Shown piece by piece: positions 1-64,000 of a stretch of 64,000 bases of DNA. This DNA is from Auanema rhodensis. Taxonomy: Eukaryota > Animalia > Nematoda. The stretch spans positions 3,286,001-3,350,000 of the forward strand of contig OZ059895.1 in NCBI GenBank assembly GCA_964057225.1, written 5' to 3'. Positions within the stretch are counted from its first letter, which is position 1. The number at the start of each line of letters is the position of its first letter. The notes beneath the pieces were generated by a model that worked only from the letters and a program-made list of their open reading frames with translations, searched no databases and was not told where the DNA came from. A program made the translations under genes and the position numbers.

Positions 1-3000
1 ATAAACTTTGATTTTTGTACACCCATAAATTATGCGCAGCACAGGTTACCCTTAAATAATGAACTGACCGACTAATCAGACATGGATCTTTCCTAGTTCT
101 GTTGCTTGAATGGATGTTTTCCTACGTAGGCTAGTAAAACATGCCCTTCAAAGCATCAGAACATGTGATCACATTCCAATTTTTTTGTATCTATCTTGTA
201 AAGATAGTAATATATCATATGTTGAACACTATGTTGGAAAGATTTTAATTCAGATTTTCTAACTTTTATTCAGTTTGTTTTTTTAACTTTGATTAAGAAC
301 TTTGATTTTTGTACACCCATAAATTATACGCAGCACAGGTTACCCTTAATTAATGAACTGACCGACTAATCAGACATGGATCTTTCCAAGTTCTGTTGCT
401 TGAACGGATGTTTTCCTACGTAGGCTAGTAAAACATGCCCTTCAAAGCATCAGAACATGTGATCACATTCCAATTTTTTTGTATCTATCTTGTAAAGATA
501 GTAATATATCATATGTTGAACACTATGTTGGAAAGATTTTAATTCAGATTTTCTAACTTTTATTCAGTTTGTTTTTTAAACTTTGATTAAGAACTTTGAT
601 TTTTGTACACCCATAAATTATACGCAGCACAGGTTACCCTTAAATAATGAACTGACCGACTAATCAGACATGGATCTTTCCTAGTTCTGTTGCTTGAATG
701 GATGTTTTCCTACGTAGGCTAGTAAAACATGCCCTTCAAAGCATCAGAACATGTGATCACATTCCAATTTTTTTGAAATCTATCTTGTAAAGATAGTAAT
801 AAACTTTGATTTTTGTACACCCATAAATTATACGCAGCACAGGTTACCCTTAAATAATGAACTGACCGACTAATCAGACATGGATCTTTCCTAGTTCTGT
901 TGCTTTAATGGATGTTTTCCTACGTAGGCTAGTAAAACATGCCCTTCAAAGCATCAGAACATGTGATCACATTCCAATTTTTTTGTATCTATCTTGTAAA
1001 GATAGTAATATATCATATGTTGAACACTATGTTGGAAAGATTTCAATTCAGATTTACGAACTTTTATTCAGTTTGTTTTTTAAACTTTGATTAAGAACTT
1101 TGATTTTTGTACACCCATAAATTATACGCAGCACAGGTTACCCTTAAATAATGAACTGACCGACTAATCAGACATGGATCTTTCCTAGTTCTGTTGCTTG
1201 AATGGATGTTTTCCTACGTAGGCTAGTAAAACATGCCCTTCAAAGCATCAGAACATGTGATCAAATTCCAATTTTTTTGTATCTATCTTGTAAAGATAGT
1301 AATATATCATATGTTGAACACTATGTTGGAAAGATTTTCATTCAGATTTTTTAATTTTTATTCAGTTTGTTTTTTAAACTTTGATTAAGAACTTTGATTT
1401 TTGTACACCCATAAATTATACGCAGCACAGGTTACCCTTAAATAATGAACTGACCGACTAATCAGACATGGATCTTTCCAAGTTCTGTTGCTTGAACGGA
1501 TGTTTTCCTACGTAGGCTAGTAAAACATGCCCTTCAAAGCATCAGAACATGTGATCACATTCCAATATTTTTGTATCTATCTTGTAAAGATAGTAATATA
1601 TCATATGTTGAACACTATGTTGGAAAGATTTTAATTCAGATTTTCTAACTCTTATTCAGTTTGTTTTTTAAACTTTGATTAAGAACTTTGATTTTTGTAC
1701 ACCCATAAATTATACGCAGCACAGGTTACCCTTAATTAATGAACTGACCGACTAATCAGACATGGATCTTTCCAAGTTCTGTTGCTTGAACGGATGTTTT
1801 CCTACGTAGGCTAGTAAAACATGCCCTTCAAAGCATCAGAACATGTGACCACATTCTAATTTTTTTGTATCTATCTTGTAAAGATAGTAATATATCATAT
1901 GTTGAACACTATGTTGGAAAGATTTTAATTCAGATTTTTTCAACTTTCACTCAATTTGTTTTCTAAACTTTGATTAAGAACTTTGATTTTTGTACACCCA
2001 TAAATTATACGCAGCACAGGTTACCCTTGAATAATGAACTGACCGACTAATCAGACATGGATCTTTCCAAGTTCTGTTGCTTGAACGGATGTTTTCCTAC
2101 GTAGGCTAGTAAAACATGCCCTTCAAAGCATCAGAACATGTGATCACATTCCATTTTTTTTGTATCTATCTTGTAAAGATAGTAATATATCATATGTTGA
2201 ACACTATGTTGGAAAGATTTTAATTCAGATTTTCTAACTTTTATTCAGTTTGTTTTTTAAACTTTGATTAAGAACTTTGATTTTTGTACACCCATAAATT
2301 ATACGCAGCACAGGTTACCCTTAATTAATGAACTGACCGACTAATCAGACATGGATCTTTCCTAGTTCTGTTGCTTGAATGGATGTTTTCCTACGTAGGC
2401 TAGTAAAACATGCCCTTCAAAGCATCAGAACATGTGATCAAATTCCAATTTTTTTGTATCTATCTTGTAAAGATAGTAATATATCATATGTTGAACACTA
2501 TGTTGGAAAGATTTTCATTCAGATTTTTTAATTTTTATTCAGTTTGTTTTTTAAACTTTGATTAAGAACTTTGATTTTTGTACACCCATAAATTATACGC
2601 AGCACAGGTTACCCTTAAATAATGAACTGACCGACTAATCAGACATGGATCTTTCCAAGTTCTGTTGCTTGAACGGATGTTTTCCTACGTAGGCTAGTAA
2701 AACATGCCCTTCAAAGCATCAGAACATGTGATCACATTCCAATATTTTTGTATCTATCTTGTAAAGATAGTAATATATCATATGTTGAACACTATGTTGG
2801 AAAGATTTTAATTCAGATTTTCTAACTCTTATTCAGTTTGTTTTTTAAACTTTGATTAAGAACTTTGATTTTTGTACACCCATAAATTATACGCAGCACA
2901 GGTTACCCTTAATTAATGAACTGACCGACTAATCAGACATGGATCTTTCCAAGTTCTGTTGCTTGAACGGATGTTTTCCTACGTAGGCTAGTAAAACATG

Positions 3001-6000
3001 CCCTTCAAAGCATCAGAACATGTGACCACATTCTAATTTTTTTGTATCTATCTTGTAAAGATAGTAATATATCATATGTTGAACACTATGTTGGAAAGAT
3101 TTTAATTCAGATTTTTTCAACTTTCACTCAATTTGTTTTCTAAACTTTGATTAAGAACTTTGATTTTTGTACACCCATAAATTATACGCAGCACAGGTTA
3201 CCCTTGAATAATGAACTGACCGACTAATCAGACATGGATCTTTCCAAGTTCTGTTGCTTGAACGGATGTTTTCCTACGTAGGCTAGTAAAACATGCCCTT
3301 CAAAGCATCAGAACATGTGATCACATTCCATTTTTTTTGTATCTATCTTGTAAAGATAGTAATATATCATATGTTGAACACTATGTTGGAAAGATTTTAA
3401 TTCAGATTTTCTAACTTTTATTCAGTTTGTTTTTTAAACTTTGATTAAGAACTTTGATTTTTGTACACCCATAAATTATACGCAGCACAGGTTACCCTTA
3501 AATAATGAACTGACCGACTAATCAGACATGGATCTTTCCTAGTTCTGTTGCTTGAACGGATGTTTTCCTACGTAGGCTAGTAAAACATGCCCTTCAAAGC
3601 ATCAGAACATGTGATCACATTCCAATTTTTTTGAAATCTATCTTGTAAAGATAGTAATAAACTTTGATTTTTGTACACCCATAAATTATACGCAGCACAG
3701 GTTACCCTTAAATAATGAACTGACCGACTAATCAGACATGGATCTTTCCTAGTTCTGTTGCTTGAATGGATGTTTTCCTACGTAGGCTAGTAAAACATGC
3801 CCTTCAAAGCATCAGAACATGTGATCACATTCCAATTTTTTTGAAATCTATCTTGTAAAGATAGTAATAAACTTTGATTTTTGTACACCCATAAATTATA
3901 CGCAGCACAAGTTACCCTTAAATAATAAACTGACCGACTAATCAGACATGGATCTTTCCTAGTTCTGTTGCTTGAATGGATGTTTTCCTACGTAGGCTAG
4001 TAAAACATGCCCTTCAAAGCATCAGAACATGTGATCACATTCCAATTTTTTTGAAATCTATCTTGTAAAGATAGTAATAAACTTTGATTTTTGTACACCC
4101 ATAAATTATACGCAGCACAGGTTACCCTTAAATAATGAACTGACCGACTAATCAGACATGGATCTTTCCTAGTTCTGTTGCTTGAATGGATGTTTTCCTA
4201 CGTAGGCTAGTAAAACATGCCCTTCAAAGCATCAGAACATGTGATCACATTCCAATTTTTTCGTATCTTTCTTGTAAAGATAGTAATATATCATATGTTG
4301 AACACTATGTTGGAAAGATTTTAATTCAGATTTTCGAACTTTTATTCAGTTTGTTTTTTAAACTTTGATTAAGAACTTTGATTTTTGTACACCCATAAAT
4401 TATACGCAGCACAGGTTACCCTTAATTAATGAACTGACCGACTAATCAGACATGGATCTTTCCAAGTTCTGTTGCTTGAACGGATGTTTTCCTACGAAGG
4501 CTAGTAAAACATGCCCTTCAAAGCATCAGAACATGTGATCACATTCCAATATTTTTGTATCTATCTTGTAAAGATAGTAATATATCATATGTTGAACACT
4601 ATGTTGGAAAGATTTTAATTCAGATTTTCTAACTTTTATTCAGTTTGTTTTTTAAACTTTGATTAAGAACTTTGATTTTTGTACACCCATAAATTATACG
4701 CAGCACAGGTTACCCTTAAATAATGAACTGACCGACTAATCAGACATGGATCTTTCCTAGTTCTGTTGCTTGAATGGATGTTTTCCTACGTAGGCTAGTA
4801 AAACATGCCCTTCAAAGCATCAGAACATGTGATCACATTCCAATTTTTTTGTATCTATCTTGTAAAGATAGTAATATATCATATGTTGAACACTATGTTG
4901 GAAAGATTTTAATTCAGATTTACGAACTTTTATTCAGTTTGTTTTTTAAACTTTGATTAAGAACTTTGATTTTTGTACACCCATAAATTATACGCAGCAC
5001 AGGTTACCCTTAATTAATGAACTGACCGACTAATCAGACATGGATCTTTCCAAGTTCTGTTGCTTGAACGGATGTTTTCCTACGTAGGCTAGTAAAACAT
5101 GCCCTTCAAAGCATCAGAACATGTGATCACATTCCAATTTTTTTGTATCTATCTTGTAAAGATAGTAATATATCATATGTTGAACACTATGTTGGAAAGA
5201 TTTTAATTCAGATTTTTTCAACTTTCACTCAATTTGTTTTCTAAACTTTGATTAAGAACTTTGATTTTTGTACACCCATAAATTATACGCAGCACAGGTT
5301 ACCCTTGAATAATGAACTGACCGACTAATCAGACATGGATCTTTCCAAGTTCTGTTGCTTGAACGGATGTTTTCCTACGTAGGCTAGTAAAACATGCCCT
5401 TCAAAGCATCAGAACATGTGATCACATTCCAATTTTTTTGTATCTATCTTGTAAAGATAGTAATATATCATATGTTGAACACTATGTTGGAAAGATTTTA
5501 ATTCAGATTTTCTAACTTTTATTCAGTTTGTTTTTTAAACTTTGATTAAGAACTTTGATTTTTGTACACCCATAAATTATACGCAGCACAGGTTACCCTT
5601 AAATAATGAACTGACCGACTAATCAGACATGGATCTTTCCTAGTTCTGTTGCTTGAATGGATGTTTTCCTACGTAGGCTAGTAAAACATGCCCTTCAAAG
5701 CATCAGAACATGTGATCACATTCCAATTTTTTTGAAATCTATCTTGTAAAGATAGTAATATATCATATTTTGAACACTATGTTGGAAAGATTTTAATTCA
5801 GATTTTTTCAACTTTCACTCAGTTTGTTTTCTAAACTTTGATTAAGAACCTTGTTGTTTGTACACCCATAAAATATACGCAGCACAGGTTACCCTTAAAT
5901 AATGAACTGACCGTCTAATCAGACATGGATCTTCCCAAGTTCTGTTGCTTGAATGGATGTTTTCCTACGTAGGCTAGTAAAACATGCCCTTCAAAGCATC

Positions 6001-9000
6001 AGAACATGTGATCACATTCCAATTTTTTTGTATCTATCTTGTAAAGATAGTAATATATCATATGTTGAACACTATGTTGGAAAGATTTTAATTCAGATTT
6101 TCTAACTTTTATTCAGTTTGTTTTTTAAACTTTGATTAAGAACTTTGATTTTTGTACACCCATAAATTATACGCAGCACAGGTTACCCTTAAATAATGAA
6201 CTGACCGACTAATCAGACATGGATCTTTCCTAGTTCTGTTGCTTGAATGGATGTTTTCCTACGTAGGCTAGTAAAACATGCCCTTCAAAGCATCAGAACA
6301 TGTGATCACATTCCAATTTTTTTGAAATCTATCTTGTAAAGATAGTAATAAACTTTGATTTTTGTACACCCATAAATTATACGCAGCACAGGTTACCCTT
6401 AAATAATGAACTGACCGACTAATCAGACATGGATCTTTCCAAGTTCTGTTGCTTGAACGGATGTTTTCCTACGTAGGCTAGTAAAACATTCCCTTCAAAG
6501 CATCAGAACATGTGACCACATTCCAATTTTTTTGTATCTATCTTGTAAAGATAATAATATATCATATGTTGAACACTATGTTGGAAAGATTTTAATTCAC
6601 ATTTTTTCAACTTTCACTCAATTTGTTTTCTAAACTTTGATTAAGAACTTTGATTTTTGTACACCCATAAATTATACGCAGCACAGGTTACCCTTGAATA
6701 ATGAACTGACCGACTAATCAGACATGGATCTTTCCTAGTTCTGTTGCTTGAATGGATGTTTTCCTACGTAGGCTAGTAAAACATGCCCTTCAAAGCATCA
6801 GAACATGTGATCACATTCCAATTTTTTTGTATCTATCTTGTAAAGATAGTAATAAACTTTGATTTTTGTACACCCATAAATTATACGCAGCACAGGTTAC
6901 CCTTAAATAATGAACTGACCGACTAATCAGACATGGATCTTTCCTAGTTCTGTTGCTTGAATGGATGTTTTCCTACGTAGGCTAGTAAAACATGCCCTTC
7001 AAAGCATCAGAACATGTGATCACATTCCAATTTTTTTGTATCTATCTTGTAAAGATAGTAATATATCATATGTTGAACACTATGTTGGAAAGATTTTAAT
7101 TCAGATTTACGAACTTTTATTCAGTTTGTTTTTTAAACTTTGATTAAGAACTTTGATTTTTGTACACCCATAAATTATACGCAGCACAGGTTACCCTTAA
7201 TTAATGAACTGACCGACTAATCAGACATGGATCTTTCCAAGTTCTGTTGCTTGAACGGATGTTTTCCTACGTAGGCTAATAAAACATGCCCTTCAAAGCA
7301 TCAGAACATGTGATCACATTCCAATTTTTTTGTATCTATCTTGTAAAGATAGTAATATATCATATGTTGAACACTATGTTGGAAAGATTTTAATTCAGAT
7401 TTTCTAACTTTCATTCAGTTTGTTTTTTAAACTTTGATTAAGAACTTTGATTTTTGTACACCCATAAATTATACGCAGCACAGGTTACCCTTAAATAATG
7501 AACTGACCGACTAATCAGACATGGATCTTTCCTAGTTCTGTTGCTTGAATGGATGTTTTCCTACGTAGGCTAGTAAAACATGCCCTTCAAAGCATCAGAA
7601 CATGTGATCACATTCCAATTTTTTTGAAATCTATCTTGTAAAGATAGTAAAAAACTTTGATTTTTGTACACCCATAAATTATACGCAGCACAGGTTACCC
7701 TTAAATAATGAACTGACCGACTAATCAGACATGGATCTTCCCAAGTTCTGTTGCTTGAATGGATGTTTTCCTACGTAGGCTAGTAAAACATGCCCTTCAA
7801 AGCATCAGAACATGTGATCACATTCCAATTTTTTTGTATCTATCTTGTAAAGATAGTAATATATCATATGTTGAACACTATGTTGGAAAGATTTTAATTC
7901 AGATTTTCTAACTTTTATTCAGTTTGTTTTTTAAACTTTGATTAAGAACTTTGATTTTTGTACACCCATAAATTATACGCAGCACAGGTTACCCTTAATT
8001 AATGAACTGACCGACTAATCAGACATGGATCTTCCCAAGTTCTGTTGCTCTTGAATGGATGTTTTCCTACGTAGGCTAGTAAAACATGCCCTTCAAAGCA
8101 TCAGAACATGTGATCACATTCCAATATTTTTGTATCTATCTTGTTAAGATAGTAATATATCATATGTTGAACACTATGTTGGAAAGATTTTAATTCAGAT
8201 TTTCTAACTTTTATTCAGTTTGTTTTTTAAACTTTGATTAAGAACTTTGATTTTTGTACACCCATAAATTATACGCAGCACAGGTTACCCTTAAATAATG
8301 AACTGACCGACTAATCAGACATGGATCTTTCCTAGTTCTGTTGCTTGAATGGATGTTTTCCTACGTAGGCTAGTAAAACATGCCCTTCAAAGCATCAGAA
8401 CATGTGATCACATTCCAATTTTTTTGAAATCTATCTTGTAAAGATAGTAATAAACTTTGATTTTTGTACACCCATAAATTATACGCAGCACAGGTTACCC
8501 TTAAATAATGAACTGACCGACTAATCAGACATGGATCTTTCCTAGTTCTGTTGCTTGAATGGATGTTTTCCTACGTAGGCTAGTAAAACATGCCCTTCAA
8601 AGCATCAGAACATGTGATCACATTCCAATTTTTTTGAAATCTATCTTGTAAAGATAGTAATAAACTTTGATTTTTGTACACCCATAAATTATACGCAGCA
8701 CAGGTTACCCTTAAATAATGAACTGACCGACTAATCAGACATGGATCTTTCCTAGTTCTGTTGCTTGAATGGATGTTTTCCTACGTAGGCTAGTAAAACA
8801 TGCCCTTCAAAGCATCAGAACATGTGATCACATTCCAATTTTTTTGTATCTATCTTGTAAAGATAGTAATATATCATATGTTGAACACTATGTTGGAAAG
8901 ATTTTAATTCAGATTTACGAACTTTTATTCAGTTTGTTTTTTAAACTTTGATTAAGAACTTTGATTTTTGTACACCCATAAATTATACGCAGCACAGGTT

Positions 9001-12000
9001 ACCCTTAATTAATGAACTGACCGACTAATCAGACATGGATCTTTCCAAGTTCTGTTGCTTGAACGGATGTTTTCCTACGTAGGCTAGTAAAACATGCCCT
9101 TCAAAGCATCAGAACATGTGATCACATTCCAATTTTTTTGTATCTATCTTGTAAAGATAGTAATATATCATATGTTGAACACTATGTTGGAAAGATTTTA
9201 ATTCAGATTTTCTAACTTTTATTCAGTTTGTTTTTTAAACTTTGATTAAGAACTTTGATTTTTGTACACCCATAAATTATACGCAGCACAGGTTACCCTT
9301 AAATAATGAACTGACCGACTAATCAGACATGGATCTTTCCTAGTTCTGTTGCTTGAATGGATGTTTTCCTACGTAGGCTAGTAAAACATGCCCTTCAAAG
9401 CATCAGATCATGTGATCACATTCCAATTTTTTTGAAATCTATCTTGTAAAGATAGTAATAAACTTTGATTTTTGTACACCCATAAATTATACGCAGCACA
9501 GGTTACCCTTAAATAATGAACTGACCGACTAATCAGACATGGATCTTTCCTAGTTCTGTTGCTTTAATGGATGTTTTCCTACGTAGGCTAGTAAAACATG
9601 CCCTTCAAAGCATCAGAACATGTGATCACATTCCAATTTTTTTGTATCTATCTTGTAAAGATAGTAATATATCATATGTTGAACACTATGTTGGAAAGAT
9701 TTTGCTTCAGATTTTTTCAACTTTCACTCAATTTGTTTTCTAAACTTTGATTAAGAACTTTGATTTTTGTACACCCATAAATTATACGCAGCACAGGTTA
9801 CCCTTGAATAATGAACTGACCGACTAATCAGACATGGATCTTTCCTAGTTCTGTTGCTTGAATGGATGTTTTCCTACGTAGGCTAGTAAAACATGCCCTT
9901 CAAAGCATCAGATCATGTGATCACATTCCAATTTTTTTGTATCTATCTTGTAAAGATAGTAATAAACTTTGATTTTTGTTCACCCATAAATTATACGCAG
10001 CACAGGTTACCCTTAAATAATGAACTGACCGACTAATCAGACATGGATCTTTCCAAGTTCTGTTGCTTGAACGGATGTTTTCCTACGTAGGCTAGTAAAA
10101 CATGCCCTTCAAAGCATCAGAACATGTGATCACATTTCAATTTTTTTGTATCTATCTTGTAAAGATAGTAATATATCATATGTTGAACACTATGTTGGAA
10201 AGATTTTAATTCAGATTTTTTCAACTTTCACTCAGTTTGTTTTCTAAACTTTGATTAAGAACCTTGTTGTTTGTACACCCATAAAATATACGCAGCACAG
10301 GTTACCCTTAAATAATGAACTGACCGTCTAATCAGACATGGATCTTCCCAAGTTCTGTTGCTTGAATGGATGTTTTCCTACGTAGGCTAGTAAAACATGC
10401 CCTTCAAAGCATCAGAACATGTGATCACATTCCAATTTTTTTGTATCTATCTTGTAAAGATAGTAATATATCATATGTTGAACACTATGTTGGAAAGATT
10501 TTAATTCAGATTTTCTAACTTTTATTCAGTTTGTTTTTTAAACTTTGATTAAGAACTTTGATTTTTGTACACCCATAAATTATACGCAGCACAGGTTACC
10601 CTTAAATAATGAACTGACCGACTAATCAGACATGGATCTTTCCTAGTTCTGTTGCTTGAATGGATGTTTTCCTACGTAGGCTAGTAAAACATGCCCTTCA
10701 AAGCATCAGAACATGTGATCACATTCCAATTTTTTTGAAATCTATCTTGTAAAGATAGTAATAAACTTTGATTTTTGTACACCCATAAATTATACGCAGC
10801 ACAGGTTACCCTTAAATAATGAACTGACCGACTAATCAGACATGGATCTTTCCAAGTTCTGTTGCTTGAACGGATGCTTTCCTACGTAGGCTAGTAAAAC
10901 ATGCCCTTCAAAGCATCAGAACATGTGACCACATTCCAATTTTTTTGTATCTATCTTGTAAAGATAATAATATATCATATGTTGAACACTATGTTGGAAA
11001 GATTTTAATTCACATTTTTTCAACTTTCACTCAATTTGTTTTCTAAACTTTGATTAAGAACTTTGATTTTTGTACACCCATAAATTATACGCAGCACAGG
11101 TTACCCTTGAATAATGAACTGACCGACTAATCAGACATGGATCTTTCCTAGTTCTGTTGCTTGAATGGATGTTTTCCTACGTAGGCTAGTAAAACATGCC
11201 CTTCAAAGCATCAGAACATGTGATCACATTCCAATTTTTTTGAAATCTATCTTGTAAAGATAGTAATAAACTTTGATTTTTGTACACCCATAAATTATAC
11301 GCAGCACAGGTTACCCTTAAATAATGAACTGACCGACTAATCAGACATGGATCTTTCCTAGTTCTGTTGCTTGAATGGATGTTTTCCTACGTAGGCTAGT
11401 AAAACATGCCCTTCAAAGCATCAGAACATGTGATCACATTCCAATTTTTTTGTATCTATCTTGTAAAGATAGTAATATATCATATGTTGAACACTATGTT
11501 GGAAAGATTTTAATTCAGATTTACGAACTTTTATTCAGTTTGTTTTTTAAACTTTGATTAAGAACTTTGATTTTTGTACACCCATAAATTATACGCAGCA
11601 CAGGTTACCCTTAATTAATGAACTGACCGACTAATCAGACATGGATCTTCCCAAGTTCTGTTGCTTGAATGGATGTTTTCCTACGTAGGCTAGTAAAACA
11701 TGCCCTTCAAAGCATCAGAACATGTGATCACATTCCAATTTTTTTGTATCTATCTTGTAAAGATAGTAATATATCATATGTTGAACACTATGTTGGAAAG
11801 ATTTTAATTCGGATTTTCTAACTTTTATTCAGTTTGTTTTTTAAACTTTGATTAAGAACTTTGATTTTTGTACACCCATAAATTATACGCAGCACAGGTT
11901 ACCCTTAATTAATGAACTGACCGACTAATCAGACATGGATCTTTCCAAGTTCTGTTGCTTGAACGGATGTTTTCCTACGAAGGCTAGTAAAACATGCCCT

Positions 12001-15000
12001 TCAAAGCATCAGAACATGTGATCACATTCCAATTTTTTTGTATCTATCTTGTAAAGATAGTAATAAACTTTGATTTTTGTACACCCATAAATTATACGCA
12101 GCACAGGTTACCCTTAAATAATGAACTGACCGACTAATCAGACATGGATCTTTCCTAGTTCTGTTGCATGAATGGATGTTTTCCTACGTAGGCTAGTAAA
12201 ACATGCCCTTCAAAGCATCAGAACATGTGATCACATTCCAATTTTTTTGTATCTATCTTGTAAAGATAGTAATAAACTTTGATTTTTGTACACCCATAAA
12301 TTATACGCAGCACAGGTTACCCTTAAATAATGAACTGACCGACTAATCAGACATGGATCTTTCCTAGTTCTGTTGCTTGAACGGATGTTTTCCTACGTAG
12401 GCTAGTAAAACATGCCCTTCAAAGCATCAGAACATGTGATCACATTCCAATTTTTTTGTATCTATCTTGTAAAGATAGTAATATATCATATGTTGAACAC
12501 TATGTTGGAAAGATTTTAATTCAGATTTTCTAACTTTTATTCAGTTTGTTTTTTTAACTTTGATTAAGAACTTTGATTTTTGTACACCCATAAATTATAC
12601 GCAGCACAGGTTACCCTTAAATAATGAACTGACCGACTAATCAGACATGGATCTTTCCTAGTTCTGTTGCTTGAATGGATGTTTTCCTACGTAGGCTAGT
12701 AAAACATGCCCTTCAAAGCATCAGAACATGTGATCACATTCCAATTTTTTTGTATCTATCTTGTAAAGATAGTAATATATCATATGTTGAACACTATGTT
12801 GGAAAGATTTTAATTCGGATTTTCTAACTTTTATTCAGTTTGTTTTTTAAACTTTGATTAAGAACTTTGATTTTTGTACACCCATAAATTATACGCAGCA
12901 CAGGTTACCCTTAAATAATGAACTGACCGACTAATCAGACATGGATCTTTCCTAGTTCTGTTGCTTGAATGGATGTTTTCCTACGTAGGCTAGTAAAACA
13001 TGCCCTTCAAAGCATCAGAACATGTGATCAAATTCCAATTTTTTTGTATCTATCTTGTAAAGATAGTAATATATCATATGTTGAACACTATGTTGGAAAG
13101 ATTTTAATTCAGATTTTCGAACTTTTATTCAGTTTGTTTTTTAAACTTTGATTAAGAACTTTGATTTTTGTACACCCATAAATTATACGCAGCACAGGTT
13201 ACCCTTAATTAATGAACTGACCGACTAATCAGACATGGATCTTTCCAAGTTCTGTTGCTTGAACGGATGTTTTCCTACGAAGGCTAGTAAAACATGCCCT
13301 TCAAAGCATCAGAACATGTGATCACATTCCAATATTTTTGTATCTATCTTGTAAAGATAGTAATATATCATATGTTGAACACTATGTTGGAAAGATTTTA
13401 ATTCAGATTTTCTAACTTTTATTCAGTTTGTTTTTTAAACTTTGATTAAGAACTTTGATTTTTGTACACCCATAAATTATAAGCAGCACAGGTTACCCTT
13501 AAATAATGAACTGACCGACTAATCAGACATGGATCTTTCCTAGTTCTGTTGCTTGAATGGATGTTTTCCTACGTAGGCTAGTAAAACATGCCCTTCAAAG
13601 CATCAGAACATGTGATCACATTCCAATTTTTTTGAAATCTATCTTGTAAAGATAGTAATAAACTTTGATTTTTGTACACCCATAAATTATACGCAGCACA
13701 GGTTACCCTTAAATAATGAACTGACCGACTAATCAGACATCGATCTTTCCTAGTTCTGTTGCTTGAATGGATGTTTTCCTACGTAGGCTAGTAAAACATG
13801 CCCTTCAAAGCATCAGAACATGTGATCACATTCCAATTTTTTTGTATCTTTCTTGTAAAGATAGTAATATATCATATGTTGAACACTATGTTGGAAAGAT
13901 TTTAATTCAGATTTTCGAACTTTTATTCAGTTTGTTTTTTAAACTTTGATCAAGAACTTTGATTTTTGTACACCCATAAATTATACGCAGCACAGGTTAC
14001 CCTTAATTAATGAACTGACCGACTAATCAGACATGGATCTTTCCAAGTTCTGTTGCTTGAACGGATGTTTTCCTACGAAGGCTAGTAAAACATGCCCTTC
14101 AAAGCATCAGAACATGTGATCACATTCCAATATTTTTGTATCTATCTTGTAAAGATAGTAATATATCATATGTTGAACACTATGTTGGAAAGATTTTAAT
14201 TCAGATTTTCGAACTTTTATTCAGTTTGTTTTTTAAACTTTGATTAAGAACTTTGATTTTTGTACACCCATAAATTATACGCAGCACAGGTTACCCTTAA
14301 TTAATGAACTGACCGACTAATCAGACATGGATCTTTCCAAGTTCTGTTGCTTGAACGGATGTTTTCCTACGAAGGCTAGTAAAACATGCCCTTCAAAGCA
14401 TCAGAACATGTGATCACATTCCAATATTTTTGTATCTATCTTGTAAAGATAGTAATATATCATATGTTGAACACTATGTTGGAAAGATTTTAATTCAGAT
14501 TTTCTAACTTTTATTCAGTTTGTTTTTTAAACTTTGATTAAGAACTTTGATTTTTGTACACCCATAAATTATACGCAGCACAGGTTACCCTTAAATAATG
14601 AACTGACCGACTAATCAGACATGGATCTTTCCTAGTTCTGTTGCTTGAATGGATGTTTTCCTACGTAGGCTAGTAAAACATGCCCTTCCAAGCATCAGAA
14701 CATGTGATCACATTCCAATTTTTTTGAAATCTATCTTGTAAAGATAGTAATAAACTTTGATTTTTGTACACCCATAAATTATACGCAGCACAGGTTACCC
14801 TTAATTAATGAACTGACCGACTAATCAGACATGGATCTTTCCTAGTTCTGTTGCTTGAATGGATGTTTTCCTACGTAGGCTAGTAAAACATGCCCTTCAA
14901 AGCATCAGAACATGTGATCACATTCCAATTTTTTTGTATCTATCTTGTAAAGATAGTAATATATCATATGTTGAACACTATGTTGGAAAGATTTTAATTC

Positions 15001-18000
15001 GGATTTTCTAACTTTTATTCAGTTTGTTTTTTAAACTTTGATTAAGAACTTTGATTTTTGTACACCCATAAATTATACGCAGCACAGGTTACCCTTAAAT
15101 AATGAACTGACCGACTAATCAGACATGGATCTTTCCTAGTTCTGTTGCTTGAATGGATGTTTTCCTACGTAGGCTAGTAAAACATGCCCTTCAAAGCATC
15201 AGAACATGTGATCACATTCCAATTTTTTTGAAATCTATCTTGTAAAGATAGTAATAAACTTTGATTTTTGTACACCCATAAATTATACGCAGCACAGGTT
15301 ACCCTTAAATAATGAACTGACCGACTAATCAGACATGGATCTTTCCAAGTTCTGTTGCTTGAACGGATGTTTTCCTACGTAGGCTAGTAAAACATGCCCT
15401 TCAAAGCATCAGAACATGTGATCACATTCCAATATTTTTGTATCTATCTTGTAAAGATAGTAATATATCATATGTTGAACACTATGTTGGAAAGATTTTA
15501 ATTCAGATTTTCTAACTCTTATTCAGTTTGTTTTTTAAACTTTGATTAAGAACTTTGATTTTTGTTCACCCATAAATTATACGCAGCACAGGTTACCCTT
15601 AAATAATGAACTGACCGACTAATCAGACATGGATCTTTCCTAGTTCTGTTGCTTGAATGGATGTTTTCCTACGTAGGCTAGTAAAACATGCCCTTCAAAG
15701 CATCAGAACATGTGATCAAATTCCAATTTTTTTGTATCTATCTTGTAAAGATAGTAATATATCATATGTTGAACACTATGTTGGAAAGATTTTAATTCAG
15801 ATTTTCGAACTTTTATTCAGTTTGTTTTTTAAACTTTGATTAAGAACTTTGATTTTTGTACACCCATAAATTATACGCAGCACAGGTTACCCTTAATTAA
15901 TGAACTGACCGACTAATCAGACATGGATCTTTCCAAGTTCTGTTGCTTGAACGGATGTTTTCCTACGAAGGCTAGTAAAACATGCCCTTCAAAGCATCAG
16001 AACATGTGATCACATTCCAATATTTTTGTATCTATCTTGTAAAGATAGTAATATATCATATGTTGAACACTATGTTGGAAAGATTTTAATTCAGATTTTC
16101 TAACTTTTATTCAGTTTGTTTTTTAAACTTTGATTAAGAACTTTGATTTTTGTACACCCATAAATTATAAGCAGCACAGGTTACCCTTAAATAATGAACT
16201 GACCGACTAATCAGACATGGATCTTTCCTAGTTCTGTTGCTTGAATGGATGTTTTCCTACGTAGGCTAGTAAAACATGCCCTTCAAAGCATCAGAACATG
16301 TGATCACATTCCAATTTTTTTGAAATCTATCTTGTAAAGATAGTAATAAACTTTGATTTTTGTACACCCATAAATTATACGCAGCACAGGTTACCCTTAA
16401 ATAATGAACTGACCGACTAATCAGACATCGATCTTTCCTAGTTCTGTTGCTTGAATGGATGTTTTCCTACGTAGGCTAGTAAAACATGCCCTTCAAAGCA
16501 TCAGAACATGTGATCACATTCCAATTTTTTTGTATCTTTCTTGTAAAGATAGTAATATATCATATGTTGAACACTATGTTGGAAAGATTTTAATTCAGAT
16601 TTTCGAACTTTTATTCAGTTTGTTTTTTAAACTTTGATCAAGAACTTTGATTTTTGTACACCCATAAATTATACGCAGCACAGGTTACCCTTAATTAATG
16701 AACTGACCGACTAATCAGACATGGATCTTTCCAAGTTCTGTTGCTTGAACGGATGTTTTCCTACGAAGGCTAGTAAAACATGCCCTTCAAAGCATCAGAA
16801 CATGTGATCACATTCCAATATTTTTGTATCTATCTTGTAAAGATAGTAATATATCATATGTTGAACACTATGTTGGAAAGATTTTAATTCAGATTTTCGA
16901 ACTTTTATTCAGTTTGTTTTTTAAACTTTGATTAAGAACTTTGATTTTTGTACACCCATAAATTATACGCAGCACAGGTTACCCTTAATTAATGAACTGA
17001 CCGACTAATCAGACATGGATCTTTCCAAGTTCTGTTGCTTGAACGGATGTTTTCCTACGAAGGCTAGTAAAACATGCCCTTCAAAGCATCAGAACATGTG
17101 ATCACATTCCAATATTTTTGTATCTATCTTGTAAAGATAGTAATATATCATATGTTGAACACTATGTTGGAAAGATTTTAATTCAGATTTTCTAACTTTT
17201 ATTCAGTTTGTTTTTTAAACTTTGATTAAGAACTTTGATTTTTGTACACCCATAAATTATACGCAGCACAGGTTACCCTTAAATAATGAACTGACCGACT
17301 AATCAGACATGGATCTTTCCTAGTTCTGTTGCTTGAATGGATGTTTTCCTACGTAGGCTAGTAAAACATGCCCTTCAAAGCATCAGAACATGTGATCACA
17401 TTCCAATTTTTTTGAAATCTATCTTGTAAAGATAGTAATAAACTTTGATTTTTGTACACCCATAAATTATACGCAGCACAGGTTACCCTTAATTAATGAA
17501 CTGACCGACTAATCAGACATCGATCTTTCCTAGTTCTGTTGCTTGAATGGATGTTTTCCTACGTAGGCTAGTAAAACATGCCCTTCAAAGCATCAGAACA
17601 TGTGATCACATTCCAATTTTTTTGTATCTTTCTTGTAAAGATAGTAATATATCATATGTTGAACACTATGTTGGAAAGATTTTAATTCAGATTTTCGAAC
17701 TTTTATTCAGTTTGTTTTTTAAACTTTGATCAAGAACTTTGATTTTTGTACACCCATAAATTATACGCAGCACAGGTTACCCTTAATTAATGAACTGACC
17801 GACTAATCAGACATGGATCTTTCCAAGTTCTGTTGCTTGAACGGATGTTTTCCTACGAAGGCTAGTAAAACATGCCCTTCAAAGCATCAGAACATGTGAT
17901 CACATTCCAATATTTTTGTATCTATCTTGTAAAGATAGTAATATATCATATGTTGAACACTATGTTGGAAAGATTTTAATTCAGATTTTCTAACTTTTAT

Positions 18001-21000
18001 TCAGTTTGTTTTTTAAACTTTGATTAAGAACTTTGATTTTTGTACACCCATAAATTATACGCAGCACAGGTTACCCTTAAATAATGAACTGACCGACTAA
18101 TCAGACATGGATCTTTCCTAGTTCTGTTGCTTGAATGGATGTTTTCCTACGTAGGCTAGTAAAACATGCCCTTCAAAGCATCAGAACATGTGATCACATT
18201 CCAATTTTTTTGAAATCTATCTTGTAAAGATAGTAATAAACTTTGATTTTTGTACACCCATAAATTATACGCAGCACAGGTTACCCTTAAATAATGAACT
18301 GACCGACTAATCAGACATGGATCTTTCCTAGTTCTGTTGCTTGAATGGATGTTTTCCTACGTAGGCTAGTAAAACATGCCCTTCAAAGCATCAGAACATG
18401 TGATCACATTCCAATTTTTTTGTATCTATCTTGTAAAGATAGTAATATATCATATGTTGAACACTATGTTGGAAAGATTTTAATTCAGATTTACAAACTT
18501 TTATTCAGTTTGTTTTTTAAACTTTGATTAAGAACTTTGATTTTTGTACACCCATAAATTATACGCAGCACAGGTTACCCTTAATTAATGAACTGACCGA
18601 CTAATCAGACATGGATCTTTCCAAGTTCTGTTGCTTGAACGGATGTTTTCCTACGTAGGCTAGTAAAACATGCCCTTCAAAGCATCAGAACATGTGATCA
18701 CATTCCAATTTTTTTGTATCTATCTTGTAAAGATAGTAATATATCATATGTTGAACACTATGTTGGAGAGATTTTAATTCAGATTTTCTAACTTTTATTC
18801 AGTTTGTTTTTTAAACTTTGATTAAGAACTTTGATTTTTGTACACCCATAAATTATACGCAGCACAGGTTACCCTTAAATAATGAACTGACCGACTAATC
18901 AGACATGGATCTTTCATAGTTCTGTTGCTTGAATGGATGTTTTCCTACGTAGGCTAGTAAAACATGCCCTTCAAAGCATCAGAACATGCGATCACATTCC
19001 AATTTTTTTGTATCTATCTTGTAAAGATAGTAATTTATCATATGTTGAACACTATGTTGGAAAGATTTTAATTCAGATTTTCGAACTTTTATTCAGTTTG
19101 TTTTTTAAACTTTGATTAAGAACTTTGATTTTTGTACACCCATAAATTATACGCAGCACAGGTTACCCTTAATTAATGAACTGACCGACTAATCAGACAT
19201 GGATCTTTCCTAGTTCTGTTGCTTGAATGGATGTTTTCCTACGTAGGCTAGTAAAACATGCCCTTCAAAGCATCAGAACATGTGACCACATTCCAATTTT
19301 TTTGAAATCTATCTTGTAAAGATAGTAATAAACTTTGATTTTTGTACACCCATAAATTATACGCAGCACAGGTTACCCTTAAATAATGAACTGACCGACT
19401 AATCAGACATGGATCTTTCCTAGTTCTGTTGCTTGAATGGATGTTTTCCTACGTAGGCTAGTAAAACATGCCCTTCAAAGCATCAGAACATGTGATCACA
19501 TTCCAATTTTTTTGAAATCTATCTTGTAAAGATAGTAATAAACTTTGATTTTTGTACACCCATAAATTATACGCAGCACAGGTTACCCTTAATTAATGAA
19601 CTGACCGACTAATCAGACATGGATCTTTCCTAGTTCTGTTGCTTGAATGGATGTTTTCCTACGTAGGCTAGTAAAACATGCCCTTCAAAGCATCAGAACA
19701 TGTGACCACATTCCAATTTTTTTGAAATCTATCTTGTAAAGATAGTAATAAACTTTGATTTTTGTACACCCATAAATTATACGCAGCACAGGTTACCCTT
19801 AAATAATGAACTGACCGACTAATCAGACATGGATCTTTCCTAGTTCTGTTGCTTGAATGGATGTTTTCCTACGTAGGCTAGTAAAACATGCCCTTCAAAG
19901 CATCAGAACATGTGATCACATTCCAATTTTTTTGAAATCTATCTTGTAAAGATAGTAATAAACTTTGATTTTTGTACACCCATAAATTATACGCAGCACA
20001 GGTTACCCTTAAATAATGAACTGACCGACTAATCAGACATGGATCTTTCCTAGTTCTGTTGCTTGAATGGATGTTTTCCTACGTAGGCTAGTAAAACATG
20101 CCCTTCAAAGCATCAGAACATGTGATCACATTCCAATTTTTTTGTATCTATCTTGTAAAGATAGTAATATATCATATGTTGAACACTATGTTGGAAAGAT
20201 TTTAATTCAGATTTACGAACTTTTATTCAGTTTGTTTTTTAAACTTTGATTAAGAACTTTGATTTTTGTACACCCATAAATTATACGCAGCACAGGTTAC
20301 CCTTAATTAATGAACTGACCGACTAATCAGACATGGATCTTTCCAAGTTCTGTTGCTTGAACGGATGTTTTCCTACGTAGGCTAGTAAAACATGCCCTTC
20401 AAAGCATCAGAACATGTGATCACATTCCAATTTTTTTGTATCTATCTTGTAAAGATAGTAATATATCATATGTTGAACACTATGTTGGAAAGATTTTAAT
20501 TCAGATTTTCTAACTTTTATTCAGTTTGTTTTTTAAACTTTGATTAAGAACTTTGATTTTTGTACACCCATAAATTATACGCAGCACAGGTTACCCTTAA
20601 ATAATGAACTGACCGACTAATCAGACATGGATCTTTCCTAGTTCTGTTGCTTGAATGGATGTTTTCCTACGTAGGCTAGTAAAACATGCCCTTCAAAGCA
20701 TCAGAACATGTGATCACATTCCAATTTTTTTGAAATCTATCTTGTAAAGATAGTAATAAACTTTGATTTTTGTACACCCATAAATTATACGCAGCACAGG
20801 TTACCCTTAAATAATGAACTGACCGACTAATCAGACATGGATCTTTCCTAGTTCTGTTGCTTTAATGGATGTTTTCCTACGTAGGCTAGTAAAACATGCC
20901 CTTCAAAGCATCAGAACATGTGATCACATTCCAATTTTTTTGTATCTATCTTGTAAAGATAGTAATATATCATATGTTGAACACTATGTTGGAAAGATTT

Positions 21001-24000
21001 CAATTCAGATTTACGAACTTTTATTCAGTTTGTTTTTTAAACTTTGATTAAGAACTTTGATTTTTGTACACCCATAAATTATACGCAGCACAGGTTACCC
21101 TTAAATAATGAACTGACCGACTAATCAGACATGGATCTTTCCTAGTTCTGTTGCTTGAATGGATGTTTTCCTACGTAGGCTAGTAAAACATGCCCTTCAA
21201 AGCATCAGAACATGTGATCAAATTCCAATTTTTTTGTATCTATCTTGTAAAGATAGTAATATATCATATGTTGAACACTATGTTGGAAAGATTTTCATTC
21301 AGATTTTTTAATTTTTATTCAGTTTGTTTTTTAAACTTTGATTAAGAACTTTGATTTTTGTACACCCATAAATTATACGCAGCACAGGTTACCCTTAAAT
21401 AATGAACTGACCGACTAATCAGACATGGATCTTTCCAAGTTCTGTTGCTTGAACGGATGTTTTCCTACGTAGGCTAGTAAAACATGCCCTTCAAAGCATC
21501 AGAACATGTGATCACATTCCAATATTTTTGTATCTATCTTGTAAAGATAGTAATATATCATATGTTGAACACTATGTTGGAAAGATTTTAATTCAGATTT
21601 TCTAACTCTTATTCAGTTTGTTTTTTAAACTTTGATTAAGAACTTTGATTTTTGTTCACCCATAAATTATACGCAGCACAGGTTACCCTTAAATAATGAA
21701 CTGACCGACTAATCAGACATGGATCTTTCCTAGTTCTGTTGCTTGAATGGATGTTTTCCTACGTAGGCTAGTAAAACATGCCCTTCAAAGCATCAGAACA
21801 TGTGATCAAATTCCAATTTTTTTGTATCTATCTTGTAAAGATAGTAATATATCATATGTTGAACACTATGTTGGAAAGATTTTAATTCAGATTTTCGAAC
21901 TTTTATTCAGTTTGTTTTTTAAACTTTGATTAAGAACTTTGATTTTTGTACACCCATAAATTATACGCAGCACAGGTTACCCTTAATTAATGAACTGACC
22001 GACTAATCAGACATGGATCTTTCCAAGTTCTGTTGCTTGAACGGATGTTTTCCTACGAAGGCTAGTAAAACATGCCCTTCAAAGCATCAGAACATGTGAT
22101 CACATTCCAATATTTTTGTATCTATCTTGTAAAGATAGTAATATATCATATGTTGAACACTATGTTGGAAAGATTTTAATTCAGATTTTCTAACTTTTAT
22201 TCAGTTTGTTTTTTAAACTTTGATTAAGAACTTTGATTTTTGTACACCCATAAATTATAAGCAGCACAGGTTACCCTTAAATAATGAACTGACCGACTAA
22301 TCAGACATGGATCTTTCCTAGTTCTGTTGCTTGAATGGATGTTTTCCTACGTAGGCTAGTAAAACATGCCCTTCAAAGCATCAGAACATGTGATCACATT
22401 CCAATTTTTTTGAAATCTATCTTGTAAAGATAGTAATAAACTTTGATTTTTGTACACCCATAAATTATACGCAGCACAGGTTACCCTTAAATAATGAACT
22501 GACCGACTAATCAGACATCGATCTTTCCTAGTTCTGTTGCTTGAATGGATGTTTTCCTACGTAGGCTAGTAAAACATGCCCTTCAAAGCATCAGAACATG
22601 TGATCACATTCCAATTTTTTTGTATCTTTCTTGTAAAGATAGTAATATATCATATGTTGAACACTATGTTGGAAAGATTTTAATTCAGATTTTCGAACTT
22701 TTATTCAGTTTGTTTTTTAAACTTTGATCAAGAACTTTGATTTTTGTACACCCATAAATTATACGCAGCACAGGTTACCCTTAATTAATGAACTGACCGA
22801 CTAATCAGACATGGATCTTTCCAAGTTCTGTTGCTTGAACGGATGTTTTCCTACGAAGGCTAGTAAAACATGCCCTTCAAAGCATCAGAACATGTGATCA
22901 CATTCCAATATTTTTGTATCTATCTTGTAAAGATAGTAATATATCATATGTTGAACACTATGTTGGAAAGATTTTAATTCAGATTTTCGAACTTTTATTC
23001 AGTTTGTTTTTTAAACTTTGATCAAGAACTTTGATTTTTGTACACCCATAAATTATACGCAGCACAGGTTACCCTTAAATAATGAACTGACCGACTAATC
23101 AGACATGGATCTTTCCTAGTTCTGTTGCTTGAATGGATGTTTTCCTACGTAGGCTAGTAAAACATGCCCTTCAAAGCATCAGAACATGTGATCACATTCC
23201 AATTTTTTTGAAATCTATCTTGTAAAGATAGTAATAAACTTTGATTTTTGTACACCCATAAATTATACGCAGCACAGGTTACCCTTAAATAATGAACTGA
23301 CCGACTAATCAGACATGGATCTTTCCTAGTTCTGTTGCTTGAATGGATGTTTTCCTACGTAGGCTAGTAAAACATGCCCTTCAAAGCATCAGAACATGTG
23401 ATCACATTCCAATTTTTTTGTATCTATCTTGTAAAGATAGTAATATATCATATGTTGAACACTATGTTGGAAAGATTTTAATTCAGATTTACGAACTTTT
23501 ATTCAGTTTGTTTTTTAAACTTTGATTAAGAACTTTGATTTTTGTACACCCATAAATTATACGCAGCACAGGTTACCCTTAATTAATGAACTGACCGACT
23601 AATCAGACATGGATCTTTCCAAGTTCTGTTGCTTGAACGGATGTTTTCCTACGTAGGCTAGTAAAACATGCCCTTCAAAGCATCAGAACATGTGATCACA
23701 TTCCAATTTTTTTGTATCTATCTTGTAAAGATAGTAATATATCATATGTTGAACACTATGTTGGAGAGATTTTAATTCAGATTTTCTAACTTTTATTCAG
23801 TTTGTTTTTTAAACTTTGATTAAGAACTTTGATTTTTGTACACCCATAAATTATACGCAGCACAGGTTACCCTTAAATAATGAACTGACCGACTAATCAG
23901 ACATGGATCTTTCCTAGTTCTGTTGCTTGAATGGATGTTTTCCTACGTAGGCTAGTAAAACATGCCCTTCAAAGCATCAGAACATGCGATCACATTCCAA

Positions 24001-27000
24001 TTTTTTTGTATCTATCTTGTAAAGATAGTAATTTATCATATGTTGAACACTATGTTGGAAAGATTTTAATTCAGATTTTCGAACTTTTATTCAGTTTGTT
24101 TTTTAAACTTTGATTAAGAACTTTGATTTTTGTACACCCATAAATTATACGCAGCACAGGTTACCCTTAATTAATGAACTGACCGACTAATCAGACATGG
24201 ATCTTTCCTAGTTCTGTTGCTTGAATGGATGTTTTCCTACGTAGGCTAGTAAAACATGCCCTTCAAAGCATCAGAACATGTGACCACATTCCAATTTTTT
24301 TGAAATCTATCTTGTAAAGATAGTAATAAACTTTGATTTTTGTACACCCATAAATTATACGCAGCACAGGTTACCCTTAAATAATGAACTGACCGACTAA
24401 TCAGACATGGATCTTTCCTAGTTCTGTTGCTTGAATGGATGTTTTCCTACGTAGGCTAGTAAAACATGCCCTTCAAAGCATCAGAACATGTGATCACATT
24501 CCAATTTTTTTGAAATCTATCTTGTAAAGATAGTAATAAACTTTGATTTTTGTACACCCATAAATTATACGCAGCACAGGTTACCCTTAAATAATGAACT
24601 GACCGACTAATCAGACATGGATCTTTCCTAGTTCTGTTGCTTGAATGGATGTTTTCCTACGTAGGCTAGTAAAACATGCCCTTCAAAGCATCAGAACATG
24701 TGATCACATTCCAATTTTTTTGTATCTATCTTGTAAAGATAGTAATATATCATATGTTGAACACTATGTTGGAAAGATTTTAATTCAGATTTACGAACTT
24801 TTATTCAGTTTGTTTTTTAAACTTTGATCAAGAACTTTGATTTTTGTACACCCATAAATTATACGCAGCACAGGTTACCCTTAATTAATGAACTGACCGA
24901 CTAATCAGACATGGATCTTTCCAAGTTCTGTTGCTTGAACGGATGTTTTCCTACGAAGGCTAGTAAAACATGCCCTTCAAAGCATCAGAACATGTGATCA
25001 CATTCCAATATTTTTGTATCTATCTTGTAAAGATAGTAATATATCATATGTTGAACACTATGTTGGAAAGATTTTAATTCAGATTTTCTAACTTTTATTC
25101 AGTTTGTTTTTTAAACTTTGATTAAGAACTTTGATTTTTGTACACCCATAAATTATACGCAGCACAGGTTACCCTTAAATAATGAACTGACCGACTAATC
25201 AGACATGGATCTTTCCTAGTTCTGTTGCTTGAATGGATGTTTTCCTACGTAGGCTAGTAAAACATGCCCTTCAAAGCATCAGAACATGTGATCACATTCC
25301 AATTTTTTTGAAATCTATCTTGTAAAGATAGTAATAAACTTTGATTTTTGTACACCCATAAATTATACGCAGCACAGGTTACCCTTAAATAATGAACTGA
25401 CCGACTAATCAGACATGGATCTTTCCTAGTTCTGTTGCTTGAATGGATGTTTTCCTACGTAGGCTAGTAAAACATGCCCTTCAAAGCATCAGAACATGTG
25501 ATCACATTCCAATTTTTTTGTATCTATCTTGTAAAGATAGTAATATATCATATGTTGAACACTATGTTGGAAAGATTTTAATTCAGATTTACGAACTTTT
25601 ATTCAGTTTGTTTTTTAAACTTTGATTAAGAACTTTGATTTTTGTACACCCATAAATTATACGCAGCACAGGTTACCCTTAATTAATGAACTGACCGACT
25701 AATCAGACATGGATCTTTCCAAGTTCTGTTGCTTGAACGGATGTTTTCCTACGTAGGCTAGTAAAACATGCCCTTCAAAGCATCAGAACATGTGATCACA
25801 TTCCAATTTTTTTGTATCTATCTTGTAAAGATAGTAATATATCATATGTTGAACACTATGTTGGAGAGATTTTAATTCAGATTTTCTAACTTTTATTCAG
25901 TTTGTTTTTTAAACTTTGATTAAGAACTTTGATTTTTGTACACCCATAAATTATACGCAGCACAGGTTACCCTTAAATAATGAACTGACCGACTAATCAG
26001 ACATGGATCTTTCCTAGTTCTGTTGCTTGAATGGATGTTTTCCTACGTAGGCTAGTAAAACATGCCCTTCAAAGCATCAGAACATGCGATCACATTCCAA
26101 TTTTTTTGTATCTATCTTGTAAAGATAGTAATTTATCATATGTTGAACACTATGTTGGAAAGATTTTAATTCAGATTTTCGAACTTTTATTCAGTTTGTT
26201 TTTTAAACTTTGATTAAGAACTTTGATTTTTGTACACCCATAAATTATACGCAGCACAGGTTACCCTTAATTAATGAACTGACCGACTAATCAGACATGG
26301 ATCTTTCCTAGTTCTGTTGCTTGAATGGATGTTTTCCTACGTAGGCTAGTAAAACATGCCCTTCAAAGCATCAGAACATGTGACCACATTCCAATTTTTT
26401 TGAAATCTATCTTGTAAAGATAGTAATAAACTTTGATTTTTGTACACCCATAAATTATACGCAGCACAGGTTACCCTTAAATAATGAACTGACCGACTAA
26501 TCAGACATGGATCTTTCCTAGTTCTGTTGCTTGAATGGATGTTTTCCTACGTAGGCTAGTAAAACATGCCCTTCAAAGCATCAGAACATGTGATCACATT
26601 CCAATTTTTTTGAAATCTATCTTGTAAAGATAGTAATAAACTTTGATTTTTGTACACCCATAAATTATACGCAGCACAGGTTACCCTTAAATAATGAACT
26701 GACCGACTAATCAGACATGGATCTTTCCTAGTTCTGTTGCTTGAATGGATGTTTTCCTACGTAGGCTAGTAAAACATGCCCTTCAAAGCATCAGAACATG
26801 TGATCACATTCCAATTTTTTTGTATCTATCTTGTAAAGATAGTAATATATCATATGTTGAACACTATGTTGGAAAGATTTTAATTCAGATTTACGAACTT
26901 TTATTCAGTTTGTTTTTTAAACTTTGATTAAGAACTTTGATTTTTGTACACCCATAAATTATACGCAGCACAGGTTACCCTTAATTAATGAACTGACCGA

Positions 27001-30000
27001 CTAATCAGACATGGATCTTTCCAAGTTCTGTTGCTTGAACGGATGTTTTCCTACGTAGGCTAGTAAAACATGCCCTTCAAAGCATCAGAACATGTGATCA
27101 CATTCCAATTTTTTTGTATCTATCTTGTAAAGATAGTAATATATCATATGTTGAACACTATGTTGGAAAGATTTTAATTCAAATTTTCTAACTTTTATTC
27201 AGTTTGTTTTTTAAATTTTGATTAAGAACTTTGATTTTTGTACACCCATAAATTATACGCAGCACAGGTTACCCTTGAATAATGAACTGACCGACTAATC
27301 AGACATGGATCTTTCCTAGTTCTGTTGCTTGAATGGATGTTTTCCTACGTAGGCTAGTAAAACATGCCCTTCAAAGCATCAGAACATGTGATCACATTCC
27401 AATTTTTTTGTATCTATCTTGTAAAGATAGGAATAAACTTTGATTTTTGTACACCTATAAATTATACGCAGCACAGGTTACCCTTAAATAATGAACTGAC
27501 CGACTAATCAGACATGGATCTTTCCAAGTTCTGTTGCTTGAACGGATGTTTTCCTAGTAAAACATGCCCTTCAAAGCATCAGAACATGTGATCACATTTC
27601 AATTTTTTTGTATCTATCTTGTAAAGATAGTAATATATCATATGTTGAACACTATGTTGGAAAGATTTTAATTCAGATTTTTTCAACTTTCACTCAGTTT
27701 GTTTTCTAAACTTTGATTAAGAACCTTGTTGTTTGTACACCCATAAAATATACGCAGCACAGGTTACCCTTAAATAATGAACTGACCGTCTAATCAGACA
27801 TGGATCTTCCCAAGTTCTGTTGCTTGAATGGATGTTTTCCTACGTAGGCTAGTAAAACATGCCCTTCAAAGCATCAGAACATGTGATCACATTCCAATTT
27901 TTTTGTATCTATCTTGTAAAGATAGTAATATATCATATGTTGAACACTATGTTGGAAAGATTTTAATTCAGATTTTCTAACTTTTATTCAGTTTGTTTTT
28001 TAAACTTTGATTAAGAACTTTGATTTTTGTACACCCATAAATTATACGCAGCACAGGTTACCCTTAAATAATGAACTGACCGACTAATCAGACATGGATC
28101 TTTCCTAGTTCTGTTGCTTGAATGGATGTTTTCCTACGTAGGCTAGTAAAACATGCCCTTCAAAGCATCAGAACATGTGATCACATTCCAATTTTTTTGA
28201 AATCTATCTTGTAAAGATAGTAATAAACTTTGATTTTTGTACACCCATAAATTATACGCAGCACAGGTTACCCTTAAATAATGAACTGACCGACTAATCA
28301 GACATGGATCTTTCCTAGTTCTGTTGCTTGAATGGATGTTTTCCTACGTAGGCTAGTAAAACATGCCCTTCAAAGCATCAGAACATGTGATCACATTCCA
28401 ATTTTTTTGTATCTATCTTGTAAAGATAGTAATATATCATATGTTGAACACTATGTTGGAAAGATTTTAATTCAGATTTTCTAACTTTTATTCAGTTTGT
28501 TTTTTAAATTTTGATTAAGAACTTTGATTTTTGTACACCCATAAATTATACGCAGCACAGGTTACCCTTGAATAATGAACTGACCGACTAATCAGACATG
28601 GATCTTTCCTAGTTCTGTTGCTTGAATGGATGTTTTCCTACGTAGGCTAGTAAAACATGCCCTTCAAAGCATCAGAACATGTGATCACATTCCAATTTTT
28701 TTGTATCTATCTTGTAAAGATAGTAATAAACTTTGATTTTTGTACACCTATAAATTATACGCAGCACAGGTTACCCTTAAATAATGAACTGACCGACTAA
28801 TCAGACATGGATCTTTCCAAGTTCTGTTGCTTGAACGGATGTTTTCCTACGTAGGCTAGTAAAACATGCCCTTCAAAGCATCAGAACATGTGATCACATT
28901 TCAATTTTTTTGTATCTATCTTGTAAAGATAGTAATATATCATATGTTGAACACTATGTTGGAAAGATTTTAATTCAGATTTTTTCAACTTTCACTCAGT
29001 TTGTTTTCTAAACTTTGATTAAGAACCTTGTTGTTTGTACACCCATAAAATATACGCAGCACAGGTTACCCTTAAATAATGAACTGACCGTCTAATCAGA
29101 CATGGATCTTCCCAAGTTCTGTTGCTTGAATGGATGTTTTCCTACGTAGGCTAGTAAAACATGCCCTTCAAAGCATCAGAACATGTGATCACATTCCAAT
29201 TTTTTTGTATCTATCTTGTAAAGATAGTAATATATCATATGTTGAACACTATGTTGGAAAGATTTTAATTCAGATTTTCTAACTTTTATTCAGTTTGTTT
29301 TTTAAACTTTGATTAAGAACTTTGATTTTTGTACACCCATAAATTATACGCAGCACAGGTTACCCTTAAATAATGAACTGACCGACTAATCAGACATGGA
29401 TCTTTCCTAGTTCTGTTGCTTGAATGGATGTTTTCCTACGTAGGCTAGTAAAACATGCCCTTCAAAGCATCAGAATATGTGATCACATTCCAATTTTTTT
29501 GTATCTATCTTGTAAAGATAGTAATATATCATATGTTGAACACTATGTTGGAAAGATTTTAATTCAGATTTTCTAACTTTTATTCAGTTTGTTTTTTAAA
29601 TTTTGATTAAGAACTTTGATTTTTGTACACCCATAAATTATACGCAGCACAGGTTACCCTTGAATAATGAACTGACTGACTAATCAGACATGGATCTTTC
29701 CTAGTTCTGTTGCTTGAATGGATGTTTTCCTACGTAGGCTAGTAAAACATGCCCTTCAAAGCATCAGAACATGTGATCACATTCCAATTTTTTTGTATCT
29801 ATCTTGTAAAGATAGTAATAAACTTTGATTTTTGTACACCTATAAATTATACGCAGCACAGGTTACCCTTAAATAATGAACTGACCGACTAATCAGACAT
29901 GGATCTTTCCAAGTTCTGTTGCTTGAACGGATGTTTTCCTACGTAGGCTAGTAAAACATGCCCTTCAAAGCATCAGAACATGTGATCACATTTCAATTTT

Positions 30001-33000
30001 TTTGTATCTATCTTGTAAAGATAGTAATATATCATATGTTGAACACTATGTTGGAAAGATTTTAATTCAGATTTTTTCAACTTTCACTCAGTTTGTTTTC
30101 TAAACTTTGATTAAGAACCTTGTTGTTTGTACACCCATAAAATATACGCAGCACAGGTTACCCTTAAATAATGAACTGACCGTCTAATCAGACATGGATC
30201 TTCCCAAGTTCTGTTGCTTGAATGGATGTTTTCCTACGTAGGCTAGTAAAACATGCCCTTCAAAGCATCAGAACATGTGATCACATTCCAATTTTTTTGT
30301 ATCTATCTTGTAAAGATAGTAATATATCATATGTTGAACACTATGTTGGAAAGATTTTAATTCAGATTTTCTAACTTTTATTCAGTTTGTTTTTTAAACT
30401 TTGATTAAGAACTTTGATTTTTGTACACCCATAAATTATACGCAGCACAGGTTACCCTTAAATAATGAACTGACCGACTAATCAGACATGGATCTTTCCT
30501 AGTTCTGTTGCTTGAATGGATGTTTTCCTACGTAGGCTAGTAAAACATGCCCTTCAAAGCATCAGAACATGTGATCACATTCCAATTTTTTTGAAATCTA
30601 TCTTGTAAAGATAGTAATAAACTTTGATTTTAGTACACCCATAAATTATACGCAGCACAGGTTACCCTTAAATAATGAACTGACCGACTAATCAGACATG
30701 GATCTTTCCTAGTTCTGTTGCTTGAATGGATGTTTTCCTACGTAGGCTAGTAAAACATGCCCTTCAAAGCATCAGAACATGTGATCACATTCCAATTTTT
30801 TTGTATCTATCTTGTAAAGATAGTAATATATCATATGTTGAACACTATGTTGGAAAGATTTTAATTCAGATTTACGAACTTTTATTCAGTTTGTTTTTTA
30901 AACTTTGATTAAGAACTTTGATTTTTGTACACCCATAAATTATACGCAGCACAGGTTACCCTTAAATAATGAACTGACCGACTAATCAGACATGGATCTT
31001 TCCAAGTTCTGTTGCTTGAATGGATGTTTTCCTACGTAGGCTAGTAAAACATGCCCTTCAAAGCATCAGAACATGTGACCACATTCCAATTTTTTTTTAT
31101 CTATCTTGTAAAGATAGTAATATATCATATGCTGAACACTATGTTGGAAAGATTTTAATTCAGATTTTCTAACTTTTATTCAGTTTGTTTTTTAAACTTT
31201 GATTAAGAACTTTGATTTTTGTACACCCATTAATTATACGCAGCACAGGTTACCCTTAAATAATGAACTGACCGACTAATCAGACATGGATCTTTCCTAG
31301 TTCTGTTGCTTGAATGGATGTTTTCCTACGTAGGCTAGTAAAACATGCCCTTCAAAGCATCAGAACATGTGACCACATTCCAATTTTTTTGTATCTATCT
31401 TGTAAAGATAGTAATATATCATATGTTGAACACTATGTTGGAAAGATTTTAATTCAGATTTTTTCAACTTTCACTCAGTTTGTTTTCTAAACTTTGATTA
31501 AGAACCTTGAGTTTTGTACACCCATAAATTATACGCAGCACAGGTTACCCTTAAATAATGAACTGACCGACTAATGAGACATGGATCTTTCCAAGTTCTG
31601 TTGCTTGAATGGATGTTTTCCTACGTAGGCTAGTAAAACATGCCCTTCAAAGCATCAGAACATGTGACCACATTCCAATTTTTTTGTATCTATCTTGTAA
31701 AGATAGTAATATATCATATGTTGAACACTATGTTGGAAAGATTTTAATTCAGATTTTCTAACTTTTATTCAGTTTGTTTTTTAAACTTTGATTAAGAACT
31801 TTGATTTTTGTACACCCATAAATTATACGCAGCACAGGTTACCCTTAAATAATGAACTGACCGACTAATCAGACATGGATCTTTCCTAGTTCTGTTGCTT
31901 GAATGGATGTTTTCCTACGTAGGCTAGTAAAACATGCCCTTCAAAGCATCAGAATATGTGATCACATTCCAATTTTTTTGTATCTATCTTGTAAAGATAG
32001 TAATATATCATATGTTGAACACTATGTTGGAAAGATTTTAATTCAGATTTTCTAACTTTTATTCAGTTTGTTTTTTAAATTTTGATTAAGAACTTTGATT
32101 TTTGTACACCCATAAATTATACGCAGCACAGGTTACCCTTGAATAATGAACTGACTGACTAATCAGACATGGATCTTTCCTAGTTCTGTTGCTTGAATGG
32201 ATGTTTTCCTACGTAGGCTAGTAAAACATGCCCTTCAAAGCATCAGAACATGTGATCACATTCCAATTTTTTTGTATCTATCTTGTAAAGATAGTAATAA
32301 ACTTTGATTTTTGTACACCTATAAATTATACGCAGCACAGGTTACCCTTAAATAATGAACTGACCGACTAATCAGACATGGATCTTTCCAAGTTCTGTTG
32401 CTTGAACGGATGTTTTCCTACGTAGGCTAGTAAAACATGCCCTTCAAAGCATCAGAACATGTGATCACATTTCAATTTTTTTGTATCTATCTTGTAAAGA
32501 TAGTAATATATCATATGTTGAACACTATGTTGGAAAGATTTTAATTCAGATTTTTTCAACTTTCACTCAGTTTGTTTTCTAAACTTTGATTAAGAACCTT
32601 GTTGTTTGTACACCCATAAAATATACGCAGCACAGGTTACCCTTAAATAATGAACTGACCGTCTAATCAGACATGGATCTTCCCAAGTTCTGTTGCTTGA
32701 ATGGATGTTTTCCTACGTAGGCTAGTAAAACATGCCCTTCAAAGCATCAGAACATGTGATCACATTCCAATTTTTTTGTATCTATCTTGTAAAGATAGTA
32801 ATATATCATATGTTGAACACTATGTTGGAAAGATTTTAATTCAGATTTTCTAACTTTTATTCAGTTTGTTTTTTAAACTTTGATTAAGAACTTTGATTTT
32901 TGTACACCCATAAATTATACGCAGCACAGGTTACCCTTAAATAATGAACTGACCGACTAATCAGACATGGATCTTTCCTAGTTCTGTTGCTTGAATGGAT

Positions 33001-36000
33001 GTTTTCCTACGTAGGCTAGTAAAACATGCCCTTCAAAGCATCAGAACATGTGATCACATTCCAATTTTTTTGAAATCTATCTTGTTAAGATAGTAATAAA
33101 CTTTGATTTTAGTACACCCATAAATTATACGCAGCACAGGTTACCCTTAAATAATGAACTGACCGACTAATCAGACATGGATCTTTCCTAGTTCTGTTGC
33201 TTGAATGGATGTTTTCCTACGTAGGCTAGTAAAACATGCCCTTCAAAGCATCAGAACATGTGATCACATTCCAATTTTTTTGTATCTATCTTGTAAAGAT
33301 AGTAATATATCATATGTTGAACACTATGTTGGAAAGATTTTAATTCAGATTTACGAACTTTTATTCAGTTTGTTTTTTAAACTTTGATTAAGAACTTTGA
33401 TTTTTGTACACCCATAAATTATACGCAGCACAGGTTACCCTTAAATAATGAACTGACCGACTAATCAGACATGGATCTTTCCAAGTTCTGTTGCTTGAAT
33501 GGATGTTTTCCTACGTAGGCTAGTAAAACATGCCCTTCAAAGCATCAGAACATGTGACCACATTCCAATTTTTTTGTATCTATCTTGTAAAGATAGTAAT
33601 ATATCATATGCTGAACACTATGTTGGAAAGATTTTAATTCAGATTTTCTAACTTTTATTCAGTTTGTTTTTTAAACTTTGATTAAGAACTTTGATTTTTG
33701 TACACCCATTAATTATACGCAGCACAGGTTACCCTTAAATAATGAACTGACCGACTAATCAGACATGGATCTTTCCTAGTTCTGTTGCTTGAATGGATGT
33801 TTTCCTACGTAGGCTAGTAAAACATGCCCTTCAAAGCATCAGAACATGTGACCACATTCCAATTTTTTTGTATCTATCTTGTAAAGATAGTAATATATCA
33901 TATGTTGAACACTATGTTGGAAAGATTTTAATTCAGATTTTTTCAACTTTCACTCAGTTTGTTTTCTAAACTTTGATTAAGAACCTTGAGTTTTGTACAC
34001 CCATAAATTATACGCAGCACAGGTTACCCTTAAATAATGAACTGACCGACTAATGAGACATGGATCTTTCCAAGTTCTGTTGCTTGAATGGATGTTTTCC
34101 TACGTAGGCTAGTAAAACATGCCCTTCAAAGCATCAGAACATGTGACCACATTCCAATTTTTTTGTATCTATCTTGTAAAGATAGTAATATATCATATGT
34201 TGAACACTATGTTGAAAAGATTTTAATTCAGATTTTCTAACTTTTATTCAGTTTGTTTTTTAAACTTTGATTAAGAACTTTGATTTTTGTACACCCATAA
34301 ATTATACGCAGCACAGGTTACCCTTAAATAATGAACTGACCGACTAATCAGACATGGATCTTTCCTAGTTCTGTTGCTTGAATGGATGTTTTCCTACGTA
34401 GGCTAGTAAAACATGACCTTCAAAGCATCAGAACATGTGATCACATTCCAATATTTTTGTATCTATCTTGTAAAGATAGTAATATATCATATGTTGAACA
34501 CTATGTTGGAAAGATTTTAATTCAGATTTTCTAACTTTTATTCAGTTTGTTTTTTAAACTTTGATTAAGAACTTTGATTTTTGTACACCCATAAATTATA
34601 CGCAGCACAGGTTACCCTTAAATAATGAACTGACCGACTAATCAGACATGGATCTTTCCTAGTTCTGTTGCTTGAATGGATGTTTTCCTACGTAGGCTAG
34701 TAAAACATGCTCTTCAAAGCATCAGAACATGTGACCACATTCCAATTTTTTTGTATCTATCTTGTAAAGATAGTAATATATCATATGTTGAACACTATGT
34801 TGGAAAGATTTTAATTCAGATTTTTTCAACTTTCACTTAGTTTGTTTTCTAAACTTTGATTAAGAACCTTGAGTTTTGTACACCCATAAAATATACGCAG
34901 CACAGGTTACCCTTAAATAATGAACTGACTGTCTAATCAGACATGGATCTTCCCAAGTTCTGTTGCTTGAATGGATGTTTTCCTACGTAGGCTAGTAAAA
35001 CATGCCCTTCAAAGCATCAGAACATGTGATCACATTCCAATTTTTTTGTATCTATCTTGTAAAGATAGTAATATATCATATGTTGAACACTATGTTGGAA
35101 AGATTTTAATTCAGATTTTCGAACTTTTATTCAGTTTGTTTTTTAAACTTTGATTAAGAACTTTGATTTTTGTACACCCATAAATTATACGCAGCACAGG
35201 TTACCCTTAATTAATGAACTGACCGACTAATCAGACATGGATCTTTCCAAGTTCTGTTGCTTGAACGGATGTTTTCCTACGAAGGCTAGTAAAACATGCC
35301 CTTCAAAGCATCAGAACATGTGATCTCATTCCAATATTTTTGTATCTATCTTGTAAAGATAGTAATATATCATATGTTGAACACTATGTTGGAAAGATTT
35401 TAATTCGGTTTTTTTTCAACTTTCACTCAGTTTGTTTTCTTAACTTTGATTAAGAACCTTGAGTTTTGTACACCCATAAATTATACGCAGCACAGGTTAC
35501 CCTTAAATAATGAACTGACCGACTAATCAGACATGGATCTTTCCTAGTTCTGTTGCTTGAATGGATGTTTTCCTACGTAGGCTAGTAAAACATGCCCTTC
35601 AAAGCATCAGAACATGTGATCACATTCCAATATTTTTGTATCTATCTTGTAAAGATAGTAATATATCATATGTTGAACACTATGTTGGAAAGATTTTAAT
35701 TCAGATTTTTTCAACTTTCACTCAGTTTGTTTTCTAAACTTTGATTAAGAACCTTGAGTTTTGTACACCCATAAATTATACGCAGCACAGGTTACCCTTA
35801 AATAATGAACTGACCGACTAATCAGACATGGATCTTTCCTAGTTCTGTTGCTTGAATGGATGTTTTCCTACGTAGGCTAGTAAAACATGCCCTTCAAAGC
35901 ATCAGAACATGTGACCACATTCCAATTTTTTTGTATCTATCTTGTAAAGATAGTAATATATCATATGTTGAACACTATGTTGGAAAGATTTTAATTCAGA

Positions 36001-37575
36001 TTTTTTCAACTTTCACTCAGTTTGTTTTCTAAACTTTGATTAAGAACCTTGAGTTTTGTACACCCATAAAATATACGCAGCACAGGTTACCCTTAAATAA
36101 TGAACTGACTGTCTAATCAGACATGGATCTTCCCAAGTTCTGTTGCTTGAATGGATGTTTTCCTACGTAGGCTAGTAAAACATGCCCTTCAAAGCATCAG
36201 AACATGTGATCACATTCCAATATTTTTGTATCTATCTTGTAAAGATAGTAATATATCATATGTTGAACACTATGTTGGAAAGATTTTAATTCAGATTTTT
36301 TCAACTTTCACTCAGTTTGTTTTCTAAACTTTGATTAAGAACCTTGAGTTTTGTACACCCATAAATTATACGCAGCACAGGTTACCCTTAAATAATGAAC
36401 TGACCGACTAATCAGACATGGATCTTTCCTAGTTCTGTTGCTTGAATGGATGTTTTCCTACGTAGGCTAGTAAAACATGCCCTTCAAAGCATCAGAACAT
36501 GTGATCACATTCCAATTTTTTTGTATCTATCTTGTAAAGATAGTAATTATATCATATGTTGAACACTATGTTGGAAAGATTTTAATTCAGATTTTCTAAC
36601 TTTTATTCAGTTTGTTTTTTAAACTTTGATTAAGAACTTTGATTTTTGTACACCCATAAATTATACGCAGCACAGGTTACCCTTGAATAATGAACTGACC
36701 GACTAATCAGACATGGATCTTTCCTAGTTCTGTTGCTTGAATGGATGTTTTCCTACGTAGGCTAGTAAAACATGCCCTTCAAAGCATCAGAACATGTGAT
36801 CACATTCCAATTTTTTTGTATCTATCTTGTAAAGATAGTAATAAACTTTGATTTTTGTACACCCATAAATTATACGCAGCACAGGTTACCCTTAAATAAT
36901 GAACTGACCGACTAATCAGACATGGATCTTTCCAAGTTCTGTTGCTTGAACGGATGTTTTCCTACGTAGGCTAGTAAAACATGCCCTTCAAAGCATCAGA
37001 ACATGTGATCACATTTCAATTTTTTTGTATCTATCTTGTAAAGATAGTAATATATCATATGTTGAACACTATGTTGGAAAGATTTTAATTCAGATTTTTT
37101 CAACTTTCACTCAGTTTGTTTTCTAAACTTTGATTAAGAACCTTGTTGTTTGTACACCCATAAAATATACGCAGCACAGGTTACCCTTAAATAATGAACT
37201 GACCGTCTAATCAGACATGGATCTTCCCAAGTTCTGTTGCTTGAATGGATGTTTTCCTACAAAGGCTAGTAAAACATGCCCTTCAAAGCATCAGAACATG
37301 TGATCACATTCCAATTTTTTTGTATCTATCTTGTAAAGATAGTAATATATCATATGTTGAACACTATGTTGGAAAGATTTTAATTCAGATTTTCTAACTT
37401 TTATTCAGTTTGTTTTTTAAACTTTGATTAAGAACTTTGATTTTTGTACACCCATAAATTATACGCAGCACAGGTTACCCTTAAATAATGAACTGACCGA
37501 CTAATCAGACATGGATCTTTCCTAGTTCTGTTGCTTGAATGGATGTTTTCCTACGTAGGCTAGTAAAACATGCCC
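1..37575. repeat. Tandem satellite array, left arm (294/295-bp monomers mixed with 209/210-bp deletion monomers)
   Basis: Near-identical head-to-tail units (ACACCCATAAATTATACGCAGCACAGGTTACCC...). Spacing 4186->4774 = 588 = 2x294. Short units recur at 3661/3871/4081 = 210 bp. Runs off the left edge of the window. Confidence 0.99.
37572..37575 (+). other. Target-site duplication GCCC (left copy)
   Basis: Empty satellite reads CAT-GCCC-TTC. Here CATGCCC precedes the 5' LTR and GCCCTTC follows the 3' LTR. Confidence 0.95.
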
Positions 37576-37911
37576 CGTTCCATTCGGATGATCAATACGT
37601 AGCAGGCGGGTTAGAGCTAGACGACAAGAGACGAGAGGAGCTGACACGCCCTTTATACGGAACTCAGACTTTAGTTCTGTCTCATGGAATGACTAAGGAT
37701 GGCTTGTCATCTCCTCAGAGCTCACCTATAGTTTATATCTCTTTAATTCTTATCGTAACTTATTGTAATCATTATGTAGAATAAACCTTTCTTTTCATGA
37801 GTCTTATGTTATCCATTATGCTCTATTAATACCGCTACATCTGGAACACTGTATCGCACATCTTATAGACTACATTGGTCTATAGGATAGATGCGAGAGC
37901 ATAACGGAACG
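37576..37911 (+). repeat. 5' LTR (336 bp)
   Basis: CGTTCCATTCGG...ATAACGGAACG. Matches 48034-48369 with no difference seen. Terminal inverted repeat CGTTCC/GGAACG. Confidence 0.97.
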
Positions 37912-37924
37912 TGGAGGTTCCACC
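37912..37924 (+). promoter_or_regulatory. Primer binding site, tRNA-Gln type
   Basis: TGGAGGTTCCACC directly abuts the 5' LTR and equals the first 13 nt of the known retroviral tRNA-Gln PBS TGGAGGTTCCACCGAGAT. Confidence 0.85.
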
Positions 37925-39336
37925 TCGAACGTTTTTTTTACTTTCTCTTATTTTCTTAAATTTTATTCACTCTTGCAATATTCATTTTCTTTTCAACTTT
38001 CTCTTATCCATTGCCATCTTCTCCACGCTAAAACACAAAACGGAGGGGCCAACATCGTTATAGGGAACAGATGCAAGGAACTCTCATAATAAGAGAGTAA
38101 AATTATACATTTTGGGAAGAATTTATTTTACTTGATCCCGTTGTTCACAATTTTGTCATGTCTGAACCTAAGTCACATATCCTTGCTATTAACATCTGAT
38201 TATACTGTTACCCGACCTCGAAGCCACATGAGGACTTTAGGCTGAATTCGTGAACAGATTCACCTAAAGATTTTATATATATTTTGATTATTACCCACAC
38301 CATTCTCCTTTTAAGGATTGATTTCGGCTTTGAGGAAAGAATAACTCCAGTTATTTCTTAAATTTTGTGGATGAAAAGCATGCCAATTTGAATTTTAAAT
38401 AATTTTGCGATAAGGACTATTATATTTTGCGTTTAAAATCGTTCAGACAACTTTTAGCATTTACCATCCAAAAATATAACAAAACGCTTAAAAATCGTAC
38501 GGGAAACCTCACAACAAGTGAGAGGATGTTTAATTTAATAACTTACATTCGCTATAGTCCGAAAAATCCTGCGATATTCTTACAAACTGATCTCCCAATT
38601 TAAACTTATTCGTCAGGTCGAGTTGGCTAAAGCATATTAGTTGGATTTTCTCCCCATACTATATGTCACCTTCCTCATACCGTTTTGTTGTTTAGAAACA
38701 TGAGACTCAATTCCAAATCATCTTATTCTTTTTATAATTTCGTATAGTTCTTGTAAATTTTAGTCAGCTATGTAACTTCAATATTATAAAACGAGATCTT
38801 TGGTTTGCAAAACGACTACGGTAGATTTCTTAAAAAAGATCCTTACTTCCCGTTGAACCATGAACGAACGAATTAAGTATGCAATTGGGACTAGTAATTC
38901 CTCTTGGATAGAGTGATGGATTACCAAAGTCTAATTTTAATGCAACTTTTTGGAATGCCTAAGGGAGTTTGCGACTAAAAATCAAAAATTTCTATAAAAA
39001 AGAGAAGGGAATAAGCCCATTGAGACCAGGCAATCATCCATAATGCGTGCAAAGAGAAAAGAAAAATGCAAATGCTATACAAATTGGACCCAAAAGACCA
39101 AGATAACCAAAGTCCAATTCCAAAGTACGGTAGAAGGCGGATCTAAAGTTATGGCCAGAACCTTAGATTCATTCCTATCCTTCCGACTTGACCAAACCAG
39201 TTGTCAGTCTCAATCTAACTTTTCCCAACTTACCACCAACAACTAAACGTACATACCCGCCCAATTACGTTCAAATTCCATCATCCCACACGTAATCAGA
39301 CACTCGAGGTTTTTTCAAACCAAGAGCCCTAACAAG

Positions 39337-39765
39337 GTGGAGAGAAGGTATAACTCAGCAGTACCTCTCAGTACGCACTCCAACCCGGATCCCCGCGACT
39401 CAGCTCCAGTAACCAGAAGCCGAACTCGCGCGCAAAGTGTCGCCATCATCAACGAAGACACAGCAGAGGAGAAGCCTAACGTGGAAAAATTTTACACGCC
39501 CCGTGCAGGTACGTTTTCTCCTTCAGAACGTTCTAGTGATCCGGACTATATACCATCTGGAGACGACGAGCGACCCTTGGTGATAGACGAACAGACACCG
39601 AACACCACTACGAAAGAAAAGGTACGCTCTTCCAATATACATAAAAATAAAAATAATAAAAACCTAAATAATTCTGATATCTCTCTCTCTCTCTCTCTCA
39701 AGTCAAGAACCTACTGGTTCACCTTCAACAACAGGCTTACAATCTCTCAAAAACAAAGTCGTTGA
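39337..39765 (+). pseudogene. Low-complexity ORF upstream of gag (no ATG), probably a frameshifted or spliced N-terminal extension of Gag
   Basis: Frame open 39247-39762. S/T/P/E/R-rich disordered sequence. Overlaps the Gag frame (open from 39668) across a (TC)10 tract. Confidence 0.4.
39680..39699 (+). repeat. (TC)10 microsatellite
   Basis: TCTCTCTCTCTCTCTCTCTC read directly. Confidence 0.95.
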
Positions 39766-39769
39766 TTTA

Positions 39770-40786
39770 TTGAATCGCTCACCCAAAGACCCAAACCCAA
39801 AATCTAGCCGAGCACAGCGACTTGCTACAATACCCAATACATACACGCGCTATACGTTATCTCCAATCACCTCACCGGAGCAAAGAAAACTTTTGAAAAA
39901 TAACCCACAAACATCAACCCCAATTCTCAATAGTCCAAGATTAGACGAATTGACGACACCTAACCAATATAACCAAACAGAGCACATTACTCCTACGTCA
40001 GGAAGTTCAAGATCTGCACATACAGTAATAGCTGTTCCGAAAAAAATGACTGAGCCCGCAACCAATTTACCCGGAGCGGGGAAAACAACAATTGCCCAAG
40101 TTTTAACATCACCCTACTGCCCTGTTTATGACGGTAGCCGCAATTTCCGCGACTTTACCGCTAAATTTAATGTCTTCGCTAATGCACTTGGCCTAGTGAT
40201 ACCTGAAAGGTTGACTCTTCTGCCGTTGCTTCTTAAAAATGATGCGGCAGAAGAAGCATACAAACAAACTCCTGAACACCTTAAAACATCGGGTTCATGG
40301 AATGATTTGTTAGCAGCTTTAACATCAAAGCTCTGTCCTGAATATAATCAGGACCCAGCACTGATCAGCCTTCAAAACACTAGTCAAGGGGATCTTTCGA
40401 TTGATGCCTTTGCTCAGGCTTTGCGAACAATAAGCCTTAGTGCTTTTGCCAGTGATGACCCACATAAGGATCACATACTAAGATCAACCTTCCTGAGAGG
40501 ACTTAAAAATACTCTGAAGGCAGGAGTGATCCGAGCAAGGCCCAAAACCTTTGCTGAGGCGATTGAGGCTGCTCGCTGGGAAGAATCAATATTGAACCAG
40601 ACAGCAGACACTCAGGCGATGCTAGTGAATGCAGTTAACCAAGCACTAGCTCCCTTTACGCGCAATAAAGAGAGAAGAGATAACAGAACCTTTGACCGAA
40701 GTTACCAGCGCGTTAATCAAAATTATCAAAATTATCAAAATTATCAAACAAATAAAAACCGTTCAAATTATAACAATTTCCAATGA
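39770..40786 (+). CDS. gag: Gag (Ty3/Arc-like capsid). First in-frame ATG at 40046. N/Q-rich C-terminus, no zinc knuckle
   Basis: PVYDGSRNFRDFTAKF...SWNDLLAAL...SQGDLSIDAFAQAL...STFLRGLK...PKTFAEAIEAA matches the retrotransposon capsid pattern. Position follows the PBS and leader. Confidence 0.9.
   Translation: MNRSPKDPNPKSSRAQRLATIPNTYTRYTLSPITSPEQRKLLKNNPQTSTPILNSPRLDELTTPNQYNQTEHITPTSGSSRSAHTVIAVPKKMTEPATNLPGAGKTTIAQVLTSPYCPVYDGSRNFRDFTAKFNVFANALGLVIPERLTLLPLLLKNDAAEEAYKQTPEHLKTSGSWNDLLAALTSKLCPEYNQDPALISLQNTSQGDLSIDAFAQALRTISLSAFASDDPHKDHILRSTFLRGLKNTLKAGVIRARPKTFAEAIEAARWEESILNQTADTQAMLVNAVNQALAPFTRNKERRDNRTFDRSYQRVNQNYQNYQNYQTNKNRSNYNNFQ
40721..40747 (+). repeat. (AATTATCAA)x3 coding minisatellite (NYQ repeats) at Gag C-terminus
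   Basis: Three perfect 9-bp units read directly. Confidence 0.9.
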
Positions 40787-42399
40787 CCCGCATGCCAGAC
40801 GATACCATCCTTTCAAACTTACTACTAAACACTGAAGGGTGCAGTGCGCATCATGGTAACTGCAAATCAAACACATCAATAATTATTTGGGATCCACAAA
40901 CTACGGATTCCCGTTGCAATTACATAGATATGCACACATATGAAGCCATCATTAGCGGCGATACTATCCTAATTCCGAGCACACAATCTGCTCTTATCCT
41001 TTCGAACAAACCAACCCCAAAACCTATCGCTTCGTGTTTTAGACAACCAGCATTTCACACAACATCGGGGAACTACATCATACTCCCCAAATTTCCAAAT
41101 GACAATAACATTACTATCCTCGTAGAAAGAGAGTTTAGAAAATTGCCGTTCAAAAGACAAAAACGCGCAATCGCTACAGGATGTTTATTCCCTTTAGACC
41201 AAGATAGAGTAATGGAAGTTGAAGATTTTGAGACTCATACGCTTCACATATGCCCATATGCCTTTTTGAGACCAATTATGAGCAATCCGGGCATTACGCA
41301 GATTATCTCTTTAATCAAAGGAAGACGAATGGCAGATCCCACGTACTCTTTAAAAGAATGGATAACTGCTAATCGCGAGAAATTTGAATTTTTCTTTAAA
41401 ATCCAAATTTATGATAAATCCTTAAGACATTTTCTTAAACAATACGATTTTCGCGATAAAGATGAAGCAATCCTACAATATGTTGCACAAAGAGAACTGG
41501 CGTTAGCAACAAAGACAGGAATATCTTATCTAACACCCAAACAATTACTTCAACAAATATCTGATCGGTTAACTGTTATTGAATTCGATCGCATTCTTCA
41601 TACCAAAGAAGGCACTTATCGTGAAAGAACTGAAAGTATTGCGCTTGATTTAGCTAATACCCCAGTCATAATCGAAGAAAACCTCACTGTTCCATCTAGA
41701 CAAGAAGTGTTACAATCTTTTGTGAAATTACCACCGATACGACAAAAGATACTTACAAATGAAGAAGCACAAAAGAGCGAATTCATACAAGAAACAATTA
41801 ATCTTGTAACCGAACTTAAAACTCTCATAAAAATTAGGAAAAACAAAACAGCAGCAGACATTGATGAGATGAAATTTATTAATCTTCCTGCATCACGAAT
41901 GTTTGTACAAAATACTGATAAACTGTTCTACGATATCAAAAATAATTTTGGAATACCAATCGGTCCACACCCTAAGCTCATCAAGCCTAGTAAAATCTCT
42001 AAAGATTTATTATTGAAAATTTTCTTGCCACTACTTGCTGAAAAGAAATTGCCTTATACTTCAAGTAGAATATCACCAGAACACCTAAGGAGACTAATGG
42101 CAGAGAAACTCGAGCTTGAATCGCTGCAAACCACGACGCGTACGCCGAGCGTCGCTGCAGGCGGCAGCAACATCAGCCCAACCCATAATCGATCGGAAGA
42201 CGACCATCGAATCAGATCCCGCAATGCAGCCGCATGCAATAACAAGCCCTCAAGCAACCGCAGCGACTACCGCGCGCGCGCCATCGTCGACAGCCGAGCC
42301 GAAAATAACAGAGAGCTACACAACCGCAACAACTACCGCACGCGCGACAATATCGACTACCCAGGCGCCAACATCAACAAAGCTCTACGCCACTTATAA
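40783..42399 (+). CDS. Env-like glycoprotein, N-terminal part (gB/chuvirus-G-like Cys pattern, furin site, large insert). Likely continues into the next ORF by a +1 shift near 42130-42152
   Basis: GCSAHHGNC...IIIWDP...CNY Cys/Trp spacing, N-glycosylation sequons, RQKR at 41155-41166. No signal peptide visible. Confidence 0.6.
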   Translation: MTRMPDDTILSNLLLNTEGCSAHHGNCKSNTSIIIWDPQTTDSRCNYIDMHTYEAIISGDTILIPSTQSALILSNKPTPKPIASCFRQPAFHTTSGNYIILPKFPNDNNITILVEREFRKLPFKRQKRAIATGCLFPLDQDRVMEVEDFETHTLHICPYAFLRPIMSNPGITQIISLIKGRRMADPTYSLKEWITANREKFEFFFKIQIYDKSLRHFLKQYDFRDKDEAILQYVAQRELALATKTGISYLTPKQLLQQISDRLTVIEFDRILHTKEGTYRERTESIALDLANTPVIIEENLTVPSRQEVLQSFVKLPPIRQKILTNEEAQKSEFIQETINLVTELKTLIKIRKNKTAADIDEMKFINLPASRMFVQNTDKLFYDIKNNFGIPIGPHPKLIKPSKISKDLLLKIFLPLLAEKKLPYTSSRISPEHLRRLMAEKLELESLQTTTRTPSVAAGGSNISPTHNRSEDDHRIRSRNAAACNNKPSSNRSDYRARAIVDSRAENNRELHNRNNYRTRDNIDYPGANINKALRHL

Positions 42400-45300
42400 A
42401 GATCAACAAATTCCAATAATGGACGAAATAACATACTTACCCACGACATTGATTCGGAAACAGAGAGCTTCATCAACACCAACAGCAAAAGAAATACAGT
42501 CTGTTCAGGCTCAAGCTCATTACATAGCTTCGAAAATTGACTCGGAAGAACAGTATCGCCAAAACATTACGAGCAAGATTGCACAAGATCATTTGCAATA
42601 CGCCACAACAATGATTCAAAGCGAGCTACAGAAACATTTCAAAGAGTCATACGAATCAATATGTGAGATCCAAAATAGATATCTAGAGCTATGGCGATCA
42701 ATTTTACAAATCGAACCAACAATCGCGATGCGTACTATCCTTGGAAGAGAAGACATAGCAGCTCGTTTTGTTGGAAGTGAGATATTACACGTACATGTTT
42801 GCCCAACAGTTTTCACAAAAACTATTTATCACAATCACACGGTAAACAATACATGTTATCTCGAAACGCCAATTTTAACCGAAGAAGGCCAATTACTATT
42901 CGCAGCCCCAGGATCAAAAGATCTTCTACCCCACGGAAAAGAAATCAATTGTGATCACGTACCAACAGACGTATGGTCAGCAGACGGTGAATGGAAAGGA
43001 ATCAATGGCACAGTAGATGTCAGTCTCATATCCATGGGAGATGGACTGCATCACGAAAAGATCACACCATTAAAATTCACTGGAGCACACCTTTACACTA
43101 ATTTAACATCACGTGTATACTCCATGACCACAGCCATTGCTTATGGTGCTAGTTTAGCGTCAATCCGTCAAAATCATGTACTTCATACAATTCACAATGA
43201 TCCTAAAATATCAGCCGCTTATAGTGTTTTAAAGAAGAGTAGTGACTACATATCTAAAGCACACGAATTCACAAAAAACACTTGGAATTCATTCATTGAT
43301 ACGATGGTAGGGACAATCGAACGAACACTAATTACAATTGGTGCAATCACATCTGTTATAATAATTGTGATCATACTAGCATTTATCATCAAGGTCTACT
43401 TCCTCAAATCAATTCCGATACCAATCATGCACATTGAACTGAAGGATCGAAATAGTAACCCACCTACATACGAAGAAACCTTAGAGCTAGTTACTCAACC
43501 TGATCAACCCATTCCAAGAAACATAATGAAGCAATACTACCCATCAATACTGACGTATATACCAATTGCAATACCATTGGTTTGTTCAATTTCAAAAAGG
43601 AAAGATCAATCTTTACCACTATTATGGATGACTGTTAATGACAGATTAGTCCTCACCTTATGGGATTCAGGATCATCTATCAGTTATATCAGAGTATCAA
43701 CACTACATTACTTGACTTTAAATGACTTTGTAAAGAACAATAAATCAAGTGCTACAACAGCAAACGGATCAGAATTTCGATTCATCGGTACAATAGATCT
43801 AACCGTCGAAATTGCCGGATATGAAATCGATCATACATTCTATATATCCAACGATGAAGACTGCCCTTCACCAGCATTAATTGGATTAGATTTCATGAAG
43901 ACACTTGACAGTCAAAACATTGGCATGAAACTTAGACCATACAAAAGGACACTAGAGATTGGAAACCGCGTAGTACGGTTAGCTAATGGAATTGACGGAA
44001 GACTCAGCAAAACATCAACAACTGTCAATCTGATTAACTTAAAACAGCGAGATATGCTTCCAAACGAAACTTGTACACTACAAGTTCAATTAGAAAAACC
44101 CATCAGAGACGATTCTTTCGCGATGCTCTCGATAGATAATAACAATATGCTAACACCCAAATACCATACAGCATTTCGCGATGTTAATTCCATTGATATC
44201 ACGTTCAAAAACAACTCCAACAAATTTATTGAATTACCATCAGGACACGTAATTACTAAAGCTGAGATAGGAATCATGCCAGACTATGAAATCTTCACAA
44301 CTGATCAAAAACAAGACTATATTCCACCTGAAGCTGATTGGGAAAGTAAATTACCTACTTTTCCAACTGATTTTATGAAAGAACTTGATCTAAAAGATGC
44401 TGATCTTACACAAAATCTTAAAGATCATTTACGTTCTATAATTCGCAGACGAAAAAAGGCTTTCCTCAATGAAGACAAAAATATAGGACTGTTCAAAGGC
44501 CCTGTAGAACACAGCATACCATTAAGAACTGACATGGATATGCCTAAACCTAGGATCACTCGTATACCCTTAGGAAAACAAGAGGAAATCGAAAGACAAG
44601 TACAGGAAATGCTTCAACAAGGAATAATCGAACCATCAACATCACTGTTCAATAGTCCTGTCGTATTAGTGAAGAAAAAGGACGATACATTTCGTTTCGT
44701 AACTGATTTCCGCGCCTTAAACAACGTTACACGGAAGCAAACATATGTAATTCCTAATATCTCCGACATTATTGATATGGCAGCTGGATCAAAATATTTT
44801 TCCAATTTTGATTTAGTTTCTGGATTTTTCCAAATACCATTAAAAAAATCAGACCGATCCTTAACAGCCTTCACAACAAATACGGGAACGTATCAATACA
44901 GAAGGATGCCTATGGGATTATGTGGCGCTCCACATACCTTCCAAACTGCGGTACGATATCTTCAAAGCAGATGCAAATGCAGACTATTCGTTTACTTAGA
45001 CGATCTACTTGTTATATCAGATAATGCAGAACAACACATATATGATATTGAAGAAGTACTCGAAAGAATTGAAGAACTAGGATTGAAGATAAAGCTCAAG
45101 AAATGCTCATTTGCTAGACCAGAAGTCAAATTTCTTGGGTTAATTGTTGGAAGAGATGGAGTTAAGCCTGATCCAAAGAAAGTTTCCGCCATCCAAGACT
45201 ATCCTGCTCCACAGTCACCTACGGGAGTTAGAGCATTTTTGGGAATGGTAGGATTCTTTCGGAAATTCATTAAAGACTTTGCTCACATCGCAAGCCCTCT

Positions 45301-47305
45301 ATATGATCTCACAAAACTGGACACAGATTTCAAATGGTCAGACCAGTGCCAACAAGCGCTAGATAAATTAAAGAAAAGATTAATGGAAGCACCAGTACTG
45401 AAACCACCAAGAGCAGATCGTACTTTCATAATTGAAAGCGATGGCAGCAATATAGCCATCGGAGCAGTACTGTTACAACCTGAAGATCCGAATGAACCTT
45501 TGAAAAACTTACATCCTATTGCATTCGCAAGTAGAAAATTAGTTAAAGCCGAACGAAACTATCCTCCTATTGAGATCGAAGCCCTAGGATTAGTATACGC
45601 GCTTGCTCAGTTTCGGACTTATATACTTGGATCACACGCAATATGCATTACGGATCACCGACCATTAACAAGCTTAATGACACGAAGAGATTTGTTTGGA
45701 AGACTAGCAAAATTTCAATTAGTGATACAGGAATACAACATTGAGATCAGATATCGTGAAGGTAGACTAAACAAAGTCTGTGACGCTCTTTCACGATACA
45801 TTGGAGACGAAGCTAATGATCCAAAGCCAGAAAAGAAAAAGAAAGTTAAAGAGCCTCAACTTGCTCAGGTTAACTTTGTTAACATACCAGACATTAAACA
45901 AATACAAAGCAATACACCTTGGATCAAAAAGACAATTGCCGAAATTGAATACAGAACAAAGAAAAACATGCTCTCCAATGATCGTTATTGTGTAATTGAT
46001 AACATGCTGTACACAAAACCGAGCACGAAAAGACCACACCCAGCCTTAGTTTTACCACGAGAGAGCGAACTGATCAGCAAGATCATCGAAGAATTTCATG
46101 AAGACCCAGCAATCGGGGCACATCAAGGAATTAATAAAACTAAAGAAGCCATATTACGAAGATTCTTCTGGACAAATATGCAAACGGACATAGCAATTTT
46201 TGTGAAACAATGCGTTAAATGCGCACAAAGAAAGAAAGACCCTCATGCTATGACCGTTCAGCCAATGGGTCAATTCGAAATACCATCTAAACCATTTGAG
46301 AGAATACATATGGATATCATGGGACCATTCCCAACATCAAAAAGAAACAACAACTACGTTCTTACAATCCAGGACTCTTTTTCCAAATGGGCGACAACTA
46401 TTGCTATACCTAAAATAGTTACGGACGTTGTCATCGACAGATTCCTCAGAAATTTTGTATACATTTATGGACCTCCAAATCGACTAATAACAGATCGAGG
46501 TTCCAATTTTGTATCAAAGAAATTCGAAAATATGTGTGATAAACTCGGCATAAAACATGAACCAACACTCCCGCATCAGAAGAACTCTAACGGACAAGTG
46601 GAAAGACTACATAGGACGTTAGAAGAAGGATTAACACATTATTTGAACGAAGAAATTACTGATTGGGACTTATTTTTGCCAAAAGTCACCTTTGCGTTAA
46701 ACACCACAACACACTCAACAACAGGAATATCACCATATATAGCTTTATTCGGAAAAGAAAGTCGTATGAGACTCGATAAAGAATTATCACCTGAAACACC
46801 GGAATCAGGAACAATATCCATTGATATAGAAAACATGGAACAACTTCGTCAAGAAAGAAAATCTCTCATTCAAGATAACTTGGAAAAACATCAGCAACAA
46901 GCAAAGAAGAAACACGATTCAAGACAACGAATTGAAGAAAGGGACATCCGTGAAGGAGACCAAGTTATGTTGACCATTAAGTCACATAAAATAGGTCAAA
47001 AGCTGAGGAAATGTTATGATGGACCCTTTGAGGTCATCAAAGTAAAAGGATCAATGGTACAAATCAAGAATCCTTTTGGAAAACTCCAAGATATACACAA
47101 AGACAACTTGAAACTTTTCAATCGAAGTTCAACATGTGGAGCAGCACACAACACTCGCTCCAAAGCTAGAAACAGCGACTCAGATGACGACAGTGACATC
47201 GAAATTATCGAAGTTATACACGGAGACAATAACGAAGAATTAGACACCGAAATTGACTCAGAAGACCCATCAGATCATAATTGGATACCATCAAGAAGAA
47301 GATAA
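42116..47305 (+). CDS. pol: Env-Pol polyprotein: Thr-rich linker, gB-like ectodomain C-half, TM helix, PPxY tail, aspartic protease, RT, RNase H, integrase
   Basis: Single 1729-codon ORF. WDSGS protease (D at 43664), YLDD (44993-45004), RNase H ESDGS/IEAL/TDHRPL/DALSR, integrase H-H-C-C plus D(MDIMGP)-D(TDRGSNF)-E(NGQVER), GPF motif. Confidence 0.95.
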   Translation: MNRCKPRRVRRASLQAAATSAQPIIDRKTTIESDPAMQPHAITSPQATAATTARAPSSTAEPKITESYTTATTTARATISTTQAPTSTKLYATYKDQQIPIMDEITYLPTTLIRKQRASSTPTAKEIQSVQAQAHYIASKIDSEEQYRQNITSKIAQDHLQYATTMIQSELQKHFKESYESICEIQNRYLELWRSILQIEPTIAMRTILGREDIAARFVGSEILHVHVCPTVFTKTIYHNHTVNNTCYLETPILTEEGQLLFAAPGSKDLLPHGKEINCDHVPTDVWSADGEWKGINGTVDVSLISMGDGLHHEKITPLKFTGAHLYTNLTSRVYSMTTAIAYGASLASIRQNHVLHTIHNDPKISAAYSVLKKSSDYISKAHEFTKNTWNSFIDTMVGTIERTLITIGAITSVIIIVIILAFIIKVYFLKSIPIPIMHIELKDRNSNPPTYEETLELVTQPDQPIPRNIMKQYYPSILTYIPIAIPLVCSISKRKDQSLPLLWMTVNDRLVLTLWDSGSSISYIRVSTLHYLTLNDFVKNNKSSATTANGSEFRFIGTIDLTVEIAGYEIDHTFYISNDEDCPSPALIGLDFMKTLDSQNIGMKLRPYKRTLEIGNRVVRLANGIDGRLSKTSTTVNLINLKQRDMLPNETCTLQVQLEKPIRDDSFAMLSIDNNNMLTPKYHTAFRDVNSIDITFKNNSNKFIELPSGHVITKAEIGIMPDYEIFTTDQKQDYIPPEADWESKLPTFPTDFMKELDLKDADLTQNLKDHLRSIIRRRKKAFLNEDKNIGLFKGPVEHSIPLRTDMDMPKPRITRIPLGKQEEIERQVQEMLQQGIIEPSTSLFNSPVVLVKKKDDTFRFVTDFRALNNVTRKQTYVIPNISDIIDMAAGSKYFSNFDLVSGFFQIPLKKSDRSLTAFTTNTGTYQYRRMPMGLCGAPHTFQTAVRYLQSRCKCRLFVYLDDLLVISDNAEQHIYDIEEVLERIEELGLKIKLKKCSFARPEVKFLGLIVGRDGVKPDPKKVSAIQDYPAPQSPTGVRAFLGMVGFFRKFIKDFAHIASPLYDLTKLDTDFKWSDQCQQALDKLKKRLMEAPVLKPPRADRTFIIESDGSNIAIGAVLLQPEDPNEPLKNLHPIAFASRKLVKAERNYPPIEIEALGLVYALAQFRTYILGSHAICITDHRPLTSLMTRRDLFGRLAKFQLVIQEYNIEIRYREGRLNKVCDALSRYIGDEANDPKPEKKKKVKEPQLAQVNFVNIPDIKQIQSNTPWIKKTIAEIEYRTKKNMLSNDRYCVIDNMLYTKPSTKRPHPALVLPRESELISKIIEEFHEDPAIGAHQGINKTKEAILRRFFWTNMQTDIAIFVKQCVKCAQRKKDPHAMTVQPMGQFEIPSKPFERIHMDIMGPFPTSKRNNNYVLTIQDSFSKWATTIAIPKIVTDVVIDRFLRNFVYIYGPPNRLITDRGSNFVSKKFENMCDKLGIKHEPTLPHQKNSNGQVERLHRTLEEGLTHYLNEEITDWDLFLPKVTFALNTTTHSTTGISPYIALFGKESRMRLDKELSPETPESGTISIDIENMEQLRQERKSLIQDNLEKHQQQAKKKHDSRQRIEERDIREGDQVMLTIKSHKIGQKLRKCYDGPFEVIKVKGSMVQIKNPFGKLQDIHKDNLKLFNRSSTCGAAHNTRSKARNSDSDDDSDIEIIEVIHGDNNEELDTEIDSEDPSDHNWIPSRRR
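42590..43390 (+). other. Class III fusion protein (herpes gB / chuvirus glycoprotein-like) C-terminal ectodomain and transmembrane helix within the pol ORF
   Basis: A long helix ending ICEIQ, then IEPTIAMRTILGREDIAARFVG..LHVHVCPTV...TCYLETPI, parallels the gB motif NP..IASA..GR.VSAR.LGDV.AV..C..V...CYSRP. Sequons NHT/NNT/NGT/NLT. Hydrophobic LITIGAITSVIIIVIILAFII at 43328-43390. Confidence 0.75.
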
Positions 47306-47997
47306 AACAACCACATTGATTATACTCTTGTTAAACATTTTGCATAAAAAATCGTTTTAAGGAAACTAGAGCTAAAAATTAATTTTACCAACACAAACAA
47401 CGGATAGATGAGCAGTAAGCTATAACTTAATGAGCAGTCATGTTTCAAGCACATCGAAAAAAAAAATATATATATAATAATAGCTACAAATTATCATAAA
47501 AGTTACTCCAATCTCAAATAATTTCCCCTAAAAACCCGAAGAAATGAAAGATGAGAGACATTATATTGCAATCAAAGCTGAGCAACAGTCATCATCAAGT
47601 AATTAATGATTCATTTCTGGAAATTATACGGGATTGTTTTAATAATTCCAAACAAATAATGTTTTCTTTCAAAACTGAAGAAACAGCCTAGCTTCATTGA
47701 GAGTATAACTTAGCTCTCGCTACTCTGCTCTATATTGGTTAGACATACAGCGTCGTGCCCAAAAAGCTACTTTCATGCACTTTCGCTGACAAAATATAGC
47801 TCTAGTATTCTTAAAAGATTGTGTTTTTGCTTTATACTCATGTATTATTTTATTTAAAACTTATTAAATCCTTTTTAGACAATATTGTTGAGGTTAATAT
47901 TGTATAATTTTGTATTATTTGAACAACAACAATGTATTTTAACATGTAAAACCTCTAAACCTCTTGCTACGATTGAAACAAGCCATACATTTTGATA

Positions 47998-48033
47998 GTC
48001 GCGAGGACGCGACATAAACTCGAAAAAATGGCA
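47998..48033 (+). promoter_or_regulatory. Pre-LTR hairpin (GTCGCG-AGGA-CGCGAC) and weak polypurine tract (GAAAAAATGG)
   Basis: Perfect 6-bp stem at 47998-48013, then a short purine-rich run just 5' of the 3' LTR, which is the expected plus-strand priming position. Confidence 0.6.
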
Positions 48034-48369
48034 CGTTCCATTCGGATGATCAATACGTAGCAGGCGGGTTAGAGCTAGACGACAAGAGACGAGAGGAGCT
48101 GACACGCCCTTTATACGGAACTCAGACTTTAGTTCTGTCTCATGGAATGACTAAGGATGGCTTGTCATCTCCTCAGAGCTCACCTATAGTTTATATCTCT
48201 TTAATTCTTATCGTAACTTATTGTAATCATTATGTAGAATAAACCTTTCTTTTCATGAGTCTTATGTTATCCATTATGCTCTATTAATACCGCTACATCT
48301 GGAACACTGTATCGCACATCTTATAGACTACATTGGTCTATAGGATAGATGCGAGAGCATAACGGAACG
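48034..48369 (+). repeat. 3' LTR (336 bp)
   Basis: Direct repeat of 37576-37911. Boundaries are fixed by divergence of the flanking bases on both sides. Confidence 0.97.
48238..48243 (+). terminator. Polyadenylation signal AATAAA in 3' LTR (copy at 37780-37785)
   Basis: AATAAA inside the LTR followed by T/GT-rich sequence. Confidence 0.6.
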
Positions 48370-48373
48370 GCCC
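48370..48373 (+). other. Target-site duplication GCCC (right copy)
   Basis: GGAACG|GCCC|TTCAAAG. Confidence 0.95.
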
Positions 48374-51300
48374 TTCAAAGCATCAGAACATGTGATCACA
48401 TTCCAATTTTTTTGAAATCTATCTTGTAAAGATAGTAATAAACTTTGATTTTTGTACACCCATAAATTATACGCAGCACAGGTTACCCTTAAATAATGAA
48501 CTGACCGACTAATCAGACATGGATCTTTCCTAGTTCTGTTGCTTGAATGGATGTTTTCCTACGTAGGCTAGTAAAACATGCCCTTCAAAGCATCAGAACA
48601 TGTGATCACATTCCAATTTTTTTGTATCTATCTTGTAAAGATAGTAATATATCATATGTTGAACACTATGTTGGAAAGATTTTAATTCAGATTTACGAAC
48701 TTTTATTCAGTTTGTTTTTTAAACTTTGATTAAGAACTTTGATTTTTGTACACCCATAAATTATACGCAGCACAGGTTACCCTTAAATAATGAACTGACC
48801 GACTAATCAGACATGGATCTTTCCAAGTTCTGTTGCTTGAATGGATGTTTTCCTACGTAGGCTAGTAAAACATGCCCTTCAAAGCATCAGAACATGTGAC
48901 CACATTCCAATTTTTTTGTATCTATCTTGTAAAGATAGTAATATATCATATGTTGAACACTATGTTGGAAAGATTTTAATTCAGATTTTCTAACTTTTAT
49001 TCAGTTTGTTTTTTAAACTTTGATTAAGAACTTTGATTTTTGTACACCCATAAATTATACGCAGCACAGGTTACCCTTAAATAATGAACTGACCGACTAA
49101 TCAGACATGGATCTTTCCTAGTTCTGTTGCTTGAATGGATGTTTTCCTACGTAGGCTAGTAAAACATGCCCTTCAAAGCATCAGAACATGTGATCACATT
49201 CCAATATTTTTCTATCTATCTTGTAAAGATAGTAATATATCATATGTTGAACACTATGTTGGAAAGATTTTAATTCAGATTTTTTCAACTTTCACTCAGT
49301 TTGTTTTCTAAACTTTGATTAAGAACCTTGAGTTTTGTACACCCATAAAATATACGCAGCACAGGTTACCCTTAAATAATGAACTGACTGTCTAATCAGA
49401 CATGGATCTTCCCAAGTTCTGTTGCTTGAATGGATGTTTTCCTACGTAGGCTAGTAAAACATGCCCTTCAAAGCATCAGAACATGTGATCACATTCCAAT
49501 TTTTTTGTATCTATCTTGTAAAGATAGTAATATATCATATGTTGAACACTATGTTGGAAAGATTTTAATTCAGATTTTCGAACTTTTATTCAGTTTGTTT
49601 TTTAAACTTTGATTAAGAACTTTGATTTTTGTACACCCATAAATTATACGCAGCACAGGTTACCCTTAATTAATGAACTGACCGACTAATCAGACATGGA
49701 TCTTTCCAAGTTCTGTTGCTTGAACGGATGTTTTCCTACGAAGGCTAGTAAAACATGCCCTTCAAAGCATCAGAACATGTGATCACATTCCAATATTTTT
49801 GTATCTATCTTGTAAAGATAGTAATATATCATATGTTGAACACTATGTTGGAAAGATTTTAATTCGGTATTTTTTCAACTTTCACTCAGTTTGTTTTCTT
49901 AACTTTGATTAAGAACCTTGAGTTTTGTACACCCATAAATTATACGCAGCACAGGTTACCCTTAAATAATGAACTGACCGACTAATCAGACATGGATCTT
50001 TCCTAGTTCTGTTGCTTGAATGGATGTTTTCCTACGTAGGCTAGTAAAACATGCCCTTCAAAGCATCAGAACATGTGATCACATTCCAATATTTTTGTAT
50101 CTATCTTGTAAAGATAGTAATATATCATATGTTGAACACTATGTTGGAAAGATTTTAATTCAGATTTTTTCAACTTTCACTCAGTTTGTTTTCTAAACTT
50201 TGATTAAGAACCTTGAGTTTTGTACACCCATAAATTATACGCAGCACAGGTTACCCTTAAATAATGAACTGACCGACTAATCAGACATGGATCTTTCCTA
50301 GTTCTGTTGCTTGAATGGATGTTTTCCTACGTAGGCTAGTAAAACATGCCCTTCAAAGCATCAGAACATGTGATCACATTCCAATATTTTTGTATCTATC
50401 TTGTAAAGATAGTAATATATCATATGTTGAACACTATGTTGGAAAGATTTTAATTCAGATTTTTTCAACTTTCACTCAGTTTGTTTTCTAAACTTTGATT
50501 AAGAACCTTGAGTTTTGTACACCCATAAATTATACGCAGCACAGGTTACCCTTAATTAATGAACTGACCGACTAATCAGACATGGATCTTTCCAAGTTCT
50601 GTTGCTTGAACGGATGTTTTCCTACGAAGGCTAGTAAAACATGCCCTTCAAAGCATCAGAACATGTGATCACATTCCAATATTTTTGTATCTATCTTGTA
50701 AAGATAGTAATATATCATATGTTGAACACTATGTTGGAAAGATTTTAATTCGGTTTTTTTTCAACTTTCACTCAGTTTGTTTTCTTAACTTTGATTAAGA
50801 ACCTTGAGTTTTGTACACCCATAAATTATACGCAGCACAGGTTACCCTTAAATAATGAACTGACCGACTAATCAGACATGGATCTTTCCTAGTTCTGTTG
50901 CTTGAATGGATGTTTTCCTACGTAGGCTAGTAAAACATGCCCTTCAAAGCATCAGAACATGTGATCACATTCCAATATTTTTGTATCTATCTTGTAAAGA
51001 TAGTAATATATCATATGTTGAACACTATGTTGGAAAGATTTTAATTCAGATTTTTTCAACTTTCACTCAGTTTGTTTTCTAAACTTTGATTAAGAACCTT
51101 GAGTTTTGTACACCCATAAATTATACGCAGCACAGGTTACCCTTAAATAATGAACTGACCGACTAATCAGACATGGATCTTTCCTAGTTCTGTTGCTTGA
51201 ATGGATGTTTTCCTACGTAGGCTAGTAAAACATGCCCTTCAAAGCATCAGAACATGTCATCACATTCCAATTTTTTTGTATCTATCTTGTAAAGATAGTA

Positions 51301-54300
51301 ATTATATCATATGTTGAACACTATGTTGGAAAGATTTTAATTCAGATTTTCTAACTTTTATTCAGTTTGTTTTTTAAACTTTGATTAAGAACTTTGATTT
51401 TTGTACACCCATAAATTATACGCAGCACAGGTTACCCTTGAATAATGAACTGACCGACTAATCAGACATGGATCTTTCCTAGTTCTGTTGCTTGAATGGA
51501 TGTTTTCCTACGTAGGCTAGTAAAACATGCCCTTCAAAGCATCAGAACATGTGATCACATTCCAATTTTTTTGTATCTATCTTGTAAAGATAGTAATAAA
51601 CTTTGATTTTTGTACACCCATAAATTATACGCAGCACAGGTTACCCTTAAATAATGAACTGACCGACTAATCAGACATGGATCTTTCCAAGTTCTGTTGC
51701 TTGAACGGATGTTTTCCTACGTAGGCTAGTAAAACATGCCCTTCAAAGCATCAGAACATGTGATCACATTTCAATTTTTTTGTATCTATCTTGTAAAGAT
51801 AGTAATATATCATATGTTGAACACTATGTTGGAAAGATTTTAATTCAGATTTTTTCAACTTTCACTCAGTTTGTTTTCTAAACTTTGATTAAGAACCTTG
51901 TTGTTTGTACACCCATAAAATATACGCAGCACAGGTTACCCTTAAATAATGAACTGACCGTCTAATCAGACATGGATCTTCCCAAGTTCTGTTGCTTGAA
52001 TGGATGTTTTCCTACGTAGGCTAGTAAAACATGCCCTTCAAAGCATCAGAACATGTGATCACATTCCAATTTTTTTGTATCTATCTTGTAAAGATAGTAA
52101 TATATCATATGTTGAACACTATGTTGGAAAGATTTTAATTCAGATTTTCTAACTTTTATTCAGTTTGTTTTTTAAACTTTGATTAAGAACTTTGATTTTT
52201 GTACACCCATAAATTATACGCAGCACAGGTTACCCTTAAATAATGAACTGACCGACTAATCAGACATGGATCTTTCCTAGTTCTGTTGCTTGAATGGATG
52301 TTTTCCTACGTAGGCTAGTAAAACATGCCCTTCAAAGCATCAGAACATGTGATCACATTCCAATTTTTTTGAAATCTATCTTGTAAAGATAGTAATAAAC
52401 TTTGATTTTTGTACACTCATAAATTATACGCAGCACAGGTTACCCTTAAATAATGAACTGACCGACTAATCAGACATGGATCTTTCCTAGTTCTGTTGCT
52501 TGAATGGATGTTTTCCTACGTAGGCTAGTAAAACATGCCCTTCAAAGCATCAGAACATGTGATCACATTCCAATTTTTTTGTATCTATCTTGTAAAGATA
52601 GTAATATATCATATGTTGAACACTATGTTGGAAAGATTTTAATTCAGATTTACGAACTTTTATTCAGTTTGTTTTTTAAACTTTGATTAAGAACTTTGAT
52701 TTTTGTACACCCATAAATTATACGCAGCACAGGTTACCCTTAAATAATGAACTGACCGACTAATCAGACATGGATCTTTCCAAGTTCTGTTGCTTGAATG
52801 GATGTTTTCCTACGTAGGCTAGTAAAACATGCCCTTCAAAGCATCAGAACATGTGACCACATTCCAATTTTTTTGTATCTATCTTGTAAAGATAGTAATA
52901 TATCATATGTTGAACACTATGTTGGAAAGATTTTAATTCAGATTTTCTAACTTTTATTCAGTTTGTTTTTTAAACTTTGATTAAGAACTTTGATTTTTGT
53001 ACACCCATAAATTATACGCAGCACAGGTTACCCTTAAATAATGAACTGACCGACTAATCAGACATGGATCTTTCCTAGTTCTGTTGCTTGAATGGATGTT
53101 TTCCTACGTAGGCTAGTAAAACATGCCCTTCAAAGCATCAGAACATGTGATCACATTCCAATATTTTTGTATCTATCTTGTAAAGATAGTAATATATCAT
53201 ATGTTGAACACTATGTTGGAAAGATTTTAATTCAGATTTTCTAACTTTTATTCAGTTTGTTTTTTAAACTTTGATTAAGAACTTTGATTTTTGTACACCC
53301 ATAAATTATACGCAGCACAGGTTACCCTTGAATAATGAACTGACCGACTAATCAGACATGGATCTTTCCTAGTTCTGTTGCTTGAATGGATGTTTTCCTA
53401 CGTAGGCTAGTAAAACATGCCCTTCAAAGCATCAGAACATGTGATCACATTCCAATTTTTTTGTATCTATCTTGTAAAGATAGTAATAAACTTTGATTTT
53501 TGTACACCCATAAATTATACGCAGCACAGGTTACCCTTAAATAATGAACTGACCGACTAATCAGACATGGATCTTTCCAAGTTCTGTTGCTTGAACGGAT
53601 GTTTTCCTACGTAGGCTAGTAAAACATGCCCTTCAAAGCATCAGAACATGTGATCACATTTCAATTTTTTTGTATCTATCTTGTAAAGATAGTAATATAT
53701 CATATGTTGAACACTATGTTGGAAAGATTTTAATTCAGATTTTTTCAACTTTCACTCAGTTTGTTTTCTAAACTTTGATTAAGAACCTTGTTGTTTGTAC
53801 ACCCATAAAATATACGCAGCACAGGTTACCCTTAAATAATGAACTGACCGTCTAATCAGACATGGATCTTCCCAAGTTCTGTTGCTTGAATGGATGTTTT
53901 CCTACGTAGGCTAGTAAAACATGCCCTTCAAAGCATCAGAACATGTGATCACATTCCAATTTTTTTGTATCTATCTTGTAAAGATAGTAATATATCATAT
54001 GTTGAACACTATGTTGGAAAGATTTTAATTCAGATTTTCTAACTTTTATTCAGTTTGTTTTTTAAACTTTGATTAAGAACTTTGATTTTTGTACACCCAT
54101 AAATTATACGCAGCACAGGTTACCCTTAAATAATGAACTGACCGACTAATCAGACATGGATCTTTCCTAGTTCTGTTGCTTGAATGGATGTTTTCCTACG
54201 TAGGCTAGTAAAACATGCCCTTCAAAGCATCAGAACATGTGATCACATTCCAATTTTTTTGAAATCTATCTTGTAAAGATAGTAATAAACTTTGATTTTT

Positions 54301-57300
54301 GTACACCCATAAATTATACGCAGCACAGGTTACCCTTAAATAATGAACTGACCGACTAATCAGACATGGATCTTTCCTAGTTCTGTTGCTTGAATGGATG
54401 TTTTCCTACGTAGGCTAGTAAAACATGCCCTTCAAAGCATCAGAACATGTGATCACATTCCAATTTTTTTGTATCTATCTTGTAAAGATAGTAATATATC
54501 ATATGTTGAACACTATGTTGGAAAGATTTTAATTCAGATTTACGAACTTTTATTCAGTTTGTTTTTTAAACTTTGATTAAGAACTTTGATTTTTGTACAC
54601 CCATAAATTATACGCAGCACAGGTTACCCTTAAATAATGAACTGACCGACTAATCAGACATGGATCTTTCCAAGTTCTGTTGCTTGAATGGATGTTTTCC
54701 TACGTAGGCTAGTAAAACATGCCCTTCAAAGCATCAGAACATGTGACCACATTCCAATTTTTTTGTATCTATCTTGTAAAGATAGTAATATATCATATGT
54801 TGAACACTATGTTGGAAAGATTTTAATTCAGATTTTCTAACTTTTATTCAGTTTGTTTTTTAAACTTTGATTAAGAACTTTGATTTTTGTACACCCATAA
54901 ATTATACGCAGCACAGGTTACCCTTAAATAATGAACTGACCGACTAATCAGACATGGATCTTTCCTAGTTCTGTTGCTTGAATGGATGTTTTCCTACGTA
55001 GGCTAGTAAAACATGCCCTTCAAAGCATCAGAACATGTGATCACATTCCAATATTTTTGTATCTATCTTGTAAAGATAGTAATATATCATATGTTGAACA
55101 CTATGTTGGAAAGATTTTAATTCGGTTTTTTTTCAACTTTCACTCAGTTTGTTTTCTTAACTTTGATTAAGAACTTTGATTTTTGTACACCCATAAATTA
55201 TACGCAGCACAGGTTACCCTTAAATAATGAACTGACCGACTAATCAGACATGGATCTTTCCTAGTTCTGTTGCTTGAATGGATGTTTTCCTACGTAGGCT
55301 AGTAAAACATGCCCTTCAAAGCATCAGAACATGTGATCACATTCCAATTTTTTTGTATCTATCTTGTAAAGATAGTAATAAACTTTGATTTTTGTACACC
55401 CATAAATTATACGCAGCACAGGTTACCCTTAAATAATGAACTGACCGACTAATCAGACATGGATCTTTCCAAGTTCTGTTGCTTGAACGGATGTTTTTCT
55501 ACGTAGGCTAGTAAAACATGCCCTTCAAAGCATCAGAACATGTGATCACATTTCAATTTTTTTGTATCTATCTTGTAAAGATAGTAATATATCATATGTT
55601 GAACACTATGTTGGAAAGATTTTAATTCAGATTTTTTCAACTTTCACTCAGTTTGTTTTCTAAACTTTGATTAAGAACCTTGAGTTTTGTACACCCATAA
55701 ATTATACGCAGCACAGGTTACCCTTAAATAATGAACTGACCGACTAATCAGACATGGATCTTTCCTAGTTCTGTTGCTTGAATGGATGTTTTCCTACGTA
55801 GGCTAGTAAAACATGCCCTTCAAAGCATCAGAACATGTGATCACATTCCAATATTTTTGTATCTATCTTGTAAAGATAGTAATATATCATATGTTGAACA
55901 CTATGTTGGAAAGATTTTAATTCAGATTTTTTCAACTTTCACTCAGTTTGTTTTCTAAACTTTGATTAAGAACCTTGTTGTTTGTACACCCATAAAATAT
56001 ACGCAGCACAGGTTACCCTTAAATAATGAACTGACCGTCTAATCAGACATGGATCTTCCCAAGTTCTGTTGCTTGAATGGATGTTTTCCTACGTAGGCTA
56101 GTAAAACATGCCCTTCAAAGCATCAGAACATGTGATCACATTCCAATATTTTTGTATCTATCTTGTAAAGATAGTAATATATCATATGTTGAACACTATG
56201 TTGGAAAGATTTTAATTCAGATTTTTTCAACTTTCACTCAGTTTGTTTTCTAAACTTTGATTAAGAACCTTGAGTTTTGTACACCCATAAATTATACGCA
56301 GCACAGGTTACCCTTAAATAATGAACTGACCGACTAATCAGACATGGATCTTTCCTAGTTCTGTTGCTTGAATGGATGTTTTCCTACGTAGGCTAGTAAA
56401 ACATGCCCTTCAAAGCATCAGAACATGTGATCACATTCCAATTTTTTTGTATCTATCTTGTAAAGATAGTAATTATATCATATGTTGAACACTATGTTGG
56501 AAAGATTTTAATTCAGATTTTCTAACTTTTATTCAGTTTGTTTTTTAAACTTTGATTAAGAACTTTGATTTTCGTACACCCATAAATTATACGCAGCACA
56601 GGTTACCCTTAAATAATGAACTGACCGACTAATCAGACATGGATCTTTCCTAGTTCTGTTGCTTGAATGGATGTTTTCCTACGTAGGCTAGTAAAACATG
56701 CCATTCAAAGCATCAGAACATGTGATCACATTCCAATATTTTTGTATCTATCTTGTAAAGATAGTAATATATCATATGTTGAACACTATGTTGGAAAGAT
56801 TTTAATTCAGATTTTCTAACTTTTATTCAGTTTATTTTTTAAACTTTGATTAAGAACTTTGATTTTTGTACACCCATAAATTATACGCAGCACAGGTTAC
56901 CCTTAAATAATGAACTGACCGACTAATCAGACATGGATCTTTCCTAGTTCTGTTGCTTGAATGGATGTTTTCCTACGTAGGCTAGTAAAACATGCCCTTC
57001 AAAGCATCAGAACATGTGATCACATTCCAATATTTTTGTATCTATCTTGTAAAGATAGTAATATATCATATGTTGAACACTATGTTGGAAAGATTTTAAT
57101 TCAGATTTTCTAACTTTTATTCAGTTTGTTTTTTAAACTTTGATTAAGAACTTTGATTTTTGTACACCCATAAATTATACGCAGCACAGGTTACCCTTGA
57201 ATAATGAACTGACCGACTAATCAGACATGGATCTTTCCTAGTTCTGTTGCTTGAATGGATGTTTTCCTACGTAGGCTAGTAAAACATGCCCTTCAAAGCA

Positions 57301-60300
57301 TCAGAACATGTGATCACATTCCAATTTTTTTGTATCTATCTTGTAAAGATAGTAATAAACTTTGATTTTTGTACACCCATAAATTATACGCAGCACAGGT
57401 TACCCTTAAATAATGAACTGACCGACTAATCAGACATGGATCTTTCCAAGTTCTGTTGCTTGAACGGATGTTTTCCTACGTAGGCTAGTAAAACATGCCC
57501 TTCAAAGCATCAGAACATGTGATCACATTTCAATTTTTTTGTATCTATCTTGTAAAGATAGTAATATATCATATGTTGAACACTATGTTGGAAAGATTTT
57601 AATTCAGATTTTTTCAACTTTCACTCAGTTTGTTTTCTAAACTTTGATTAAGAACCTTGTTGTTTGTACACCCATAAAATATACGCAGCACAGGTTACCC
57701 TTAAATAATGAACTGACCGTCTAATCAGACATGGATCTTCCCAAGTTCTGTTGCTTGAATGGATGTTTTCCTACGTAGGCTAGTAAAACATGCCCTTCAA
57801 AGCATCAGAACATGTGATCACATTCCAATTTTTTTGTATCTATCTTGTAAAGATAGTAATATATCATATGTTGAACACTATGTTGGAAAGATTTTAATTC
57901 AGATTTTCTAACTTTTATTCAGTTTGTTTTTTAAACTTTGATTAAGAACTTTGATTTTTGTACACCCATAAATTATACGCAGCACAGGTTACCCTTAAAT
58001 AATGAACTGACCGACTAATCAGACATGGATCTTTCCTAGTTCTGTTGCTTGAATGGATGTTTTCCTACGTAGGCTAGTAAAACATGCCCTTCAAAGCATC
58101 AGAACATGTGATCACATTCCAATTTTTTTGAAATCTATCTTGTAAAGATAGTAATAAACTTTGATTTTTGTACACCCATAAATTATACGCAGCACAGGTT
58201 ACCCTTAAATAATGAACTGACCGACTAATCAGACATGGATCTTTCCTAGTTCTGTTGCTTGAATGGATGTTTTCCTACGTAGGCTAGTAAAACATGCCCT
58301 TCAAAGCATCAGAACATGTGATCACATTCCAATTTTTTTGTATCTATCTTGTAAAGATAGTAATATATCATATGTTGAACACTATGTTGGAAAGATTTTA
58401 ATTCAGATTTACGAACTTTTATTCAGTTTGTTTTTTAAACTTTGATTAAGAACTTTGATTTTTGTACACCCATAAATTATACGCAGCACAGGTTACCCTT
58501 AAATAATGAACTGACCGACTAATCAGACATGGATCTTTCCAAGTTCTGTTGCTTGAATGGATGTTTTCCTACGTAGGCTAGTAAAACATGCCCTTCAAAG
58601 CATCAGAACATGTGACCACATTCCAATTTTTTTGTATCTATCTTGTAAAGATAGTAATATATCATATGTTGAACACTATGTTGGAAAGATTTTAATTCAG
58701 ATTTTCTAACTTTTATTCAGTTTGTTTTTTAAACTTTGATTAAGAACTTTGATTTTTGTACACCCATAAATTATACGCAGCACAGGTTACCCTTAAATAA
58801 TGAACTGACCGACTAATCAGACATGGATCTTTCCTAGTTCTGTTGCTTGAATGGATGTTTTCCTACGTAGGCTAGTAAAACATGCCCTTCAAAGCATCAG
58901 AACATGTGATCACATTCCAATATTTTTGTATCTATCTTGTAAAGATAGTAATATATCATATGTTGAACACTATGTTGGAAAGATTTTAATTCGGTTTTTT
59001 TTCAACTTTCACTCAGTTTGTTTTCTTAACTTTGATTAAGAACTTTGATTTTTGTACACCCATAAATTATACGCAGCACAGGTTACCCTTAAATAATGAA
59101 CTGACCGACTAATCAGACATGGATCTTTCCTAGTTCTGTTGCTTGAATGGATGTTTTCCTACGTAGGCTAGTAAAACATGCCCTTCAAAGCATCAGAACA
59201 TGTGATCACATTCCAATTTTTTTGTATCTATCTTGTAAAGATAGTAATAAACTTTGATTTTTGTACACCCATAAATTATACGCAGCACAGGTTACCCTTA
59301 AATAATGAACTGACCGACTAATCAGACATGGATCTTTCCAAGTTCTGTTGCTTGAACGGATGTTTTTCTACGTAGGCTAGTAAAACATGCCCTTCAAAGC
59401 ATCAGAACATGTGATCACATTTCAATTTTTTTGTATCTATCTTGTAAAGATAGTAATATATCATATGTTGAACACTATGTTGGAAAGATTTTAATTCAGA
59501 TTTTTTCAACTTTCACTCAGTTTGTTTTCTAAACTTTGATTAAGAACCTTGAGTTTTGTACACCCATAAATTATACGCAGCACAGGTTACCCTTAAATAA
59601 TGAACTGACCGACTAATCAGACATGGATCTTTCCTAGTTCTGTTGCTTGAATGGATGTTTTCCTACGTAGGCTAGTAAAACATGCCCTTCAAAGCATCAG
59701 AACATGTGATCACATTCCAATATTTTTGTATCTATCTTGTAAAGATAGTAATATATCATATGTTGAACACTATGTTGGAAAGATTTTAATTCAGATTTTT
59801 TCAACTTTCACTCAGTTTGTTTTCTAAACTTTGATTAAGAACCTTGTTGTTTGTACACCCATAAAATATACGCAGCACAGGTTACCCTTAAATAATGAAC
59901 TGACCGTCTAATCAGACATGGATCTTCCCAAGTTCTGTTGCTTGAATGGATGTTTTCCTACGTAGGCTAGTAAAACATGCCCTTCAAAGCATCAGAACAT
60001 GTGATCACATTCCAATATTTTTGTATCTATCTTGTAAAGATAGTAATATATCATATGTTGAACACTATGTTGGAAAGATTTTAATTCAGATTTTTTCAAC
60101 TTTCACTCAGTTTGTTTTCTAAACTTTGATTAAGAACCTTGAGTTTTGTACACCCATAAATTATACGCAGCACAGGTTACCCTTAAATAATGAACTGACC
60201 GACTAATCAGACATGGATCTTTCCTAGTTCTGTTGCTTGAATGGATGTTTTCCTACGTAGGCTAGTAAAACATGCCCTTCAAAGCATCAGAACATGTGAT

Positions 60301-63300
60301 CACATTCCAATTTTTTTGTATCTATCTTGTAAAGATAGTAATTATATCATATGTTGAACACTATGTTGGAAAGATTTTAATTCAGATTTTCTAACTTTTA
60401 TTCAGTTTGTTTTTTAAACTTTGATTAAGAACTTTGATTTTCGTACACCCATAAATTATACGCAGCACAGGTTACCCTTAAATAATGAACTGACCGACTA
60501 ATCAGACATGGATCTTTCCTAGTTCTGTTGCTTGAATGGATGTTTTCCTACGTAGGCTAGTAAAACATGCCATTCAAAGCATCAGAACATGTGATCACAT
60601 TCCAATATTTTTGTATCTATCTTGTAAAGATAGTAATATATCATATGTTGAACACTATGTTGGAAAGATTTTAATTCAGATTTTCTAACTTTTATTCAGT
60701 TTATTTTTTAAACTTTGATTAAGAACTTTGATTTTTGTACACCCATAAATTATACGCAGCACAGGTTACCCTTGAATAATGAACTGACCGACTAATCAGA
60801 CATGGATCTTTCCTAGTTCTGTTGCTTGAATGGATGTTTTCCTACGTAGGCTAGTAAAACATGCCCTTCAAAGCATCAGAACATGTGATCACATTCCAAT
60901 TTTTTTGTATCTATCTTGTAAAGATAGTAATAAACTTTGATTTTTGTACACCCATAAATTATACGCAGCACAGGTTACCCTTAAATAATGAACTGACCGA
61001 CTAATCAGACATGGATCTTCCCAAGTTCTGTTGCTTGAACGGATGTTTTCCTACGTAGGCTAGTAAAACATGCCCTTCAAAGCATCAGAACATGTGATCA
61101 CATTTCAATTTTTTTGTATCTATCTTGTAAAGATAGTAATATATCATATGTTGAACACTATGTTGGAAAGATTTTAATTCAGATTTTTTCAACTTTCACT
61201 CAGTTTGTTTTCTAAACTTTGATTAAGAACCTTGTTGTTTGTACACCCATAAAATATACGCAGCACAGGTTACCCTTAAATAATGAACTGACCGTCTAAT
61301 CAGACATGGATCTTCCCAAGTTCTGTTGCTTGAATGGATGTTTTCCTACGTAGGCTAGTAAAACATGCCCTTCAAAGCATCAGAACATGTGATCACATTC
61401 CAATTTTTTTGTATCTATCTTGTAAAGATAGTAATATATCATATGTTGAACACTATGTTGGAAAGATTTTAATTCAGATTTTCTAACTTTTATTCAGTTT
61501 GTTTTTTAAACTTTGATTAAGAACTTTGATTTTTGTACACCCATAAATTATACGCAGCACAGGTTACCCTTAAATAATGAACTGACCGACTAAACAGACA
61601 TGGATCTTACCTAGTTCTGTTGCTTGAATGGATGTTTTCCTACGTAGGCTAGTAAAACATGCCCTTCAAAGCATCAGAACATGTGATCACATTCCAATTT
61701 TTTTGAAATCTATCTTGTAAAGATAGTAATAAACTTTGATTTTTGTACACCCATAAATTATACGCAGCACAGGTTACCCTTAAATAATGAACTGACCGAC
61801 TAATCAGACATGGATCTTTCCTAGTTCTGTTGCTTGAATGGATGTTTTCCTACGTAGGCTAGTAAAACATGCCCTTCAAAGCATCAGAACATGTGATCAC
61901 ATTCCAATTTTTTTGTATCTATCTTGTAAAGATAGTAATATATCATATGTTGAACACTATGTTGGAAAGATTTTAATTCAGATTTACGAACTTTTATTCA
62001 GTTTGTTTTTTAAACTTTGATTAAGAACTTTGATTTTTGTACACCCATAAATTATACGCAGCACAGGTTATCCTTAAATAATGAACTGACCGACTAATAT
62101 AGTAATATATCATATGTTGAACACTATGTTGGAAAGATTTTAATTCAGATTTTCTAACTTTTATTCAGTTTGTTTTTTAAACTTTGATTAAGAACTTTGA
62201 TTTTCGTACACCCATAAATTATACGCAGCACAGGTTACCCTTAATTAATGAACTGACCGACTAATCAGACATGGATCTTTCCAAGTTCTGTTGCTTGAAC
62301 GGATGTTTTCCTACGTAGGCTAGTAATACATGCCCTTCAAAGCATCAGAACATGTGACCACATTCCAATTTTTTTGTATCTATCTTGTAAAGATAGTAAT
62401 ATATCATATGTTGAACACTATGTTGGAAAGATTTTAATTCAGATTTTTTCAACTTTCACTCAGTTTGTTTTCTAAACTTTGATTAAGAACCTTGAGTTTT
62501 GTACACCCATAAATTATACGCAGCACAGGTTACCCTTAAATAATGAACTGACCGACTAATCAGACATGGATCTTTCCAAGTTCTGTTGCTTGAATGGATG
62601 TTTTCCTACGTAGGCTAGTAAAACATGCCCTTCAAAGCATCAGAACATGTGACCACATTCCAATTTTTTTGTATCTATCTTGTAAAGATAGTAATATATC
62701 ATATGTTGAACACTATGTTGGAAAGATTTTAATTCAGATTTTCTAACTTTTATTCAGTTTGTTTTTTAAACTTTGATTAAGAACTTTGATTTTTGTACAC
62801 CCATAAATTATACGCAGCACAGGTTACCCTTAAATAATGAACTGACCGACTAATCAGACATGGATCTTTCCTAGTTCTGTTGCTTGAATGGATGTTTTCC
62901 TACGTAGGCTAGTAAAACATGCCCTTCAAAGCATCAGAACATGTGATCACATTCCAATTTTTTTGTATCTATCTTGTAAAGATAGTAATATATCATATGT
63001 TGAACACTATGTTGGAAAGATTTTAATTCAGATTTACGAACTTTTATTCAGTTTGTTTTTTAAACTTTGATTAAGAACTTTGATTTTTGTACACCCATAA
63101 ATTATACGCAGCACAGGTTACCCTTAAATAATGAACTGACCGACTAATATAGTAATATATCATATGTTGAACACTATGTTGGAAAGATTTTAATTCAGAT
63201 TTTCTAACTTTTATTCAGTTTGTTTTTTAAACTTTGATTAAGAACTTTGATTTTCGTACACCCATAAATTATACGCAGCACAGGTTACCCTTAATTAATG

Positions 63301-64000
63301 AACTGACCGACTAATCAGACATGGATCTTTCCAAGTTCTGTTGCTTGAACGGATGTTTTCCTACGTAGGCTAGTAAAACATGCCCTTCAAAGCATCAGAA
63401 CATGTGACCACATTCCAATTTTTTTGTATCTATCTTGTAAAGATAGTAATATATCATATGTTGAACACTATGTTGGAAAGATTTTAATTCAGATTTTTTC
63501 AACTTTCACTCAGTTTGTTTTCTAAACTTTGATTAAGAACCTTGAGTTTTGTACACCCATAAATTATACGCAGCACAGGTTACCCTTAAATAATGAACTG
63601 ACCGACTAATCAGACATGGATCTTTCCAAGTTCTGTTGCTTGAATGGATGTTTTCCTACGTAGGCTAGTAAAACATGCCCTTCAAAGCATCAGAACATGT
63701 GACCACATTCCAATTTTTTTGTATCTATCTTGTAAAGATAGTAATATATCATATGTTGAACACTATGTTGGAAAGATTTTAATTCAGATTTTCTAACTTT
63801 TATTCTGTTTGTTTTTTAAACTTTGATTAAGAACTTTGATTTTTGTACACCCATAAATTATACGCAGCACAGGTTACCCTTAAATAATGAACTGACCGAC
63901 TAATCAGACATGGATCTTTCCAAGTTCTGTTGCTTGAACGGATGTTTTTCTACGTAGGCTAGTAAAACATGCCCTTCAAAGCATCAGAACATGTGATCAC
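48370..64000. repeat. Tandem satellite array, right arm (same family, plus 167-bp deletion monomers near 62.1 and 63.1 kb)
   Basis: Resumes exactly where the interrupted monomer left off (GCCCTTCAAAGCATCAG), in the same orientation. Runs off the right edge. Confidence 0.99.

Follow-up and report, generated by a model that had tools for sequence, protein, structure and literature searches.

A broken gag-env-pol copy of a Ty3/gypsy element with a gB-like envelope protein in contig OZ059895.1

Contig OZ059895.1 carries, in the stretch of 64,000 nucleotides analysed here (the window), an LTR-bounded Ty3/gypsy element at positions 37576-48369. It is probably a broken copy of a gag-env-pol element with a gB-like Env, whose intact relatives encode a single chain that is predicted to cross the ER membrane twice and would then be cleaved to give capsid, fusogen and enzymes. 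The gag-env-pol order with a gB-like Env, of which the first-pass annotation knew no described example, is already in print (PMC13524379), and the window copy therefore adds one more, broken, example of nematode type.

The element and its Env-Pol reading frame

The hallmarks of Metaviridae are present, namely identical 336-bp LTRs, a primer-binding site (PBS) and a 4-bp GCCC duplication (Table 1). The LTR termini are CGTTCC...GGAACG (CG...CG) rather than TG...CA, and an AATAAA is found at 37780 in the 5′ LTR. The first 12 nt of the PBS, in reverse complement, equal the Gln PBS listed for Clat_errantivirus_4 and Ctro_errantivirus_1; no tRNA genes were found in the window. The element is located in a satellite array: its target-site duplication falls within a satellite unit of about 295 nt, and the window contains 186 occurrences of the empty-site word. 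A stop-free frame of 172 codons (39247-39765), partly within the leader, has no significant Pfam match and no match among the fetched relatives. The span first proposed for the element, 39770-47305, contains env-pol but stops short of both LTRs.

Table 1. Features of the element in window coordinates
Feature	Position	Strand	Remarks
Target-site duplication GCCC, left copy	37572-37575	+	right copy 48370-48373
5′ LTR, 336 bp	37576-37911	+	0 mismatches to 3′ LTR
Primer-binding site, tRNA-Gln type	37912-37924	+	first 12 nt, reverse complement
Long 5′ leader	37925-39667	+	includes part of the 172-codon stop-free frame
gag ORF, 372 aa stop to stop	39668-40786	+	first Met 40046; Retrotrans_gag E 1.9e-5, Ty3_capsid E 9.5e-4
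gag/env break	40781-40783	+	about 235 codons of closest relative absent
Remaining N-terminal half of gB-like ectodomain	40783-41166	+	ends in furin-type site RQKR
Insert of about 300 aa behind furin-type site	41167-42072	+	matched only in two Auanema relatives
Ser/Thr/Ala/Pro-rich linker	42073-42452	+	frame break in window copy
C-terminal half of gB-like ectodomain	42455-43330	+	long central helix, beta crown domain, helical arm
Predicted transmembrane helix, single	43331-43390	+	KD 2.97; found in 18/18 chains examined
Predicted cytosolic tail, helix to protease	43391-43627	+	no stop; spanned by single contigs in 4/4 runs
Aspartic protease (WDSGS)	43628-43900	+	PF13975 E 8e-7
Reverse transcriptase (YLDD)	44669-45145	+	PF00078 E 8.6e-33
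RNase H	45335-45736	+	PF17919, PF17917
Integrase (zinc finger, core, C-terminal region) and stop	46064-47305	+	PF17921, PF00665
3′ untranslated region, 728 bp	47306-48033	+	without env ORF
3′ LTR	48034-48369	+	identical to 5′ LTR

The ORF at 42098-47305 (+ strand) is 1735 aa long from stop to stop (1729 aa from a TTG at 42116), and encodes, without an intervening stop, the C-terminal half of the gB-like protein, a single membrane helix and then protease-RT-RNase H-integrase. Pfam searches matched Monjiviricetes_fusion (PF24664; aa 166-436, E 5.8e-14, above the cut-off) and Glycoprotein_B (PF00606; aa 163-246, E 2.1e-8, below the cut-off), followed by protease (511-601), RT (858-1016), RNase H (1080-1213) and the integrase zinc finger (1323-1380) and core (1397-1493), giving the Pol order PR-RT-RH-IN; WDSGS lies at residue 522 and YLDD at 966. 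The first 411 aa contain 5 Cys and 6 N-glycosylation sequons and are followed by the single hydrophobic helix (aa 412-430, KD 2.97). These results bear out the first-pass annotation, which had seen a Cys-containing, glycosylatable domain and a helix placed, without a stop, before the DSG and YLDD motifs, and env upstream of and in frame with protease-RT-RH-IN. It was correct too in finding no env ORF after integrase, as the 728 bp from the Pol stop to the 3′ LTR hold no stop-free frame longer than 56 codons in any of the six frames. The fusogen itself, which had been placed in the 1729-aa ORF, is only partly in it: the C-terminal half is there, but the rest lies in a second frame, 40774-42399. 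The best solved relative of the RT/RNase H is Ty3 (E 1.6e-73, 252 bits; next entry 158), retroviral RTs scored at most 117 bits, and no BEL RT was among the 60 matches listed.

A gB-like, class III fold for the fusogen, proposed at the outset and followed up by fold search, is supported by profile matches and structure models. The half-ectodomain at 42455-43330 matches PF24664 with E 7.9e-14; its AF2 model (pLDDT 70.6) has herpesvirus gB structures as all of its top 10 Foldseek matches (E 2.2e-4 to 9e-4), and a whole-ectodomain model of a relative matches herpes gB with E 1.7e-18. Uncertain domain packing in the monomer models (pTM 0.40 and 0.43) accounts for the low global TM-scores to gB (0.24-0.41).

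Breaks in the window copy

The window copy appears split because about 235 codons are absent at the gag/env junction and a frame break lies inside env. At the first break, gag matches the relative P0001 up to aa 80 and terminates earlier than the relatives' gag, while the second env frame (ORF2) matches P0001 from aa 318 (BLASTP and alignment). The absent codons comprise the gag tail, a signal-like segment and the first ~137 aa of the ectodomain, a part that likely holds both fusion loops. ORF2 is 46% identical to P0001 over 433 aa, with weaker matches to P0003-P0005 (BLASTP). At the second break, P0001 is matched by ORF2 to aa 433 and by ORF3 from aa 119, and the first ~120 codons of the 1735-aa ORF form a low-complexity linker that is partly in a frame unlike that of the relatives. 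A programmed frameshift inside env is an unlikely alternative: within 40783-42670 the contigs of all four runs differ from the window by gaps, and the relatives are unbroken. Contigs and relatives thus give signs that the breaks are specific to this copy, which likely cannot make a working envelope and whose Pol likely lacks its normal route of translation.

On comparison with these sequences, the separate gag ORF of the window is best explained by a deletion in this copy. If gag were instead separate by design, Env-Pol would be a membrane protein of its own and Pol would enter particles through Env, with no Gag-Pol link, much as the first-pass annotation had proposed. The window gag does stop at 40786, and no stop separates the helix from the protease. 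However, the window env begins mid-domain without a signal segment, extra letters are present before 40783 in the contigs of three of the four runs, and in relatives Gag runs unbroken into Env, so that Gag and Pol are carried in the same chain. This design is very unlikely and largely refuted by the single-chain relatives, although it survives in part: after a cut between Gag and the signal, Pol would hang on Env.

The insert behind the furin-type site matches P0001 and P0002 (phmmer, E 9e-57 and 4e-7, among 126 sequences). It has no Pfam match, and its Atlas matches are weak and inconsistent; a comparison with longer proteins gave no match, a weak negative given that the same search also missed P0001.

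Gene order and junctions among relatives

The env-first order is a trait of the lineage and no one-off, since env precedes RT in 19 of 19 chains that contain both, 14 of them outside the set used to build the profile. A misassembly or a single rearrangement could be suspected from the satellite location and the two breaks of the window copy, but the probability that it accounts for env ahead of pol is negligible. The junction between helix and protease is bridged by single contigs in all four DNA runs, from three studies (gap-free in three of the four); the LTRs are identical, the target duplication is clean, and the relatives refute the idea. An RT tree, from which seven of the 126 sequences were left out (RT match outside 330-460 aa), places the window element in a nematode clade of 12 with support 1.0, including 10 env-first chains. 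The other 11 members are all labelled as rhabditid nematode proteins, and the host is likely a nematode, judging by these relatives.

Of the 18 relatives that have env as well as RT, 7 carry Gag, both env halves and RT in one chain (with no more than a short gag piece in one of the seven), with the qualification that some NCBI relatives are gene models in which predicted introns could join frames. Most of the other relatives begin downstream of gag. The continuous gag-env-pro-pol arrangement is found in relatives such as P0003, P0004, P0011, P0012, P0014 and P0044, and P0005 has an additional weak gag match. A CCHC motif was absent from gag in all 10 clade relatives checked and present only in two sequences outside the clade.

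The join between Gag and Env in the relatives runs through a signal-like segment: a hydrophobic 15-mer (KD 1.95-2.65) lies directly 5′ of the ectodomain in 12 of 12 chains, and its N-flank is net positive in nine of these and net negative in three Caenorhabditis chains. One helix is located 98-128 aa ahead of the protease motif in all 18 chains, and just one of these has another hydrophobic peak downstream. The predicted topology agrees with the first-pass proposal that Pol sits on the cytosolic tail of the fusogen. A furin-type site is found inside the insert in 12 of 13 chains. The motif [VI]N.[VILM] occurs ahead of the signal in 9 of 12 chains (0.69 expected) and after the helix in 13 of 18 (2.19 expected; absent in five, including the window), with the relatives non-independent and the motif chosen after inspection of the sequences.

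These features suggest how the intact chain may be made and processed. Gag would be made first and remain cytosolic. The hydrophobic segment would then act as an internal signal that directs the ectodomain to the ER lumen, with release there by signal peptidase, and the helix would stop transfer, leaving protease-RT-RH-IN to be made on the cytosolic side. [V/I]-N-x-hydrophobic sites immediately upstream of the signal and immediately downstream of the helix may be cut by the element's own protease, and the ectodomain by furin. Particles carrying the fusogen as a trimer would bud and enter further cells, probably those of the germ line. An internal signal after Gag, a stop-transfer helix and, on the cytosolic side of each, recurring candidate protease sites are testable predictions of a route by which Pol could be packaged from the tail of a retroelement's fusogen.

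A 1:1:1 ratio of Gag, Env and Pol is wasteful, and an extra source of Gag may therefore exist. The single ORF could be real and yet supply mainly Env and Pol, with surplus Gag coming from a shorter RNA (spliced or prematurely ended) or from gag-only derivatives in trans. Single contigs cover gag about 2 to 6 times as deeply as env-pol (292 vs 138 in X1, 76 vs 13 in X2, 94 vs 28 in X3 and 59 vs 16 in X7), but such depth does not measure copy number. Only one of the four runs lists a contig in which the end of gag (40781) is joined to 46868, near the 3′ end, and for gag-only derivatives there is a simple explanation as non-autonomous parasites of the element, a kind of derivative established for LTR elements. 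Such a supply of Gag is rather unlikely. A further elaboration, in which the twice-threaded polyprotein, processed in the manner of flavivirus structural proteins, and more numerous gag-only helpers in trans form a two-component endogenous virus with the lineage-specific ~300-aa insert as receptor-binding module, is more doubtful still.

Comparison with known systems

The window element shares with yeast Ty3 (Metaviridae) the relatedness of RT/RNase H, the PR-RT-RH-IN order and the capsid family matches. Ty3 lacks env, and its gag and pol are linked by a +1 frameshift. From errantiviruses of the Drosophila type, whose F-type env is a separate ORF 3′ of pol, the window element differs in having no ORF after integrase and an env of gB type. 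The nematode BEL/Pao elements (Tas, Cer7, Atlas virus) are likewise LTR elements of nematodes that have acquired a glycoprotein from a virus; in the enveloped BEL/Pao elements Tas and Cer7, env lies 3′ of integrase. Atlas virus is reported to have a Belpaoviridae Pol and a class II glycoprotein of phlebovirus type, with env located 3′ of integrase (PMC9094657). The env of the window element, in contrast, is 5′ of the protease, and the CCHC knuckles of BEL/Pao gag are absent from the 10 clade relatives checked.

In the structural polyproteins of flaviviruses and alphaviruses, capsid is followed by an internal signal; a viral protease makes the cuts in the cytosol, whereas those in the lumen are made by signalase and furin. 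The likeness to the chain proposed here is one of analogy and not homology, those being RNA viruses with class II fusogens.

The closest published systems are the GAG-ENV-POL elements with gB-type ENV reported from nematodes, bryozoans and flatworms (Chary & Hayashi, eLife 2026, PMC13524379), whose entry into cells is stated there to be unknown. That paper was the sole match in a literature search on gag-env-pol retrotransposons, while a search on gag-env-pro-pol, or env between gag and pol (gypsy/gB), returned no match; its main text does not treat a polyprotein, a single-chain arrangement or processing. Citing Sacco et al. 2022 (J Gen Virol 103:1739, doi 10.1099/jgv.0.001739), it mentions nematode ERVs with ENV and POL flipped, and an origin by capture of an RNA-virus glycoprotein by a metavirus. 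Supplementary file 1 lists 36 nematode elements, none from Auanema; eight use a Gln PBS, two of them with a 12-mer identical to that of the window. The RT-clade species C. remanei, C. nigoni, C. brenneri and M. enterolobii are also listed. By eye, and not computed, about 35 of 93 residues of the N-terminal env piece match Clat_errantivirus_4 (Supplementary file 2). Gene order, gB-type ENV, Ty3/gypsy Pol and tRNA-Gln PBS are shared with these elements, and the window copy differs in being broken and in carrying the ~300-aa insert after the furin site. A continuous gag-env-pro-pol ORF, reportedly characteristic of a clade named NERV, is seen in some of the relatives and is broken in the window copy.

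Structure of the element and its env-pol frame

The window carries a complete Ty3/gypsy LTR element, with identical LTRs of 336 bp each, a 4-bp GCCC duplication on both sides of the pair, and a primer-binding site directly after the 5′ LTR. Each LTR is bounded by 6-bp inverted ends, CGTTCC...GGAACG, in place of TG...CA, and the identity of the two suggests a young insertion from a template that was already defective. Insertion was within one unit of a ~295-nt satellite array, and the empty-site word occurs 186 times. The flanks (1-37575 and 48370-64000) are seemingly one array (32-33% GC) of 294-295-nt units with 209-210-nt variants and a higher-order pattern; repeats were checked over 30000-56000 and the remainder judged by its flat composition. 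Within the leader (1.7 kb), a stop-free frame of 172 codons runs into the beginning of the gag frame and has no match in Pfam or among the relatives.

Coordinates (window positions) of the element and its parts
Feature	Position	Basis or content
Complete LTR element	37576-48369	LTR pair, target duplication, primer-binding site
5′ LTR	37576-37911	
Leader frame	39247-39765	stop-free
gag frame	39668-40786	long ORF; capsid domain by Pfam
ORF2	40774-42399	long ORF inside element
Insert in env	41167-42072	3′ of furin-type site
ORF3	42098-47305	long ORF; env C-half, then protease-RT-RNase H-integrase
3′ LTR	48034-48369	

The first-pass annotation had described a gB-like env domain fused in frame ahead of Pol, and this is confirmed by the domain order of ORF3, its helix and the empty 3′ region. 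Pfam finds a Monjiviricetes fusion glycoprotein (E 5.8e-14), overlapped by a sub-threshold match to herpes gB (E 2.1e-8); both are followed without a stop by protease, RT, RNase H and integrase. A single hydrophobic helix (aa 412-430) lies ~110 residues ahead of WDSGS, and the 728 bp 3′ of the ORF3 stop contain no frame >56 codons.

Assignment to the class III fusogens is also borne out by predicted structures. The model of the env C-half (292 aa, 17-sequence alignment, pLDDT 70.6, pTM 0.43) combines a helix of 76 residues with a beta domain and a helical arm, and all 10 of its Foldseek matches at E <= 0.001 are herpesvirus gB. For P0005, a relative from Ancylostoma, the model of the complete ectodomain (pLDDT 60, pTM 0.40) likewise matches gB (E 1.7e-18). 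TM-scores to gB are low (0.24-0.41), so the models support the gB family and the domain order, not model accuracy. For RT/RNase H, the nearest solved structure is Ty3. The window copy has in common with two Auanema elements a ~300-aa env insert without a family match; the same position in relatives holds 31-482 aa, frequently rich in Ser/Thr/Pro.

Damage in the window copy

The nearest relative among the matches listed, Auanema protein P0001, is 46-50% identical to the window copy. Window gag can be aligned to it up to aa 80 and ORF2 begins at aa 318, indicating that ~235 codons are gone at 40781/40783. The loss takes in the gag tail, the signal-like stretch and some 137 aa of the ectodomain, the last of which likely hold both fusion loops. 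A frame change lies between about 42,070 and 42,450, within a low-complexity linker.

Contigs from four public DNA sequencing runs, which come from three studies and of which one may be the window's own source, were aligned to the element. Those of three runs have additional sequence at 40781/40783, and those of all four show gaps relative to the window within 40783-42670. Every run has one contig that bridges the helix-protease junction; in three runs it is gap-free, and in the fourth it holds one gap at some point along its length. Such bridging rules out an assembly artefact as the source of the env-pol layout. Given the breaks, a free gag with a separate Env-Pol is best explained by damage, not design. 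The earlier proposal that Env replaces the Gag-Pol link is not upheld, and 7/18 relatives carry gag, both env halves and RT on one chain (one with a short gag piece only). This order is seen by Pfam in the relatives P0003 and P0004.

Relatives and a predicted polyprotein

Relatives came from an env-protease query (7 proteins out of 6436 candidates) and an RT query (best 120 of 2206 matches); a local profile scan covered 126 sequences, i.e., 125 retrieved proteins and ORF3. Env profiles matched 20 of these. Env lies ahead of RT in all 19 chains with both (14 from outside the profile-building set), a count of single chains that env in a separate downstream ORF would escape, and the order is thus no one-off rearrangement.

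In an RT tree (FastTree, midpoint root, 119 sequences, 7 dropped by length), the window's RT falls in a clade of 12 (support 1.0), the rest being Auanema, Heterorhabditis, Caenorhabditis and Diploscapter proteins. Ten of the 12 are env-first, and we infer that the other two begin too near RT to include env. In the adjoining clade, 16/20 chains are env-first. The probable host is accordingly a rhabditid nematode. Strongyloides proteins P0040, P0052 and P0060 adjoin the env-first clade; their 1000-1500 aa ahead of RT are unmatched by env profiles, and may be divergent env or another insert. Two metagenome proteins, P0061 (2774 aa, also with Ig-like Pfam domains) and P0066 (2603 aa), have env before RT and a CCHC knuckle, and lie outside the nematode RT clade, which fits the reported polyphyly of the layout.

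A hydrophobic segment separates Gag from the ectodomain in 12/12 relatives with a whole env N-terminus (basic N-flank in nine), and one helix lies 98-128 aa ahead of the protease in 18/18 chains, with a further downstream hydrophobic peak in one. By standard signal and stop-transfer rules, two membrane crossings would leave Gag and Pol cytosolic and the ectodomain lumenal. A furin-type site divides the env halves in 12/13 chains. The word [VI]-N-x-hydrophobic stands directly before the signal in 9/12 chains (0.69 expected) and <=45 aa after the helix in 13/18 (2.19 expected), though not after the window's own helix. These words are candidate sites for the element's own protease, and count as a lead, since the motif was picked post hoc and the chains are related.

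A one-chain model is at its weakest in yielding Gag, Env and Pol in equal amounts. Contig depth, which is not copy number, is 2 to 6 times higher over gag than over env-pol; together with a gag-only derivative, this hints at an additional Gag source. That internally deleted derivative, in one of the four runs, joins the gag end at 40781 to 46868 near the 3′ end. Joints 39621->41154 and 41227->47108, skipping gag and most of env-pol, occur in all four. Two points merit further work: the predicted polyprotein that would cross the membrane twice, and possible helpers that carry gag alone.

Comparison with described elements

A continuous gag-env-pro-pol ORF in nematode elements was reportedly described by Sacco et al. 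in 2022. The layout, thought undescribed in the first-pass annotation, is in print: in PMC13524379 (Chary & Hayashi, eLife), elements of Nematoda, Bryozoa and Platyhelminthes have HSV/gB-type ENV only, in the order GAG-ENV-POL, and the flipped nematode layout is credited to Sacco et al. 2022. A word search of its main text gave no match to polyprotein, single ORF, fused or frameshift. A search of the available literature found the layout in no further paper; a processing model may nonetheless be published. The table of PMC13524379 gives 36 nematode elements, eight with a tRNA-Gln primer, and in two the 12-nt primer site is identical to that of the window copy. Counted by eye, ~35 of 93 residues in the N-half env fragment of the window agree with the paper's sequence row for Clat_errantivirus_4. 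The window element is genuine and adds a new member, though a defective one, to this described class.
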